From positions 1 to 52,835 of the forward strand of contig MNVG01000016.1 in assembly GCA_001871495.1 (NCBI GenBank): a stretch of 52,835 nt of DNA, given 5' to 3'. This document shows positions 1 to 52,835 of this stretch, one piece after another. A program made the position numbers and the translations under genes. The notes below the pieces were generated by a model. It did no database searches. It worked only from the letters and a program-made list of their open reading frames with translations, and was not told the origin of the DNA. Position 1 is the stretch's first letter; each line of letters opens with the position of its first letter. The stretch is from Candidatus Micrarchaeota archaeon CG1_02_51_15. GTDB lineage: Archaea; Micrarchaeota; Micrarchaeia; Norongarragalinales; UBA8480.

Positions 1-276
1 TACGGCGCCCGGCATGAACCGCCGTGCTAAAGCTGCTGCGGCTGGAGAAAGCAAAAAGTATTTTCGTGCTTGCGCAATGCTTGGAAGCAGGAGGATTACG
101 AACTTTTGGGCGGAACGGTTTTTGGCTTGGAATACGTTGCGGACCGCGCGTTCGTTTGCCGCGTCGCAGCCGAGGCCGTAAACGGTTTCAGTGGGGTAGA
201 TTATCGTTCGTCCTCCGCGTAACGCGTGCAGGGCTCGCCTCAAGGCGGTTTTCGAACTGGTTTTTACCGATTCCAT
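1..276 (-). CDS. sua5: Sua5/TsaC/YrdC-family L-threonylcarbamoyladenylate synthase, N-terminal ~92 codons (gene runs off the left edge)
   Basis: The ORF is open-ended, so it is absent from the ORF track. Minus-strand reading from the ATG at 276-274 gives MESVKTSSKTALRRALHALRGGRTIIYPTETVYGLGCDAANERAVRNVFQAKNRSAQKFVILLLPS... The segment PTETVYGLGCDA..N..AV..vF.aK.R is the YrdC-domain signature. Confidence 0.85.
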   Translation of the reverse strand, partial: MESVKTSSKTALRRALHALRGGRTIIYPTETVYGLGCDAANERAVRNVFQAKNRSAQKFVILLLPSIAQARKYFLLSPAAAALARRFMPGAV

Positions 277-1118
277 CGTTTTTGCAGCCTCTTTTTTTGC
301 GGCTTGATTGTTGCAATCAACCTTATTCTATCCAGTGCCGGCGAGTAAAACGAGTGAACTTTTTTTCTAAATTCTGCGTCAGCTAAAAGAGCGTTCGAGT
401 CCCCTACGTTTCCTACGAAAGCAGGCTTGACCAAACCCAGGGTTTGAATATCGGCAGCGTGGGCTGCACCAACTATCAAATGGGTTATTCCTTTTCGCAG
501 TGCAGCCTCGCACATTTGCAGCGAGCGCTCGAAGCAAATTGCTTCACGCAGCAGCGTAAAGTGGGTTTGTTTGTCTAAGTCGGAAGGACGCGAGTAAAGC
601 ATTCTCTCAATGGTTTGTCGGATTGCGTGCTCGCGCGGGTGTTTTGGGAGTTCGAGTTGGCTCATTATGTAATTGGAATTGAGTTTATTTTCGGAGGTTG
701 CATGCAGAAGTGCATAATGGAGAGAATCGAGTATGGTTCCATGCGCATTGTCTTCAAGGCGCACGGCGCGGGTTTTCAAGCGCTGTAGTTTTTGCGCGAT
801 TGACTTGAAATAGGGATGTGGAACGCAAATTTTTTTTCGCGAGTCGTCTCTACCTTTAAGGCCGACTACGTCGGTTTCTCCAGCGATTTTTTGCAGGCGG
901 GAAAGCAGGTTTGCCAATTCGGGATAGCTGACTTGAACTTTGGACTCGAATGCTTTGAGTTGATGGTTTCGTCTTACGATCCCTTTTAGAGTTGTTGTCT
1001 TGTCTTCAAACAAATGGGGGCTTGCCGCGGCTTCTTCAATCGAAAGGTGTTTTACACCCAAGTGGTTTACTCCGAACACGCGCAGTTCGGGCGTTCGTGT
1101 TTTGAGTTCGGAAATCAT
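264..1118 (-). CDS. hypothetical protein; possible TIKI/TraB/GumN-superfamily fold (two GxxH motifs)
   Basis: 284-aa ORF. Its start overlaps the upstream stop (1115-1118) and its stop overlaps the sua5 start (264-276), so it is operonic. FGVNHLG near the N-terminus and LIVGAAHAADI near the C-terminus resemble the paired GxxH motifs of TraB/GumN/TIKI proteins. This is motif-level evidence only. Confidence 0.6.
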   Translation of the reverse strand: MISELKTRTPELRVFGVNHLGVKHLSIEEAAASPHLFEDKTTTLKGIVRRNHQLKAFESKVQVSYPELANLLSRLQKIAGETDVVGLKGRDDSRKKICVPHPYFKSIAQKLQRLKTRAVRLEDNAHGTILDSLHYALLHATSENKLNSNYIMSQLELPKHPREHAIRQTIERMLYSRPSDLDKQTHFTLLREAICFERSLQMCEAALRKGITHLIVGAAHAADIQTLGLVKPAFVGNVGDSNALLADAEFRKKVHSFYSPALDRIRLIATIKPQKKRLQKRWNR

Positions 1119-3064
1119 TTTTTCAACTCGAGTATTTTGATTCCCTGGTCGTCGTAGACGGTTGTAAAACGTGAGTCTGACTCTATTGGGAAATTGCAGT
1201 TTAGGTTGTTGCGTTCTTCGGGCCCGAGGAAGACGAAGCGGCTGGCGTGTTTGTCTAGGGCGAGGATGCTTTCGTCAGGCGTGCCGCAGTAGATTATCCG
1301 CACGTCGGCCTGCCTTTCGGAATAGGGAAGCAAGTGGCTGAAGCCTATCCAGTCGGGAGGAGCAATGCGGAGGCGGCCGGCTGCTTCTATTGGCGAGTTT
1401 TGTTCCCAGTAGTTTGCCACAACTGCTTTTTGCGGTAGGTTGGCGGACATCCACTGCATTGCGCCGTACTCGGCCGGAGTTAGGGCAGTCCACGTTGATT
1501 GCATGCTCCAGGCAAGGAAGAACAGCGAGCTTGCAATTGAAACGGCAATTAGTAATGGCCAGAGGAGTTTGTGGATGCGTGCGAGCGCGGCTGCGGCGAG
1601 TACGCACAGGGGAATCCATGCGTAGGAAAAGAATTTGCTCATGTCCCATTGGAATGCTGTTGCGGTTACGATGTTGGGTACTATTATGAAAGCGGCGGCG
1701 AGTGCGAAAAGCGTTTTTTTGTCGCGTAATTCGGTTTTGCTTACTGAGAATATTGCAAGCAGGGCAAGAAGGACGGGCGCGCCGAAGTTGAGGCAGTAGA
1801 ACAACAGTGCGGCAAGCGGTTCTTTTGGCGCCATCCAGCCTAGCTCGAATTTTATTGAAAGTCCGACTGCGGCTGCTTGTTGTGAAACGAGGGCCGCGCC
1901 TGCGAGTACGGGAAGCAAAAGTAAGGCCGAGGGATTGAGGCGCAATCGTCTTTCTTCAAGTGCTTTGGCTGCAACCATTATCAGAAACGCGGTTGCCAGA
2001 GACACGAATGCCGCGTACTGGAAGGGCGCCAAGAGAGCGCAGAGTATTCCTGCGAGCAAGAGTTTTTTGTTGTCTTCCCGCCGGAGCCCTTCGAAAGCCA
2101 GGAACAACGCGGCTACGAATATGGGCAGTGCAACTGCTTGCGGGCGTTGGACAACCAAGTAAGTCATTGTTGACATTACCGGGAATTGAGTGGAGTGCGA
2201 GTTTCCGTCGTAGTTGGTTGCTGCGAGGAGTTGCATTGCGTTTGCGCCGCCGTTCCAGTCGGAGAAAAACTGGGTCCAAGCAAGGCTTCCGCCGAAGACT
2301 ATCAGCAAGGCGGCAAAGAAAGCAATTGTTTTGGAGTGTTTGGAGTTGTTGCAAAGCGAGAGGGCAAGGCAGTACGAGGCGATAAATAACAGGAAGGCAA
2401 ACCAAGCGTTTTCCAACCGTACTACCGGCGCGGAGAAAAGGCCGGCTGTTTTCGAAAACAACGCAGTGTGGAAGTCTACGAACCAGTGGTAAGACAATTG
2501 CGTTCCTGCAGAGTAAGGCGTGGTGGGCGGGAAGTTGCCTGCGTTAGTGCTTTCGGTTATCGAGAGGTGCACAAAGTAGTCGGCCCAGTTGTAGCCGCCT
2601 ACGGTTATGCCTTCTGGCGAAGGAACCCACAGGGTTTGGTTCAACACTATGAATACCGCAAAGAACGCGATGGCGGCGCCTGCAAGGGGCAGCAGGTTTT
2701 GCTTCAGTTGCTCGGAAGTTCTTTTGCGAGGGGTTTGCTTGAATTCAGTGAACGGCGTCAGTAAGACCCATAACGCGAACGAAGCAAGGATTGTGTAACG
2801 CGAGTAGCCAAAGGCAAGGGAAAGGAAGTAGGCGAGTTGGGTGGATAAGGGAATGCTTGCAACTGCCGAAACCGCCAGTAGGGGCAGGAGGTCGAGTTGG
2901 ATGCGGAGAAACCGGATTAAGAGGTAACCTGGGATAAAATAAAGGAAAAGCAGTCCTGCAACCGCTGCAGGAAGGGGGTGCAATGCTGCTGCTATTGTAA
3001 GCGCAAGCAGGCAGGCAACGGCCTTGAATTGCGGCGAGTCAATAAAACGCGGGGATTGTTTCAT
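1115..3064 (-). CDS. large polytopic membrane protein, GT-C-like glycosyltransferase (DUF2298 / ArnT-PMT-like)
   Basis: The ORF track gives 1115..3229, but its first 55 codons overlap tRNA-Arg(CCG). I prefer the internal MKQSPRF start at 3064. The protein has many hydrophobic helices plus a soluble C-terminal domain. FPPTTPYSAGTQLSYHWFVDF resembles the fPP.DPWfAG..iNYYYfG loop of DUF2298-type GT-C proteins. Confidence 0.6.
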   Translation of the reverse strand: MKQSPRFIDSPQFKAVACLLALTIAAALHPLPAAVAGLLFLYFIPGYLLIRFLRIQLDLLPLLAVSAVASIPLSTQLAYFLSLAFGYSRYTILASFALWVLLTPFTEFKQTPRKRTSEQLKQNLLPLAGAAIAFFAVFIVLNQTLWVPSPEGITVGGYNWADYFVHLSITESTNAGNFPPTTPYSAGTQLSYHWFVDFHTALFSKTAGLFSAPVVRLENAWFAFLLFIASYCLALSLCNNSKHSKTIAFFAALLIVFGGSLAWTQFFSDWNGGANAMQLLAATNYDGNSHSTQFPVMSTMTYLVVQRPQAVALPIFVAALFLAFEGLRREDNKKLLLAGILCALLAPFQYAAFVSLATAFLIMVAAKALEERRLRLNPSALLLLPVLAGAALVSQQAAAVGLSIKFELGWMAPKEPLAALLFYCLNFGAPVLLALLAIFSVSKTELRDKKTLFALAAAFIIVPNIVTATAFQWDMSKFFSYAWIPLCVLAAAALARIHKLLWPLLIAVSIASSLFFLAWSMQSTWTALTPAEYGAMQWMSANLPQKAVVANYWEQNSPIEAAGRLRIAPPDWIGFSHLLPYSERQADVRIIYCGTPDESILALDKHASRFVFLGPEERNNLNCNFPIESDSRFTTVYDDQGIKILELKK

Positions 3065-3103
3065 TTGAAGCAAAACACTGTTAATTACAAAAGGCAGGAC
3101 GTG

Positions 3104-3117
3104 AATAAAAAGAAGAG
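3104..3117 (-). terminator. pyrimidine/oligo-T tract immediately 3' of tRNA-Arg(CCG)
   Basis: The minus strand reads CUCUUCUUUUUAUUC directly after discriminator G (3118). Archaeal terminators are oligo-T tracts. Confidence 0.35.
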
Positions 3118-3400
3118 CGGGCCCTTGGGGACTTTCCCTCCCAATTGAAAAGCAAACACGTTTTCTTTCGGGAGTTAGGGCACGTTCGTAAAGCTCGGCT
3201 TTACGACGTGACGAATTGCGTGCCAACAATTCTCGTGAATTGCACGCAATTCGATCCGACCCTTTTCTTTCTTAAAGAAAAGGAGGTGGCCAATTTGAAC
3301 CCCAGTCTCCGGGTGTTTCCCAACCGCTTCAAAAAGGTTTTGAAAACACTTTAACGGGTATTCGGAACCCGAAATTCTATCCAGGCTGAACTAAGGGCCC
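3118..3400 (-). tRNA. tRNA-Arg (anticodon CCG) with two introns (283 nt primary, 74 nt mature)
   Basis: Hand-folded. Acceptor GGGCCCU/AGGGCCC. D arm GUUC-AGCCUGGAUA-GAAU. Anticodon stem UCGGG/CCCGG with loop UUCCGAA. T arm UGGGG-UUCAAAU-CCCCA. Discriminator G, no encoded CCA. Intron 1 is ~47 nt at 37/38 (about 3315..3361). Intron 2 is ~162 nt in the T-loop at about 59/60 (about 3132..3293). Confidence 0.8.
3132..3293 (-). other. ~162-nt T-loop intron of tRNA-Arg(CCG)
   Basis: This sequence lies between T-loop UUCAAA and U-CCCCA. It contains perfect hairpins: CCUUUUCUUU-AA-GAAAGAAAAGG, GAAUUGCGUGC...GCACGCAAUUC and CACGUCGUAAAGC-CGA-GCUUUACGAACGUG. Confidence 0.7.
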
Positions 3401-3430
3401 GCGTAAAATAATTTAGTGACGACAAGCCAA

Positions 3431-3440
3431 TTTAATAGCG
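3431..3440 (-). promoter_or_regulatory. shared CGCTATTAA(A/C) promoter-like (BRE/TATA) motif upstream of tRNA-Arg(CCG)
   Basis: The minus strand reads CGCTATTAAA 31-40 nt upstream of the tRNA 5' end. The same motif recurs upstream of the next tRNA at 3716..3725. Confidence 0.4.
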
Positions 3441-3462
3441 TCGGACGGCGGAAGCTGGAGCG

Positions 3463-3472
3463 AAAAAAAAAA
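3463..3472 (-). terminator. T10 tract 5 nt downstream of tRNA-Arg(UCG)
   Basis: The forward strand has A10, which is U10 on the coding strand, right after the tRNA 3' end at 3478. Confidence 0.55.
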
Positions 3473-3477
3473 GGCAG

Positions 3478-3676
3478 CGGGCCCTAGGGGATTTTCGGAA
3501 GGGCAGTAGCCCTCCGTTCGAACCCCTGACCTCCGGGTTTCTTCTTTTTGCGTAACCCTTGTTGCGAAAATTGTCTTGTTTTCTTTTTGGGGTTGGGGTA
3601 GACCTTTTTCTTTTCGTAAAAGAAAAAGGGATACCCTTCGAAGCCCGGCGCTCTATCCAGACTAAGCTAAGGGCCC
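3478..3676 (-). tRNA. tRNA-Arg (anticodon UCG) with two introns (199 nt primary, 75 nt mature)
   Basis: Hand-folded. Acceptor GGGCCCU/AGGGCCC. D arm GCUU-AGUCUGGAUA-GAGC. Anticodon stem CCGGG/CCCGG with loop CUUCGAA. Variable region AGGUC. T arm AGGGG-UUCGAAU-CCCCU. Discriminator G. Intron 1 is ~99 nt at 37/38 (about 3539..3637). Intron 2 is ~25 nt in the T-loop (about 3492..3516). Confidence 0.85.
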
Positions 3677-3715
3677 GTTTTTTTGCCTTGCATTATTTTT
3701 TTGGTGGTAAGGGTA

Positions 3716-3725
3716 GTTAATAGCG
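3716..3725 (-). promoter_or_regulatory. CGCTATTAAC promoter-like motif upstream of tRNA-Arg(UCG)
   Basis: This is the second copy of the motif seen at 3431..3440. It lies 40-49 nt upstream of the tRNA 5' end. Confidence 0.35.
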
Positions 3726-3809
3726 CGCATTATTCGCGGTTCGAACTGCGTTTTTCCCGAGTGCGGGCGTTCTTGCCGCATTGGCTTGAGTTGGTTTCGC
3801 CGAAGGGGG

Positions 3810-4961
3810 TTACAACTCGAGTTTCATTAGGGTCCAAGTCATTATTGACGCTATTATTTTGGTGAAGAAGTTGAATGAGGCGACTATGAACGCTATTAGG
3901 AGTGCGATGAACAGGGGGAAGTTGTCGTAGAGTGTTTTCATTGCAGGTACTTGCATTACCTGTTGTTTGACTTGGTTGAGTTGGTAGGCGCTGAGTTCGA
4001 CTGGCACGACGCTAGAAGAGTTGGTAGTGACTTTACGGGCTATGTTAATTATGCCTTGTTCGAGTGCGTCCGACCTGTTTGCAGCGAGTGTGTACACTGT
4101 GTTGACCATTTCTTCTTGTTTGGCTATGGGGAGCTGGGTGAAAGCAGGGTAGGTTGAAGCCATTGACGAGTAAGTAGGTTGTCCTTGGAAGGAAGCTAAT
4201 ACGGTATCGCGTTGTGAGTCGTACTGGCTTTTGACGTAGTTGCGCACCGAAGTGCGGTCGAATGCCGTGTTGATTATTTGGGTTGCGTTGAATTGTGGGA
4301 TTATCATTGTAGAGGCAGCTGCGGCTACGGTTGGCGAATTGAGTTGGTTGAGGGCAAGGTCGGCGGTTCCTTGGAAGAATTGGTCAAATCGGGCGTCTTT
4401 CTGGCCGTTTACTGAAAGGAATGCGAAAACGAATGCGAGCAGAACGAACAGCATGAGCGCGCGGTCTATTGCGCTGTTTGCGTAAGTGAAGTTGGCTTCT
4501 TTTGCAAATGACGCGAAAAAGGCTGCAGAGGCAATGGTTATTGCCATTGCAAAGAAGACGACGAATAGCGCGGGGTAGACGAATCCGAAGATCAGTGCAG
4601 GCAACAAGGTTACGGGAAGGGCGAATAATGCCTGGAGTTTCTTGAGCCCGAACCCGTAGTAAGTGGAAGCTGCAATGGCCAACGCAAAGAGGAGGACGTA
4701 GAGTATTGCGGATATGCTGTACGCTTTTTCAAGGGTATATTGCAGCCGGCCCAGGTCAAATAAGTCGCTCATCATGAAGTCGGCTCGGGCGAACATTAGG
4801 AGCGCAAGTGCGGATAGGAAGAGGATCGCGCCGAGGAAAACCAGGCGGGATTTGAAGTATTGGTCGAAATCGAAGTCTAGCGAGATGGTAATCTGTTTTT
4901 TTGAAGAGTGCTTGGGTGCAGTGTGCTGGGATATTTTGTTAAATGCTTCCGTAAAAACCAC
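3810..4961 (-). CDS. hypothetical integral membrane protein
   Basis: 383-aa ORF. It has several hydrophobic helices in the N-terminal half, a Q/S/T-rich soluble segment and a C-terminal TM helix. I recognise no family motif. Confidence 0.6.
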   Translation of the reverse strand: MVFTEAFNKISQHTAPKHSSKKQITISLDFDFDQYFKSRLVFLGAILFLSALALLMFARADFMMSDLFDLGRLQYTLEKAYSISAILYVLLFALAIAASTYYGFGLKKLQALFALPVTLLPALIFGFVYPALFVVFFAMAITIASAAFFASFAKEANFTYANSAIDRALMLFVLLAFVFAFLSVNGQKDARFDQFFQGTADLALNQLNSPTVAAAASTMIIPQFNATQIINTAFDRTSVRNYVKSQYDSQRDTVLASFQGQPTYSSMASTYPAFTQLPIAKQEEMVNTVYTLAANRSDALEQGIINIARKVTTNSSSVVPVELSAYQLNQVKQQVMQVPAMKTLYDNFPLFIALLIAFIVASFNFFTKIIASIMTWTLMKLEL

Positions 4962-5019
4962 CTTTTATTTATTCAATTGAATGAAAAGAGTTTGTTGTTT
5001 AAAAAACTAAACGGCTGGG

Positions 5020-5739
5020 ATGGAATTGGAAGAAAATAGGGTGAAAGCGGTTTACTCGCGGCTTTTGTCGGCGTTCGGGCCCCGCGGCTGGTGGCCTATA
5101 GCAGGAGAGTACCGTAACGGCGATTATTCCACGCCCCGCAACTCAGCAGAAGCGGAAGAGGTTTGCATTGGCGCAATCTTAGCGCAGAACACGGCTTGGA
5201 AAAACGTTGAAAAGGCGTTGGACGGCTTGCGTGCAAAGGGCTTGCTAATTTTGGAGCGGATTGCGAAAGCGGAATCCAATGAAGTTGCGGAGTGCATTCG
5301 TTCCAGTGGCTATTACAACCAGAAGACGCTAAAGCTAAAAGCATTCGCCGGCTTGGTTGAGAATAGCGACGGCGTCAATGACATGCTTGACCGGCCTGTT
5401 GAAGACTTGCGCAAGGAACTGCTTTTGGTGAACGGGATTGGCTTTGAGACTGCAGACTCGATTGTTTTGTACGCGGCCAGGAAACCTGTTTTTGTAGTTG
5501 ATGCGTATACCAAACGCGTTTTTTCGCGTTTGGGGCTTTTGGACGAAGACGCGGGTTACGCCGAGTTTAAAGATTTTTTCGAAGAAAGCCTGGCGCCGGA
5601 CTTCAGGGTTTTAAACGAGTATCACGCGCTTTTAGTGGAATTGGGTAAACGCAGTTGTTTCAAAAACGACCCCGATTGCACAAGGTGTGCATTACGCGGC
5701 AACTGTGAGTTCGCGCGAAATAAATCGAAAAGTAATTAG
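5020..5739 (+). CDS. HhH-GPD base-excision DNA glycosylase, endonuclease III-like with Fe-S loop
   Basis: AQNTAWKNVEKAL, the helix-hairpin-helix LLLVNGIGFETADSIVLYA followed by VVDAY, and the C-terminal Cys cluster C-x6-C-x2-C-x5-C (SCFKNDPDCTRCALRGNC). Confidence 0.85.
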   Translation: MELEENRVKAVYSRLLSAFGPRGWWPIAGEYRNGDYSTPRNSAEAEEVCIGAILAQNTAWKNVEKALDGLRAKGLLILERIAKAESNEVAECIRSSGYYNQKTLKLKAFAGLVENSDGVNDMLDRPVEDLRKELLLVNGIGFETADSIVLYAARKPVFVVDAYTKRVFSRLGLLDEDAGYAEFKDFFEESLAPDFRVLNEYHALLVELGKRSCFKNDPDCTRCALRGNCEFARNKSKSN

Positions 5740-5747
5740 TTGACGGC

Positions 5748-6389
5748 ATGATGGGTGAATTGCTTGCTCCGCATTTGAGGGCTTGGGAAAGGGATTACCG
5801 CAGCAGGGGCAAGGTATGGCGAGGGACAACGGGCTTTGCGCCGCCGGAATTGAAAGGACGGGTGTTGGAACTCGGTTGCGGCAACGGTAAAACCGCCTCT
5901 GCGCTGTCGCTCTCTAAGGGAGTGGAATTGCATGCGATTGATTGTTCGCCGACTGCAGTACGGCTGTGCGCCGAGTTGGTTAAACGCGTTGGCGGAAACG
6001 CCTGCGTGCGCGAGGCAAACGGCTTGGAGCTTCCGTTTGAAGACGGTTTTTTCGACGCAGTAGTGTGCTTTCATTACGCGGGCCACTTGCCTGCAAATGA
6101 ACGCGTTAAGGCGGTCGGTGAAGCGAAGCGCGTGCTCAAGCGTGGCGGCAAACTGTTTTTCAAAGAGTTCGGCGCAAGCGACTTCCGCTTTGGAAAAGGA
6201 ACGCAAGTCGAAAACGCGACTTTTAAACGGGGAAACGGGGTTCTTACCCATTATTTTTCGGAAGAGGAAGTGCACGGGTTGTTTGCAGATTTTCACGAAG
6301 ATTCCTTAGGGCACGAGAAGTGGCGGGTTTTCCTGCGCGGCACGGCCTTCCAACGCGAGGAAATCAACGCGGTTTACACAAAGGATTAA
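5748..6389 (+). CDS. class I SAM-dependent methyltransferase
   Basis: Motif I VLELGCGNGK, an acidic post-I residue (HAIDCS), and LKRGGKLFF typical of the Methyltransf_11/25 fold. Confidence 0.8.
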   Translation: MMGELLAPHLRAWERDYRSRGKVWRGTTGFAPPELKGRVLELGCGNGKTASALSLSKGVELHAIDCSPTAVRLCAELVKRVGGNACVREANGLELPFEDGFFDAVVCFHYAGHLPANERVKAVGEAKRVLKRGGKLFFKEFGASDFRFGKGTQVENATFKRGNGVLTHYFSEEEVHGLFADFHEDSLGHEKWRVFLRGTAFQREEINAVYTKD

Positions 6390-6454
6390 AAGCGAATGGA
6401 AAAGTCTTTTTAACAAACCCTCATTTACTAATTTACAGTTAGAGGATTTGCGGG

Positions 6455-6604
6455 ATGGGAAAGAAAAAAAAACATTTGAGCGACGTTATTGACTCCGAGC
6501 ACTTGACGCTACTTGGCGTATTTGGAGCCGTTTTCTTCCTCGCAGGCCCCACTATAGCTACTTTTGCCACCTTAGGGTACATGCTGTTTCGCCTCGTTAC
6601 TTGA
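6455..6604 (+). CDS. possible 49-aa small membrane protein
   Basis: Below the ORF-track cutoff. It translates to MGKKKKHLSDVIDSEHLTLLGVFGAVFFLAGPTIATFATLGYMLFRLVT, a basic N-terminus followed by one or two TM helices. A GAGG lies ~10 nt upstream. Confidence 0.3.
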   Translation: MGKKKKHLSDVIDSEHLTLLGVFGAVFFLAGPTIATFATLGYMLFRLVT

Positions 6605-6676
6605 AGCGCAGGCGATATGGCCCGAGCATGAAATGACGGGCGAAACGTATTAAGAGTACGCGCAATAACGAAGTGC

Positions 6677-7309
6677 ATGATAGAACAGCAGTTTATCGCA
6701 ATTGCTTCTGCAGCTTTTGCCAGCGCAGAATCGTTGTTGGGCAGGCTTGGCGCAACTGCATTGATACTTGCAATTGGAATCGCGGCATACGCCGGAACAG
6801 TTGGTACGTTCTATAATTTTTTGTCCCGCCGCGTTTTGTATGAGACAAAGCCGGAAAACCGCAAAGGCATTTCCGGCTTGATCCACCATTTTGGCAGCAT
6901 AGTTGCCGGCATTCTTACTTACACCGTGCTGTTCCCGTGCATTACCTTCATTTGGTTTGCATTGCTTTCCACGTTCCTATTCCTGATTTCACGCAGCGCA
7001 GAACTCGAAACCGTATTCGTAATGTCAATTTCGGTAGTTGCTGCAATACACGTTCTGGCGTACTACAAGGAAGAAATCGCAGTCGACTTGGCAAAGCTTC
7101 TTCCGTTAGTGCTATTAGGCTCGGCAATAGTCGACCCCTCTCTTTTTACAAGGGAATTGATCGAATCGCGCTTGCTTGAACTGGCACAGGCGATTCCAGA
7201 GTTCGCCGCGTTCATAGTCATTGCAATTGCATTGGAGTGGACGCTGCGCATACTGTATTTGATTGCAGGCACGATTGGCCCAAAGAGGCAACCCGGTCGA
7301 AGTTTATAA
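6677..7309 (+). CDS. hypothetical integral membrane protein
   Basis: 210-aa ORF with 5-6 hydrophobic helices and no recognisable motif. Confidence 0.6.
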   Translation: MIEQQFIAIASAAFASAESLLGRLGATALILAIGIAAYAGTVGTFYNFLSRRVLYETKPENRKGISGLIHHFGSIVAGILTYTVLFPCITFIWFALLSTFLFLISRSAELETVFVMSISVVAAIHVLAYYKEEIAVDLAKLLPLVLLGSAIVDPSLFTRELIESRLLELAQAIPEFAAFIVIAIALEWTLRILYLIAGTIGPKRQPGRSL

Positions 7310-7370
7310 TTACGGACGCTACGCCGATTCCCTAAAAAAGATTTGAAACACGCGTTTACGCAGAAGCATG

Positions 7371-7477
7371 AGTGTCAGACGCTATCAACCTCATCACGTT
7401 TGTTTTAGTACGTGGAATTTTTACAGGAGTTCCGCGCACTGCTCTTCAGTGGTTGTTACGAGTCATCATCCGACACT
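7371..7477 (-). ncRNA. candidate C/D box sRNA (2'-O-methylation guide) with a long D'-C' linker
   Basis: The minus strand reads AGUG-UCGG-AUGAUGA(C box, 7469-7463)-13 nt-CUGA(D', 7449-7446)-48 nt-GUGAUGA(C', 7397-7391)-12 nt-CUGA(D, 7378-7375)-CACU. All four boxes are in canonical order with canonical 12-13 nt guide spacers. The terminal AGUG/CACU can pair. Confidence 0.5.
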
Positions 7478-7497
7478 TATTATGAAACGGCTTGGAT

Positions 7498-7998
7498 TTA
7501 AGCCCTGTGTTGGTCGCGGGCGGCCTTGACTTCGGCCACCAGGAAGGTTACCGCGTCTATTAACACCTTGTTTTGGACCCGAAGTTCGGTAACCTGCTTT
7601 GAAAGCGCCTCTATTCTGACGCCTATTTCCGGAGATTGCGCCGAAGGTTGCGAAGGTGACTTAGCAAGAGCGTCTACTGCTACGGAAATCCGTTCCAGGC
7701 CCGCCCTCGTTTTTTCAAGTTCGCCAAAAGACCTTTCAGAAAACTCGAGTACGGCGCCTGCTGCTTCAAGCGTTTGATTAGAAATCACCTTAAGCGAAGC
7801 CATGTCGGCAGGCGAAGCCGCCGAAGAAGTTACTCCCGAAGCAAGGACGGCGCCGCCTGAAGCAGCCAGGTGTTCTATTGATTCTGCCAGGCGGTCTATT
7901 TTGGAATTGTTTTCGGCGTACCTGCGTTCGACTGTCTCGGCAAGAAAATAGATGGAATTCTTTACTTCCTGAAACTTCAGGTCAAAGTTGTCGTCCAC
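7498..7998 (-). CDS. hypothetical coiled-coil protein
   Basis: 166-aa ORF. It has heptad-like helical ends separated by an Ala/Ser/Gly-rich linker (AASGGAVLASGVTSSAASPAD). Confidence 0.55.
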   Translation of the reverse strand: MDDNFDLKFQEVKNSIYFLAETVERRYAENNSKIDRLAESIEHLAASGGAVLASGVTSSAASPADMASLKVISNQTLEAAGAVLEFSERSFGELEKTRAGLERISVAVDALAKSPSQPSAQSPEIGVRIEALSKQVTELRVQNKVLIDAVTFLVAEVKAARDQHRA

Positions 7999-8133
7999 AA
8001 GAAACCAAAACGCCGAAGCTGTTCTTAAACATTCCTCCTTAAAGTAAACAAAGTAAACCCAGTCTACTTAATGGCAGTAATGGCAGAAGGGAGGGAATAA
8101 AAAACAGGGGAGTTAAAACGTTTTTGTTTAAGC

Positions 8134-8298
8134 GGGCCCGTAGCTCAGCCTGGATAGAGCACTTGCCTCCTAATCCCTAAGCGCCAATTAGCGGTGCAGG
8201 GAGGCGCAAGCAAGGGGTCGTGGGTTCGAAAGGGAAACTCAAAGAGAGTTTCCTACCGCCCTGCAAAGGCAGGTTTGACGAAAATCCCATCGGGCTCG
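8134..8298 (+). tRNA. tRNA-Arg (anticodon CCU) with two introns (165 nt primary, 75 nt mature)
   Basis: Hand-folded. Acceptor GGGCCCG/CGGGCUC (one G-U pair). D arm GCUC-AGCCUGGAUA-GAGC. Anticodon stem CUUGC/GCAAG with loop CUCCUAA. Variable region GGGUC. T arm GUGGG-UUCGAAU-CCCAU. Discriminator G. Intron 1 is ~36 nt (8173..8208) at 37/38. Intron 2 is ~54 nt (8231..8284) in the T-loop. Confidence 0.85.
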
Positions 8299-8311
8299 TT
8301 TTTGTTTTTTT
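8299..8311 (+). terminator. oligo-T terminator (TTTTTGTTTTTTT) directly after tRNA-Arg(CCU)
   Basis: T5-G-T7 begins at the nucleotide after the discriminator base. Confidence 0.55.
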
Positions 8312-8391
8312 GTAAACAAAGGGGTTTTAATTCAGGGCAGCGCACTGAAGTAACACGCAAACGAAACAAGGGGTCTTCGCTTGACTGGTGA

Positions 8392-8643
8392 TTGTTCATG
8401 ACTGAAGTAAAAAAGATAATCGCACACTTGGAATCTCTTATCGAAGACTCGAGTGTGCCCCGCAACGTACGTTATTCCCTTTCGAATGCAAAGCAAAAGC
8501 TTTTGACTTCGGAAGACGAGGCAACGGGAATAAGCGGAGCCGTTTATTCACTTGAAGAAGTGAGCAACGACATCAACCTTCCAATGCACGCGCGCACGAT
8601 TATCTGGAACTTGTTAAGCGAACTTGAAGCAATGAAACAATAG
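8392..8643 (+). CDS. UPF0147-family protein (small conserved archaeal protein)
   Basis: 83 aa. IEDSSVPRNVRYSLSNAKQKL ... VSNDINLPMHARTIIWNLLSELE matches the UPF0147 pattern (D.sVPRNiR ... sNDpNmP.HaRT.iWn). Confidence 0.8.
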   Translation: MFMTEVKKIIAHLESLIEDSSVPRNVRYSLSNAKQKLLTSEDEATGISGAVYSLEEVSNDINLPMHARTIIWNLLSELEAMKQ

Positions 8644-8647
8644 CGTT

Positions 8648-9598
8648 TTAGAACGCGTACTTTTCCTGCCCCGGCTTTTTTGCAAACGGCGCGGCGTCTG
8701 CAACGTCTTTGAACCCGCAGATGAACCGCACTAGGCGTTCGACTCCGAACCCCGCGCCTGCACTCGGCTGCAGTAAACCTTTTTTTGCAGCCTCCAAATA
8801 AGAGCCGAACAACGAAGAGTCGGTTCCGGCGCGTTGCATCCTTTCAAGCAGACGAGGGTACTGCCACTCCCGCATTCCTCCGCTGAGCGCTTCTCCAAAA
8901 CCCCGAGGATAGACAAGGTCGTAGTTCAAGTAGTGCCCGGCTCGAGCGGGGTCTTCGCAGTCGTAGAACTCGCGTTCGTGGTCCAGTGCCCAAAACGGCT
9001 CGGTTGCTGATGCAGACTCTATTGCCTCCCATTCACGACCATATTTTTCTGCGAGCTCGCGCGAACTTTTTTCAATAAAGCGCGGCGCAAACGTTGGCAG
9101 CGCACAGCCCAAAGTAGCCAATTCGCCGCAACGCTCGCTTGCAACGCGCGAAAATATTTCGGTGAAAAGTTCTTCGGCAAAACGCATTGCCTCTCCTGCG
9201 GTCGCGTGCTTAAGTTCGAAGTCCACTTGCGAAAACTCCAGCAAATGCCGCCCCGTACCTGCTTTTTCAGGCAGTTCCAGCCGCACGTTGGGCGAAACAA
9301 TGTAGATAGCCTTGCGGAACGGCGATGCCAGTGCCAGTTGCTTGTGGAGTATCATGCTTTTAGTCAGCGAAAATTCGGTTCCGCAGTAGGGAACGCGCGC
9401 GTCGTAAACGGAGTGGCACAACGGGTCGGTGATTGGCGAAATTATTACCGGCAAGAGCTGCATTACGCCCCGGGCGTACATAAAGTCGCTCACTGTTTTG
9501 AGCACTGTACTTTGCACTGCCAGTGCACAATGCATTTCCTTAGTTCCCAGTTTCTCCAACGCCCCTTCGATTGCCAAAATAATCACCGCAATTCTCAT
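8648..9598 (-). CDS. asnA: archaeal asparagine synthetase A-like protein (class II Asp/Asn-tRNA synthetase catalytic core without anticodon-binding domain)
   Basis: Class II motif 2 (NVRLELPEKAGTGRHLLEFSQVDFE) and motif 3 (GAGFGVERLVRF). At 316 aa there is no N-terminal OB domain. Confidence 0.75.
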   Translation of the reverse strand: MRIAVIILAIEGALEKLGTKEMHCALAVQSTVLKTVSDFMYARGVMQLLPVIISPITDPLCHSVYDARVPYCGTEFSLTKSMILHKQLALASPFRKAIYIVSPNVRLELPEKAGTGRHLLEFSQVDFELKHATAGEAMRFAEELFTEIFSRVASERCGELATLGCALPTFAPRFIEKSSRELAEKYGREWEAIESASATEPFWALDHEREFYDCEDPARAGHYLNYDLVYPRGFGEALSGGMREWQYPRLLERMQRAGTDSSLFGSYLEAAKKGLLQPSAGAGFGVERLVRFICGFKDVADAAPFAKKPGQEKYAF

Positions 9599-9683
9599 GT
9601 CGATTCGGCAATATTACTTTTTAGTCAGTAAAACCGAATTAAAGTCGAATTAACAACGTATTTTATATCCTTGTTCCGACTAA

Positions 9684-10157
9684 TTGTCGGCGAGGCGAAT
9701 AATTGTGAAGGGTTTTTTGGATGAACGGGATGCGGCGATATTGACCGCACTAAAAAGGGACGGAAGGGCTTCGACTGCCGACATTGCGCGCAAGACGCGG
9801 CTGCCCAGGGTTACGGTGCACGACCGCATCAAGAAAATGAGAGAACGCGGGGTAATCAGGGGTTTTACGGCATTGGAAGATTACAAGAAGACGGGCTTGC
9901 CGGTGACGGCGTTCGTTTTCGCTTCTTACGCACAAGGCCAAGGGGTTTCGCAGCGGAAGGCGGCCCTGAACGCATCGAAAGTCGAAGGGGTTTGCGAAGC
10001 GCACTTGGTTTCCGGCGAATGGGACCTGCTGCTTAAAGTAAGAGGCGCGTCAATGGAGGCAATCGGCTCGCTGGTAATAGACCGCCTGCGGGCGGTTCCG
10101 GGAATTGCCAAGACGCTCACAGTAGCGTGCTTTGACACGGTTAACGAAGAGTTTTGA
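9684..10157 (+). CDS. lrp: Lrp/AsnC-family transcriptional regulator
   Basis: The HTH ILTALKRDGRASTADIARKTRLPRVTVHDRIKKMRERGVIRGFTA is followed by a RAM/AsnC_trans_reg domain. The ORF-track start is TTG; the in-frame GTG at 9705 is an alternative. Confidence 0.85.
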   Translation: MSARRIIVKGFLDERDAAILTALKRDGRASTADIARKTRLPRVTVHDRIKKMRERGVIRGFTALEDYKKTGLPVTAFVFASYAQGQGVSQRKAALNASKVEGVCEAHLVSGEWDLLLKVRGASMEAIGSLVIDRLRAVPGIAKTLTVACFDTVNEEF

Positions 10158-10387
10158 ATCGTTTCAAATACGGGTTGCGGCAACGGTTTTTTATTCGTGC
10201 GCGTTCTTTTGAAGGAGTATGTGCCGCAGTCCTCTTTGGACGCGTTGGATTGGTTTAAAGAAAAGCAGCAGGTGGGAAACTTTTGGGGTTGCGCAAACGT
10301 AATTTTGGGGCTTACTTTGTTTTCCAGCGAAGGCTTTGCCGATTGTAAAAAACGTTTTTTGCGGCACGTGCAGGAAACTGATGCAAC

Positions 10388-11908
10388 GTGCTTGAAAAAG
10401 AGATCATTGAAAAGGCGGCTCAAAAGGACTTGGTTGTTGCCAAGGCTGCTTTGACCAAACTTGCCGAGTGTGAGCATTGCGACGAAGTGCTTGAAAAAGC
10501 GCTTGAATCGTGCTCGTCGCCGGTATTGTCGCTTGCTTTGGTTGAAGAAATAATCGAAAGCGTAGAAAGCAGCCGCAAGGCAAAACGGATTACGGTCTTC
10601 CACGGCACGGATTATAAGCCGGCTGCTGCCGAAATCGAAGGAAGCATGAAGATTATGGATGAGAGGGACGTTGCGGGAAAGTCGCGTTGTACCGGAAACG
10701 TAGAGGATTTCGTCAATTGTTTTCGCGACCGCTTCCGCCGCATTTCCTCCGTATTGAAAGGCCGCGTGAGCACCAACGGAGTTACTTCAATAAGTTCGGT
10801 TAAAGAACTGGCAAGCGGCAGGCAAAGCCGAGTCGTAGGAATGGTTTTCGACAAGCGCGAAACCAAGAACGGCCACACGATAATAGAATTGGAAGACGAA
10901 GAGGATTCCATGCCGGTACTGATTGCAAAAGACTCTCCGCTGAAAGCCAAGGCCGAAGAGATCATAATCGACGAAGTGATTGCAGTAGACGGTTCTATGA
11001 GCGGCTCGCTTTTTATTGCACGGGATCTGGTGTGGCCGGAAATGCCGTTTGCCCAGCCGCGGCTTGTTGAAGACGATTTGAGCATTGCATTCGTTTCCGA
11101 CACGCACGTCGGCAGCAAGTTGTTTATGCAAGACCGCTTTCAAAGGCTGCTTAACTTCCTTAACGGCGAAGGCTCGAAGAAAGAGCAGGAGATTGCGGGA
11201 AAAATAAAGTACTTGGCGTTTGCAGGCGACTGCGTGGACGGCATCGGAGTATACCCGTCGCAGGAAAAAGAGCTGGTTACCAAAGACATTTACACCCAGT
11301 ACGAGATTTTCGGCGAGTTCATTAAAAAAATTCCGGAGTACGTTGAAGTCGTGATAATTCCAGGAAACCACGATGCCGTGCGCCTGGCCGAACCCCAGCC
11401 TGCCTTGCTTCCGGAACTGGCCAAGAACTTCAACGGCTTGAAAAACGTCCACCTTGGAAGCAACCCTGCTTGGACGCAAGTTCACGGCCTTAAACTGCTG
11501 ATGTACCACGGGGCGGGAATGCATTCGCTTATAGGCAACCTGCCCATGCTCAAAGGAGCATACGAAGCGCCCGAAAGGGCGGCGGTGGAAATGCTTCGCA
11601 GGCGTCACTTGGACCCTATTTACGGCGACGAGCCTCTGGCGCCTGAAAAACGCGATTACCTGGTCATTGAAGAGCCGCCCGACATTTTTCACTTCGGCGA
11701 CTTGCACAAAAACGGCTATACCACTTACAGAGGAACGCTGGTGGTAAACGCAGGTTGTTGGCAGTCGCGAACGGACTACCAAGTCAAGAAAGGCCACCAC
11801 CCCACGCCCGGGCTCCTGCCGCTCTACAATATCAAGACAGGCAACCTGCAGGTGCTTGACTTTAATGCCGAAAACATTGCCGAAAACGCAGGGGTGGCAA
11901 GCCAATGA
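10388..11908 (+). CDS. DNA polymerase II (PolD) small subunit DP1
   Basis: OB-like middle region plus calcineurin-like phosphoesterase motifs (FVSDTHVGS, AGDCVDG, IPGNHDA, GHHP). GTG start. The stop overlaps the next start (ATGA at 11905-11908). Confidence 0.9.
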   Translation: MLEKEIIEKAAQKDLVVAKAALTKLAECEHCDEVLEKALESCSSPVLSLALVEEIIESVESSRKAKRITVFHGTDYKPAAAEIEGSMKIMDERDVAGKSRCTGNVEDFVNCFRDRFRRISSVLKGRVSTNGVTSISSVKELASGRQSRVVGMVFDKRETKNGHTIIELEDEEDSMPVLIAKDSPLKAKAEEIIIDEVIAVDGSMSGSLFIARDLVWPEMPFAQPRLVEDDLSIAFVSDTHVGSKLFMQDRFQRLLNFLNGEGSKKEQEIAGKIKYLAFAGDCVDGIGVYPSQEKELVTKDIYTQYEIFGEFIKKIPEYVEVVIIPGNHDAVRLAEPQPALLPELAKNFNGLKNVHLGSNPAWTQVHGLKLLMYHGAGMHSLIGNLPMLKGAYEAPERAAVEMLRRRHLDPIYGDEPLAPEKRDYLVIEEPPDIFHFGDLHKNGYTTYRGTLVVNAGCWQSRTDYQVKKGHHPTPGLLPLYNIKTGNLQVLDFNAENIAENAGVASQ

Positions 11909-12507
11909 CGGAATTTATTTTCATACGGCACGGCACCAGCGTCAACAACGAAGAACGCCGCGTCAACAGCACGCGCGAAAACGACCGCGGACTAAGCGAA
12001 CGCGGGCAGCGCCAAGCGAGATTACTGGCAAAAGCGCTTGCAAACGAAGAATTCGACGCAATTTATTCCAGTCCTTTTCCGCGCGCGCTTCAAACCGCAA
12101 GCGCAATAGCAGGAGCACGGAAAGTCTCTCAAGAAGAGCTTTTGAGGGAAAGAGACGAAGGCAAATTAGACGGACTTAATCACAAAGAAATTCGCGCGGC
12201 ATACGGCCACGAACGCGAGGCATACGACGCGAACAAATTGCACGGACGCATGGCTGGAAGGGAAAGTTACGCGGACATTATAGCACGCGTAAAATCTTTC
12301 GTACGCACGGCAGGTGCGTTGCATTTGGGAAAAGTAGCAATAGTAACGCACGGAGCAGTCATAGTTTCCGCAGCTGTAATGGCAAGCAACGACCATTCTT
12401 ACCTCTCGCGCGGAGAGCCTAAACAAACCAGCGTAACCCGGATTGTTTGGGACGGAAAGGAAATGAAGCTCAAGTCGTTCGGGGACGACTTGCACTTGGA
12501 GAAATAA
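11905..12507 (+). CDS. histidine phosphatase family protein (phosphoglycerate mutase-like / CobC-like)
   Basis: The RHG catalytic motif near the N-terminus (FIFIRHGTSVNNEE), LSERGQRQA, and a downstream VTHGAVI histidine. Confidence 0.8.
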   Translation: MTEFIFIRHGTSVNNEERRVNSTRENDRGLSERGQRQARLLAKALANEEFDAIYSSPFPRALQTASAIAGARKVSQEELLRERDEGKLDGLNHKEIRAAYGHEREAYDANKLHGRMAGRESYADIIARVKSFVRTAGALHLGKVAIVTHGAVIVSAAVMASNDHSYLSRGEPKQTSVTRIVWDGKEMKLKSFGDDLHLEK

Positions 12508-12510
12508 AAC

Positions 12511-15500
12511 ATGCCTATCTGCTCGCCCCATGTACAAGCTTACTTTGATTCGCTTAGTGCGGAGTTCAACAAGGCGTACGCGATTGCCGGAGTAGCCCGG
12601 GCAAAGGGATTGGACCCGGTTAATGAAGTGGAAATCGCGCCTGCAGCCGACGTTGCAGCGCGCGTTGAAGGGTTGGTGGGCCCGCCTGGAATTGCCAAAC
12701 GCATTCGCGAACTAATTTCTTCCGGAATCAAACGCAATGCCGCGTGCTACGAAGTGTGCAAGGAAATCATTGACGGCAAACACCCTTTTTCGATAACAGA
12801 CGGCCGCAACGCAAAGGAAGCGGCAATAGAACAGGCAGTAAGGACTGCTCTGGCGCTGTTCACTGAAGGCGTGGTAAGCGCTCCGATTGAAGGCATTTCC
12901 AAAGTGAAACTGCGCAAGAACGCCGACGGCAGCGAGTGCATAGCAGTATATTTTGCAGGTCCGATTCGTGGAGCCGGAGGAACAGGCCAGGCGTTCACGC
13001 TGGTACTGGCCGACTTCTGCAGGAAACACGCGGGAATCGGGGCTTACCGCGCAACCGAAGACGAGATCGAACGTTACGTCGAAGAATCCAACCTTTACGC
13101 AATAAAGACGCGTGCAGGCCAGTACGTGCCTAAAGACGAGGAAGTCAGGCACATTGCACGCTCGTGCCCGGTTTGCGTGGACGGCGAGCCGACTGAAGAT
13201 TATGACGTCAGCGTGCACAAGAACGTTTTCGGCGTGGAAACCAACCGCGTCAGAGGAGGAATGTGCCTGGTGTTAAGCGAAGGCATTTGCCTCAAAGCAG
13301 CCAAGGTCCTGAAGATAACCAAAGCAGCCGAACTTGATTGGATTTGGATAGAAAAACTCATTAAAGTCTCGAAGCAAGAGCAGAGCAAGGTGGAAATAAA
13401 ACAGGTAACCAAGTACATTGACGAGATAGTTGCCGGCCGCGCCATATTCGGCTACCCCATGCGGCCAGGCGGGTTCAGGCTCAGGTACGGACGGACTCCC
13501 TACACCGGAATAGCCAGCAAGGCAATCCACCCTGCAACAATGGCCGTGCTGCGGGATTTTCCGGCAATAGGCACGCAGGTTAAAGTCGAACGCCCCGGCA
13601 AAGGATGCATCGTGACTCCCTGCAATTCAATCGACGGCCCAATAGTACGGCTTAAAGACGGCAGCGTAAAACAAATTCAGACCCTTGAAGAAGCACGTGC
13701 TATAACCGAACAAGTCGAGCACGTCGTTTTCCTCGGCGATATTCTAGTCAACTACGGAGACTTCTCGAAGGCAAACCATCCTTTGGTTCCAGGCGCATGG
13801 TGCGACGAGTGGTACTCCCAAGAACTCTTGGAAAAAGGAGTCAAGAAAACAAAACACGAAATTACTGAAATGAAGTGGGACGAAAGCCTGCAGCTCGCCC
13901 GCAGCCACGACGTGCCCTTAGCTCCGAAATTCACGCTGTTCTGGCACGACCTCACACCCCAACAACTAAGCGAGGCCGCGCAATGGATTTGCTCCGACGG
14001 AAAACCCGCGTACGAATGGTTCGACATTAAAGAACTTCGGATCAAAAACGGAAAACAAAAGGAACTCCTCGAATGGCTGGGAGTAATCCACAGATTAGAA
14101 ACCAAAGACGGGGAAGAAACAATAGTGGTTGAAAAAGAGCACGCGCTCGCACTGTTATTCCCGCTGGGGCTCCTGGAGGGAAAAACGCTTTCCACTAAAA
14201 AATTCGACGCGGCATTTGCGATTGAAAAGGACGCCATGCAAATCGTAAACGAACTGGCCGGAGTGACGATAAAAAAGAAAGCCGGGCTCTACATCGGAAC
14301 ATGCATGGGCCGGCCTGAAAAATCCAAGGAAAGAAAAATGCAGCCGCCAGTACACGCGCTGTTTCCAATAGGCCTCCACGGCGGAAAAAGAAGGGACATG
14401 ATGAAAGCAGTAAAAACCCTCCGCGCCCGCGCCGAGTCATCAATCTCTGCAGACGTTGCAATACGCGCCTGCCGCTCCTGCGGCAAGAAAACCGCTTCAA
14501 TGAAGTGCGCCTGCGGCTCGCACACCGCGCTCGTACGCGAATGCACCAAATGCGGACGCTTAAGTCCCGCTGAAAAATGCGTTTGCGGCAGCCCCACGCG
14601 GACGCACTCGGAGCAACAGCTGGAAATCGTGCGCGAATACGAAGAAGCCATGAAAAACACGGGCTGCGACCCCCGCGAGGTAAAAGCAGTTCAAGGACTT
14701 ATTTCAGCAGACAAAGTATTCGAACCCCTCTCGAAAGGAATGCTGCGCGCAAAACACGATGTGTTCGTATTCCGTGACGGCACCTGTCGCTACGACGCAA
14801 CCGAAGTTCCCCTTACCCACTTCGTGCCCCGCGAAATAAGCGTGACAATCGAACGCCTCCGCCAACTCGGCTACGAAAAAGACTACTTGGGCAAACCCCT
14901 AGAACGAGACGACCAAACAGTCGAACTCCTGCCTCAAGACGTGGTAATCTCCGACCACAACGCAGACTACTTCCTACGCCTAACCGCATTCGTAGACGAC
15001 CTGCTGGTATACCACTACGCAATGCCCCCCTACTACAACGCCAAAACCCGCGCAGACTTGGTTGGACAACTGGTAATCGCAATCGCGCCCCACATCAGCG
15101 CGGGAATAATCGGAAGAATAATCGGATTCACACCAATACGCGGCTTGCTAATGCACCCCTACATGCACTGCGCCACCCGCCGTAATTGCGACGGAGACGA
15201 AGATTGTCTGATGCTGTTAATGGACGCCGTACTCAACTTTTCGAAAACCTACCTGCCTTCCACGCGTGGCGGAAGAATGGACGCGCCGCTGGTATTAACA
15301 ACGATACTCGACCCTGTGGAAGTAGATGACGAAGTCCACGCAATGGACGCCTGCTCATCCTACCCGCTGGAATTCTATCGCGCAACCGAACGCTTTGCAA
15401 GCCCTTCGGAAATCAAGCTAGACACCATATCGACGCGGCTAGGCAAAGAAAGCCAATACGAAGGAATCGGCTTCACCCACACGGCAAAACTCGAAGGACC

Positions 15501-15936
15501 TACGCAAACACGTTACGTGCTGTTCAAAAACATGCGCCAAAAAGTAGAAGACGAACTGCAACTGATGAACATGCTACGCAGCGTAGACGCCGCAAACGCG
15601 GCTGAACGAATAATCCTAAGCCACTTCTTCCCCGACTTGTACGGAAACATGCACTCCTTCGGAAAACAAGGCTTCAGGTGCGTCGACTGCGGCGCCAAAT
15701 ACCGCCGCGTGCCACTGCGCGGCAAATGCACGAACAAAACTTGCGGCGGCGGAAAAATAATTTTAACAATCTACAAAGGAGGAATAGAAAAATACCTCTC
15801 ACTAGCCAAAGACATGATAGACACCTACGGTCTTCCCCTTTACATGAAACAACGCATAATGCTTTTGGAAAAAGAAATCCAAAGCATGTTCGAAGACGAC
15901 AAAGTAAAACAACACAGCCTAGCAGACTACTTCTGA
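12511..15936 (+). CDS. DNA polymerase II (PolD) large catalytic subunit DP2
   Basis: 1141 aa. The architecture is characteristic of DP2, including Cys clusters (CRSCGKKTASMKCACG...CTKCGRLSPAEKCVCG; CVDCGAKY...CTNKTCGG) and the HPYMHCATRRNCDGDED catalytic region. There is no intein-sized insertion. Confidence 0.92.
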   Translation: MPICSPHVQAYFDSLSAEFNKAYAIAGVARAKGLDPVNEVEIAPAADVAARVEGLVGPPGIAKRIRELISSGIKRNAACYEVCKEIIDGKHPFSITDGRNAKEAAIEQAVRTALALFTEGVVSAPIEGISKVKLRKNADGSECIAVYFAGPIRGAGGTGQAFTLVLADFCRKHAGIGAYRATEDEIERYVEESNLYAIKTRAGQYVPKDEEVRHIARSCPVCVDGEPTEDYDVSVHKNVFGVETNRVRGGMCLVLSEGICLKAAKVLKITKAAELDWIWIEKLIKVSKQEQSKVEIKQVTKYIDEIVAGRAIFGYPMRPGGFRLRYGRTPYTGIASKAIHPATMAVLRDFPAIGTQVKVERPGKGCIVTPCNSIDGPIVRLKDGSVKQIQTLEEARAITEQVEHVVFLGDILVNYGDFSKANHPLVPGAWCDEWYSQELLEKGVKKTKHEITEMKWDESLQLARSHDVPLAPKFTLFWHDLTPQQLSEAAQWICSDGKPAYEWFDIKELRIKNGKQKELLEWLGVIHRLETKDGEETIVVEKEHALALLFPLGLLEGKTLSTKKFDAAFAIEKDAMQIVNELAGVTIKKKAGLYIGTCMGRPEKSKERKMQPPVHALFPIGLHGGKRRDMMKAVKTLRARAESSISADVAIRACRSCGKKTASMKCACGSHTALVRECTKCGRLSPAEKCVCGSPTRTHSEQQLEIVREYEEAMKNTGCDPREVKAVQGLISADKVFEPLSKGMLRAKHDVFVFRDGTCRYDATEVPLTHFVPREISVTIERLRQLGYEKDYLGKPLERDDQTVELLPQDVVISDHNADYFLRLTAFVDDLLVYHYAMPPYYNAKTRADLVGQLVIAIAPHISAGIIGRIIGFTPIRGLLMHPYMHCATRRNCDGDEDCLMLLMDAVLNFSKTYLPSTRGGRMDAPLVLTTILDPVEVDDEVHAMDACSSYPLEFYRATERFASPSEIKLDTISTRLGKESQYEGIGFTHTAKLEGPTQTRYVLFKNMRQKVEDELQLMNMLRSVDAANAAERIILSHFFPDLYGNMHSFGKQGFRCVDCGAKYRRVPLRGKCTNKTCGGGKIILTIYKGGIEKYLSLAKDMIDTYGLPLYMKQRIMLLEKEIQSMFEDDKVKQHSLADYF

Positions 15937-16174
15937 AAAACCCACTGGTCTCACCCGAGCCAGCTCGCACGACCGCAGCCAATCTTCTTTCTCGCACCCC
16001 CCGCTTTTCGCACAAACAATAAACTAAAGCTTACAAAAAGCTATCTCTTAATAAAATAAACATTACAATACGCTAACTCATACTCACAATAAGGCACTCT
16101 ATAACCATAGTAAAGCCAACTTTACAATAAACTCGCTTTTAGTAACTATCTATTTACAAACCGCAAGGTTTTTA

Positions 16175-17392
16175 TTGGGCAGCAGACGTAATAATAGCAT
16201 GGATGAGGGGTTATTTTCGCAAATAGTTTTGAACAGCGAACGGAGAAAAGCAGAAGCACGGGTCTTTACAGCCAAAAGGTACCTCTACTCGAAAATCAAG
16301 GCCGTGCCGAAGGGTTACTTCGCGGGCATGCGCGGCTTGCGAGGAATAGGCAAGACGGTAATGCTGTTGCAACTGGCTAACGAACTGCCTGGCTCGCTTT
16401 ACATTCCCGCGGATTCTTCGCTAATCAAGGGAACAGGGCTGTACGAAGCAATGCATTTCGCAATATCCCGAGGGTATTCTTCGCTGTTCGTCGATGAAAT
16501 CCACTGCAAGAAAGACTGGCAACAGGACCTTAAAACGATTTACGACGAAGAGGGCAATACGCGCGTGTTCTTTTCCGGCTCGGCAGCCCTCGAAATAGGC
16601 CAGGGCGCAGACTTGTCGCGGAGGGCACTGTTGTTCGACTTGCTCCCCCTTTCCTTCAGGGAATTCCTGGCTATAAAAAAGAAAGTCGCAGTACCTCCGG
16701 CCGTTTCCGCAAAAGACTTGTTTGACGAAGACAGGCGAAGGCAACTGATTACGGCAACCGCACAGCATGCAGTCCACTTACGCGATTACTTCAGACAAGG
16801 GGGACTGCTGTACGCAAGTGAAGACACGGAATACTTCCACAAGGCACTTGAAAACACCGTTGAAAAAATCATCCACTCCGACCTCGAATGCCTGAGGGCA
16901 ATAGACGCAAACGCCGAAGAAACAATATACAAGCTCCTCGAATGGATAGCTTTTTCCCAGCCGGGAGAAGTGAATTACTCTACGCTCGCGTCAAAAACCA
17001 GTGCGTCAAAGCCGACGGTAATACGGATGATAGACGACCTGACGAAAACGGGATTATTAAAGAAAATACTGCCCTGCGGAAAAGCGGTCGTACGCAAGGA
17101 GCCCAAGATATACTTGGCATTTCCGTTCAGGGAATACTTCAACGCGGTCTTCGCAAGAACTCCCGACACGGGCGCACTACGCGAAGAATTTTTCGTCAAC
17201 CACGCGCAAAAACTCTGCTACCTAAAGACACTACGCGGCCAACGCACCCCCGACTTCATCTACGAAAACAAGACAGTCGAAGTAGGCGGAGGAGGCAAAA
17301 ACTTCGGCCAAAACCCCGACTACCTAATAAAAGACGCCGTCACCCTCGAACCCAAGACAATCCCCCTCTATCTTACAGGATACTTATACTAA
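16175..17392 (+). CDS. AAA-family ATPase with DUF4143-type C-terminal domain
   Basis: Walker A MRGLRGIGKTVML and Walker B SLFVDEIH. The length and C-terminal layout are typical of archaeal AAA_14/DUF4143 ATPases. Confidence 0.75.
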   Translation: MGSRRNNSMDEGLFSQIVLNSERRKAEARVFTAKRYLYSKIKAVPKGYFAGMRGLRGIGKTVMLLQLANELPGSLYIPADSSLIKGTGLYEAMHFAISRGYSSLFVDEIHCKKDWQQDLKTIYDEEGNTRVFFSGSAALEIGQGADLSRRALLFDLLPLSFREFLAIKKKVAVPPAVSAKDLFDEDRRRQLITATAQHAVHLRDYFRQGGLLYASEDTEYFHKALENTVEKIIHSDLECLRAIDANAEETIYKLLEWIAFSQPGEVNYSTLASKTSASKPTVIRMIDDLTKTGLLKKILPCGKAVVRKEPKIYLAFPFREYFNAVFARTPDTGALREEFFVNHAQKLCYLKTLRGQRTPDFIYENKTVEVGGGGKNFGQNPDYLIKDAVTLEPKTIPLYLTGYLY

Positions 17393-17433
17393 ATGACCGC
17401 GACAACAACCTCCCTTAACTAAGACATGTTCAC

Positions 17434-17769
17434 TTAAGCCTGCGCAGGGCGCGCTCGTCCCGCCCGATAAGAAATTTTCCGTAGGCTTGGGGCAGGGCAT
17501 GGTGTTCGCGTGATTTCTTGCGAAAACCAGCGACCGCATTGCGCGCGCTGCAACGCCGTTTCCGCGTCAAGGCCTTTGGACGCGATAAAAGGCAGGGTTA
17601 ACTTCAGATATTCTCTCTGCGAAGGACTGGCGATTAAGCCAAGGTCAAAATGGTAAATACTACCGGGCAATTTAGCATAAATTGTAGGGAGCTTAACATC
17701 GCTGATTGTTTTCTTATGTTTAACGTAAATGCGCTTACCATCAGCATAATGCATTGCGTGTTTTTCCAT
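17434..17769 (-). CDS. hypothetical protein (C-terminus possibly frameshifted)
   Basis: 111-aa ORF. Its last ~30 codons are Arg/Pro/Ala-biased. An alternative frame from about 17530 reads more protein-like (NAVAGFRKKSREHHALPQAYGKFLIGRDERALRRLK) and stops at 17430. Confidence 0.4.
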   Translation of the reverse strand: MEKHAMHYADGKRIYVKHKKTISDVKLPTIYAKLPGSIYHFDLGLIASPSQREYLKLTLPFIASKGLDAETALQRAQCGRWFSQEITRTPCPAPSLRKISYRAGRARPAQA

Positions 17770-17992
17770 AAAGTCCGCAGCCCAACGGTATGCCTCGGCT
17801 CGTCCCGCATGGTATTTAATTTTCCTGCGCGTTCCCCACTGCGTTCACGGTTCCTTCACCTTTTCTTCCAAAGGTCCTGCGAGTTCCCCGGGCTTGCGAT
17901 AGGGCGAAATCCCTTGACGGGAGGCCGGAACTATTTCGGTCCCCGTTCTCCCCCTCCTTTTTTCCGCTCCAAAACGCCATATTCGGACACAC

Positions 17993-18937
17993 CTACATCG
18001 AGTGCAGCACGTCAAGGATAGTGCCGTTCGCCGCGACTATGAGTACGGTGCGACAAAAGGGAAGCACTTCACTGCCGCAGTCCAAGTAAACTTCCTTGAC
18101 TGCAACGCCGCCGTACACGCCGTCCCGCGAGCCAATGTACTCTCCTGCCGAAGAATAATTCGAGACATAAATCGCAACCACTCCTTCAATGCTCGAATCG
18201 GAGAGCGCCGCCTGCTTAACGCACTTTTCGGTACCTACGTCGCAAAACTGGCCGGAAGCGCAAATGCAGTCCGTACAGCAAGTCTTCCCAGAGCGTTCGG
18301 TTGAATCGCACTCGCCATCCCCGCAGTAATGCTTAAGTTCGCACAAGTGCACCCCCGACTCGGGGTATTCCTTGCAAAACATTTCCGGTCCACAGCCACA
18401 GTCCTTCGCACAGTTGGAACAGTCTTCGGAAGCGTCGCACTCCAAGTTACCACAGTAAACCGTACGCGGCATTACTGCAAGCAAGTCGGCGAGAGAACCG
18501 TACACTCCGTTGGGCGAGACAGTCGGGCCCTGGGGGTAAACCGTTGGAGTTGCGGTTGCCGTACTGCGCAGGACGGGAGTAACTTCCCCCGCAATCGCGG
18601 CAGCCGACTTGGGCTTGTAATCACACGCCGCCTCGGTTGCGCCGCTCGGAGTGACAAAAGAAGGATTGCAGTAGCCCTGGAAGTCGTCGTCGCCGAAGTC
18701 AACGCAGTTGCTGCGCGTTTCCACTATTGACCCGCCGTCGCAACGCAGGTAAACTAAAACGTCGCCGACGCAATTCAAGTAAAACTCGCCCGCAGCACAG
18801 CCTGCTTGTGCTTGCACGCGCGGGACCTGCCGGGGCTGTTGGGGGCTAAAGTAAAACAACGCTGCAACCACTACCGCCAGCACCAGTACGACAACAACCA
18901 ACCGCTGTGAATTCGATTCGGTTGAAGACAACATCAT
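17993..18937 (-). CDS. secreted/membrane-anchored cysteine-rich protein
   Basis: N-terminal hydrophobic anchor (LVVVVLVLAVVVAALFYF). Two copies of the Cys motif YCG(N/D)xECDxxE...C..DC.C...FC (YCGNLECDASEDCSNCAKDCGCGPEMFC and YCGDGECDSTERSGKTCCTDCICASGQFC). Confidence 0.65.
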   Translation of the reverse strand: MMLSSTESNSQRLVVVVLVLAVVVAALFYFSPQQPRQVPRVQAQAGCAAGEFYLNCVGDVLVYLRCDGGSIVETRSNCVDFGDDDFQGYCNPSFVTPSGATEAACDYKPKSAAAIAGEVTPVLRSTATATPTVYPQGPTVSPNGVYGSLADLLAVMPRTVYCGNLECDASEDCSNCAKDCGCGPEMFCKEYPESGVHLCELKHYCGDGECDSTERSGKTCCTDCICASGQFCDVGTEKCVKQAALSDSSIEGVVAIYVSNYSSAGEYIGSRDGVYGGVAVKEVYLDCGSEVLPFCRTVLIVAANGTILDVLHSM

Positions 18938-19021
18938 TCTCCCTGAATTTGATTAAGCGATGGAAGAATTTAAATACGGGAGATTAAAGAATTCAGGCTT
19001 AAACTCAACGGGAAGACTAAA

Positions 19022-19753
19022 ATGGAAAAACGCGAGAACAGACGAAACCGGGCCGACGGAATAACGAGTACGTTAATCGGCGCGCCAAGGAGGAAAATGC
19101 TCAAGGCTACAGCCCGAATAGCCGCCTTGGCGCTGGCAACGGGTTTGAGCGGGGCACCTAGGGAAACGCTGTTGCCGCCCGAACCAACTGCGCCGGCAAT
19201 GCGGGAAAGGCAAGTCGTTACAGTCGTGGGTCCGGCCTTCACGGGAGGAGTGCGCCCTCCGTCAGCAGGACAGCAAGGCGAGTTTGAAGGGTTGCTTAAC
19301 CTTTTCGTAACCCGGGTACGCGGCGGCAAGGCATTCATGAAGTGCAGGCATTACGACGCGAGGCAGGACCGGATAATTGAAACCGAAGTGGAGTGGAGGC
19401 CGAACGAGACCCTGCACGCGATTACCCCCGAGGGGACGGCTCGGTTGACTCTTAGGGGAGTAAGGCGAGAAGACTCCGGCGGGTACTCCGCAGTGTTCGC
19501 TCACTCAACGGAAACGAGGCGCGCCAACCTTGCAAACCCCGCCGAAGTCTGGCTGGAATCCCGTCGCGGAACCTTGGAACTTGAAGTAGGCAGGCCGCAC
19601 CGCCTGCCTGAAGAACTGGCGGTTCATTTAAACTCGCCCCTTTCAAGAATAAGCTTTCCACAACGGTGGAGCCCTGAAGCCGCCCGGGCGCTTGTAACCA
19701 ACCTGGGTCAGGCGGGCCTGCGTTACGACAGACGCCGGAACGGACTCCCGTAG
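19022..19753 (+). CDS. hypothetical exported protein with Tat-like signal
   Basis: PRRKMLKATARIAALALATGLSGA resembles a twin-arginine signal (RRxFLK plus an h-region). It is the longest ORF in an otherwise empty interval. It converges on, and overlaps by 31 nt, the next gene. Confidence 0.45.
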   Translation: MEKRENRRNRADGITSTLIGAPRRKMLKATARIAALALATGLSGAPRETLLPPEPTAPAMRERQVVTVVGPAFTGGVRPPSAGQQGEFEGLLNLFVTRVRGGKAFMKCRHYDARQDRIIETEVEWRPNETLHAITPEGTARLTLRGVRREDSGGYSAVFAHSTETRRANLANPAEVWLESRRGTLELEVGRPHRLPEELAVHLNSPLSRISFPQRWSPEAARALVTNLGQAGLRYDRRRNGLP

Positions 19754-21858
19754 AGAACTATTTCTTCAGCGTTTGCATTCCGCATCAACTGCGCGGCTTG
19801 TTCGGGCTGCCTTTGACCCTCGAGTTGTAACAGCATATACATCGTACTACTAAGTTCCCGCTCGCGCTCGTTTCTTTCTTCAATGTTGCGCCGCATTGAC
19901 GCTTCCAGGCAGTCGTAAGTGCTGGTAAAAATTGATTGCGGAAAACCGATGTGCGAACACGACAGGTGGCGCCGTAGGAACGGAGCCATGTTAGCGTTGG
20001 AACCGATTCGGTTGAGCTCTCGGAGCTCTTCTTGGAATTCGGCCCTTCGCTGGCGCACTAGCTGCAAGTCGCTCCTGGCTTCCGCGAGCCGGTTCAGCAA
20101 GGAACTTGGCCGGGAGTCATACTCCCGCTGCTTCATTTGCAGGAACAGGTGGCCGAGGTCCCGGCGGTTCCCGGAATCGAAAAAACGGTATATCAACTCG
20201 TCAAAAGCAGGGTCCTCCACGAATCCGACCCGGGTTCGTCCAACCAATGCGGAAGCGCCGGCACGCAAAAGAGTGAGGCTCAACAGGTTCGTCTCCGAAC
20301 GGCCCCCGCCTACCTGAACCAGCGCGCCCGTATTGCGGTCTACGGATACATAAGCGTCTATTGCTCCGGTGTAACACGAAGCCGAAAATACCACTGGCTT
20401 TCCGGGAAAAAACGCTTCTTCGGCAATGAATCCGTTTCCACGGCCGTCGTCGAACTGCGACGGGGCAAGGATGAGGTACTGGTAGTCCTCACCGTACGCG
20501 GTTCCTTTCGCAATTACGTTCCGACCGTCGCCGTGCACCACTAGTATCATGGAGTCCGCGTTCGCAAAGCTAGTTAATGACGCTTCGGAATTGCATTCGT
20601 CGCCTTGGGTTTCTCGACCGTTGACAAACGCCTTGTGGCAGAAGCTGGGGGCAAGGCGGCACGAACCGGATCCACAGCCGCCTTGAACTGAAAACACGCG
20701 CCGCGAGAGGGTGTTGGCAAGCGACCGCAGTTCGCACTCTCCTTCCGAAGCAAAGTTACCGCACGCATCTCCCACCATTACCACTTGCGACAGGTCTATC
20801 TCTCTGCTTGAACGCGTGTCTGCGGTTATTGTTCCCGCGATTATGTTTACCGGACTTGATAACGGGAGCGACGGCGGAGTGGGAATGCGGAATACTATTC
20901 GGCTGGGCCTGGCTCCGTCGCGTTCTTTTGAGTAATCGTCGTCGGAAACGCTGAAGCCGTCTACGCTCATGAAATAGCCTCTTCCGGGAATGCGGGTGCC
21001 GGTCTCAAAATCCTGTTTTCTGACTTGCGGGATTACGGTTACTCCTCCGAGCAGACCGACATAGGTCGAACGCGTTTGACGCAGCACAGCCCTTACGGGG
21101 CCGACCAACGCCCTCGAAGCGGCAACCGAACCCATTCCGAAGTTCTGGGGCAGCCGGAATTGAAACGCGCGCTGGGCAAGGACGCTGTCGAGTTCCACGT
21201 ACCTTACTTTCCGGTCTTGGTTTGCGTTCCAGACCAGGTAATCGGATATTGCCTCGTCGTAACTGGTTCCCATAAAAGACTGCCCGCCCAGGCGGCTGCG
21301 CACGGTAAGCAGCGTAATGTCCGCAGGGCAAGGCACTTCGAAAGGGATTACCAGCGTCCCGGTGACGCCGGGGCGGTTTGCCAAGCTGAATTGGGTGGTT
21401 ATCACGTAGTCTTGGCCGCAAGTCTGGCACATCGGCTTATAATTGAGGTTTATTGAAATGCCATTTCCGCGGTTTTCCTGGATTACTTCGAAACACGAAG
21501 ACAGGCCTTCCGAAGCGGCTAGCGCCCTACCTGCAGAAGGCCGGAAGCCGGCGTAGGAATTGCGTTCAAAGACAATCGGCCCCGCGCCTTGAACCGGGTT
21601 TACCGAAAAGGTTACTCTTTTTTGGATTGAATCCAGCGAAGGGACGGCACGCCGGGCGTCCACATGGCCGAAGGAAATCCGAAAACAATCGTTTTGCATC
21701 GAACCGTCGCGGCTGTTCACCATAGAGCCTTCCACTGCAAAGCTCGTTTGCCCCGGCTGGGGACCGCAGACTGCATTGGCCAACGAAACCATGAGCAACA
21801 ATGCGAAAAACGCGCCGACCCGCATGACTTGTTTTAGGCGTGGGTTGTTTTTATGCAT
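19723..21858 (-). CDS. secreted peptidase C25 (gingipain-like, caspase-fold) family protein with C-terminal coiled coil
   Basis: Signal peptide (VGAFFALLLMVSLANAVCG). C25-like landmarks are YVGLLGGVTVIP, SVSDDDY and SRIVFRIP. A His-Gly (MILVVHGDG) is followed ~45 aa later by a beta-strand and Cys (PVVFSASCYTG). The start overlaps the upstream gene by 8 nt. Confidence 0.6.
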   Translation of the reverse strand: MHKNNPRLKQVMRVGAFFALLLMVSLANAVCGPQPGQTSFAVEGSMVNSRDGSMQNDCFRISFGHVDARRAVPSLDSIQKRVTFSVNPVQGAGPIVFERNSYAGFRPSAGRALAASEGLSSCFEVIQENRGNGISINLNYKPMCQTCGQDYVITTQFSLANRPGVTGTLVIPFEVPCPADITLLTVRSRLGGQSFMGTSYDEAISDYLVWNANQDRKVRYVELDSVLAQRAFQFRLPQNFGMGSVAASRALVGPVRAVLRQTRSTYVGLLGGVTVIPQVRKQDFETGTRIPGRGYFMSVDGFSVSDDDYSKERDGARPSRIVFRIPTPPSLPLSSPVNIIAGTITADTRSSREIDLSQVVMVGDACGNFASEGECELRSLANTLSRRVFSVQGGCGSGSCRLAPSFCHKAFVNGRETQGDECNSEASLTSFANADSMILVVHGDGRNVIAKGTAYGEDYQYLILAPSQFDDGRGNGFIAEEAFFPGKPVVFSASCYTGAIDAYVSVDRNTGALVQVGGGRSETNLLSLTLLRAGASALVGRTRVGFVEDPAFDELIYRFFDSGNRRDLGHLFLQMKQREYDSRPSSLLNRLAEARSDLQLVRQRRAEFQEELRELNRIGSNANMAPFLRRHLSCSHIGFPQSIFTSTYDCLEASMRRNIEERNERERELSSTMYMLLQLEGQRQPEQAAQLMRNANAEEIVLYGSPFRRLS

Positions 21859-23368
21859 TGTTTCCGTCGGTCGGCTTCCATGTGGGCGGCCTTGCGGGGG
21901 CTGGCGGCGGGTTTTCTTGAATGGCTTGTTCTTTTCCGTAGCCGTAGGAAATTGCTATTGCAACCGCGATTAGGATGAGGAGTGCGCCGAGCCAGGCCGC
22001 GTTTTGGGCACTGAACAAGCCGGTTGAACCGCTTGCTCCTAAAACAGTTGCAGCAGCTGCGGTTGCGTTGGTTGTATTAAACGCGTTTGCGACGAACGTG
22101 CTGGGTGCAGTTACGTTTACTGCCGGAGCATAAATGGGCCTCGGCTTGTCAAGGGTGCCTGGAGGAACGAGTGCGTAATAGGAGTTGGACGGAAGGACTG
22201 TGAACGAGCGCGAGGTTGTTGCAACGTCATAGGTTGCGGTTACTATTACTGTTCCGCGGTTTGTCGCGTGCAAGACTCCATCAGAGGTTATTGTCGCGAC
22301 GTTCGAGTCGGAAGTGCTCCACTGCGCGCTTATTGCGCCAATTGGGTTACCGTACTGGTCGGTTCCTTCTGCAGTCAAAGACAGTCCACTTCCTTCATAC
22401 AGTTTGTATTTGGAGTTTCGCGTGGTTATTTCCAGTTTCGAAGGACGGTCGGGAATTATAGTGACTAGCACGGTCGCATATAGGTTGGCGTCCGACTCGG
22501 CTTGCGCTTGGAAAGTGACTGTGCCGGTTTTGCGGCCAACAAGGATTCCGGTAGTAGTGAAGTCTGCGTAGCCGCTTTCCTGCCTAACTGAATAACGAAG
22601 TGCGGGAGTGGGGACGTTGTTGCCGTACTCGTCGAATGCCTGGGCCACAAAGGTATAGTATTGTCCTGCACGGGCGGTAAACAACGGCGAGCCGAAAGCC
22701 AAGTGGTCCAACTCGCGTTCTGTTACCGTAAGGTTGTAGGTTGCGGTTGCTTCGCCTGCGCGCACGGTTATTCCTGCACTGCCTGCCGAGTTGGAAAGAA
22801 AGTAGCCCGTCGAGTTTATGGAACCCAGCGTGGTGGTCCAAGAAACAGTGGTGTCAACGGAGTTGCCGAACGAGTCGTATACCGTTGCGTTCAGCTGCAG
22901 TCCCTCGCCTGCCAAGACCGTTTTGGATGAAGAGGTTAATGAAATGTAGTTGGGAATAGTGCCGGTTACGGTTAAGGTTATTGAAGAGGAAAAGCCGGAG
23001 AGCAAGGCGGTGACTATTACTTGGCCGGCGCGTTGGCCGTATATTTCGTTCGACCACATTCGCGCAGAGCCGTTTATTGGAGTGATTTGGAAGGATGGAG
23101 TTAGGTTTTCGGAGTAGGGCGGGATTATTGCCTGCGAGTTGCCTGAAGCGTCGGTTGCGATCACAGTCAGCCGCGCGCCGGCAGTAGAGTCGCTTGCTTC
23201 GACCGGGTTGTGGTCGCTGTAGAGTGAAATGGAGGTTATTGCGTCTATTGCGGCGGCTTGGCCGGTCAATACGATTAATGCCAGTAACGCGGTTAATGCA
23301 ATGCGGTTAAAACCATTCAATTTGCTCCCATCCCCTGTTTGCTTGCAACAGGCGTGAAGAATAGTCAA
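21851..23368 (-). CDS. cell-surface protein with repeated Ig-like (Big_2-type) domains and C-terminal TM anchor
   Basis: N-terminal signal/anchor (ALTALLALIVLTGQAAA). There are about four ~85-aa beta-rich repeats (...GTVIVTATYDVATTSRSFTVLP). The C-terminus has a TM helix (AAWLGALLILIAVAIAISYGYG) and a Pro-rich tail. Confidence 0.65.
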   Translation of the reverse strand: MTILHACCKQTGDGSKLNGFNRIALTALLALIVLTGQAAAIDAITSISLYSDHNPVEASDSTAGARLTVIATDASGNSQAIIPPYSENLTPSFQITPINGSARMWSNEIYGQRAGQVIVTALLSGFSSSITLTVTGTIPNYISLTSSSKTVLAGEGLQLNATVYDSFGNSVDTTVSWTTTLGSINSTGYFLSNSAGSAGITVRAGEATATYNLTVTERELDHLAFGSPLFTARAGQYYTFVAQAFDEYGNNVPTPALRYSVRQESGYADFTTTGILVGRKTGTVTFQAQAESDANLYATVLVTIIPDRPSKLEITTRNSKYKLYEGSGLSLTAEGTDQYGNPIGAISAQWSTSDSNVATITSDGVLHATNRGTVIVTATYDVATTSRSFTVLPSNSYYALVPPGTLDKPRPIYAPAVNVTAPSTFVANAFNTTNATAAAATVLGASGSTGLFSAQNAAWLGALLILIAVAIAISYGYGKEQAIQENPPPAPARPPTWKPTDGNNA

Positions 23369-23414
23369 AAAACAAGTATTTAATGCCTACTGACGAGTGG
23401 TTACAAACTACGAT

Positions 23415-24026
23415 TTATGTTTTGATGCGCCTTCCTCGGCGCACGGCTTCTTCGTATCTTCCGAGGAGCTTCAGTATTTTGGGCGCGTTTGGTTGGCTGT
23501 TAATTTTTTCTTTTATTTCGTCTGGCCTCAAGCCTATTTCAAAGAACACCGGTCGGCCGTTTGTCACATCTATATTTACCGGATGTTGGTTCAAGTATAT
23601 TCCTAGGTTTTTCGCTCGTTCAATGATTTTAGTGACGTTGGAGCTTTGTAATCGGGTTTCGTGTTTTTCAGCCAGTTTTTCTAGTTGTTTGAGTTCGGCG
23701 GGTTTGATTGGTTCTTTTGGTTCGTAGGTCAAACGCACGTAGGCCTGGTGTTCCGGAGTTGTGTTTACGAGGTTGCTTTTTAGGAAGACGGGCTTGAACG
23801 CGTCTTCGGGACAAGGGATGCGCGGTGCGGATGAACGGAGCACGGTCAGTCTCGCACTGTGCGGTCCTAGGAAGTGTCCGCCGGGCATTAGTAGGTTTAC
23901 TATTGTGTGGGCGTAGAAGGCGGCTTTTGAAATGCTTTCGGCGCGGAACTTGTGGGTCTTCGTAACCAGTTTTCCGTCGTAAGTGACTATTTCTTCTTCG
24001 CCTTCGGCAATCCTATAGCCCGACAT
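23415..24026 (-). CDS. hypothetical protein
   Basis: 203-aa ORF and the last gene of a long minus-strand operon. It overlaps the upstream ORF by 40 nt. No family motif recognised. Confidence 0.5.
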   Translation of the reverse strand: MSGYRIAEGEEEIVTYDGKLVTKTHKFRAESISKAAFYAHTIVNLLMPGGHFLGPHSARLTVLRSSAPRIPCPEDAFKPVFLKSNLVNTTPEHQAYVRLTYEPKEPIKPAELKQLEKLAEKHETRLQSSNVTKIIERAKNLGIYLNQHPVNIDVTNGRPVFFEIGLRPDEIKEKINSQPNAPKILKLLGRYEEAVRRGRRIKT

Positions 24027-24511
24027 AGTACTAATTTTCCTTTTTCAATTCTTTTTCGCTTCAAGTCGGAGTAGCTCCCTTCCGCAATAGTTTTCGCGTG
24101 GTGTTGCAGCAGGATGGCCATTCCCTGGCGCGCTGACTCCCCTGTAGAGGCCATGTATGCCGTCGATTTTAATGTTAAAAGCGGGTTGGCGAATACGTCC
24201 ATCAGCTCGCCGATTGTTTCTCCCTTTATCGGAGAGTACTCTTTGTTCTGCTCGTTAAAGTGGCCGAACATTGCCCGCAGGAGTTCTTCAGTCTGTTGCT
24301 CTCTAACATGTCCGGCTAACCGGTCCAACGCCTTTACTCCTTCAAGGTAGAACCGATTTGGAAGGTAGGATTCGTAAAGCCTTCCGCATATTCTTGCGAG
24401 AAGTTTTTCGGCCTTAGAATCGATCGAATGTTTGCCTAATTTTGGATAGCGTCTGGTCAACCAGCAGGCGGTGCCCGATTTCGTAGTTGCAGTATAATTC
24501 GACGCCGCCAA
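23987..24511 (-). CDS. hypothetical protein (5' ~100 nt overlaps the upstream ORF; possibly one frameshifted gene with 24414..24728)
   Basis: 174-aa ORF. Its first ~30 codons (MAASNYTATTKSGTACWLTRRYPK) look non-protein-like, whereas the overlapping frame looks coding. Confidence 0.45.
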   Translation of the reverse strand: MAASNYTATTKSGTACWLTRRYPKLGKHSIDSKAEKLLARICGRLYESYLPNRFYLEGVKALDRLAGHVREQQTEELLRAMFGHFNEQNKEYSPIKGETIGELMDVFANPLLTLKSTAYMASTGESARQGMAILLQHHAKTIAEGSYSDLKRKRIEKGKLVLCRAIGLPKAKKK

Positions 24512-24728
24512 GCGAAGTAGTGCGCAGCATACGATGGGTTCCGGCGCTAACCTTGAAGTCAGGATGTTTTGCCAGGGTTTCGCGCGTCTTGGCTATAATT
24601 AACTCCAATGGAATTTCGTGCAGCGGCTTTTTCGGTAGTTGCTTCCTGACTTCGTCGACGTGCTCGCACACTTTCTTAACAGCCTGTTCAGCGGTCAACG
24701 CATAGGCATATTTGGGCAAACTCCTCAC
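24414..24728 (-). CDS. hypothetical protein
   Basis: 104-aa ORF. Its ATG overlaps the MetAP stop (24725-24728). Confidence 0.5.
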   Translation of the reverse strand: MRSLPKYAYALTAEQAVKKVCEHVDEVRKQLPKKPLHEIPLELIIAKTRETLAKHPDFKVSAGTHRMLRTTSLGGVELYCNYEIGHRLLVDQTLSKIRQTFDRF

Positions 24729-25711
24729 TTTACTGCCGCAGTTGGCGTGCAGCCGTTTTCTTCGACTAGTATGGTTGTTTCTGCTTGGGAGACTAGGCCG
24801 CCGGTTGACTCTCTTAAGCCGGGGTAGGGGTTGAGTACCTCTTGGCGGACCAAGTCGGAGAGTGCGAGTTTGAATTGCGTTGTGAAAACGGGGAATTTGG
24901 GGGCAAGCCAGCGCACCGCAAACGGAAGCAACTCGTATTCGGTTGCAACGTGTTCGGCAACTGCCCTGCTTACGGGCAGGCGTACTTTCTTTTCGGATAT
25001 TGCCGAGTATATTTGGAGGAAGTCAGCGTCTGCAACGCGTCCTTTGCCGGTTGTCGCAAAGGGTTCGACTGCAAAAGCGTCACCTTCTTCTAGGACGTAG
25101 GAACCGGTTTCGATGTTCGGAATTTCTTCACCTGCGTGCAGCACGTAGGGCGCGAGCGAGTGGCCGCAGAGGTTGAAAATGGGTTCGTAGCCCCTTCCGC
25201 GTATTTCGAATGCGATTGCCTTGCCTACTTCGCTTACGGAAACGCCTGCCTTGATTTTTGCAAGCGCGGCTTGGAGGGCGGCGTCGGCGGCTTCAACGAG
25301 GTCGGCTTGTTCTCTTGAAAAGTCGATTGTGAACGCGACGTCGGCAATGCAGCCTTCCACGTGGCACCCTAAGTCGATTTTAAGGACGTCTTTCTCACCT
25401 ATGAAGGAAGCGTCTTCCAAGGTTGGAGTAAAATGCGCGGCTTCGTCGTTGCGTGAAAGGTTGACGGGAAAAGCTATGGCGCCGCCGAGTTCGCGTATTT
25501 TTTCTTCAGTGCTTTCGGCCAAGTCAAGTAGCAGTACTCCGGGCTTGGCTAGCGAACGGGCGTACTCGCGCGCCTGTTCGGCAATCTTGCCTGCTTTTAG
25601 GTAGTTGGCGCGTTCTTTGGCCGCTTGTTCTTCGGCTTCCGCTACCAGTTCGTCCTTGAGCTGTTCCAGTTCCGCTTCGGTCATTTCTTCAACCGGCTTT
25701 TCAAGATCCAT
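24725..25711 (-). CDS. map: methionine aminopeptidase, type 2 (archaeal/eukaryotic type)
   Basis: Pita-bread metal-ligand regions AAHFTP, DLGCHVEGCIADVAFT, CGHSLAPYVLHAG and EPFAT, plus the type-2 helical insert. It has an acidic ~35-aa N-terminal extension. Confidence 0.88.
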   Translation of the reverse strand: MDLEKPVEEMTEAELEQLKDELVAEAEEQAAKERANYLKAGKIAEQAREYARSLAKPGVLLLDLAESTEEKIRELGGAIAFPVNLSRNDEAAHFTPTLEDASFIGEKDVLKIDLGCHVEGCIADVAFTIDFSREQADLVEAADAALQAALAKIKAGVSVSEVGKAIAFEIRGRGYEPIFNLCGHSLAPYVLHAGEEIPNIETGSYVLEEGDAFAVEPFATTGKGRVADADFLQIYSAISEKKVRLPVSRAVAEHVATEYELLPFAVRWLAPKFPVFTTQFKLALSDLVRQEVLNPYPGLRESTGGLVSQAETTILVEENGCTPTAAVK

Positions 25712-25847
25712 TGAGAAAGAGTAAGGGCGGCGAGAAATAAAAAGGGGAGTGCAGGAACGGCCTTACTCGTGGACTACTTTGCGCAAGTCCAGGACGCGGG
25801 CTTCATTTTTGGAAACTTGTGCTTTTCCTTTTCCCAAGTCTCGTCGG

Positions 25848-26411
25848 TTACAATAGGCTTACTTTCACGACTCCGTTTTCGAGGCAGTAGGAAAAGCCGA
25901 TTATTCCTTTGGCAGCTTCGTTTGCCGCCTGTCTGCGGACGCGCGAGCTGTTTTCTCGTTCGCGCAACCGTTCGAGAAGCGGCCGCAAGGGAAAGTGCAC
26001 GACCTTAAATACAGCCCTACTATTATTTAGATCAAGTACTGGAAAACGGCGGCTATGCGATCTGAAATCAATCCCGGATGCGCGCCCCAGAATTGGATGG
26101 CCAAACGTCGGGTGAGTGTGGGCATCGTAACCGCCATCAACATCAAGGCTCGGAACAACTGCAAATGCTAAGTACCTTCCATCATCCGTAAGGTTGCCCG
26201 CGGACAAATCGATATGCCCGTCGCTGTGCAATTTACTTAGGCGATCGAAAGCATTGAAAAAGGGTTGATAAGGCGACTGGAATTGCAGTTCCACCAGCCT
26301 ATTGGCGCATGCTGCAATCAATTTGGAATTCATTGCTACGGCGCTTTTGGAGTGTCGCTTTTCAGCTACGGAAACCGTATCATTTATATTAGGCCGTAAT
26401 TTCGAGCGCAA
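25848..26411 (-). CDS. hypothetical protein with weak JAMM/MPN-like HxH...S..D motif
   Basis: GGYDAHTHPTFGHPILGRASGID resembles the JAB motif HxHx(7)SxxD, but the spacer is 11 residues. The more likely start is MNSKLIAAC at 26333. Confidence 0.45.
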   Translation of the reverse strand: MRSKLRPNINDTVSVAEKRHSKSAVAMNSKLIAACANRLVELQFQSPYQPFFNAFDRLSKLHSDGHIDLSAGNLTDDGRYLAFAVVPSLDVDGGYDAHTHPTFGHPILGRASGIDFRSHSRRFPVLDLNNSRAVFKVVHFPLRPLLERLRERENSSRVRRQAANEAAKGIIGFSYCLENGVVKVSLL

Positions 26412-26764
26412 TCTTTAAGAAAACGCATTGCACTGATTTCCCGTATTTCTTTTTCAAGCCGGGGCCGTTCTTTCCGCAAGCGGTTGAAGAGGTCGAACGT
26501 CGCTTTTATGCTCTTGATTTGTTCAGGGTGAATCACTATCCGTTTGTTTGCTTCGTCGAATTTCAGCGAGACTTCTGAAACTACCGGCTTCCCCTTGCCG
26601 GTTCTTACAGTGTGCCGGTAGAGGTGCGCGTACATTTCGTGCGCAGTTTCGGCCGGAATTATTTTAGGCGGCTGGATGCTTATGGGCAGGTCAAACTGTT
26701 TTCTACTCTCGGCCTTGAACGCAGATTTTTCGCTAGAGGTATCGTTGTAGAACGCGGTTAGCAC
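26384..26764 (-). CDS. hypothetical protein
   Basis: 126-aa ORF immediately downstream of PolB, on the same strand. Confidence 0.5.
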   Translation of the reverse strand: MLTAFYNDTSSEKSAFKAESRKQFDLPISIQPPKIIPAETAHEMYAHLYRHTVRTGKGKPVVSEVSLKFDEANKRIVIHPEQIKSIKATFDLFNRLRKERPRLEKEIREISAMRFLKDCARNYGLI

Positions 26765-26825
26765 GCCTCCTTTTCTTCAGAGGGGCTCTTTTTCGGGTTT
26801 GCGAGGTTTTTTCACTCCCACGGTT

Positions 26826-29249
26826 TCACCATTCTCCTAGTCCTTTTTGGGTTCCTTTTGCTTTGAGGTCTTCGGCGTTGACTCCCAGCGCGCCGAGTAT
26901 TTTGAGCACTGCTGGAAGGACTTGGTTGTTTACGTAGTAGTCGGAGTCGTAGTCTTTAGCGAGTTCCAAGGGCTGTGCTTTTTCGGAAATGGTTTTTCCC
27001 GCTCGGGTTACTACGTAGGCTATTGTAGAAAATTCGGAGTAAGGCAGGCCTGCTGCCTGGGCTTTTTTGAGTGCCGAGAGTTCCGGGCTCATTATTTCGT
27101 AGGAAGCCGCTTTTTTGCGCAAGTGCGTGTAGATCACGCAGTCTTCCAACGGGGTTTTTCCGTTTTTTAGTTCTTCAATTGCTCGGCGGACGAGTTCCTT
27201 GGCTTTTTCAACGCTTCCGCCGCCTAGGAGTTCTTCTAGGACTTTGCGTTGTAGTTTTCTTGCAACGCGGCTCCAGTCGCGCCGCACCAGTTCGAAGCCG
27301 CGTATCTTGATTTTGCCTTCGCGGTTTATGAGCGCGTATTTTTTCTTGGCGCCGGTTTCGCCGTGTTTTTTCGAAACGAAAATGCCTCGCGGGTAAAGGT
27401 CTTCGAGCTCCAACTCCATTCCTTGCGGGAGCGAGGCGTTGATTTTCTTGCAGAATTCGGCGATTGTTTTCTCGCCTCCTTTTTTGAATTGTAGGAGCGT
27501 GGAGTCGGTGTCGCTGTAGAGAACTTTAAAACCGGCTTTTTCGGCTTTTTCAATCGTCTCGTGAATATACTGCCGCGCCCAGGCAGTAGTGCTTTCTGCG
27601 CATTCGCGTGAGTACCATCGCGAGCGGGCGTATCCTAGAAACCCGTAATAGCTGTTGGCTAAAATCTTAAGAGCGAGTTGACGGGCGTGGAGTTGGGGGT
27701 ATTCCGCGCCGTCCTTGCCTGTTTTCTTGATGCGGGCTTGGACTTCGCGCCGCGCTTCAACTATTTCCTCAAGAGTGGTGGGAATCAGGCCTTTTTGTTT
27801 CGAGCAAAAGCAGTGGCCTTGGGGGGAAACGCTGCGTTTTTCTTTAGGGCAGCAAGTGCAGTTGAGGGACTGGAGGTCGATGTTGTGGCTGATTATTATC
27901 GAGGGATACATTGATTTGAAGTCCAGCATTGCAAGGTTTTCGTACACTCCGGGTTCGGGGGTTTTTACGTACGCTCCTTCAATAGGGTTTTGTTGCCTTG
28001 CTTGGACTTCGGGTTCGCGGGGCTTGTTGGGAATCACTTCGTTGTGTTCAAACGCCCGGCGCATTAGCAGGGTTTCCACCATTTGGCCGGTTGTACTACG
28101 CGTTGTTTCGAAAAGGGTTTCGCCGCTGAGCCGCGACAACTCCGTTTCCAATGAAAGCGTGTGCTGAGCGAGCTCGAGGCAGGAAATCGCGTCGTCGCGG
28201 TTGTACTTGGCCAAGTGCTCTAGTGCAGCGCCGCCGGCGTCCCAAGCGCGGTGGATGTCAAGCTTGTTTATGTCCGTCTTTTGCTTGCCGAGTATTCCTG
28301 CATAGGCGTGGCCCAGCGTCATGCGGGGCAGCCTTATTGCGCCTACTGTGCTGAGGAAATTGACTACAGAGTAGACGTCGTAATGGATTCTTCCTGGAAC
28401 CCGCGTTACCGGGCGCAGTCCTGCCTGGCGCGTCTGCACTCTAGAGAGCACGCGACCCGGATAGAAAGAGGCCTTGATTTTTTGGGCGCGTTTTTGCAAG
28501 AAGGGCAAGTCGAATGCGTCGCCGTTGTAAGTGCACAACAAGTCCGTCTTTTTTTCGCGCAGTATTTCGCAAAAGCGTTCGATGCACGCCTTCTCCGATG
28601 GCAGGACTTGGACGAATTCGGACTCGAATTTCTTAGAGTAGGAAAGCACGATAGGCGAGTCGCTTGGCGACGCAAGTGAAATCATTATCACCGCGTCTTT
28701 TGCAGGGTCGGGGGCGTTTGCCGGAGTGTGCACTTCGATGTCGAACGCAAGCACGTTTAGAGAAAGCGGTTTTTCAACAGAATCCACGGGCTTGATTGAC
28801 TTAACGACCTTCCCTTCGAGCTCAACTTCACACGCCGAACATGGAATTAAACCCAAGTCGATGAGGAAGCGTTTGGGAAAGGAAATGCGGTGCTCGTAAC
28901 TCTGGCCCAGTGGCTTTGTTGCTTCGTGAAGCTTGGAAATCGCCAGAGGGTCGTCGGCGTAAACCTTCAGCATTTTCACGGACTTGCGGCAGAGCATTTT
29001 CTCTACTTCTTCAACGCGGCAAGGGGAATACTGCCCTTCGCGGCCTTGGACGCGCACGTCAAGTATTTTCTTGCGCAGCGACTCCCAGTCCGTGCCTTTT
29101 TCGGGGAGCACGTAGTAGTACGGCTTGAACGAGGTTTCGTAAGCCGGAAAACTGCGTCCGCTAATGCAGTCTTTAAGGAAAAGGCGCAAGCAAGGCCGAC
29201 TGTTTAAGGAAGCGTTTTCTACGTCCAAAAGAAACGCGGTTGTTTTCAT
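26826..29249 (-). CDS. polB: family B DNA polymerase
   Basis: Exo motifs (FDIEV, YNGDAFDLPFL). Pol motif A DFKSMYPSIIISHNI, motif B KILANSYYGFLGY and motif C YSDTDS. 807 aa with no intein. Confidence 0.93.
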   Translation of the reverse strand: MKTTAFLLDVENASLNSRPCLRLFLKDCISGRSFPAYETSFKPYYYVLPEKGTDWESLRKKILDVRVQGREGQYSPCRVEEVEKMLCRKSVKMLKVYADDPLAISKLHEATKPLGQSYEHRISFPKRFLIDLGLIPCSACEVELEGKVVKSIKPVDSVEKPLSLNVLAFDIEVHTPANAPDPAKDAVIMISLASPSDSPIVLSYSKKFESEFVQVLPSEKACIERFCEILREKKTDLLCTYNGDAFDLPFLQKRAQKIKASFYPGRVLSRVQTRQAGLRPVTRVPGRIHYDVYSVVNFLSTVGAIRLPRMTLGHAYAGILGKQKTDINKLDIHRAWDAGGAALEHLAKYNRDDAISCLELAQHTLSLETELSRLSGETLFETTRSTTGQMVETLLMRRAFEHNEVIPNKPREPEVQARQQNPIEGAYVKTPEPGVYENLAMLDFKSMYPSIIISHNIDLQSLNCTCCPKEKRSVSPQGHCFCSKQKGLIPTTLEEIVEARREVQARIKKTGKDGAEYPQLHARQLALKILANSYYGFLGYARSRWYSRECAESTTAWARQYIHETIEKAEKAGFKVLYSDTDSTLLQFKKGGEKTIAEFCKKINASLPQGMELELEDLYPRGIFVSKKHGETGAKKKYALINREGKIKIRGFELVRRDWSRVARKLQRKVLEELLGGGSVEKAKELVRRAIEELKNGKTPLEDCVIYTHLRKKAASYEIMSPELSALKKAQAAGLPYSEFSTIAYVVTRAGKTISEKAQPLELAKDYDSDYYVNNQVLPAVLKILGALGVNAEDLKAKGTQKGLGEW

Positions 29250-29339
29250 GCCTTTTTGTTACTGCAAGGGCCGATAAATTGGTTTTGGGAACGGGTTTAA
29301 TAAGTCTCTTTGAATTCGTTTCTTCAGGTGAGTTTTGGC

Positions 29340-29723
29340 ATGCCCGAACCAATAAGGCCGTTTGACGCAATTAAAGCGGACTTGCGGACGCTTGATTCCA
29401 AAATAAATTTGATTGCCCAGAAGATCCGCGTGATGGAAAAGAACGAGGACGTCTTGGGAAGGACGATGGTTACGCTTAACGACAAGTTGCACAAGCTCGA
29501 AGAAAGCGGAGGGCGCGCATCTGCAGCAGCAGCAAGCAGGCCCGACTCGGGAGCCGCTTCGGAAGAACTCAAGGAAAAAGTCAAGGCGCTTGAAGAAAAA
29601 CTCGACGCCACGCACTCGCAAGTTCTTGAAATGAAGTACGTAATAGACTCGATAAACCCCTTGGAGTACGCGACAATAAACCAAGTGCGCGAACTGTTGG
29701 AAGAAAAGCTCGGGAAGAAATAG
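29340..29723 (+). CDS. hypothetical coiled-coil protein
   Basis: The ORF track starts at TTG 29310; I prefer the ATG at 29340 (MPEPIRPF). It has two helical segments joined by a Gly/Ser/Ala-rich linker (EESGGRASAAAASRPDSGAAS). The layout matches 7498..7998. Confidence 0.55.
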   Translation: MPEPIRPFDAIKADLRTLDSKINLIAQKIRVMEKNEDVLGRTMVTLNDKLHKLEESGGRASAAAASRPDSGAASEELKEKVKALEEKLDATHSQVLEMKYVIDSINPLEYATINQVRELLEEKLGKK

Positions 29724-29742
29724 CGCCAATAATTAAAAACGA

Positions 29743-31485
29743 CTACACGTTTTCGAAGGAAGGCATTTCTTCCTCTTCCCTCTTTTGTTCAGTAGTTTTT
29801 GGTACAGGCGTTTCCTTTGCAACCAGATGGGGAGCGGGTTTTTGTGCAGCCGACTCGAGCGCCTGTTGCACGGGTGCGTGTACAAGCGCGGTCGACACTT
29901 CTTTTTTAGGGGCAAAGAATTTGAACAGCGGCTTTTTCTCCTGAACTGGAGAAGCAACAGGCAACGGCGGCTTTTGAATTGCAGTTGCAACCGGTGCGGT
30001 TACGGACGCCATTGCAGAGTCGGAGGAAAGTTTTTCAGTGCACTGCGAGTACGTCGGGCGCAAGGCAAACCGCAGTGGCCGTTCTCCTTTTTGTGCGCCT
30101 ATTGCCTCCATGCCGATCGACTCGAAGGCGGCAGTCAGTTCGCCGAACTGTCTTACGTCAACTTCGTGCTGTTCGTGCATCAATATGCCTACGCCTTGTC
30201 CGCGGTACTTGGACAACGCGGACTGGATTTCGTTGGACACCTGTGAAGCCTCGTTTTCAAAAGCGAGCACTAAAGAAAGCGAAGCAGACGGCGGAACGGG
30301 AATCGCTTCAATTACCGTAGCAATGAGCATGCGTTGTATCTCAAGAGGGTATTTCTTGAGGTTAAGCAACAACACTTTACCTACTGCGTCCCGCCAAGGC
30401 GTGGCCAAGTCGGCCGAAATGTTTTTGGCAAACAACGAAGGATACATTTTCTGGAGCACTTGAAGCACGCGGACTGCCCGGCGAAGGTTGAACATCGAAA
30501 CGCTTTTCGACTCCTTCATTGAAGCCAATTCGTTTATGACGTCCGAAAGCGAGAAAAGCGAAGCGCGTTTGGCGTCGTAAGCCGCTTTTATGGGTTCGGC
30601 CACCTCGCTTCCAGACAAGTAGAACCCGCGGAGGAAAGCGTCCGCATCTATTTTGCTCAAGTCAACATAAAGTCCTTCACCGAGTTCGAAAACCTTGAAC
30701 GGAAAACCGGTTGGAGTTCCCGACATTCCGAACTCGGAAAAGCTTGCCGAATCCCGGTTCGGAAGCCCGAACCCCCTGAAGGAATCGCCTGAATCGAATA
30801 TGAGTACGGTCACGCCGTTTTGCAGCGCGCCTTCTATGATAACGTGCATCAAATGCCGTCTGGACTCGCGCGTTCCACCGGTTATGGCCGCGTTGTAGAG
30901 AGAGTCGAGCTTTATTTCAAATTCTTTCTTCTCGCGGTCCAATCCAAGCAACAACTTGGGAAAATGCAGCGCAGCTTCCGCCGAAGTGCCCGGGCCGGTT
31001 CCGCCTGCGGAGGTATACGCGAAAAGCGAGAACGGGTCTCCCAAAAGCAACTGGGTCTGCGCTTCATCAACCAAACTAAAGTCGGTCAACTTGAACCCAT
31101 AAGCCGACGCAGTGTCCTTGGTTAACGACGCAACGCCTTCAAGCTCCAAATACTGTTTTTTAAGCACGCCCACCAAAGCGTCTTGGGAATACGCACAGTA
31201 CTCGGGAGTGGCGCCTACCATGAGGTAACGCCCGGAATTGTCTTTCGAATATTTTTCAACCAAAGTAACTTCACGCTTTTGGGCCTGCATGAAACGCGCG
31301 AGGTCGCCTTCGGCGTAAAAAACTTTCTTCAAAAGCATTACCGCGCCAGTAACGTTTTCGTCGCGTTTTTCGAAAACCATCAGCATAACTAGCTTCTCGG
31401 GGTTCTGGTAAATCGCTAGCGGATATTTTCCCCACTGAGCCGTAACCAAGCGAGTCCACGGCCCGTAAGGCAAGTCCAGTTCCAT
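29743..31485 (-). CDS. HerA/FtsK/VirB4-like (DUF87-type) NTPase homologue with degenerate Walker A/B, plus a Pro/Lys/Ala-rich C-terminal tail
   Basis: LDSLYNAAITGGTRESRRHLMHVIIEGALQNGVTVLIFDSGDSF has the layout of the HerA P-loop region (l..H.aI.G.TGSGKS......ie.....g..vlIfD..GEY), but GK[ST] is replaced by RESRR. LVLAFENEA sits where hhhhDEAH is expected, and YRGQGVGILMHEQ where RKyGvg....tQ is expected. I chose the start MELDLPY (31485) because the ORF-track extension to 31617 overlaps the divergent gene. Confidence 0.5.
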   Translation of the reverse strand: MELDLPYGPWTRLVTAQWGKYPLAIYQNPEKLVMLMVFEKRDENVTGAVMLLKKVFYAEGDLARFMQAQKREVTLVEKYSKDNSGRYLMVGATPEYCAYSQDALVGVLKKQYLELEGVASLTKDTASAYGFKLTDFSLVDEAQTQLLLGDPFSLFAYTSAGGTGPGTSAEAALHFPKLLLGLDREKKEFEIKLDSLYNAAITGGTRESRRHLMHVIIEGALQNGVTVLIFDSGDSFRGFGLPNRDSASFSEFGMSGTPTGFPFKVFELGEGLYVDLSKIDADAFLRGFYLSGSEVAEPIKAAYDAKRASLFSLSDVINELASMKESKSVSMFNLRRAVRVLQVLQKMYPSLFAKNISADLATPWRDAVGKVLLLNLKKYPLEIQRMLIATVIEAIPVPPSASLSLVLAFENEASQVSNEIQSALSKYRGQGVGILMHEQHEVDVRQFGELTAAFESIGMEAIGAQKGERPLRFALRPTYSQCTEKLSSDSAMASVTAPVATAIQKPPLPVASPVQEKKPLFKFFAPKKEVSTALVHAPVQQALESAAQKPAPHLVAKETPVPKTTEQKREEEEMPSFENV

Positions 31486-31555
31486 TACGCAAAAAACCCC
31501 GTATACCACAACGGAACAGGGTTTTAAAAACCATTTTGCCGTATTTGTTTCAACA

Positions 31556-32002
31556 ATGGACATTAAAGTAATAGTAAGGCAGATGAAAGCACGCGGACTG
31601 CCTGAAGAAGAAATCAAGAAAAACCTTGAAGCACTCGGGGTTCCTAACCCTGATGAGGTCTACACCGAGGCAATCGAACGCGCAACCGAAGTACAACTGC
31701 CGCCAGTACAAGCCGAAGAACCCAAGGCAGAGTCAGTGGTGCAGCCTGTTGAGGAAATGCCGAAGTTTGAAATGACCAGCATTTCCGGCGAAGAAGAAAA
31801 GGCAATGGCAATAGGCAAAACAGCCACGCGAAATGCGCAAGCAGAAGCAGACGGCCTCATGACTGCAATGCCCAAAACCACGTCAGGAGAACTCACAGGC
31901 AAAATGGATGAAACCATTGCCCTTCTTAAAGCACTTCAGGACATCAACAAGAAAATCCTTGAAACAAACAAGGAAATGCTCATGCGGCTCAAAATGAAGT
32001 GA
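31556..32002 (+). CDS. hypothetical protein (small helical N-domain, acidic linker, C-terminal helix)
   Basis: 148-aa ORF divergent from the HerA-like gene. Its last 22 codons are duplicated 90 nt downstream. Confidence 0.55.
   Translation: MDIKVIVRQMKARGLPEEEIKKNLEALGVPNPDEVYTEAIERATEVQLPPVQAEEPKAESVVQPVEEMPKFEMTSISGEEEKAMAIGKTATRNAQAEADGLMTAMPKTTSGELTGKMDETIALLKALQDINKKILETNKEMLMRLKMK
31936..31988 (+). repeat. 53-bp exact direct repeat, copy 1 (3' end of CDS 31556..32002)
   Basis: TCAGGACATCAACAAGAAAATCCTTGAAACAAACAAGGAAATGCTCATGCGGC is identical to 32026..32078. Confidence 0.95.
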
Positions 32003-32025
32003 CTTTCGGCCAGAACCAAGTAATA

Positions 32026-32078
32026 TCAGGACATCAACAAGAAAATCCTTGAAACAAACAAGGAAATGCTCATGCGGC
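32026..32078 (+). repeat. 53-bp exact direct repeat, copy 2 (orphan gene-end fragment)
   Basis: Same 53 nt, offset by exactly 90 nt. It is followed by its own in-frame stop (..MRPNMQ*) and separated from copy 1 by TGA and TAA stops. Confidence 0.95.
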
Positions 32079-32731
32079 CGAATATGCAGTGAACAAAAAT
32101 GGCCGAAACTAGGATAACCGCCCGCGAAAAAGGACCGCATCGCACGGAAACTCCTCCAAAAGATGCGCACAAAAAAAACTTGGACGCAATAGGGCGCAAA
32201 AAGAGCAATTGAAAAACACGCTCGCCTCGCCAGAGAAACGCAAGAAAACGCGGACTTCATAAAAGCAAACCGAGAATCCTTCAAAGATGGAACTATTTTT
32301 CTGCAAAAAAAAGGGATGCCTACAGTTAAGTGAAAAGCTGGCGCACTTAATGATTTTCCTCAACTGAAACGCAACCATTCTTGCGCCTTATTATTAGCCG
32401 CAAGTGACAGCAGACACTACTTTGTTGACCCTTTAAAATTATACGCGTGGTCGGACACACGCCCAACGTGGGCGGCAAGAATACACGAGAATCGTACTAT
32501 TATTGTCCACCCTAACCACTCACTTGAAGCATGCGAAGTGTTCAAGCGGGTTGCACACCACGTCCAACCCCGTTCACGTCGTTTAAGGGCCTCTAAGACG
32601 CCCTTGCAAAAGTGATTACCGACTACGAACGCGAAGCAGAACATCACCGTAAAATTGCTGAAGCTTACCAACGCGGTTTGAACCTGAAGCTTTCAGCCTA
32701 AAAAAATAGTTCAAGCAAATTCTTGAAACGC

Positions 32732-33079
32732 TTACTTCTTGAGTTGAACCACCAAAGTTGGCGTGTCGTCCTTCTTTTTTTCAGGCTCTTTTCCGAACGA
32801 ACCCCAGAAAGCGCCGAACAGGTTTCCGATAAAGTTAATGAAGTACCCGAAGCGCTCGCCAATTTCCTTTTCGCCGCCAAACGCCTTTTTCTCAGTGCCA
32901 TCCAAGCCGGAGTTAAAAGGCCGTGGCGAAGTGGGCGCGCGTTCTCCGCCGCTTTCCATCATCAGCGCGACGGCCAACCCGGCAATGAACAAGAAAGCGA
33001 AGAACACCTGCCCGGATTGTAAGAAGAACAACACGACAATCAACAGAATCAACGTAATTATTGCGTTCAAAACCTTCAC
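32732..33079 (-). CDS. small membrane protein 7 of 7 (2 TM plus a charged C-terminal tail)
   Basis: 115 aa. Its start abuts the stop of the upstream gene with 0-nt spacing. Confidence 0.6.
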   Translation of the reverse strand: MKVLNAIITLILLIVVLFFLQSGQVFFAFLFIAGLAVALMMESGGERAPTSPRPFNSGLDGTEKKAFGGEKEIGERFGYFINFIGNLFGAFWGSFGKEPEKKKDDTPTLVVQLKK

Positions 33080-33367
33080 TCACCTTGCGTAACCGCCGTA
33101 AGCGCCTGCTTCAGGACCTGCGGAATCGCCTTTGACTAGCAAAACGAGTACGACGAACAAGCCTATTAAGTAAGCCCATGGCGGAGTCGAAGGCCCTAAA
33201 AGAAAGCCCACGCCGGCAGTTGCGCCGCCTGCAATTGCAGCAACAATCATCAGCTTGCTTTTTGCGCTCAAAAACAGCAGCACCAACAACCCCACTGCAA
33301 GCCACCACAAGCCGCTCTGCATTGCAATAACCATAAGGACTGCTATGAATAGAAAGGTAAAATCCAT
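33080..33367 (-). CDS. small membrane protein 6 of 7 (3 TM)
   Basis: 95 aa and almost entirely hydrophobic. There is a 3-nt gap to the upstream gene. Confidence 0.6.
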   Translation of the reverse strand: MDFTFLFIAVLMVIAMQSGLWWLAVGLLVLLFLSAKSKLMIVAAIAGGATAGVGFLLGPSTPPWAYLIGLFVVLVLLVKGDSAGPEAGAYGGYAR

Positions 33368-33370
33368 TTT

Positions 33371-33601
33371 TTAACCCAGGAACGCAAGCCACTCCATCAA
33401 AATGCCCCTAATACCGCCTATTACGTTTAACGCAGTAGTCAGGAAGAAATCGACTTTGAAGGTAAAGAAAGCAAGCCCGCCCAGGCACAACAAGGAAAGC
33501 ATGGGATCGCCGTATTCTGCAAAGTAAACTACGCCTGCGCCGACTGCAAGAAAACCCAGAATCTCGGGGTCGCTTAAAAATCCTAACGAAGTTTCAATCA
33601 T
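33371..33601 (-). CDS. small membrane protein 5 of 7 (2-3 TM)
   Basis: 76 aa and hydrophobic. There is a 13-nt gap to the upstream gene. Confidence 0.55.
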   Translation of the reverse strand: MIETSLGFLSDPEILGFLAVGAGVVYFAEYGDPMLSLLCLGGLAFFTFKVDFFLTTALNVIGGIRGILMEWLAFLG

Positions 33602-33614
33602 TTAAACCAACAAC

Positions 33615-33878
33615 TTAAAACCATTTTTTGGGGTCGACTACGGTGAACAAGCCGTACATTACCAACACCGCGAACAACAAGTACTTGAACCAATCGTAAG
33701 GCAACACCAACAGGAAGATTATCAACGCAGTAACCAGCAAGGCCAGTAGCGGGTGGCGTATAAAATTATTGGACAACAGGTTGTACAACGTGAAGAAAAC
33801 CAGGATTAATGCAACCAAGCCAAAGGCTTCTCCGAAGTCAGTGTACAACAACGCCGGCAGAAACGCTTGTTCGAACAT
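33615..33878 (-). CDS. small membrane protein 4 of 7 (3 TM; paralogue of protein 2)
   Basis: 87 aa. RHPLLALLVTALIIFLLVLPYDW aligns with FSPLLTMVVAAVLIYYLVIVYPW of 34299..34580. Confidence 0.6.
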   Translation of the reverse strand: MFEQAFLPALLYTDFGEAFGLVALILVFFTLYNLLSNNFIRHPLLALLVTALIIFLLVLPYDWFKYLLFAVLVMYGLFTVVDPKKWF

Positions 33879-33908
33879 GTTAGGAAATAATTTTGTAAAC
33901 TCGACGAT

Positions 33909-34298
33909 TTAAAGCCTGCGTTTGGCAAGCGATTTCTTCAATTTACCGCTATTGGTCGCGCCAAAGACTTTTTTGAACTCCGAAGCAAGTTCTGCGTAAA
34001 GCTTGCGCGTGCCGAGGATAAACTCGCCTTCAAGCATTACCGCGTAAAGCAGTGCTCCGAACATCATTCCGCCTGCAAACCACGAAAACACGCGCTCTCC
34101 TAAGGAAACTCCTTCTTTAAGGTTGGAAACAACCTGCCCGCTGACTTGCGGATATTCGGAAAGCAAGTACTGCCAAGTTATCCACGAAACAGCTATTGCA
34201 ACGACTATTACGGCCAAGCGCCACTTGGGGTTGAACCACTTGGCGCGGTGAGCGCTGGCAAAACTGTACAGTTCCAAGAAACCCATTTTTTCAACCAT
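33909..34298 (-). CDS. small membrane protein 3 of 7 (2-3 TM plus a basic C-terminus)
   Basis: 129 aa. There is 0-nt spacing to the upstream gene. Confidence 0.6.
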   Translation of the reverse strand: MVEKMGFLELYSFASAHRAKWFNPKWRLAVIVVAIAVSWITWQYLLSEYPQVSGQVVSNLKEGVSLGERVFSWFAGGMMFGALLYAVMLEGEFILGTRKLYAELASEFKKVFGATNSGKLKKSLAKRRL

Positions 34299-34580
34299 TT
34301 ATTCCAAACCCCTTTTTTTCTTATGCACGAACCTGAACAAAAACGGCGCAAACACCGAACCAAAGTACAGTATTCCCGAGAACATCAAAATCGATAAAAT
34401 CCAGCCTATGAACCCGGCCCAAGGATAGACTATCACCAAATAGTAAATCAAGACCGCTGCAACCACCATTGTAAGAAGCGGCGAAAACGCCAGGTGCTCC
34501 TGCGCCCAATTGTAGTAGTAATACGCCATAAGGAATACGACTATCCACCAAACCCACTGCAATTCTTCAAGGAACAACAT
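34299..34580 (-). CDS. small membrane protein 2 of 7 (3 TM, Trp/Tyr-rich)
   Basis: 93 aa. There is a 9-nt gap to the upstream gene. Confidence 0.6.
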   Translation of the reverse strand: MLFLEELQWVWWIVVFLMAYYYYNWAQEHLAFSPLLTMVVAAVLIYYLVIVYPWAGFIGWILSILMFSGILYFGSVFAPFLFRFVHKKKRGLE

Positions 34581-34589
34581 GAAATATCA

Positions 34590-35060
34590 CTACATCATTC
34601 TTCGCCGCATCAGCTGCTCCTGCATCATTCCCGTATTCTGCTGTGCCTTCATCTGCTTGGCAGTCCAGCCTTCCATGAAATCCTGCTCGGCCTGGTTCAA
34701 GGGCTGGCCTTCCGACATTTTTTCTTCAAGACGCATGGCTTCGCTCTGTTCAAATTGATGCTTGTGTCCTCCTATGCCAAACGCGCCGAGAATCGGTTCC
34801 AAACCGAATTGCACGAGCATCTGCACTTGGTTACCGAATACCACGAACAAGAAGAACGCAAGCAGCAGAAAAACCACGGAAACCGCGTGGATGAAGAAAA
34901 AATAAGCGGCCACTATCACTGCAAGCCCGAAGAGAACCTGGTTCTCGCGGAACATCATGTACAACTGGAACAACAAGTAGGAAAACGCGATTATCTTTAC
35001 TACGAACCACAAGTCGCCGAAAGCCTCCAACAATACAAGCCCGACGGCAAACGAAAACAC
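34590..35060 (-). CDS. small membrane protein 1 of 7 (4 TM plus a Gln/Met-rich soluble tail)
   Basis: 156 aa and the first gene of the array. Confidence 0.6.
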   Translation of the reverse strand: MFSFAVGLVLLEAFGDLWFVVKIIAFSYLLFQLYMMFRENQVLFGLAVIVAAYFFFIHAVSVVFLLLAFFLFVVFGNQVQMLVQFGLEPILGAFGIGGHKHQFEQSEAMRLEEKMSEGQPLNQAEQDFMEGWTAKQMKAQQNTGMMQEQLMRRRMM

Positions 35061-35183
35061 TGTTGCAATACCCCGTCAAAGCGTAACGCAACCGCGGTTA
35101 AAAAAACTTGGTTCCCGACAAAACGTGAACAAAACAAGGCATGCTGACGCGCAAGGTCTCAACTTCTTAATACACCCAGCCCG

Positions 35184-35729
35184 CTAAGCCCGTTTGCCGC
35201 GATAACCTGCCGAAGACACGATTGAGAAAATGTCTTTTTCATCGTAGATTGCCTGCAGTAAGTTTCTAAACATGAACGCCTTGGCCAAACCAGTCTTTTC
35301 TTGAATCATAATCAGTTCCAATACTTTGGCTATGAATTCAACGCTGTATTCGCCGTAACTGTCGAGTTTTTCGAATTGTTCAATATTGTGTTTGGTGCTG
35401 ACTTTCAACTCGCATTCTTGCTGCTGCGTTTGGTTTCCGAACGGCTCTGTCTTATCCCACATCCCTAGCAAAAACTTGACAAACTCCAAAGTAAGAGTTC
35501 GATTGTGTTCTTTCTTTATCAGCAAATCTATTGCCCAGTGCAAATGTTGAGGCGTCCTCACTCGCTTGCCCGCCTCTCGATATTTGACAATAATGTCCAA
35601 GTCGGAATTTGCTCCTCGTCGCCCCTGAAAAACGCCGATGACTACTCCTTTTTTAGTAAGAAATTCTTTGAACGCCCGCGCCTTCGGTGGTTTTAAGCCG
35701 TCACCGGGCGTTTTTGGTTGGTATTCCAT
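35184..35729 (-). CDS. hypothetical protein associated with the R-M locus
   Basis: The ORF-track start is TTG at 35735; I prefer the ATG at 35729 (MEYQPK). It is divergent from the putative endonuclease across only ~34 bp. No motif recognised. Confidence 0.5.
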   Translation of the reverse strand: MEYQPKTPGDGLKPPKARAFKEFLTKKGVVIGVFQGRRGANSDLDIIVKYREAGKRVRTPQHLHWAIDLLIKKEHNRTLTLEFVKFLLGMWDKTEPFGNQTQQQECELKVSTKHNIEQFEKLDSYGEYSVEFIAKVLELIMIQEKTGLAKAFMFRNLLQAIYDEKDIFSIVSSAGYRGKRA

Positions 35730-35733
35730 ACCC

Positions 35734-35756
35734 AAATAAATCCGTAGCGATTATAT
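35734..35756. promoter_or_regulatory. back-to-back TATA-like boxes in a 34-bp divergent intergenic region (implies leaderless mRNAs)
   Basis: AAATAAAT (35734-35741) lies 23-30 nt upstream of ATG 35764. TTATAT (35751-35756, read on the minus strand) lies 22-27 nt upstream of ATG 35729. Confidence 0.35.
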
Positions 35757-35763
35757 CAAGGTT

Positions 35764-36294
35764 ATGATTCGCAGGGGAACGGAGGGCAGGACGCCGCTTA
35801 GGCACGGGCTTCGTTTTGAGAAGCGGACTGATTTGGCGACGGTTATCGCGAGACTGCCTGACTTTTGTGTTAAGGGCGACTCGGTCGAGTATCGCGGAAA
35901 GGAAGTTGCCTTGCTTTACAAGAAGAACAAGCTTTACTCCAAACTACTGCAGCCAATGGGCGCGGATTACCGCAGGTTCATATCGAAAAGACTGTTGTCG
36001 GACGACGTGGTTCTCGTGTTGGTGGACAAGACGCTTTTCATAATCGAAACCGAGTTTCAAACGGTGGCGGGTTCAGTTGATGAAAAGCTTCAGACCTGTG
36101 GCTTCAAGTTAAGGCAGTACAAGAAGCTGTTCGAACCGATTGGCCTTAAGGTAAAGTATGCGTACGTGCTAAACGATTGGTTCAAGAAGCCAGAGTACAA
36201 GGACGTCCTGGACTACATTAAGTCAGTTGATTGTGATTACTTCTTCTACGAGCTTCCTTTGAGCTATTTGGGGTTCCCAGTTCCGGACAATTAG
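35764..36294 (+). CDS. putative type II restriction endonuclease (PD-(D/E)xK-like)
   Basis: VLVDKTLFIIETEFQTVAGSVDEKL has the D...(E)x(E/K)-then-helix pattern seen in small type II REases. It is adjacent and convergent to a Dam-class methyltransferase. No family-level match can be made by eye. Confidence 0.45.
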   Translation: MIRRGTEGRTPLRHGLRFEKRTDLATVIARLPDFCVKGDSVEYRGKEVALLYKKNKLYSKLLQPMGADYRRFISKRLLSDDVVLVLVDKTLFIIETEFQTVAGSVDEKLQTCGFKLRQYKKLFEPIGLKVKYAYVLNDWFKKPEYKDVLDYIKSVDCDYFFYELPLSYLGFPVPDN

Positions 36295-37146
36295 TTCCTT
36301 TACTTTCCCACGCCGGTCTCCCTTGCAGTTAATTGCCCGGTTGGCGCAAACCGTTTCAAGCTCAAACTCGGCGTAAAGATCGCGCGTAAAATCCGAAAAC
36401 GAGTTGCTCAACAACACGTAACAGCCCCGAGCATCAAGTTCCCTAACGGTCGCCAATAGCTTTTCCTGATCACTTTCAAAAAAGCCTTTTTCAGTATATC
36501 CCGTGAAGCTGGACGCCTTCGAAACCGGGACGTAAGGGGGATCGAAGTAAACCAAGTCTCCTTTCTTGGCATTATTCAATACAACAGCAAAATCGCCGCA
36601 GTACAACTCGTCTTTTTGCAACGCGCGGTGTACCCTGATCAAGTTCTCACTGTCGAGTATCTTGGGATTGGCGTACTTTCCGAATGGAACGTTAAAACCG
36701 CCCTTGGAGTTTACGCGGTACAACCCGTTGAAAGCGGTTTTATTCAAGTAGATGAAACGCGCCGCCCGACCGATATCGGAAACAGGTTTTGACGCACGAA
36801 CCGCGTAGTAAGCAGTGGAATTATTGGCGTACTTTGGAAGCGCGAGTTCGGCCATCAGCTCGAAAACGTGGCTTTTTATCGTACGATAGGCGTTGATTAG
36901 TTCCGCGTTAGAGTCGCTCAAGAAAGCGGTGTGCGCAAAATCCGCAGATTCTGCGACATGTCGGTTTGCCTGCGGCAAACCGCACATCTTTAAACGGTTT
37001 TCGGCCTCAAGCCGGAAGAACACGGCCCCGCCGCCAAGGAACGGCTCGTGATAGTTCCTAAATACTGGCAATCCTTTGGTGAGCTCGTTCATAAGCTGCC
37101 GCTTGCCGCCCGCCCACTTTACGAATGGTTTTGCTTCACTTAACAC
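36223..37146 (-). CDS. DNA adenine methyltransferase, D12 (Dam) class
   Basis: PFVKWAGGKRQL at the N-terminus, EPFLGGGAVFF (SAM binding) and the catalytic DPPY (VYFDPPYVP). GTG start. Confidence 0.88.
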   Translation of the reverse strand: MLSEAKPFVKWAGGKRQLMNELTKGLPVFRNYHEPFLGGGAVFFRLEAENRLKMCGLPQANRHVAESADFAHTAFLSDSNAELINAYRTIKSHVFELMAELALPKYANNSTAYYAVRASKPVSDIGRAARFIYLNKTAFNGLYRVNSKGGFNVPFGKYANPKILDSENLIRVHRALQKDELYCGDFAVVLNNAKKGDLVYFDPPYVPVSKASSFTGYTEKGFFESDQEKLLATVRELDARGCYVLLSNSFSDFTRDLYAEFELETVCANRAINCKGDRRGKVKELIVRNWEPQIAQRKLVEEVITIN

Positions 37147-37214
37147 TCTATTCCCTCAAGGGAAAGTAGCCGATTAACTCTTTAAAGGCTTGTTGCAGTG
37201 ACTTGCCAGTGGGT

Positions 37215-37269
37215 TTTGAAGAGCCGCGCCCGGCTCTTCAAACTCAAAGAGCGCGGCGGCGCTCTTTGA
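37215..37269. repeat. two adjacent perfect GC-rich hairpins
   Basis: 37215..37242 is TTTGAAGAGCCG-CGCC-CGGCTCTTCAAA (12-bp stem). 37244..37269 is TCAAAGAGCGC-GGCG-GCGCTCTTTGA (11-bp stem). Both lie in the 250-bp gap between the dam-like start and the rpl10e stop. Confidence 0.8.
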
Positions 37270-37369
37270 ATTGCCAGTAGCCCCCTTCAAAACGCGACCT
37301 CCCTCAGTTAACCGGCCTTGCAGCTGGCGGCAGGTAGAAAAAGGGGCAGGTTTCGTCCCGCCCTCCTTT

Positions 37370-37378
37370 AAAAAAAAA
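37370..37378 (-). terminator. T9 tract 19-27 nt downstream of the rpl10e stop
   Basis: The forward strand has A9, which is U9 on the coding strand. Confidence 0.4.
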
Positions 37379-37396
37379 TGGTTTCCGGAGAGGAGG

Positions 37397-38107
37397 TTAC
37401 TTCTTCTTTTCCTCTTTCGCAGGAGCGGCTGCCTTGCCTTTCTCGGCGGCGGCCGCGGGCGCTGCGGCACCCTTGCCTTTCTCGGCGGCAGGCGTTGCAG
37501 CAGCGGCTGCTTCGGCAACCGGTTTTGCTTCCTCGCGTTTCTTCATTGCAACTCCTGCAACGCTCTTGGCGAGGTTGGAAGCATCCTTGGAAATATCGCA
37601 CACTCTTATTTTGTACAATCCGCTCATTTTGCGTAACGCGCGATCAAAACCCTGTTTTATAATCGGCACGCCTGCAGTGTAACACCTTGCACGGAATACT
37701 ACGTCTCCCTTACGGATAGGCGCCATGCGGCCTTTGGGCCTGCCGAAGGCAAGCTTCATTCCCTTGGAAATACGGTCGGAGCCGGCAACTCCCAACGCGC
37801 TGTGCTCACGTATTACATAGTGAGGGTAATGCATTACTTTGAAGAAATAGTTGGCTAACAGGTTTTTCTCAACCCACTTGTTGCACATCTGGCGCGCGGC
37901 TTCGATTGCGTTGTCGCGCAGATTAATAGGAACTTGGGCAACCAAGTCAACTTCAAAGTCGAACCTCTTGTCAACGCCCATGTCGTACTGCCTTACTTTA
38001 GGCCGCGGCGCGCCTTTAACGAAACTCTTGCGAGGCCTGCGCTGTGAAATGCGCGTCCACGCCTGCGTTCCAGTCCTTCGAATTGTCTTAGCCGGTCTCA
38101 AACCCAT
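37397..38107 (-). CDS. rpl10e: 50S ribosomal protein L10e (uL16) with an Ala/Lys-rich C-terminal extension
   Basis: MGLRPAKTIRRTGTQAWTRISQRRPRKSFVKGAPRPKVRQYDMG is the canonical L10e N-terminus. At 236 aa it is ~55 aa longer than usual, ending ...AAAAATPAAEKGKGAAAPAAAAEKGKAAAPAKEEKKK. Confidence 0.9.
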   Translation of the reverse strand: MGLRPAKTIRRTGTQAWTRISQRRPRKSFVKGAPRPKVRQYDMGVDKRFDFEVDLVAQVPINLRDNAIEAARQMCNKWVEKNLLANYFFKVMHYPHYVIREHSALGVAGSDRISKGMKLAFGRPKGRMAPIRKGDVVFRARCYTAGVPIIKQGFDRALRKMSGLYKIRVCDISKDASNLAKSVAGVAMKKREEAKPVAEAAAAATPAAEKGKGAAAPAAAAEKGKAAAPAKEEKKK

Positions 38108-38211
38108 ATTTAGATAACACCATTTTGTTAATCGTTCGTAATAGAATCCAACTGCCCCACTAACAGAGAATCAGTGAATTTTTTTGGCAAAAACAAGTAT
38201 TTAAACATGCA

Positions 38212-39174
38212 TTACCGACGTTTGACTGACCTTGAACGCGGTTTGCCTCCGTTTAGAGCCCGCGTCAGTTGGCAGGCGCGGCACGTTTCATTGAACGAAG
38301 GCGCTCCGCACTCGCGGCATTTTACCGCACTTGCGTCTTTTGGAACAACTGCGTTCCGCAATTCCAAAAACGAGTTCAACAACTTGAGCTTGGTTCCAGG
38401 GTGCCTGCACTCGGCTTCGTTCAAAAAGTCCTTGACCGTGCCCCTGAAAGCCTCAGTTGAGTAAGGACATTCTCCCAAGTGAAATGGAAGGCCGTTCATT
38501 AACGCAAACAACGCGCACTCGCGCTCGGGAACGAAGGTCAAAGGCCGGATGCGTCTTACGAACGGAGAATCGCCTTCGTCGTTCAAACGCAAACGCGCAT
38601 TGCGACCCGCCTCGCCTTTAAGCAGGTTCATCAAGAAAGTCTGCGCCAAGTCATCTGCGTTGTGGCCCAATGCAAGCTTGTTGCAACGCAGTTGCTTCGC
38701 CGTTTTCTCCAATGCCTTACGCCGAAGCACGCCGCAGTAGGCGCACGCCCCTTCGCCCTTGGATTTTCCGGAATCGCGTTTTCGTATAATAGCGTCCAAT
38801 TGCCTGCCGAAAAGCTGTTTGAAAGAAACGACTTTAAGGCCAAACCCAAGTTTTTTGCACAACTGCCTTGCTTTAACAATCGCATGCAGACGATAGCCGG
38901 CTATGCCTTCATCTACTAAAACCGGAAAGACGCGCACGTCGCCTGCCAGTTCCGCCAAGTATTTTACGGACCAAAGCAGCGCGGCGCTGTCCTTGCCCCC
39001 CGAAACGGCAACCGCAATGCGGTCGCCTCTGCGGACAAGGCGAAATTCGCGGTTGGCTTTGCGCACTAGGCGTTCGAAATGCCTGAAAAAACAGGGCTGG
39101 CAGAAGGCGGCGCCAGCGTAAGACAATTCCACGACCGCTTTTCCCGCACAATTGAAGCACTTGACCAAAAACAC
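38212..39174 (-). CDS. TtuA/Ncs6(NcsA)-family tRNA 2-thiolation protein (PP-loop ATPase with Zn fingers)
   Basis: N-terminal CxxC...CxxC (KCFNCAGK...FCQPCF), PP-loop AVAVSGGKDSAALL, central CAYCG, and C-terminal CRECG...CRAC. Confidence 0.85.
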   Translation of the reverse strand: MFLVKCFNCAGKAVVELSYAGAAFCQPCFFRHFERLVRKANREFRLVRRGDRIAVAVSGGKDSAALLWSVKYLAELAGDVRVFPVLVDEGIAGYRLHAIVKARQLCKKLGFGLKVVSFKQLFGRQLDAIIRKRDSGKSKGEGACAYCGVLRRKALEKTAKQLRCNKLALGHNADDLAQTFLMNLLKGEAGRNARLRLNDEGDSPFVRRIRPLTFVPERECALFALMNGLPFHLGECPYSTEAFRGTVKDFLNEAECRHPGTKLKLLNSFLELRNAVVPKDASAVKCRECGAPSFNETCRACQLTRALNGGKPRSRSVKRR

Positions 39175-39285
39175 ACCGCCTAACCAATTAGTTAAGTTAA
39201 TTAATTTGACAGGCGCGTATTTAATCTAATCCGACTTTTAGCGGACTTTTCAGTAATTTAAAAACCAAAAGGTGGGCATTGATTT

Positions 39286-40419
39286 ATGGGCGAAGAACAA
39301 CACGGACAACCGGAACATCCTTATCATGAAGAACACCGGCATCACGAGCACGCCGCGCACGAACACAAGCCGGAGCACGCGGCCGCACCGACGCCCTTGC
39401 CCTTAGACAACAAGCTCTTGTTTTACGCGGCAGTCGCGCTCATAGGCGGGCTGTTAATCGGGTTCGCAGGCCACGCTCTTCTTAATCCCGTACAACCCGC
39501 GATTGCAGCCAATTCAACCGCTTCCCTTTCCACTCCTTCAACGGTTCCCCTGCAAGGGCAGTTGAGCGGCCAAGCGGCAGGAGAAAAGGCGGTCAAGTAC
39601 CTGAACGAAAACCTGCTTGCAGCCCAAGGGGTCACCGCGGTCTTAAACTCGGTAACCGAAGAGAACGGGTTGTACAAGCTCGACATGTCCATAAACAAGG
39701 GCAACGAAACCCTGCAGAAGCCCGAGGCCTACGCTTCACAAAACGGAAGACTGCTTTTAGTCGGAACAACTTTCGACTTGGACAAGCCGGTGCCGACCCC
39801 TGAACCCGCCAAGCCCGCCGCCACTCCTCAAAAGACGGACAAGCCGGTTGTTGAATTGTTCGTAATGAGCTTCTGTCCGTTCGGAGTGCAGGCGGAACAG
39901 GCAATGGACCCCGTAATCCCGTTGCTCAAGGACTCTGCCGACATCAAGATAAGGTATATTGCCCACATAGGCGACACGCTCGACTCGGTCCAGTCACTCC
40001 ACGGTCCAACTGAAGGAACCGAAGACATTCGCCAACTATGCGTAGCCAAAAACTACAACACCACCGTACTCTGGAACTACGTGCGGACAATAAACGCAGA
40101 GTGCTACCCGCAATACAGCAACCCCGAAGCATACACAACGTGCTGGAAGTCAGCAGCAGCCAAGGCAGGCATAAACGCAACGGCAATGGAAGCCTGCATT
40201 ACGTCCGAAGGCGTTTCGCTCATAAAGACCGAAATGGAGGTCACTGCCAAATACGGAGTAAGCGGCTCGCCTACGCTGATGATAAACGGAGTGCGCTACG
40301 AAGGCGCCCGCAGTGCAGATGCCTTCAAGCAAGGGATCTGCGCAGCATTCAAGACGCCGCCTGCAGCGTGCAGCCAAGCTGTTTCAAGCGCAGCTCCGGC
40401 TGCAGCAGGCAACTGTTGA
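39286..40419 (+). CDS. membrane-anchored thioredoxin-fold (DsbA-like) protein with a His-rich N-terminal tail
   Basis: 10 His in the first 31 residues (HPYHEEHRHHEHAAHEH), then one TM helix. The C-terminal domain has VELFVMSFCPFG and YGVSGSPTLMINGVRYEG, typical of DsbA/thioredoxin-like folds. Confidence 0.65.
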   Translation: MGEEQHGQPEHPYHEEHRHHEHAAHEHKPEHAAAPTPLPLDNKLLFYAAVALIGGLLIGFAGHALLNPVQPAIAANSTASLSTPSTVPLQGQLSGQAAGEKAVKYLNENLLAAQGVTAVLNSVTEENGLYKLDMSINKGNETLQKPEAYASQNGRLLLVGTTFDLDKPVPTPEPAKPAATPQKTDKPVVELFVMSFCPFGVQAEQAMDPVIPLLKDSADIKIRYIAHIGDTLDSVQSLHGPTEGTEDIRQLCVAKNYNTTVLWNYVRTINAECYPQYSNPEAYTTCWKSAAAKAGINATAMEACITSEGVSLIKTEMEVTAKYGVSGSPTLMINGVRYEGARSADAFKQGICAAFKTPPAACSQAVSSAAPAAAGNC

Positions 40420-41025
40420 GTGCTAGGCACAATGCTCTTCGACATCGAGGCAATCCTAGTTTCGTTCGGCTACGCTGCGCTATTTGGCATAGTGTTCGCG
40501 GAAACAGGCCTGCTGGTTGGCTTTTTCCTGCCTGGCGACACCCTTCTTTTTTCAGCAGGCATACTGGCGGCCAAAAACATTCTTGATCTGAAATTGGTAA
40601 TCTTGGTTTGCTGCGTTGCCGCAGTTACCGGCGACGCGCTGGGCTACTTGCTGGGCCGCAAGTACGGCAAGCAATTGTTCGAAAAAGAAGACGGAATGTT
40701 TTTCAAACGCGAAAACCTCGAAGTAGCCCGCGCATTCTACGAAAAACACGGCGGCAAAACCATTTTTCTCGCCCGATTCGTTCCCGTCGTCCGCACTTTC
40801 GCACCCGTACTTGCAGGAGTGGGGGACATGAAGTACTCACGCTTTGCAGCCTACAACATTCTAGGCGCAGTATTCTGGGTCACGGCGGTAACACTGGCCG
40901 GTTTCTTCGTAGGCGGACTCATTCCCGACGCAGCTGAATACGCCACACTCGCAGTAATCGCAGTGGTTATCCTGTCGCTGCTACCCGCAGGCTGGAAACT
41001 CGTAAAAAAAGCACTGAAGAAATAA
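40420..41025 (+). CDS. dedA: DedA-family membrane protein
   Basis: GLLVGFFLPGDTLLFSAG and HGGKTIFLARFVPVVRTFAPVLAGVGDMKYSRF are DedA/SNARE-associated signatures. GTG start directly after the upstream stop. Confidence 0.85.
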   Translation: MLGTMLFDIEAILVSFGYAALFGIVFAETGLLVGFFLPGDTLLFSAGILAAKNILDLKLVILVCCVAAVTGDALGYLLGRKYGKQLFEKEDGMFFKRENLEVARAFYEKHGGKTIFLARFVPVVRTFAPVLAGVGDMKYSRFAAYNILGAVFWVTAVTLAGFFVGGLIPDAAEYATLAVIAVVILSLLPAGWKLVKKALKK

Positions 41026-41072
41026 GCGGGGATTTTTTATACGTTGACAGCCTAGCTACTTTCGATTACGGA

Positions 41073-42047
41073 ATGCTTGCCTTACCCAAGAACAAAGCGC
41101 GGGATTTTCTGCTTGAATTAAAGCGCGCAGAGCCCAATCGCCAAGTGTTGGCGCCAATTGCAGACGGGCGCGAAACCAGGTATTTCATCTTCCCATCTAC
41201 ATTCCCGCTTTTCACTGAATCCCTGCCATCTTACTCTGCCAAAAAGTTTTTTCTCCCACCTCGCGAAGACCTCTTTAGGTTCAGAGCCGCCAAAGGAAAA
41301 TACGAGGCAACAGAAGAAAACTTGGAGTGCGACCGCGTGCTTTTCGGACTACGCCACTGCGACGTGCACGGACTCAAGGTTTTGGACAAGTTCTTCAACG
41401 ACGACTCGTCGGACAACTACTGGCGCAGGCGCGAAGGCACTGCAATTATTGCGTTGAACTGCCCGCAGCCTGCGGCCTCGTGTTTTTGCGACGCAATGGG
41501 AACGCGGCACTCTAAAGGAGCGGACGTTGAACTTGAAGATGCGGGAAAAGAATGGCTGTTGGAAGCAAAGACCCGCGTCGGAAAAAAGCTGGCTGCCCAA
41601 ACAAGCGAAACACTGGTTGAAAGCAACGCCAAACCGCTACAGGAAGAGCCATGCGCGATTAACGCATCCAAGCACAAGCTGCTTGCACTTAAAGAAAACG
41701 AAGGTTTTTGGGACGCCATTGCTTCAGGCTGCTTAAACTGCGGAGCGTGCAACATCGTCTGCCCAACGTGCACTTGCTTCGACGTTGAAGACGACTGCAC
41801 GCTTGAAGGCGAGGGCTCGCGATGCAGGCACTGGACGAGCTGCGTGTTGAACGACTACACCCGAACTGCAGGAGACCACGTTTTTAGAAAAGGCAATCGC
41901 GAAAAGGCATTGATTCGCGTCCAGCACAAGCTGGGTTGGTTTAAAGAAAAGTTCGGCGAAGCAAGTTGCACAGGCTGCGGCCGCTGTTCGTTGCACTGCC
42001 CGACTAAAGTATCGACTGCAGACGTTGCACTAAAGTGGTTGAAATAA
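41073..42047 (+). CDS. hydB: group 3b [NiFe] hydrogenase (sulfhydrogenase) beta subunit, 4Fe-4S protein (AsrA-like)
   Basis: Ferredoxin-type clusters CLNCGACNIVCPTCTCF and CTGCGRCSLHCP. It is the first gene of a four-gene cluster in the order beta-gamma-delta-alpha. Confidence 0.8.
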   Translation: MLALPKNKARDFLLELKRAEPNRQVLAPIADGRETRYFIFPSTFPLFTESLPSYSAKKFFLPPREDLFRFRAAKGKYEATEENLECDRVLFGLRHCDVHGLKVLDKFFNDDSSDNYWRRREGTAIIALNCPQPAASCFCDAMGTRHSKGADVELEDAGKEWLLEAKTRVGKKLAAQTSETLVESNAKPLQEEPCAINASKHKLLALKENEGFWDAIASGCLNCGACNIVCPTCTCFDVEDDCTLEGEGSRCRHWTSCVLNDYTRTAGDHVFRKGNREKALIRVQHKLGWFKEKFGEASCTGCGRCSLHCPTKVSTADVALKWLK

Positions 42048-42841
42048 GTTCCTATATTCCCGAAAAAGCGAAAATCATCGGATTGAAAGACGAGACACGC
42101 GACATTAGGACGTTCACGCTTGAAGAAGGCGGAAAAAAAGCGTTTTTCTTCGAACCAGGCCAGTTCGTCGAACTCTCGGTAATAGGAGTCGGTGAAAGCC
42201 CGTTCTCGATTTCCTCAGCGCCAGGCGAGGCATTGGGACTGACGGTAAAAAACGTCGGGGACGTCACGCAGGCAATGTTTAATTTGAAAAAAGGAGATGA
42301 AGTCGGCGTGCGCGGGCCTTTTGGCACGCATTACCCGCTTGAGAAAATGACGGGCCGCGACCTTGTTTTCGTCGCAGGCGGCTTCGGAATGGCTTCGCTG
42401 GCTTCGGCAGTCAAGCACGCGCTCCGCAACAAAAAAAAGTTCGGCCGCCTTTCGCTTTACTACGGCGCAAGAAGCCCTGACGAATTCGTTTTCACTTCCG
42501 AAATCAAGCAATGGACCAAACGCGGGTTGAAAGTAACCCGCACAATAGACAATAAGTGCAAAGGATGGAAAGAATGCGTAGGATTCGTCCACGAGGCAAT
42601 GAAACACAGGCCCCCGTCCAAAGACTGCACGGCGTTCGTGTGCGGTCCCCCGCGAATGATTGACGCGGCTGCGGCGCAGCTTGCAGACACCGGCATCTCC
42701 GAAAAACGCATTTTCGTTTCGTTGGAACGCAAGATGTGCTGCGGAATAGGAAAGTGCGGCCACTGCCTAGTGCACGGCAAGTACGTCTGCAGGGACGGGC
42801 CGGTGTTCAACTACGAAGAAGCCAAAGAAGTAATGGAATGA
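42035..42841 (+). CDS. hydG: group 3b hydrogenase gamma subunit (FNR-like FAD/NAD(P)-binding oxidoreductase with C-terminal 2Fe-2S; AsrB-like)
   Basis: FNR-like beta-barrel (PGQFVELS), NAD(P)-binding VFVAGGFGMA, and the C-terminal cluster CCGIGKCGHCLV. It overlaps hydB by 13 nt. Confidence 0.8.
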   Translation: MVEISSYIPEKAKIIGLKDETRDIRTFTLEEGGKKAFFFEPGQFVELSVIGVGESPFSISSAPGEALGLTVKNVGDVTQAMFNLKKGDEVGVRGPFGTHYPLEKMTGRDLVFVAGGFGMASLASAVKHALRNKKKFGRLSLYYGARSPDEFVFTSEIKQWTKRGLKVTRTIDNKCKGWKECVGFVHEAMKHRPPSKDCTAFVCGPPRMIDAAAAQLADTGISEKRIFVSLERKMCCGIGKCGHCLVHGKYVCRDGPVFNYEEAKEVME

Positions 42842-42850
42842 TAACCTTCA

Positions 42851-43621
42851 ATGAAAACCAAAAAAATCAGGGCGGGAGTTTTTTCGTTTACGGCCTGTTA
42901 CGGCTGCCAACTCCAGCTTTTTAAGGCCGAAGAGTTCATGGAAACAATCAAGGCAATCGACTTCGTTGACTTCGAACTCGTTTCGGAAAAAAGCGACGAA
43001 AAAACGGCGTTGGACGCCGCGTTCGTTGAAGGCGCAATAGCACGCGCCGAACAAGTTCCACTCCTGAAGAAAATCCGCGAACGCACTTCTTTTCTGGTTG
43101 CAATAGGCGCCTGTGCTTGCGACGGAGGCATTCCCGCAATCAAGTCGTTTTGCAACGAGGCCGAAGCCGAGCGCACGGTTTACAGCGAGGACTTTCGCAA
43201 GAACCTGCACTCGATAAGTCCAAGGCCTATTGACGCGCACGTGAAAGTCGATTACTACATGCGCGGCTGCCCAGTAGAACGCACGGAATTCCACAAGGTT
43301 GCGCGCGCGCTTGCCTTGGGTAGACGGCCTCGGGAAAAAAGGCAGCCGGTCTGCGTCGAGTGCAAGATAAAAGAAAACGTCTGCTTATTCGAACTGGGCC
43401 GAACTTGCCTGGGGCCAATAACAAACGGCGGCTGCAAGGCACTGTGCCCATCCAACAACGCGGCGTGCGAAGGCTGCAGGGGCGCATCTTGGGACGCCAA
43501 CTTACCTGCATTCGTAGGCCTGCTTGAAAAGTATAACGTGCCCCGCAGCCGAATCAAGCAGATGCTGCAAAGGTTCAGCGGACGAAACAAGGAGTTTGAA
43601 GAATTCGTTAAAAAACTTTGA
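42851..43621 (+). CDS. hydD: group 3b [NiFe] hydrogenase delta (small) subunit
   Basis: N-terminal FTACYGCQ (proximal cluster), GACACDGG, and C-terminal Cys clusters (CVECK...C; GGCKALCP...CEGC). This matches the NuoB/20-kDa-like hydrogenase small-subunit pattern. Confidence 0.8.
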   Translation: MKTKKIRAGVFSFTACYGCQLQLFKAEEFMETIKAIDFVDFELVSEKSDEKTALDAAFVEGAIARAEQVPLLKKIRERTSFLVAIGACACDGGIPAIKSFCNEAEAERTVYSEDFRKNLHSISPRPIDAHVKVDYYMRGCPVERTEFHKVARALALGRRPREKRQPVCVECKIKENVCLFELGRTCLGPITNGGCKALCPSNNAACEGCRGASWDANLPAFVGLLEKYNVPRSRIKQMLQRFSGRNKEFEEFVKKL

Positions 43622-43639
43622 CGTAACAGGGACTGCAAA

Positions 43640-44953
43640 ATGGAAAAAAAGACGATCCGAATCGAGCGGCTTTCGAAGATAGAAGGCCACGCCAACCTCT
43701 CGGTTTCACTCGAAGGAAAGAAAGTCACGGACGTGAAGATGAAGGTTTTCGAGGCCGCGCAGTATTACGAAGCAATGGTAAAAAGCAAGCCATTTCACGA
43801 AATTCCGTTGACAACTGCGCGTATTTGCGGCTTCTGTTCACAAGCACACCAGAACACCGCGTTGCAGGCGATTGAAAACGCGCTGGACATCGAACCGTCT
43901 AGGCAGACAATGTTGTTGCGCGAGCTGCTTCAGATAGGCCAGTTCGTAACCAGTCATTCGCTGCACTTGTATTTCTTGGCGTTGCCCGACTACCTGGGTT
44001 TCGACAATGCGATTCAAATGGCGTCCAAACACCCGCGGGAAGTGCAGCAAGCGCTTGAAATCAAGCACGTTGCAACCGAGCTAGTTAACGCAGTAGGCGC
44101 ACGGGAAATCCACTCGATAAACGCAATGGTTGGCGGATTTTCAAGCATTCCTACAAAGTCCAAGCTGGAAATGTTGCGCAACAAAGTGACGCAATCAAAG
44201 CAAGCTTCGCTGGAGTGCGTTAAGACGTTCGGTTCGCTGCAAACGCCTGACTTCCAAATCCCCGCACACTACGCGTGTCTTTTCCAAGAAGGCGATTACC
44301 CTTTGATGGATGGAATGATTGAATCAAGCGAGTGCCAAGCCGACGGAGGAAAATGCATTCAAGTAAATAAGACGCATTACCGCACGGCAATAAGGGAATA
44401 CTTGAAGCCGTACTCGAGCGCAAAGTTCGCGACGTTTGCCGACTCTACTTACTTTGTTGGCGCGCTTGCACGCGTAAACAACCATTACCCGTTGCTTTCG
44501 GAAGACGCCAAGAAAGCGGCGGAAGAAACAGGCGTTCGCTTTCCGAACCATTCTCCGTTTATCAACAACCTTGCGCAGGCAATCGAACTCGTGCACTTCC
44601 ACGACCGCGCAATAGAAATTCTGGAAGAACTTTCGAAAACGATTGCGAACGAGCCGCTGCCACGCATTGAAGGCCGCGCCGGAACGGGAGTGGGCGCAAC
44701 AGAAGCACCTCGGGGAATATTGTTGCACGAATACGAACTTGATTCCGCAGGACGAGTGGAGCACGCAAACATAGTTACGCCGACTGCGCAGAACCTGCGG
44801 CACTTGGAGCAGAGCATCCGCGAGTACGTGCCGTGGCTCTTGCACCTTAGCGACGAAAAAATTTCGTTGGAACTCGAAAAGCTCGTGCGGGCGTACGACC
44901 CGTGCTTCTCGTGCGCAACACACTTCCTTAAATTAAAGCTCGAAAGGAAATAA
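43640..44953 (+). CDS. hydA: group 3b [NiFe] hydrogenase alpha (large, catalytic) subunit
   Basis: N-terminal Ni-Fe ligand motif RICGFCSQAH (RxCGxCxxxH) and C-terminal DPCFSCATH (DPCxxCxxH). Confidence 0.9.
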   Translation: MEKKTIRIERLSKIEGHANLSVSLEGKKVTDVKMKVFEAAQYYEAMVKSKPFHEIPLTTARICGFCSQAHQNTALQAIENALDIEPSRQTMLLRELLQIGQFVTSHSLHLYFLALPDYLGFDNAIQMASKHPREVQQALEIKHVATELVNAVGAREIHSINAMVGGFSSIPTKSKLEMLRNKVTQSKQASLECVKTFGSLQTPDFQIPAHYACLFQEGDYPLMDGMIESSECQADGGKCIQVNKTHYRTAIREYLKPYSSAKFATFADSTYFVGALARVNNHYPLLSEDAKKAAEETGVRFPNHSPFINNLAQAIELVHFHDRAIEILEELSKTIANEPLPRIEGRAGTGVGATEAPRGILLHEYELDSAGRVEHANIVTPTAQNLRHLEQSIREYVPWLLHLSDEKISLELEKLVRAYDPCFSCATHFLKLKLERK

Positions 44954-44958
44954 TTTAA

Positions 44959-45492
44959 ATGAAACCCGGACGTGAAGTAATCGTTTGCCGCAATGAAAGC
45001 GAGATTGCCGATTGCCTGCAAGTAAGGCGGGGCGTGTTCACAGTTGAACAAGGCATTGACGCGGCTGAAGACCTCGACGGAAAAGATTCCCGCGCAGTTC
45101 ACGCGCTTGCACGCGTTGACGGAAAACCCGTCGGAACCGCCAGGGTGGTTATTGAAGGTAAAACCGGAAGAGTAGGCCGCGTGGCGGTATTACGGCAATG
45201 GCGAAAGCAAGGCATTGACGTCGCTTTGATTGAAGCAGTCAAAAAGGAAGCAAGAAAAAGGAGAGTTACCGAATATATTCTGGACGCCCAAATTTCGGCG
45301 ACTGGTTTTTACGAGAAAATCGGTTACGTAAAAACAGGGCGCGAATTCATGGAAGTAGGAATTCCTCACATTAAGATGCAAAAAAAAGGTGAACTAAATG
45401 GTTTTGAAGAGCAAAGCTTCGCGCAGACGCAGCAAGGAACAACGCAAGATACGCGTGCAGAGCAAGGCGAAAGCAAGACGGCGTTCTGTTAA
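44959..45492 (+). CDS. GNAT-family N-acetyltransferase
   Basis: RVAVLRQWRKQGIDVALIEAV matches the acetyl-CoA-binding Q/RxxGxG/A motif, followed by GFYEKIGY. Confidence 0.8.
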   Translation: MKPGREVIVCRNESEIADCLQVRRGVFTVEQGIDAAEDLDGKDSRAVHALARVDGKPVGTARVVIEGKTGRVGRVAVLRQWRKQGIDVALIEAVKKEARKRRVTEYILDAQISATGFYEKIGYVKTGREFMEVGIPHIKMQKKGELNGFEEQSFAQTQQGTTQDTRAEQGESKTAFC

Positions 45493-45527
45493 GTAAAACG
45501 AAATACTCTGCGTTGGCAGTGGAAACG

Positions 45528-45953
45528 TCAGAGTTTCCCAACCGGTTGCGAACCTATTGAAAAAAATTCTTCAAGCATAGTTCGAACAGCCAATGCTGCT
45601 TCCTCTTTTTTCATCGCGCGCGGTAACCCGATTACTATTACTTCGTCTATCAAGCCGCTTTCTTTCGCTATTTTCAGGAAAAAGCCGGCGTCGAAATCGT
45701 GTGCAGAAGAAGGCCTATTGTTTTCGAAGCAGTCGAGTCCCTCGAACATACGCGGTTGGGTCAATCCGACTACTGCATCAACCACTACCAGTCTGCGTTC
45801 GTTCTTCTGGCCTGCCAATGCAATCACTTCATCCAGCGAAGCACACTCTGCAAAATCCACGCCGTTTATCTTACCTGCAAGCAATAAGCACGCGTCTAAC
45901 GCAATAGAGTCGCCTTCAAGCGCGCGCGAACCCAGTGCAAACACTGTGTACAC
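45528..45953 (-). CDS. hydrogenase maturation endopeptidase (HycI/HybD-like)
   Basis: The size (141 aa) and three metal-ligand positions fit the family: GSRALEGDS (Glu/Asp), LVVVDAV (Asp) and SSAHDF (His). It lies directly downstream of hypA. Confidence 0.6.
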   Translation of the reverse strand: MYTVFALGSRALEGDSIALDACLLLAGKINGVDFAECASLDEVIALAGQKNERRLVVVDAVVGLTQPRMFEGLDCFENNRPSSAHDFDAGFFLKIAKESGLIDEVIVIGLPRAMKKEEAALAVRTMLEEFFSIGSQPVGKL

Positions 45954-45955
45954 GC

Positions 45956-46285
45956 TTACTTGCCTCCTTTTAAAACGGCTTTGAGGATAATTGCATCGCC
46001 TTCAAGGACTTTAGGCACGCGGCCGCACTTAGGGCATTTGAACAACACCAAGTCGTGCTCACGCGCGACAATAGACGGCCTTCCTGCAAAGCCGCAGCCG
46101 CATTTCACGCAAGCCTGTTTTTCAGAAAGCCGCACTTGCCAATCAACCAACTTGCCTAAAGCTTCTAAGAGTTCTTCACATGTAATTGGCGCAAGCTCGC
46201 CCACCTCCGCTTCTATTTCGCAGATGTCGTCCCCTTCTCTGCGCGCTTCTTCAATCAACTCACTAGCCAAATGCATTTCGTGCAA
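45956..46285 (-). CDS. hypA: hydrogenase nickel-insertion protein HypA
   Basis: The ORF track starts at GTG 46294. A TTG at 46285 gives the canonical N-terminus MHEMHLASELIEEA (MHE Ni-binding motif). The Zn site is CVKCGC...CPKCG. Confidence 0.8.
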   Translation of the reverse strand: MHEMHLASELIEEARREGDDICEIEAEVGELAPITCEELLEALGKLVDWQVRLSEKQACVKCGCGFAGRPSIVAREHDLVLFKCPKCGRVPKVLEGDAIILKAVLKGGK

Positions 46286-46290
46286 TAAAA

Positions 46291-46497
46291 TCACCCTCCA
46301 TAAATAATTCGCACCAACTCCAACTCGTCACCGGACTTAAGGCGCTCGCGGGAATGCACAACCCCTCCGTTAAGCAATGCAATAAAAGTTTCGCGGTTCA
46401 AACCCGTTTCAGCAGCAACAGATCCCACAGTAGCCCCTTTTTCAACCCTCTTGAAAACGGCCTTGTTGCTTATAATCAACTTGACTTTGAAAGACAT
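46291..46497 (-). CDS. ThiS/MoaD-family beta-grasp (ubiquitin-like, SAMP-like) protein ending in Gly-Gly
   Basis: 68 aa. ...ALLNGGVVHSRERLKSGDELELVRIIYGG-stop follows the ThiS pattern (Ng.iv......L.dgD.iEi....GG). Its stop sits within or next to the hypA start. Confidence 0.75.
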   Translation of the reverse strand: MSFKVKLIISNKAVFKRVEKGATVGSVAAETGLNRETFIALLNGGVVHSRERLKSGDELELVRIIYGG

Positions 46498-46651
46498 TCG
46501 GATTAAAATTGAGGGGGCATAGCATTAAATTCCCTTTCTCCCCCAAATAATAACGTCTTCAACCTCCGCTAAAAACGGCTTGCTGACTCTATTAACAATA
46601 ACCGGAAAACGCATCACACCGAGGATGCCCTAAAAAAGGTGAAACACCAAA

Positions 46652-47008
46652 ATGGAAGAACCAATGCAAACGACTGAAGAAACCCGCGAGGAAACCGCTC
46701 CGGCTCCCGCACCCCGCCAATATCCCGAACGCACGGGCGCAGACCGCAACACTATATACATCGGAAAGAAGAACGCGATGGCATACGTACTCGCCGCAGT
46801 AACCCAGTTAAACACTGGCGCAAACGAAATCAAGCTCAAAGCACGCGGACATGCAATAAGCCGCGCAGTCGACACTGAAGAAATAATCAAGAACCGTTTC
46901 TTCCCCTCGTTGAAAATCCAGCAAATAGTACTCTCAACTGAAGACGTTACCTCGGAAGACGGTCGCCCCAGCAAGGTGTCCAGCATCGAAATAACCTTAA
47001 CCAAGTAA
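46652..47008 (+). CDS. albA: Alba (Sso10b/Sac10b) DNA/RNA-binding protein
   Basis: NTIYIGKKNAMAYVLAAVTQLNTGANEIKLKARGHAISRAVDTEEIIKNRF is the Alba core. It has a ~25-aa acidic/Pro N-terminal extension. Confidence 0.88.
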   Translation: MEEPMQTTEETREETAPAPAPRQYPERTGADRNTIYIGKKNAMAYVLAAVTQLNTGANEIKLKARGHAISRAVDTEEIIKNRFFPSLKIQQIVLSTEDVTSEDGRPSKVSSIEITLTK

Positions 47009-47029
47009 ACGACGGAGATGTAAAAAACA

Positions 47030-47260
47030 ATGAAATGCCAACGCTGCGGAAACGAAGCGCACGTCGTCGAACCCTGCCACTACTGCGAACGAATAATCTG
47101 CCGTAACTGCGTAAAAAGCACGCGCACCGTTGCGAAAACTATTCGCCGCGCAATCTGCAAGGACTGCTGGACTAAAATGCCAGAACGCAAGAAATTCAAG
47201 TCCGAACAAGACCCTGCAAAAGTTAAGAAACCGTTCGTCGAACGCACGCGAAGATACTAA
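47030..47260 (+). CDS. small zinc-ribbon/zinc-finger protein with a basic tail
   Basis: 76 aa with four CxxC-type pairs (CQRCG, CHYCERIICRNC, CKDC). Confidence 0.6.
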   Translation: MKCQRCGNEAHVVEPCHYCERIICRNCVKSTRTVAKTIRRAICKDCWTKMPERKKFKSEQDPAKVKKPFVERTRRY

Positions 47261-47286
47261 AAAAACAAAGAGTTGAAACTTAACAA

Positions 47287-47697
47287 ATGGGAGCATACAA
47301 ATACATTCGTGAAACATTCCAGAAAGAATACAATGAACGTAGCCCCCAACTGCGCCAACGCCTCTCCAAATGGAGGAAACAAAACACTTTGACCCGCGTA
47401 GTCAAGCCAACCAACATAACACGGGCACGGTCGCTGGGCTACAAGGCAACCAAAGATTATATAGTTGCCAGAGTACGCGTAAAAAGAGGCAAGCGCCGAA
47501 GGTCCGCAACCTCGCTGGGCCGCAAGCCAGGCAAGAACCGCAAGACGGAAAACCCGGGCAAGCCTTGGCAGTGGTTCGCCGAACAAAAAGCCTCCAAACG
47601 CTACCCCAACATGAACGTAATCAACTCGTACTTCGTCGGAGAAGACGGACAACACGCCTACTACGAAACCATACTCGAGAACAAACAAGCAAAGTAA
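47287..47697 (+). CDS. rpl15e: 50S ribosomal protein L15e (short form)
   Basis: MGAYKYIRETFQKEY...RARSLGYKATKDYIVARVRVKRGKRRR...VINSYFVGEDGQHAYYE matches L15e. At 136 aa it lacks the usual ~50-aa C-terminal segment. Confidence 0.85.
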   Translation: MGAYKYIRETFQKEYNERSPQLRQRLSKWRKQNTLTRVVKPTNITRARSLGYKATKDYIVARVRVKRGKRRRSATSLGRKPGKNRKTENPGKPWQWFAEQKASKRYPNMNVINSYFVGEDGQHAYYETILENKQAK

Positions 47698-47780
47698 ACC
47701 GCCCTTAAAACACGGTTTACTAGCCCCCTCCTTTCTTTTTTCAATCACCTATTTATTTCCGCCTGGCATTCCCAAGTTGA

Positions 47781-48416
47781 ATGCACAAGACCATCAAGAC
47801 ACTGATTGCAATAGACGTAGGCATAAGCGCGGGAATAGGCTTGACTGCCCCGTTGTTTGCGTTGTTCGTAACCGAACAGATTGCAGGCGCGTCGGTTGTC
47901 GAAGTAGGCATTGCAACCGCATTGTTCTGGCTGGTCAAGTCTATTCTCCAAATCCCGGTTGCCACTTACACCGACCGCCAAGGGGTTTACAAAAAGTTTT
48001 TGGCAGGAGGAACCCTCTTAATGGCTTTAGTGCTTTTTGGCTACGCCTTCGCAACAAACGTAACCCAAATCTACGCCTTGCAAGTGCTCGACGGGCTTGC
48101 AACCGCATTAGTGACTCCTGCATGGATGGCGCTGTTCTCACGCAACCTCTCTAAAGGAAAAGAAGGCTTCGAGTGGAGCGTCTACCAAACAACTTCAGGA
48201 ATCGCGACTGCCGCAACCGCAGCAATCGGCGGCGCACTGGTGGCGACAACAGGCTTCCGCAACGCCTACTTGCTAGTCAGCGCAGTTGTCCTTGCAGGCG
48301 CAGCCGCGTACGCCGCGACAAAACCGATTAAACAACCCGCCCTCCACTATTACTCGGAGTTGAAAAAACAGCTTGAAGAAAGGCGGCTTTCTTTCAACAA
48401 GTCAAAGAGAAGATAG
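47781..48416 (+). CDS. six-TM half-size MFS-like transporter protein
   Basis: PVATYTDRQGVYKKF resembles the MFS loop 2-3 motif (D-R-x-G-R-K/R). There are six hydrophobic helices in only 211 aa. Confidence 0.55.
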   Translation: MHKTIKTLIAIDVGISAGIGLTAPLFALFVTEQIAGASVVEVGIATALFWLVKSILQIPVATYTDRQGVYKKFLAGGTLLMALVLFGYAFATNVTQIYALQVLDGLATALVTPAWMALFSRNLSKGKEGFEWSVYQTTSGIATAATAAIGGALVATTGFRNAYLLVSAVVLAGAAAYAATKPIKQPALHYYSELKKQLEERRLSFNKSKRR

Positions 48417-48542
48417 GTAATAAAAAACAGGTAAAACTGGGATGAGGTTACTACCGCATAAACTGCTGCCTTACGCGAACCGCTATTCAAATAAAGAGTA
48501 TGAACGCGATTTATTAACGCCGTAAAACCAATTATTTCCGCA

Positions 48543-49085
48543 ATGAAATGCTATGACTTGAGTTCTTGTGAAAAACGCGCGGCAGCCGCTCTTGGTTACG
48601 CGCCGGCGCCCGCTGCGACTTCCGTCGTCCTGCGCTCGCGCAAAGACATTCCCACCCAACCCGGTTTTTTTGCAGTCCAGTCCGAAAACCCCGACCTTTT
48701 AGTGGAAGCATGCAAACGCGGCACGGCAACATTGGTAATGCCGTTGGACGCGCGGGATTACTGGCGGAACAACGCGTTATTGCAGGCCGCAATTGACAAA
48801 AACCGCGTTTTCGAAATTCCACTGCGGCCGCTGCTACACGCGCACTTCGTCCAACGCGCAAAACTCTTGAACCAAACCCGCTTCTTCCTCAAGCGCTGCG
48901 TAAAACGCGGCGTTGCATTCGTAATAACTTCCCGAGCGGAAAACGAGTACGACTTGAAAAGCCCCCGCGAAGCAATTGCAACAGCCCAATTGCTTGGGTT
49001 GAACTTCCAGCAAGCACAATATGCTTTAAGCAAGCAATGCGAGAAAGTGATTGAAGAATTGGCTGAAAAAGGTAGAACCACATGA
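48543..49085 (+). CDS. rnp3: RNase P protein component 3 (Rpp30)
   Basis: NRVFEIPLRPLL...KRGVAFVITSRAENEYDLKSPREAIATAQLLGL matches the Rpp30 TIM-barrel C-terminal pattern (fEi.l..ll ... iisS.A....dlr.Pr....l...lG). Confidence 0.75.
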   Translation: MKCYDLSSCEKRAAAALGYAPAPAATSVVLRSRKDIPTQPGFFAVQSENPDLLVEACKRGTATLVMPLDARDYWRNNALLQAAIDKNRVFEIPLRPLLHAHFVQRAKLLNQTRFFLKRCVKRGVAFVITSRAENEYDLKSPREAIATAQLLGLNFQQAQYALSKQCEKVIEELAEKGRTT

Positions 49086-49834
49086 TACTACGGCCCAAAA
49101 GCCAAGAGGAAATGATGCGCCAACTGCACGGACTCAAGCCAACGCAACGCAAGGCAGTGGTTTTCTTCGGCCGCCACCCGCGCGAACGCACCGGAAGAAT
49201 TGCGGCAAGCCTGCACAAGGAATGGGAAGTGGCAGGCGCGGTTGCGATTCAAGTGCCGCGTTCGATGACTCCTGAGAAATTCGCGCAAAATATTGCAAAA
49301 GCAAGACGCGTCGGGCCGCGCAAAGCAAATGAAATAGAACTTCCGCCCTCCGACTCGGAACTTTCCGAAGCCGTCCACTCCCGGTTCGAGATTCCGGTGA
49401 TACACTTGCACCGCACTTTTAACACGAAACGCGCTGCGCGCTTGCAAATGTTTGTCGCAAGAAACAGCGGCGTAGACTCTGAGTTTATGGCGACTTTAGG
49501 AATAACGCACAAAACAGCAAAACTAACCCGGGATACGACAAATCGTTACGCAATACATCCTGCGGAAATACTTGTCGAACACAATTACAACGCAACCCCG
49601 TTACCGCCATCCAAAGCCACGTTGAACAACCCGGAAACCTGGTTGTCAACTGCAACCCTACAGCAAACGGCCGCGTTGGATCCGCGGAAAAGCCGGCGTT
49701 TCGACCAAGTTCACCCTGCATACCTCGAGCCATTGCCTAAACCTCCTGAACTTACGCCAGAACTGCGGGCTTCTTTGAACGCGCTCGTGCTTTACGCCGC
49801 CACCAACCCCGCGGACTTCAAGGTGAAAAAATGA
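49082..49834 (+). CDS. possible succinylglutamate desuccinylase/aspartoacylase (AstE/AspA, M14-like Zn hydrolase) family protein
   Basis: VVFFGRHPRERTGRIAASLHKEW parallels the aspartoacylase segment [21 protein letters not shown] (HxxE Zn ligands). PVIHLHRTFNTK parallels iDLHNTTSNMG (third His). ATGA overlaps are present at both ends. Confidence 0.45.
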   Translation: MILRPKSQEEMMRQLHGLKPTQRKAVVFFGRHPRERTGRIAASLHKEWEVAGAVAIQVPRSMTPEKFAQNIAKARRVGPRKANEIELPPSDSELSEAVHSRFEIPVIHLHRTFNTKRAARLQMFVARNSGVDSEFMATLGITHKTAKLTRDTTNRYAIHPAEILVEHNYNATPLPPSKATLNNPETWLSTATLQQTAALDPRKSRRFDQVHPAYLEPLPKPPELTPELRASLNALVLYAATNPADFKVKK

Positions 49835-50394
49835 AACTCGTTTTCGCAACCGGCAACGCGGGTAAACTCAAGGAAGTCAACGAAATACTTGAATCAGCAG
49901 GATTACAAGCCGAGTGCGTAAACGCCGACTTGCCTGAAATAAAGTCAGAGTCGATTACGGAAACAGCGGCAGCCAAGGCCAAAACAGCAGCAGAGCTGTT
50001 CAACTGCCCTGCTCTGGCCGACGACACTGGCTTGTTCTTCCAAGCGTACCCCGGCTTTCCCGGCGCGTTTCCTAAATTCGTTTTCAAAACGTTAGGCTAC
50101 ATCGGAATATTCAAGTTGCTTGAAGGAAGGCCGCGCAGTGCAACCTTCGTCACAGCAGCGGCGTACTGCGAGCCTTGCTCAAGCCCGAAAGTCTTCGAAG
50201 GCAAGTGCAAGGGAAGGATTGCCGAACTGCCTTCGCAAGAAAGCAATGACGGCCTGCCTTACGACTCGATTTTTGTTCCTGAAAACGAAGACAAAGCGTT
50301 TGCGCAAATGACTCTGCAGAAAAAAGCCGCGTACTCGCAGCGCGCAAAAGCATTCCGCGCAATGGCAAACTGGATTAGAGAGGGAAAACAATGA
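49831..50394 (+). CDS. non-canonical purine NTP pyrophosphatase (RdgB/HAM1/ITPase)
   Basis: MKLVFATGNAGKLKEVNEIL is the family N-terminus. The family's conserved acidic and Lys positions are also present (DDTGLFF; FAQM...K). Confidence 0.85.
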   Translation: MKLVFATGNAGKLKEVNEILESAGLQAECVNADLPEIKSESITETAAAKAKTAAELFNCPALADDTGLFFQAYPGFPGAFPKFVFKTLGYIGIFKLLEGRPRSATFVTAAAYCEPCSSPKVFEGKCKGRIAELPSQESNDGLPYDSIFVPENEDKAFAQMTLQKKAAYSQRAKAFRAMANWIREGKQ

Positions 50395-50693
50395 TTCGCG
50401 AAAAAAAACGTTATCTACAACTAAAAATCAACGCGCCGACCCAGTTGGACGAAGAGCACGCCAAGCACTTGATTTACGCCGCGGTGTTCGAGGCACTGGG
50501 CGAACACGGCGCTTCGAAAGCAGGCGTGCAACTCAAGAAATTCGATTTCGCAACGCAGACTGCAGTAGTGCGCTGCAGCAACTCGTTAATCGAACAGGCG
50601 ATTGCCGCACTGGCGCTCAAACGCAGACAAGATGGGAAAGACGTTTCAATAAGACTACTAAAAATAAGCGGAATGATTGGAAAGCTCGGATAG
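50391..50693 (+). CDS. rnp2: RNase P protein component 2 (Pop5/Rpp14)
   Basis: REKKRYLQLKI...EALGEHGASKAGVQLKKFDFATQTAVVRCSN...ISGMIGKL follows the Pop5 pattern (R.K.RYl.f.i ... lfGe.g.a ... ilrc ... sGTi). Confidence 0.75.
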   Translation: MIREKKRYLQLKINAPTQLDEEHAKHLIYAAVFEALGEHGASKAGVQLKKFDFATQTAVVRCSNSLIEQAIAALALKRRQDGKDVSIRLLKISGMIGKLG

Positions 50694-50738
50694 TCACCCG
50701 CCGAAACCACCTCATACTATAACAAACTATAGACTGCT

Positions 50739-51005
50739 ATGTACACTACGATTCAGGTTACTAAGCAGTTGAGGGACACCTTGGAAAACCGCAAGATGGC
50801 TGCCAGCGAGAGTTACGAGGAAGTCATTTGGGACTTGCTCGAAGATTCAATGGAACTTTCCGAAGAAACGGGACTTGGCAAAGTCCGGGACTCGAATTGC
50901 CGTAGGAAAGTTCAAGACGCTAACAGAAATAAGGAAGGCACGGAGAGTGTGACTGCGTGTCTTACGAAATCGTTTTTTCGAGAAGGCAGAACCCGAATTG
51001 GATAA
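50739..51005 (+). CDS. antitoxin of a RelE-type TA pair (ribbon-helix-helix-like N-terminus); C-terminal half appears frameshifted
   Basis: MYTTIQVTKQLRDTLENRKMAASESYEEVIWDLLEDSMELSEE is a typical archaeal antitoxin start. After about 50870 the +1 frame reads more plausibly (RDLAKSGTRIAVGKFKTLTEIRKARRV-stop at 50950-50952). Confidence 0.55.
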   Translation: MYTTIQVTKQLRDTLENRKMAASESYEEVIWDLLEDSMELSEETGLGKVRDSNCRRKVQDANRNKEGTESVTACLTKSFFREGRTRIG

Positions 51006-51213
51006 GCTCGAGAAACAAGTCCAATCGCGAGTAATAGCAGTAATAGAAAGGATACGCGTCCGTCCGGAAGCCCACTTGCAGAAACTGGTCGGAGAACCGG
51101 CGTACAAGCTGCGCGTCGGCGATTACCACGTCATCGCTGAAATCGACGAAAGGCTGAAACGCATTTGCGTACTAAAAACAGGCCACCGCAGAAACATTTA
51201 CTACCGATTCTAA
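50998..51213 (+). CDS. relE: RelE/ParE-family toxin (N-terminus apparently displaced by a frameshift in a T6 run)
   Basis: ...AYKLRVGDYHVIAEIDERLKRICVLKTGHRRNIY is the RelE/ParE core. The canonical N-terminus VSYEIVFS is encoded from GTG 50957 in another frame. It joins EKAEPELDKLEKQ only if one nt is restored at T6 (50973-50978). Confidence 0.65.
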   Translation: MDKLEKQVQSRVIAVIERIRVRPEAHLQKLVGEPAYKLRVGDYHVIAEIDERLKRICVLKTGHRRNIYYRF

Positions 51214-51263
51214 CCCGGCGTTGCTTGCCGGCAACGCCCCCGCTTCCTGCAGGAAGCGAGAAG

Positions 51264-51833
51264 TCAAACCCCTTGCTCCCTTATCCGCAGTGGAGCGCCG
51301 ACATTCTTTTGCCCCTTGTATTTGGAGCGCGCGTCTGCAGAAAAACTTGCCGAGGGTTCTAGCACGAAAAAAACGGCTTTGCAAAACTTCATTCCAGGCG
51401 TCAACACGATAGTGTTAGTGCCGCTATTTTTGATTTCCAAGGTTATCCTGCGAAAGCCCGGCCACCCGTGGCCAGGGTCGATCATCATTGCAGACATGTG
51501 AATAGTAACGCCAAGCCGGGCAATAGTGCTTGCTCCGTCGACGAAACAACCGAGTTTTGGCGACAACGCGATTTCTTCCAACGTCTCGCCCAACACAAAA
51601 TTGCATGGCTTGAGCACCAACGGCTTTTTCGACGACGCAAAAAACGGAACGTATGCTTTGGACAAATCGTCTTTCAACGGGTTTAACTTCAAACCCTTCT
51701 TCGGAACCAGAAAGTGCGGCCCCAAATGAAGAGTATACCCCGAAGGCCTCAAAGCTGCCTTGTCGAAAGGCCGCAGCTTAAGCGTTCCCTTCTTCAATTC
51801 CCTTACAATCCCAAGGTCCGACAACATAAGCAT
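51264..51833 (-). CDS. dcd: dCTP deaminase (dUTPase superfamily)
   Basis: MLSDLGIVRELKKGTLKLRPF...LRPSGYTLHLG and IDPGHGW...ITLEIKNSG match dCTP deaminase. Confidence 0.85.
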   Translation of the reverse strand: MLMLSDLGIVRELKKGTLKLRPFDKAALRPSGYTLHLGPHFLVPKKGLKLNPLKDDLSKAYVPFFASSKKPLVLKPCNFVLGETLEEIALSPKLGCFVDGASTIARLGVTIHMSAMMIDPGHGWPGFRRITLEIKNSGTNTIVLTPGMKFCKAVFFVLEPSASFSADARSKYKGQKNVGAPLRIREQGV

Positions 51834-51991
51834 TCACCCTAACAACCACTGAAGCAATTGATTCAATAAAAAGCAGTTGCTTGCCCATTTTTGAAAAGCG
51901 CAGGAACAAGCTTTAAAAACAGTTTTGAAGTATAAATAACAAGCAAACAAAAGCACGTTTGAATCAACCAGTAAAAGGAGGCACAATTAAA

Positions 51992-52835
51992 ATGGGAATT
52001 GAAATGAACAAAACCACCGTACTAGTGGCAATAGTCGCGCTAGTAATAGGCATAGCAGGCGCTTGGATGGCGTTCACGCAAGTGTACGGCGAAGATCTGG
52101 AGACCGCCAGCGAAATCAAAGCGGCAATGCAGCAAGACAGCGGATACCTTTCGCGAGGCGTAGCCGCGCCTGCGGCAATGGCACGAATAAGCTGCACTTA
52201 CCACGCCAAAACCAAAAAACGCGTATGCAAAAAAGCAACCCCCACACCCCGACCAACAGCAACCCCCAGCCCTACTCCACGGGCTACTGAGGCGACTCCT
52301 ACTCCTGAAGCTGTTTCAAGTGCAGTGTTAGATACGATTGTTTGTCCCACCTTTGATAGAACTCGCACTCGCTTGAAAGCGGTTCCTTACGAGGGAGATC
52401 ATCCTGAAATAAACCTTTGCTATGGACCTGTAAATAAGATGATAGTGAAACTGCCTGCAAGGCAGGGAACAACCGACTTAAGGATAATGGTATATTCAAT
52501 AAATGGAACTGAACTGACCCACGGAAGCGCTTCACTCGGAAGCTCGTTCAGTTACACCGGACCAAACGGCACAGTAAGCGTTGAATTCCTGAGCTACAAC
52601 GCAACCGCAAGCCCGCGCTACCGCGTCCGCATAACTCCTATTGAACTAACAACTCCCACTGCAACCCCTGCACCTAACGCAAGTACGATTTCGACGCCTA
52701 CTCCGGGTAACGTATTGGCGGCCTGGGGCTGCGTCAATGTTACGCTGCCATACACCGGCGCCCTGGCAAGGAATGACTGCGTTACTTTTGAAAACAGCAC
52801 TGGCGTAAACCACGCGTTGAAAATAAGCGATATAC
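51992..52835 (+). CDS. exported/membrane-anchored protein with Pro/Thr-rich linkers, partial (runs off the right edge)
   Basis: Open-ended, so absent from the ORF track. AAAGGAGG lies 9 nt upstream of the ATG. It translates to MGIEMNKTTVLVAIVALVIGIAGAWMAF (anchor/signal), then ATPTPRPTATPSPTPRATEATPTPE and TTPTATPAPNASTISTPTPG linkers separating beta-rich segments. There is no stop through 52835. Confidence 0.65.
   Translation, partial: MGIEMNKTTVLVAIVALVIGIAGAWMAFTQVYGEDLETASEIKAAMQQDSGYLSRGVAAPAAMARISCTYHAKTKKRVCKKATPTPRPTATPSPTPRATEATPTPEAVSSAVLDTIVCPTFDRTRTRLKAVPYEGDHPEINLCYGPVNKMIVKLPARQGTTDLRIMVYSINGTELTHGSASLGSSFSYTGPNGTVSVEFLSYNATASPRYRVRITPIELTTPTATPAPNASTISTPTPGNVLAAWGCVNVTLPYTGALARNDCVTFENSTGVNHALKISDI

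What the first reader, a model, noticed from the sequence alone, without database searches (positions are those of the whole stretch)
29743..31485. HerA/VirB4-like NTPase homologue whose Walker A and B motifs are both degenerate
The central ~60 residues follow the HerA/FtsK/VirB4 (DUF87) P-loop layout. A beta-strand leads into a G-rich loop, then a helix, then hhhhD..G-E/D-x-F. The downstream segments LVLAFENEA and YRGQGVGILMHEQ sit where Walker B (hhhhDEAH) and the RKyG..hhh.tQ motif normally are.

The catalytic residues are replaced. Walker A reads GGTRESRR instead of GxTGSGK[ST], and Walker B reads ENEA instead of DEAH. A ~110-aa Pro/Lys/Ala/Gln-rich tail follows.

The result looks like a conserved-looking but probably catalytically dead, or mechanistically divergent, secretion/translocation-type ATPase. 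It is divergent from a small helical protein and 1.2 kb from an array of seven tiny membrane proteins. In Ced/Ted DNA import, archaeal conjugation and type IV-like systems, such ATPases are encoded next to small polytopic membrane partners.
Basis: partly seen in the sequence, partly recalled or inferred. Interest (0 to 1): 0.75.

Follow-up and report, generated by a model that had tools for sequence, protein, structure and literature searches.

The report
Catalytically dead HerA-like protein family
This gene from a tiny symbiotic archaeon (Micrarchaeota) encodes a relative of the ring-shaped HerA/FtsK motor ATPases that has lost its ATP-burning residues in every known member, and it sits in a gene cluster with small membrane proteins that is conserved across two archaeal phyla, so it probably acts as a non-motor scaffold of an undescribed envelope complex.

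Summary
Window 29743-31485 (minus strand) is a real 580-aa gene.

**HerA relationship.** Residues ~175-486 are a diverged HerA/FtsK-type P-loop domain:
- Foldseek to HerA: E 8e-11.
- Family profile to Sulfolobus HerA: E 1.7e-6.
- hhalign to DUF87 + HAS-barrel HerAs: 97%, E 9.6e-11.

**Degenerate motifs.** This is a family trait, not a sequence error.
- None of 144 near-full-length relatives, nor an Iainarchaeum member, has GK[ST].
- An Arg (R209) usually replaces the Walker A Lys.
- The Walker B acidic pair and the arginine-finger position are not conserved.

- The N-terminal 158 residues are not a HAS barrel. The fold has only a weak resemblance to YbjN and type III secretion chaperones.
- The family is known only from Micrarchaeota and Iainarchaeota. 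No Pfam, NCBIfam or PADLOC model matches it significantly.
- A gene cluster is conserved even where PolB identity is only 35-41%: often a giant SpaA/Ig-repeat protein, then 4-9 small membrane proteins, a divergent coiled-coil gene, this gene, a convergent coiled-coil gene, PolB and MetAP.

**Reading.** Most likely a non-catalytic ring, scaffold or adaptor of a lineage-specific envelope complex. That function is inferred, not shown. Membership of Ced/Ted/T4SS is not supported. I rate it a new variant of a known kind.

The parts
29743..31485 (-). Pseudo-HerA gene, 580 aa. Start ATG at 31485, stop at 29743-29745.
   Evidence: ORF list and translation. 8 close and about 200 distant homologues. Start confirmed by alignment.
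31012..31485 (-). N-terminal domain, residues 1-158: a seven-stranded beta sheet plus a long helix. It is not a HAS barrel. It carries the conserved GPW, NP and LLGDP motifs.
   Evidence: AF2 domain model, pLDDT 87. Foldseek finds no hit at E<=1e-3; the best are YbjN/AmyR at E ~0.03, with SycE also listed. hhalign against the HerA N-terminus gives no match.
30028..30963 (-). Diverged HerA/FtsK-type P-loop (ASCE) domain with a helical insertion, residues ~175-486.
   Evidence: Foldseek: HerA 9x1m_A E 8e-11 and 4d2i_A 1.6e-10, plus TrwB, VirB4 and FtsK. HMMER to 4d2i_A E 1.7e-6. hhalign to DUF87 + HAS-barrel HerAs 97%, E 9.6e-11. BFVD HerA-like hit E 1.3e-11, rmsd 4.6.
30856..30879 (-). Degenerate Walker A, GGTRESRR (residues 203-210). 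G203 sits at the first Gly and R209 at the Lys position. There is no Gly before it and no Ser/Thr after it.
   Evidence: Aligned to HerA ATGSGKS. Family column counts: G203 112/144 and R209 120/144. Position 208 is mostly E/D/Q and position 210 mostly L/K. No GK[ST] at this site in any of 144.
30253..30273 (-). Degenerate Walker B strand, LVLAF-E410-N411. HerA has hhhh-E-E here.
   Evidence: Alignment to HerA IAVIEEAH. Family position 410 is P63/E41/D12. Position 411 is E39/K21/N20/Q14.
30169..30207 (-). YRGQGVGILMHEQ, the counterpart of HerA GRKFGVGLTIVSQ. G431 and G433 are conserved. The arginine-finger position (R428 here) is not conserved in the family.
   Evidence: Column counts: position 428 is S23/P17/K15/A14/E14.
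30046..30072 (-). C-terminal motif RFALRPTYS. R472 is near-invariant. R476 is invariant in the 116-sequence alignment A2 and found in 142/144 of the larger set. R476-P477 aligns with the HerA 'RPR' segment.
29746..30027 (-). Lineage-specific disordered tail rich in A/P/V/K/E, residues 487-580.
   Evidence: pLDDT ~30. Present only in P0001-P0005. Composition.
31556..32002 (+). 'c2': divergently transcribed 148-aa protein. It has a small N-terminal helical domain, a disordered linker and a conserved C-terminal helix (…INKKILETNKEMLMRLK). It shares a 70-bp intergenic region with the target.
   Evidence: Conserved in this position in most loci. Alignment A4. Only coiled-coil noise in Pfam and PDB.
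29340..29723 (+). 'c1': convergent 127-aa coiled-coil protein (the ORF may start at 29310). It carries an invariant C-terminal motif Y-x-x-D-x-x-N-P-L.
   Evidence: Alignment A5. At least 358 relatives in Micrarchaeota and Iainarchaeota/Diapherotrites. Conserved position. No significant Pfam or PDB match.
32732..35060 (-). Array of seven small predicted membrane proteins on the same strand as the target:
- M1 34590-35060
- M2 34299-34580
- M3 33909-34298
- M4 33615-33878
- M5 33371-33601
- M6 33080-33367
- M7 32732-33079
   Evidence: Hydropathy gives 1-4 TM segments each. Collinear orthologues in L002, and an M6 orthologue in L026/L028. The same order of sizes and TM counts (about 3, 4, 2, 3, 2) recurs in L026, L028, L030, L031 and L032. 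No Pfam or NCBIfam family.
26826..29249 (-). Family B DNA polymerase, a conserved downstream neighbour. It is syntenic, and there is no evidence that it belongs to the same system.
   Evidence: Pfam DNA_pol_B 2.8e-60. Adjacent in L001, L002, L006, L026, L028, L030, L031 and L032.

Best explanation
**Shown.**
- The gene encodes a member of an unnamed protein family found so far only in the DPANN phyla Micrarchaeota and Iainarchaeota.
- The C-terminal two thirds descend from a HerA/FtsK-type P-loop ATPase.
- The residues that bind Mg-NTP and catalyse hydrolysis are lost or unconserved in every member examined. These are the Walker A Gly-Lys-Ser/Thr, the Walker B acidic pair and the arginine finger.
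- It is therefore a pseudo-ATPase.
- The HAS barrel of HerA is replaced by a different N-terminal beta-sheet domain.

**Inferred.**
- The protein keeps the ring-forming scaffold of its ancestors and works as a non-catalytic hub or adaptor on the cytoplasmic face of the membrane.
- It would be held there by the two flanking coiled-coil proteins (c2, c1).
- It would be coupled to the conserved set of about five small polytopic membrane proteins, and in many genomes to a giant SpaA/Ig-repeat surface protein encoded just upstream.
- Any energy for transport or assembly would come from elsewhere, for example ion-motive force or another ATPase.
For: **Homology to HerA/FtsK ATPases.**
- Foldseek on the AF2 model (core pLDDT ~90): HerA E 8e-11 to 1e-10, then SIR2-HerA, TrwB, VirB4 and FtsK.
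- Top hit in the viral library is a HerA-like protein, E 1.3e-11, rmsd 4.6 Å.
- Family profile against PDB: Sulfolobus HerA 1.7e-6 and YjgR 5e-6.
- The profile finds DUF87 + HAS-barrel HerAs at 8e-8 in a 5.8-billion-sequence database.
- hhalign: 97%, E 9.6e-11.

**Family-wide loss of catalytic motifs.**
- 0 of 144 relatives have GK[ST] at the P-loop.
- The Gly before the Lys position is mostly E/D/Q. The Ser/Thr position is L/K/R/I.
- The first Walker B position is P > E > D. The arginine-finger position is variable.
- The Iainarchaeum member reads TGGKNNL.

**Real and conserved.**
- 223 clusters at 50% identity, 199 of them at E<=1e-10.
- G181, E218 and R476 are invariant.

**Conserved neighbourhood at phylum-level divergence.**
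- Target identity is 21-26% and PolB identity 35-41%.
- Loci L001, L002, L026, L028, L030, L031 and L032 show small TM proteins, then divergent c2, the target, then convergent c1.
- A 1,599 to >2,700-aa SpaA/CarboxypepD_reg protein lies upstream in L002, L026, L028, L031 and L032.
- The target has no TM segment.
- The flanking proteins are helix-linker-helix coiled coils.
Against: - The functional link to the membrane array rests on gene order only.
- PolB and MetAP are just as stably syntenic and are unlikely to belong to the same machine, so part of the conservation may be plain synteny.
- In one Micrarchaeota clade (the L014-L018, L020, L023 and L025 type) the gene lies among housekeeping genes (proteasome beta, aCPSF1, TFE) without c1, c2 or the array. 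In L003-L005, L019 and L022 the array is not adjacent.
- Oligomeric state, membrane association and lack of nucleotide binding are all untested.
- The full-length AF2 model rests on only 8 sequences (mean pLDDT 73).
- R209 at the Lys position is well conserved (120/144), which leaves room for some phosphate or nucleotide binding.
Confidence: 0.5

Rival explanations
1. DNA-metabolism accessory. A HerA-derived, hydrolysis-dead ring acts on or near DNA, for example as a replication, repair or segregation adaptor working with PolB. It would not be an envelope component.
For: The nearest relatives by sequence and structure are HerA DNA translocases. PolB is the next gene but one in most loci across both phyla. 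In the clade lacking the array, the gene sits among information-processing genes. Several conserved basic residues are present: R339, R472, R476 and K264.
Against: No NurA, Mre11 or Rad50 is found in any neighbourhood examined. The gene has no motor activity with which to translocate DNA. The HAS barrel that HerA uses is absent. PolB is separated by the convergent c1 gene, and in L002 by four POR genes.
Confidence: 0.2
2. Still an NTPase, with a non-canonical site. R209 substitutes for the Walker A lysine, and other conserved residues (H211, H214, E218, R472/R476 in trans) complete an unusual catalytic centre. The protein would then still be a motor for secretion or translocation.
For: R209 aligns exactly with the Walker A Lys and is conserved in 120/144. 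G203 is conserved in 112/144. E218 is invariant, and R472 and R476 are near-invariant. This particular protein keeps E410 at the first Walker B position and R428 at the arginine-finger position.
Against: The residue before R209 is usually acidic, and the Mg-coordinating Ser/Thr is replaced by a hydrophobic or basic residue. The Walker B pair is most often P-x and the arginine-finger position is variable. About 24 of 144 members, and the Iainarchaeum protein, lack even the Arg. From general knowledge of P-loop enzymes, Lys-to-Arg changes in Walker A normally abolish hydrolysis. E218 and R476-P477 have counterparts in true HerA, so they look structural rather than like a new active site.
Confidence: 0.1
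3. Component of a Ced/Ted-like or type IV secretion-like DNA or protein transfer system. The small membrane proteins would be VirB2/VirB3/VirB6 or CedA analogues and this protein the VirB4/CedB equivalent.
For: VirB4, TrwB and DotL-type coupling proteins are among the structural matches. The only NCBIfam hint is TraC-F-type, over the P-loop region, E 0.049. The conserved adjacency to several 2-4-TM proteins of 75-155 aa resembles the Ced/Ted/T4SS layout.
Against: - HerA matches are stronger than VirB4 matches at both the sequence and the structure level.
- No Pfam or NCBIfam hit links any small protein to VirB2, VirB3, VirB6, TrbC or any other known family.
- No second, active ATPase, relaxase or coupling protein is present in the cluster.
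- The locus is a core chromosomal block beside PolB and MetAP, not a mobile element.
- The 'ATPase' lacks catalytic motifs, whereas VirB4 and CedB activity is, to my knowledge, required in those systems.
Confidence: 0.1
4. Artefact: a decaying pseudogene or a sequencing or assembly error in a normal HerA gene.
For: None beyond the odd motifs. There is one I/L difference at residue 217 from the database copy.
Against: The reading frame is intact. About 200 clusters of full-length homologues carry the same degenerate motifs in independent assemblies from many sites. Non-catalytic positions are strongly conserved.
Confidence: 0.01

Closest known systems
Archaeal HerA (DUF87/PF01935 + HAS barrel/PF09378), e.g. 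Sulfolobus HerA 4D2I and Thermococcus HerA-NurA 9X1M
   Same: Same P-loop core with a helical insertion. Segments align one for one: the strand, P-loop and helix, then 'hhhFD', the Walker B strand, 'FGxG…Q' and the C-terminal 'RP'. It is the best hit by sequence profile and by fold.
   Different: No GK[ST], no conserved acidic Walker B pair and no conserved arginine finger. The N-terminal domain is not a HAS barrel. No NurA/Mre11/Rad50 neighbours. No Pfam DUF87 hit for the single sequence.
VirB4/TrwK, CedB-type ATPases and type IV coupling proteins (TrwB, DotL)
   Same: Same superfamily fold (Foldseek E 1e-5 to 3e-7). Encoded next to several small polytopic membrane proteins, as in T4SS and Ced/Ted loci.
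   Different: Weaker similarity than to HerA. No TM anchor. Catalytic motifs lost. No recognisable VirB2/3/6, CedA or TedC partners. Core chromosomal locus.
Degenerate FtsK/SpoIIIE-like domains of type VII secretion EccC/EssC (e.g. 5FV0, 4LYA)
   Same: A precedent for an FtsK/HerA-fold domain with a degenerate nucleotide site that serves regulation or substrate docking rather than hydrolysis, alongside small helical proteins and membrane components (my knowledge of the T7SS literature). The only match here is sub-significant, over the P-loop region, E ~0.1.
   Different: In EccC/EssC the degenerate domains are fused to an active ATPase domain. Here the dead domain stands alone. The similarity is not significant. 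No WXG100 or EssB-type partners were detected.
Bacterial HerA-like proteins (YjgR 11kk; SIR2-HerA and DUF4297-HerA defence ATPases)
   Same: Significant profile and fold matches: YjgR E 5e-6, 8wiv E 1.6e-3, and Foldseek hits ranked 5-20.
   Different: Those are active ATPases paired with effector nucleases or NADases. There is no PADLOC hit and no effector gene nearby.

Membership tests
FtsK-HerA superfamily (ASCE P-loop pumping ATPases) | RecA-like ASCE core fold, homologous to HerA/FtsK/VirB4 | tested here: met
   Foldseek E 8e-11 to HerA, and 49 PDB hits at E<=1e-3, all from this superfamily. HMMER 1.7e-6. hhalign 97%.
FtsK-HerA superfamily (ASCE P-loop pumping ATPases) | Walker A GxxxxGK[ST] | tested here: not met
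   GGTRESRR here. 0 of 144 relatives have GK[ST] at the aligned site. The Iainarchaeum member reads TGGKNNL.
FtsK-HerA superfamily (ASCE P-loop pumping ATPases) | Walker B hhhh[DE][DE] with a catalytic glutamate | tested here: not met
   VLAF-E-N here. Family columns are P63/E41/D12 then E39/K21/N20/Q14.
FtsK-HerA superfamily (ASCE P-loop pumping ATPases) | Conserved arginine finger (the R of 'RKxG' in HerA) | tested here: not met
   The aligned position is R428 in this protein but S/P/K/A/E across the family.
FtsK-HerA superfamily (ASCE P-loop pumping ATPases) | Hexameric ring assembly | not testable with these tools
   No multimer prediction or experiment was available. The C-terminal 'RP' segment shared with HerA is retained.
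HerA proper (DUF87 + HAS barrel, partner of NurA) | N-terminal HAS barrel (PF09378) | tested here: not met
   hhalign of residues 1-175 against the HerA N-terminus: probability 0.4%. The domain model (pLDDT 87) has no HAS-barrel, HerA or F1 hit; the best are YbjN/AmyR at E ~0.03.
HerA proper (DUF87 + HAS barrel, partner of NurA) | Match to Pfam DUF87/HerA central domain above threshold | tested here: not met
   No Pfam hit at E<=10 for the single sequence. Only profile-level similarity.
HerA proper (DUF87 + HAS barrel, partner of NurA) | Genomic linkage to nurA/mre11/rad50 | tested here: not met
   None in the window or in the related loci whose called genes were listed.
VirB4/CedB-type ATPase of T4SS, Ced or Ted systems | VirB4/TraC/CagE-type domain match | tested here: inconclusive
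   Only TIGR02746 TraC-F-type at E 0.049, 11.5 bits against a cut-off of 567. VirB4 structures match at E ~1e-5, weaker than HerA.
VirB4/CedB-type ATPase of T4SS, Ced or Ted systems | Recognisable partner proteins: VirB2/TedC/CedA1 pilin, VirB3, or a VirB6/CedA channel | tested here: not met
   The seven small proteins have no Pfam or NCBIfam match. Structure-level comparison was not done.
VirB4/CedB-type ATPase of T4SS, Ced or Ted systems | Active NTPase motifs | tested here: not met
   See the Walker A and Walker B rows.

The most novel reading that the evidence does not exclude
The conserved block may encode a previously undescribed envelope machine specific to Micrarchaeota and Iainarchaeota. 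The block comprises:
- a giant SpaA/Ig-repeat surface protein;
- about five small polytopic membrane proteins in fixed order;
- two coiled-coil proteins;
- this pseudo-HerA.

The machine could be a host-contact, secretion or surface-assembly apparatus of these episymbiotic archaea. A HerA-derived ring would have been converted from a motor into a passive cytoplasmic docking platform. Its N-terminal domain, which weakly resembles YbjN and type III secretion chaperones, might bind cargo or partners.
Probability: 0.25. Interest if true: 0.8.

Novelty: new variant of a known kind. Interest (0 to 1): 0.6.

Why it matters
DPANN archaea such as Micrarchaeota live attached to host cells. Most of their lineage-specific genes are 'hypothetical', and how they contact hosts or exchange material with them is largely unknown.

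This result gives a fold and an evolutionary origin to one phylum-wide hypothetical protein. It shows that the protein is a conserved pseudo-enzyme rather than a motor. It also defines a compact, testable gene set around it: two coiled-coil proteins, about five small membrane proteins, and often a giant surface protein.

More generally, as far as I found, it would be a stand-alone, family-wide inactivated member of the HerA/FtsK pumping-ATPase superfamily. That makes it a useful case for studying how ring ATPases are recycled as scaffolds.

A cultivated Micrarchaeon exists (Ca. Micrarchaeum harzensis, PMC8975820), which could make expression, localisation and cryo-ET tests feasible. I did not check whether that organism carries the family.

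Tried and rejected
- **Single-sequence searches.** Pfam gave nothing at E<=10. NCBIfam gave only TraC at 0.049. PDB phmmer gave only a spurious aspartate aminotransferase stretch at 0.1. PADLOC gave nothing. Homology appears only with a deep family profile.
- **HAS barrel at the N-terminus.** Rejected by hhalign and by Foldseek on a dedicated domain model.
- **Genome-collection scans.** The 8-sequence alignment worked but reaches only close Micrarchaeota.
- **c1 and c2.** Pfam, NCBIfam and PDB profile searches gave only coiled-coil noise. This includes a sub-threshold KaiC 'ATPase' hit for c1, 23 bits against a cut-off of 26.6, and DUF7310 for a c2 homologue, 27.5 against 40. I treat these as uninformative.
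- **S-layer idea.** I asked whether the giant upstream protein is the Micrarchaeota S-layer protein. The published SLP is a 101-kDa PF05123 protein (bioRxiv 10.1101/2021.04.28.441871), so it does not appear to be the same protein.
- **Literature.** Searches combining DPANN, Micrarchaeota, Iainarchaeota, HerA, VirB4, inactivated P-loop and conserved gene cluster found no description of this family.
- **The 640-bp gap at 32093-32731.** No tRNA, no Rfam match and no phage DNA match.
- **Bacterial-type promoter/terminator scan.** Uninformative for an archaeon.
Full report
**1. What is at the coordinates**

Window 29743-31485 on the minus strand is an intact ORF of 580 codons starting with ATG.

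The window is a chromosomal piece of a Micrarchaeota archaeon.
- The identical-length database protein differs at one residue, I217 versus L. It is annotated 'hypothetical protein, Candidatus Micrarchaeota archaeon'.
- The surrounding genes are housekeeping genes: PolB, PolD DP1/DP2, L10e, TtuA-like, MetAP, RNase P subunits, Alba and others.

**2. Is it HerA/FtsK-like?**

The single sequence gives nothing.
- Pfam has no hit at E<=10.
- NCBIfam gives only TraC-F-type at E 0.049 over residues 196-237.
- PDB phmmer gives only noise.

Three independent deeper lines agree.

(a) Structure.
- An AlphaFold2 model built on the 8-sequence alignment has mean pLDDT 73 and ~90 through most of residues 180-480.
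- Its best Foldseek PDB hits are HerA: 9x1m_A at 8e-11 and 4d2i_A at 1.6e-10.
- SIR2-HerA, DUF4297-HerA, TrwB, DotL-complex, VirB4 and FtsK follow. All 49 hits at E<=1e-3 belong to this superfamily.
- The viral library gives a HerA-like protein first, at 1.3e-11 with rmsd 4.6 Å over 396 columns.

(b) Profile against solved structures.
- A profile search of 1.84 billion representatives found 223 clusters, 199 of them at E<=1e-10.
- A 116-sequence profile of these (A2) matches Sulfolobus HerA 4d2i_A at E 1.7e-6 across residues 167-468. It matches YjgR at 5e-6 and a SIR2-associated HerA at 1.6e-3.

(c) Profile against the large protein database.
- The same profile, searched against 5.8 billion proteins, pulls out proteins carrying Pfam DUF87 (PF01935) and HAS-barrel (PF09378) at 8e-8 to 2e-5.
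- hhalign of the family against those HerAs gives probability 97% and E 9.6e-11 over 303 columns.

**3. Are the motifs really degenerate, and is that a family trait?**

- '…AAITGGTRESRRHLMHVIIEGALQNGVTVLIFD' pairs with HerA '…AILAATGSGKSNTVAVLSQRISELGGSVLIFD'.
  - G203 is the first Walker A glycine.
  - R209 sits on the catalytic lysine.
  - S208 replaces the invariant glycine.
  - R210 replaces the Mg-binding Ser/Thr.
- 'LVLAF-E410-N411-EA' pairs with HerA 'IAVI-E-E-AH'.
- 'YRGQGVGILMHEQ' pairs with 'GRKFGVGLTIVSQ'. This puts R428 on the position I count as HerA's arginine finger.

Across 144 near-full-length relatives:

| Position | Observed residues |
|---|---|
| P-loop site | no sequence has GK[ST] |
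| 203 | G in 112 |
| 209 | R in 120 |
| 208 | E/D/Q/K/S |
| 210 | L/K/R/I/M |
| 410 | P 63, E 41, D 12 |
| 411 | E 39, K 21, N 20, Q 14 |
| 428 | S/P/K/A/E |

An Iainarchaeum member reads TGGKNNL.

In A2 the fully invariant residues are G181, E218 and R476. G8, P9, W10, N28, P151, G260, P262, R339, G369, R472 and P477 are at >=90%.

E218 and R476-P477 align with identical residues in true HerA. The strongest conservation is therefore structural, not catalytic. This is the signature of a conserved pseudo-enzyme. It rules out a sequencing error or a recent pseudogene.

**4. Domain architecture**

- **Residues 1-158.**
  - They form a seven-stranded sheet with a 28-residue helix. The separate domain model has pLDDT 87 and pTM 0.81.
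  - It has no sequence similarity to the HAS barrel and no Foldseek PDB hit at E<=1e-3.
  - The best hits are YbjN/AmyR at E ~0.03 and probability 0.8-0.87. The type III secretion chaperone SycE also appears in the list.
  - I treat this as 'not a HAS barrel; possibly a YbjN/T3S-chaperone-like fold; unproven'.
- **Residues 157-174.** A low-confidence linker.
- **Residues ~175-486.** The degenerate P-loop domain with a helical insertion at about 281-361.
- **Residues 487-580.** A disordered A/P/V/K/E-rich tail, found only in the five closest homologues.
- No TM segment is predicted.

**5. Distribution**

- Every named hit is Micrarchaeota, Micrarchaeia or Norongarragalinales.
- Through the neighbour protein c1, I found the same cluster in Iainarchaeum sp. 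GCA_050950745.1. Its 493-aa protein is a full-length member, hhalign E 1.4e-69.
- The family therefore spans at least two DPANN phyla (taxonomy).

**6. Genomic context**

In the window the order is as follows.
- M1-M7: seven ORFs of 76-156 aa on the minus strand at 32732-35060, with 1-4 predicted TM segments each.
- A ~640-bp gap.
- c2 at 31556-32002, plus strand, divergent from the target.
- The target.
- c1 at 29340-29723, plus strand, convergent with the target.
- PolB, then two small ORFs, then MetAP.

The same arrangement recurs widely.
- L001/L009 at 63% identity and L002/L010 at 48%.
- The distant members P0110 (L026), P0076 (L028), P0090 (L030) and P0150 (L031), and Iainarchaeum (L032).
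- In those distant loci the target is only 21-26% identical to the window protein, and PolB 35-41%.
- The small proteins keep their order and character. Sizes of about 110-155, 93-130, 74-99, 95-116 and 106-123 aa go with about 3, 4, 2, 3 and 2 TM segments.
- M1-M4, M6 and M7 have collinear orthologues in L002. M6 is detectably orthologous in L026 (2e-7) and L028 (6e-3). M2 and M4 are paralogues.
- A 1,599 to >2,700-aa protein with SpaA, CarboxypepD_reg or Big_1 hits (weak or faint) precedes the array in L002, L026, L028, L031 and L032.

There are exceptions.
- In L003-L005, L019 and L022 the trio c2-target-c1 is kept, but S17e lies upstream instead of the array.
- In the L014-type clade the target lies between aCPSF1 and TFE without c1, c2 or the array.

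c1 and c2 are helix-linker-helix proteins with strongly conserved terminal helices.
- The c1 family has at least 358 members in Micrarchaeota and Iainarchaeota/Diapherotrites. Automatic annotations for it are inconsistent.
- Neither protein has a significant match to any known family.

**7. How it most likely works**

Shown: it is a HerA/FtsK-fold protein without the chemistry for NTP hydrolysis, conserved under selection, soluble, and flanked by coiled-coil proteins and a fixed set of small membrane proteins.

Inferred: it retains ring or oligomer formation and serves as a passive cytoplasmic platform or adaptor of a lineage-specific membrane complex.
- The coiled-coil proteins would act as tethers or stalks.
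- From my own knowledge, this is comparable in logic to non-catalytic B subunits of rotary ATPases, or to the degenerate FtsK-like domains of T7SS EccC/EssC that dock substrates.
- I give the whole statement 0.5: about 0.9 for 'pseudo-ATPase derived from HerA' and about 0.35 for 'part of an envelope complex with the neighbouring genes'.

Rivals:
- a DNA-metabolism accessory linked to PolB (0.2);
- an NTPase with an unusual Arg-based site (0.1);
- a genuine Ced/Ted/T4SS-type system (0.1);
- an artefact (0.01).

**8. Comparison with known systems and novelty**

The protein is homologous to HerA and belongs by descent to the FtsK-HerA superfamily. It fails the defining functional features tested:
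- Walker A, Walker B and the arginine finger;
- the HAS barrel and NurA linkage for HerA proper;
- recognisable VirB/Ced partners for T4SS-like systems.

No Pfam, NCBIfam or PADLOC model matches it significantly. Seven literature searches found no description.

I classify it as a new variant of a known kind: a stand-alone, family-wide inactivated HerA-like protein with a new N-terminal domain, embedded in a conserved DPANN-specific cluster.

Interest is 0.6. It is a well-defined, testable lead into DPANN cell-envelope biology and into how ATPases turn into scaffolds. Its function is still inferred from gene order only.

Noticed in passing
window 31936-32002 and 32026-32092: The last 67 nt of the c2 gene, including its stop codon, are repeated 90 nt downstream at 94% identity. 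This is a short tandem duplication of the gene's 3' end.
   Followed up: partly
window 32093-32731: A ~640-bp stretch between c2 and M7 has no convincing ORF. It has no tRNA, no Rfam match even at E<=1, and no phage DNA match. In the closest relative L001 the M7 orthologue abuts c2 directly, so this looks like an insertion or a decayed sequence specific to this genome.
   Followed up: partly
window 35184-37146: A D12-class N6-adenine DNA methyltransferase (36223-37146, Pfam 1.6e-53) sits between the membrane-protein array and ribosomal protein L10e. Two unannotated ORFs of 183 and 176 aa lie beside it (35184-35735 minus strand, 35764-36294 plus strand). It may be a small restriction-modification insertion. 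It is not at this position in L001 or L002.
   Followed up: no
window 41073-44953: A four-gene cluster that resembles a soluble [NiFe] hydrogenase (sulfhydrogenase-like): a 4Fe-4S dicluster protein, a FAD/NAD-binding oxidoreductase, the Oxidored_q6 small subunit and the NiFeSe large subunit. It lies in a Micrarchaeota genome.
   Followed up: no
window 29340-29723 (c1) and its relatives P0172-P0291: The c1 coiled-coil family is large (at least 358 clusters) and extends to Iainarchaeota/Diapherotrites. It carries contradictory automatic names: prefoldin subunit 5, V-type ATPase subunit I, RuvC/YqgF nuclease, chromosome segregation ATPase. Its Y-x-x-D-x-x-N-P-L motif is invariant.
   Followed up: partly
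window 34299-34580 (M2) and 33615-33878 (M4): Two of the small membrane proteins are paralogues of each other (phmmer E ~3e-6). The array therefore grew partly by local duplication.
   Followed up: partly
window 19723-23368: Two large proteins downstream of MetAP have weak matches: 711 aa to Peptidase_C25 and 505 aa to Big_2. Related loci also carry Big_2, PKD or Glug proteins near MetAP, so the surface-protein genes are part of the same long syntenic block.
   Followed up: no
window 30835-30837 (codon 217): The window encodes Ile (ATA) where the otherwise identical database protein P0001 has Leu. This is the only difference in 580 residues.
   Followed up: yes
L006/L007/L028 (related loci): PolB next to the cluster carries intein insertions (Intein_splicing, LAGLIDADG) in some lineages but not in the window.
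   Followed up: no

Follow-up and report, generated by a model that had tools for sequence, protein, structure and literature searches.

The window, a 52,835-nt stretch of a Micrarchaeota (DPANN) chromosome, carries on its minus strand seven back-to-back open reading frames (S1 to S7) encoding proteins of 156, 93, 129, 87, 76, 95 and 115 aa, with spacings of 9, 0, 30, 13, 3 and 0 nt. A sequence-only reading of the window had listed these frames and credited each product with two to four hydrophobic helices; its coordinates, lengths and spacings were all reproduced, and Kyte-Doolittle windows recovered the helices in all seven products, with the weakest hydropathy in S5 (maximum 1.68). S1–S7 are real genes, and chance occurrence is far exceeded. 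The identical seven products are annotated in the public record GCA_013330065.1, and homologous families were found for six of the seven, with 126 matches among 1.84 billion representative proteins, all of them small single-segment proteins. An exhaustive HMMER search with the seven proteins concatenated gave matches; a word-indexed homology search with the same concatenation gave none. Comparing the array genes to relatives yielded pN of 0.13–0.35 vs. pS of 0.65–0.8, which points to strong purifying selection on the six genes that have family members in relatives.

In the region upstream of the operon (35061..35183, minus strand), reading of the sequence turned up an A/T-rich TATA-like box, TTTTTTTAA, at 35106-35098, ~38 nt 5′ of the S1 start, as a putative promoter element. 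A sigma-70 promoter and terminator scan was uninformative for an archaeal sequence. In the 730-nt spacer, Rfam and repeat scans gave nothing except a 67-nt duplication.

The seven subunits and their relatedness

S1 (34590..35060; this and all other array genes on the minus strand) is the first gene of the operon, defined by reading frame and hydropathy, with a GTG start. Its product has about three TM helices and an amphipathic FGLxP segment, followed by a Gln/Met/Glu-rich helical tail of ~60 aa with RRR at its end. The S1 family comprises 37 clusters at 50% identity, F19, Y28, F44, F85, G86 and G118 are near-invariant in its alignment (A1), and dN/dS is ~0.15. S2 (34299..34580) has three TM helices, the first rich in Trp and Tyr, with the motifs EHLAFSPLLT and EHP downstream (alignment A6), and is the subunit of highest conservation, at 80–81% identity to loci L004 and L005. 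S4 (33615..33878), also with three TM helices, belongs to a family of 19 clusters (alignment A7).

An alignable core had been noted earlier between S2 and S4, and it held up in three ways: Smith-Waterman scoring against shuffles (z = 6.5), retrieval of S4-family members by the S2 search, and profile-profile comparison with hhalign (probability 91.7%, E = 7.6e–7). By these comparisons S2 and S4 are ancient paralogues. The in-situ duplication that had been proposed for them stands in this form, and not as a recent event; its antiquity follows from the presence of both families in every locus long enough to hold both. L012 and L016 yielded no S4. S1 may be a third member of this paralogous group (S1 vs. 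S2, hhalign 62.6%).

S3 (33909..34298) begins with short N-terminal helices on the cytoplasmic side, continues through TM1 and a ~17-aa outer loop, and ends in a long helix that forms TM2 and extends into a basic cytoplasmic helix; WF..G...G....EGE(F), at the boundary of the membrane, is invariant. Its alignment (A2, 34 sequences) has F74, G77, G81, E90, G91 and E92 invariant; for locus finding we used a 10-sequence subset, the full alignment being too diverse. The AF2 model of S3 (pLDDT 84) has helices at 24–48 and 66–128, and a Foldseek comparison of it to the PDB gave no fold match. Soluble tails had been ascribed to the first and last proteins only, which proved too narrow: S3 is also soluble in part, over some 23 aa at its N-terminus and in a basic C-terminal helix of ~39 aa.

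S5 (33371..33601) is weakly hydrophobic, with about two helices, and its sole match among the representative proteins was itself. It is 34% identical to its counterpart in L004 and is found neither in L005 nor in any more distant locus; it is a clade-restricted, fast-evolving gene, accessory or young. Treating S5 as a degenerate S7-type hairpin was unsupported, the match to the S7-like family reaching only E 0.32. S6 (33080..33367) has three to four TM helices, a conserved N-terminus (MDFTFLF) and a short Gly/Ala/Tyr tail; its family of 29 clusters (alignment A10) is represented in all sufficiently long loci but L012 and L016, and profile comparison gave no support to a relationship of S6 with the S7-like family. 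S7 (32732..33079, GTG start) has at its N-terminus a hairpin of two TM helices joined by a polar SG turn, followed by a Gly/Lys/Glu-rich amphipathic tail. The hairpin family occurs as one to three tandem copies in relatives, with S7-like genes in L015, L018, L020, L030 and L031. One further subunit, S0, of ~151 aa with about four TM helices, is present in relatives only and not in the window.

The HerA/VirB4-fold neighbour and the setting of the locus

A neighbouring gene (29743..31485, minus strand), described in the sequence-only reading as degenerate HerA-like, encodes a 580-aa protein whose start at 31485 (MELDLP.GPW) was set by family alignment, and which matched nothing in Pfam, nor in the PDB by sequence or profile. 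Its AF2 model (pLDDT 73.8, about 90 in the core) is laid out as an N-terminal beta-barrel, a P-loop-type core and a disordered Pro/Ala/Gln tail (483–580). Foldseek gave this model 76 PDB matches at E ≤ 1e–3, among them HerA (4d2i, E 1e–10), TrwB, VirB4 (4ag5) and FtsK; the TM score to the VirB4 C-terminal domain was 0.50–0.55 (0.55 for 4ag5), and the model also resembles a phage HerA-like protein. As modelled, the protein has the ASCE P-loop fold of FtsK, HerA, VirB4 and TrwB with an N-terminal barrel. One structure prediction run used an 8-sequence alignment.

The earlier description as degenerate was equally apt. The Walker A position reads T202-GGTRESRR-210, with Arg where Lys is expected and no Ser/Thr, the Walker B is LVLAFE, with its Asp substituted, and GK[ST] is found in 0 of 12 copies (alignment A4 plus locus copies), such that Walker A is absent family-wide. 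This ring protein is predicted to be inactive as an ATPase; its dN/dS is ~0.1 despite the degenerate motifs. A profile search for distant, possibly active relatives returned only the same Micrarchaeota set, and no canonical Walker-A protein lies in or beside the cluster at any locus. No SIR2, DUF4297 or NurA partner of the ring protein was found, and a HerA defence system was rejected, with no PADLOC match for any component.

Divergent from the ring gene, and invariably on the strand opposite to the array, is a gene that we term OPP (31556..32002, plus strand), encoding a 148-aa soluble protein; 12 loci retain it together with the HerA-like gene. OPP has a small N-terminal helical domain, an acidic linker and a conserved C-terminal helix, LDExIALLKALQDINKKILETN (alignment A8), and is a small coiled-coil protein; Pfam and PDB searches gave no match. 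The 70-bp divergent region between the two genes (31486..31555) has a central TTTTAAAA box. Convergent with the ring gene is a gene for a 137-aa coiled-coil protein (29310..29723, plus strand), which keeps its position in six loci, has only weak coiled-coil-type matches, and is a possible accessory component.

About 25 independent loci preserve the arrangement S1-S2-S3(-S4-S6-S7), wherever the region is covered and at identities as low as 25–30%, and the relatives that have taxon names are all Micrarchaeota. OPP and the 580-aa gene accompany the array in 12 of the 15 loci with enough sequence, as a pair 0.3–4.5 kb away with varying outer flanks. A lack of synteny with the ATPase-like gene in relatives, named in the sequence-only reading as telling against its proposal, was thus not what these loci present. 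The linkage is strong but not obligatory: in L012, L016 and L033/L034 the array, or S1–S3 alone, lies >9 kb from any HerA-like gene, and in L012 and L016 only S1–S3 remain grouped. These exceptions, in which three lineages lack the HerA-like and OPP genes within 9–10 kb, and the transcription of both genes as units apart from the array fit an account in which the S proteins form a membrane complex, or are simply small membrane proteins expressed together (e.g., for homeostasis of envelope or lipids), whose function does not depend on the HerA-like gene, adjacency being inherited order. However, adjacency persists at about 22–28% ring-protein identity while outer flanks are all reshuffled, which is not expected without selection, and we consider independence distinctly unlikely.

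The genes flanking the module are housekeeping genes that vary among lineages. The R-M island that had been noted beside the array does adjoin it in the window, but its genes are private to this organism and not shared with relatives. An integrated plasmid or membrane-containing virus, now decaying or domesticated, could have left such a locus, given that such elements carry genes for ATPases of FtsK/HerA type and for numerous small membrane proteins; the degenerate ATPase motifs, the adjoining R-M genes, and faint matches to P9_TM (E 0.25) and TraC (E 0.054) would suit this origin. Yet there were no relatives among IMG/VR viral contigs, no PHROGs match, and no integrase, capsid or tRNA gene near the cluster, and the distribution is wide, vertical and order-conserving under strong purifying selection, which makes a remnant highly improbable. 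The setting is that of a vertically inherited chromosomal module and not a mobile island, and we rejected the provirus or plasmid reading on the lack of IMG/VR and PHROGs matches and on the housekeeping flanks.

In different lineages the module adjoins replication genes (PolB, PolD DP2, DNA ligase, DHH/RecJ-like). These neighbours, the DNA-acting relatives HerA and FtsK, and the housekeeping-like, vertically inherited and strongly constrained character of the module raise the idea of a membrane-anchored chromosome scaffold for replication, segregation or division, where an S-protein anchor would hold DNA or replisome factors at the membrane by way of the inactive ring. We hold this to be unlikely, as the neighbours change by lineage and are not co-oriented with the array, their adjacency may be chance given the density of informational genes in small DPANN genomes, and a DNA-binding domain was detected in no component.

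Known families and a candidate membrane machine

Against Pfam and NCBIfam, S1–S7 gave nothing above cut-off; the module components gave nothing against PHROGs and PADLOC, and the membrane subunits had no meaningful match in the PDB, with the same outcome for PDB sequence and profile searches using S1, S3, OPP, the S7-like family and S6. Scanning 36 S1 and 20 S4 homologues singly against profiles produced no consistent family. The sequence-only reading had recognised no transporter, pilin, ATP synthase or Mrp signature, with which the profile searches agree, and the assignment to a known complex that would have spoken against its proposal did not emerge. The many small hydrophobic subunits, the hairpins, the stalk-like long helix of S3, and weak single-member matches to ATP-synt_B, MotA_N and ExbD among the 36 S1 homologues might suggest a complex for bioenergetics or ion translocation, its small subunits being Mrp-, ATP-synthase- or stator-like. 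With no consistent profile match, no conserved charged residue within a TM helix (EGE, though invariant, sits at the membrane's edge), and a partner fold that is FtsK/HerA rather than F1/V1, we find such a complex very hard to credit.

Features of pilus and secretion systems were sought directly. No class III signal peptide was seen on reading the N-termini of S1–S7, no T2SSE or PilC gene is in the cluster, and the S7-like profile returned no pilin from the PDB. No VirB6/CedA/TedA-like subunit (of five or more TM helices) was found, the largest subunit being S1 with its three or so, and profile and PDB searches gave no match. VirB2/CedA1/TedC-like pilins are two-helix hairpins that polymerise with lipid; S7 and its tandem paralogues are TM-turn-TM hairpins. 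The 129-aa S3 is VirB3-like in topology, with two TM helices and a long C-terminal helix. VirB3 is a protein of 10–15 kDa with two TM helices, a C-terminal helix and cytoplasmic ends, encoded beside virB4 (PMC12857230); S3 is separated from the VirB4-fold gene by four genes plus one on the opposite strand.

The CedA-like multi-subunit platform proposed earlier is supported as one conserved gene unit; a specific tie to CedA/CedA1/CedA2 or to conjugative-plasmid proteins is unsupported, and neither sequence nor fold similarity was found. Like the Ced and Ted systems (PMC9905601), the module is archaeal, chromosomal and domesticated rather than plasmid-borne, places a VirB4/HerA-fold gene near several very small membrane proteins, two-helix hairpins included, and has components whose divergence defeats sequence searches. 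Unlike them, it is found in Micrarchaeota rather than Crenarchaeota, has a ring protein without the Walker A and B residues, lacks the 6–7-TM CedA/TedA (VirB6-like) subunit, has seven to twelve small subunits against two or three, and shares no detectable homology in any subunit. In epibiotic Saccharibacteria, a chromosomal T4SS with six tandem divergent VirB2-like pilins is essential for growth on the host (PMC12857230). The two have in common a carrier that is an ultrasmall, genome-reduced episymbiont, a conserved chromosomal cluster, tandem small divergent hairpin proteins beside a VirB4-fold protein, and a two-TM protein of VirB3-like topology; they differ in that the bacterial system has recognisable VirB1/3/4/6/8/D4 with active ATPases in a bacterial envelope, whereas the Micrarchaeota module is unrecognisable by sequence, has a VirB4-fold protein predicted to be inactive, and belongs with an archaeal envelope.

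These likenesses admit an active archaeal T4SS-derived system for DNA transfer in or out (Ced/Ted or conjugation-like), with S7 as VirB2-like, S3 as VirB3 and the 580-aa protein as VirB4 motor. Its case is the VirB4/HerA fold of the ring, the topology of S3 and the tandem hairpin genes, and missing sequence matches are not decisive, in view of Ced and Ted components having no recognisable sequence similarity to each other. But no copy has the Walker A Lys-Ser/Thr pair, the Walker B Asp has given way to another residue, the cluster has neither a second ATPase nor a VirB6/CedA-like polytopic protein, and neither the S3 model nor the S7-like profile found a counterpart; we rate active transfer as improbable.

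The account that we favor, tentatively and without calling it likely, is a lineage-specific membrane complex of S proteins working with an inactive HerA/VirB4-like ring. One operon would encode a hetero-oligomeric integral membrane complex with S1-S2-S3 as conserved core, S4, S6 and one or more S7-type hairpins as further subunits, and S5 as a clade-specific add-on; its partners would be the two soluble proteins encoded adjacent, namely the ring-forming 580-aa protein and OPP, the latter in an adaptor or regulatory role. Docking of the ring would fall to parts that project from the membrane: the long basic helix that S3 sends into the cytoplasm, which bears the invariant EGE, and the S1 and S7 tails. 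What the analysis establishes is that the genes are real, conserved, syntenic and in part paralogous, and that the ring protein has its fold and has lost its motifs; the physical complex, its docking and its function we infer. The ring would be a scaffold or gate and not a motor, given a P-loop without the Lys-Ser/Thr pair and no intact ATPase encoded nearby. A VirB3-like two-TM subunit, ‘pilin-like’ hairpins and a VirB4-fold ring would parallel the T4SS and Ced/Ted, and the layout resembles that of a T4SS/Ced inner-membrane platform, although membership is not demonstrable. For an episymbiotic archaeon, the most plausible role would be an envelope platform or conduit for cell–cell contact or uptake.

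We also note what entered the weighing of this membrane complex. Counted for it were the echo of the six tandem VirB2-like pilins in the tandem S7-like hairpins, the fit of S3 to VirB3 topology, and the module being neither viral nor a defence system. Counted against it were the lack of resemblance, in sequence or fold, of any membrane subunit to a T4SS, Ced or Ted component or to anything else, the lack of a VirB6/CedA-sized polytopic protein, the predicted inactivity of the ring where every known T4SS has an active VirB4 as its hallmark (PMC12857230), the separate transcription of the HerA-like gene, and the three unlinked lineages.

A bolder version, which we think unlikely, would make the module the DPANN counterpart of the essential epibiotic Patescibacteria T4SS: a host-contact conduit built on a catalytically dead HerA/VirB4-fold ring, through which Micrarchaeota would draw DNA, nucleotides or lipids from hosts of Thermoplasmatales type with no ATP motor devoted to the task. 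Its parts would be the VirB3-like S3, S7-type hairpins that polymerise, and a core of the paralogues S1, S2 and S4, and its origin would be either extreme divergence from a T4SS or convergence.

For the ring itself, the best whole-chain structural matches were HerA hexamers (HAS-barrel plus FtsK/HerA ATPase, as in HerA-NurA, SIR2-HerA and DUF4297-HerA), which share its barrel and P-loop core; the Micrarchaeota ring differs in its degenerate nucleotide site and membrane-protein partners. Degenerate FtsK-like domains also occur in membrane secretion machines: in type VII systems, EccC/EssC has ATPase domains that are non-catalytic, and these offer a likeness in being an FtsK/HerA-family module with impaired motifs that forms a regulatory or scaffolding ring under a membrane complex of small subunits. 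EccC, however, is anchored in the membrane and retains one or more active domains, whereas the Micrarchaeota protein consists of one soluble domain and has no active partner close by.

DPANN archaea, including Micrarchaeota, depend on hosts, and their contact-site machinery is essentially unknown. The module is a concrete candidate for it, being up to a dozen co-linear genes that are conserved apparently lineage-wide, strongly constrained, and invisible to profile libraries. The S-protein operon probably builds a membrane machine not described before, the membrane components of which are without a match among known families, and the module would offer a clear example of a protein of FtsK/HerA/VirB4 fold retained in a non-catalytic role as partner to a membrane complex. 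The S3 EGE motif and R209 of the ring protein are residues offered for testing. Even if the function is envelope biogenesis or chromosome anchoring, at least eight new protein families are defined here.

The seven-gene array

At 32732–35060 of the window, seven minus-strand ORFs lie back to back, S1 (first in the operon) to S7 encoding 156, 93, 129, 87, 76, 95 and 115 aa with intergenic gaps of 9, 0, 30, 13, 3 and 0 nt, exactly the lengths and spacings claimed in the sequence-only reading; gene calls for this organism in GCA_013330065.1 (contig DUJA01000096.1), a public assembly, give the identical seven products. Hydropathy windows gave about three helices plus one amphipathic segment for S1, three helices each for S2 and S4, two each for S3, S5 and S7, and three to four for S6. 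When S1–S7 were concatenated as one HMMER query against 1.84 billion representative proteins, each of the 126 matches was to a single segment and was roughly the size of that subunit; at 50% identity the families numbered 37 (S1), 4 (S2), 33 (S3), 19 (S4), 29 (S6) and 3 (S7), S5 matching itself only. Compared with two relatives, S1–S4, S6, S7 and both neighbouring genes had pN values of 0.13–0.35, far under a saturated pS (0.65–0.8), and S2 was the best-conserved component (80% identity vs. 65% for the large 580-aa neighbour). These are genuine genes under constraint, S5 being the exception on the latter count (34% identity, pN 0.46).

Pfam, NCBIfam, PHROGs and PADLOC gave no above-threshold match to any component, PDB profile searches were empty, and scans of every S1 and S4 homologue one at a time yielded no consistent family; the earlier failure to recognize a transporter, pilin, ATP synthase or Mnh/Mrp signature was borne out, with no Pfam or NCBIfam match above threshold. 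Soluble tails are not confined to the first and last proteins as had been proposed, since S3 too has an N-terminal region of ~23 aa and a basic C-terminal helix of ~39 aa. Its AlphaFold2 model (pLDDT 84) is a hairpin whose second helix runs unbroken from membrane (66–89) into cytoplasm (90–128), placing at the boundary the EGE of WF..G...G....EGE(F), a motif of the S3 family and the only invariant charged motif of the array. Foldseek found no PDB match to this model.

A degenerate HerA/VirB4-fold neighbour

Beyond S7 lie OPP, a 148-aa gene on the opposite (+) strand (31556–32002), and the minus-strand gene for the 580-aa protein (29743–31485), whose true start is at 31485 (MELDLP.GPW). Sequence searches of Pfam and PDB with this protein were empty, the sole trace being a faint TraC (VirB4) match at the P-loop region (E 0.054). 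Its AlphaFold2 model, built from 8 homologues (pLDDT 73.8, core near 90, residues 483–580 disordered), matched HerA in Foldseek (E 1e–10), also SIR2-HerA, TdpAB, TrwB, FtsK and phage HerA-like proteins, and the VirB4 C-terminal domain at TM 0.50–0.55 and rmsd 6–7 Å; the first 100 residues form a beta-barrel, like HerA. The P-loop reads T202-G-G-T-R-E-S-R209-R210, with Arg at the Lys position invariant in 13 aligned sequences and no Ser/Thr after it, Walker B is LVLAFE, and GK[ST] occurred in 0 of 12 copies of the gene, so that the description 'degenerate HerA-like gene' stands on both fold and motifs. Despite its degenerate motifs the gene is under purifying selection (dN/dS about 0.1), and at none of the loci did the cluster or the genes next to it include one for a canonical Walker-A protein; we therefore read the protein as a probable conserved non-catalytic ring or scaffold.

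Synteny, paralogy and lineage variation

The window is archaeal, encoding PolD DP1/DP2, PolB, L10e and a group-3 [NiFe] hydrogenase, and all named relatives are Candidatus Micrarchaeota or Micrarchaeia. Genome and metagenome collections supplied 34 loci, which we scanned with HMMs of S1–S7, OPP and the 580-aa gene. The order S1-S2-S3 was preserved in all loci covering that region, and S4 and S6 came next wherever sequence sufficed, except in two (L012 and L016). The association with the HerA-like gene recurred in relatives: OPP, on the opposite strand, and the 580-aa gene lay 0.3–4.5 kb downstream in 12 of the 15 independent loci with enough sequence. The HMM scan did not find the pair within 9–10 kb of the array in L012, L016 and L033/L034, and we keep as a rival that the array forms an independent membrane complex; the favoured reading is a single multi-subunit membrane complex whose working partners are OPP and the ring protein.

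The paralogy of S2 and S4 was upheld by a Smith-Waterman score of 80 (z = 6.5 relative to shuffles), phmmer cross-matches of S2 to S4-family members, and an hhalign probability of 91.7% (E = 7.6e–7, 68 columns). The proposed in-situ duplication is supported as a duplication, although not as a recent event: both families were found in every locus long enough for both (S4 not in L012 or L016), so it is ancient. In the all-against-all profile comparison S1–S2 reached 62.6% over 87 columns and every remaining pair fell below 35%; S1 may thus contribute a third paralogue through its three-helix core.

More distant loci carry additional conserved small membrane genes, namely S0, S7-like hairpins in two or three tandem copies, and a ~90-aa three-helix gene. 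S0, a four-helix membrane protein of ~151 aa without a Pfam match, lies directly upstream of S1 in 20 loci from most lineages (e.g. L012 8666–9127, L021 3017–3472, L030 4723–5178, L018 8642–9109), and is absent from the entire 52.8-kb window and from loci of the closest relatives. Directly upstream of S1 in the window is instead an R-M-like island (35184–37146): its 183-aa ORF has no match, its 176-aa ORF matches PD-(D/E)XK weakly, and the overlapping gene encodes a Dam-type D12 N6-adenine methyltransferase. The island is limited to this organism (L001, L002), S0 or unrelated genes occupying that position in other lineages. Outer flanks vary by lineage, and their contents are housekeeping genes (ribosomal proteins, RNA polymerase subunits, ProRS, DNA ligase, DHH/RecJ-like, PolB, PolD, tRNA endonuclease); that the module is a domesticated mobile element is unlikely.

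The replication neighbours likewise differ by lineage (PolB, PolD DP1/DP2, ATP-dependent DNA ligase, DHH/RecJ-like), adjoining the module in the window (26826–29249, 10388–15936), L016 (4440–7973), L021 (178–2004), L028 (7608–8687) and L030 (3397–4683). In small genomes such adjacency could arise by chance, or it could point to a DNA-related role, and on its account a chromosome-anchoring scaffold is retained as a rival. A tRNA-splicing endonuclease is also close to the module in L016 and L028.

Likeness to secretion platforms, and other features

The suggested channel or platform in the manner of CedA/CedA1/CedA2 was supported in part: one complex is favoured and the three-element layout fits published descriptions of Ced/Ted (PMC9905601), but a specific tie to those proteins is not supported, homology not being detectable. 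The layout also agrees with what has been published on VirB3, VirB2 and VirB4 of T4SS, its elements being a subunit with two TM helices and a C-terminal helix, hairpins in tandem, and a ring of VirB4 fold; unlike T4SS/Ced, the module has no active ATPase (predicted from motifs), no VirB6-like subunit and no component of detectable homology. By analogy, and with modest confidence because membership fails on these tested features, it may function as the inner-membrane platform of T4SS/Ced does, though in static form. The nearest biological analogy is found in epibiotic Saccharibacteria, whose essential T4SS is chromosomal and has six divergent pilins in tandem (PMC12857230). In Nanohaloarchaeota, VirB4/TraG-like domains have been associated with interaction with the host. 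The conserved module matched no library searched, nor was it found in the literature searched; it joins at least eight new families to a HerA/VirB4-fold protein that is recognizable by structure and predicted inactive, and its interest is mainly for DPANN cell biology.

A bioenergetic complex is an unlikely reading of the array. Elsewhere in the window, the group-3-type [NiFe] hydrogenase cluster lies at 41073–44953, its four genes (Fer4_22, NAD_binding/DHODB_Fe-S, Oxidored_q6, NiFeSe large subunit) called from precomputed Pfam matches on the corresponding public contig. The last 67 nt of OPP (31936–32002) are repeated 90 nt downstream (32026–32092, 94% identity), and the ~640 nt that follow (32093–32731) hold no convincing ORF and no Rfam match; in the relative L004 just 14 nt separate the stop codon of S7 from that of OPP, so this spacer is a lineage-private insertion or scar. 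One 107-aa S6 homologue (P0136) is labelled 'cell division protein FtsW (lipid II flippase)' by JGI, which looks spurious given its length and the lack of an FtsW profile match in the S6 family. In the most divergent locus (L031 7745–11104), extra genes of 401, 358 and 348 aa, without Pfam matches, lie between the hairpins and the OPP/HerA-like pair. Sizeable window ORFs of up to 704 aa (1115–3229, 3810–4961, 17993–18937, 23415–24511, 25848–26764) likewise had no Pfam matches. The neighbouring ORFs 19723–21858 and 21851–23368 had weak Peptidase_C25 and Big_2 matches only, which suggests surface proteins, and very large ORFs just upstream of the array in L012 (3–8669, at least 2888 aa), L005 (73–5541, 1822 aa) and L031 (1–3075, at least 1024 aa) also look like surface proteins.
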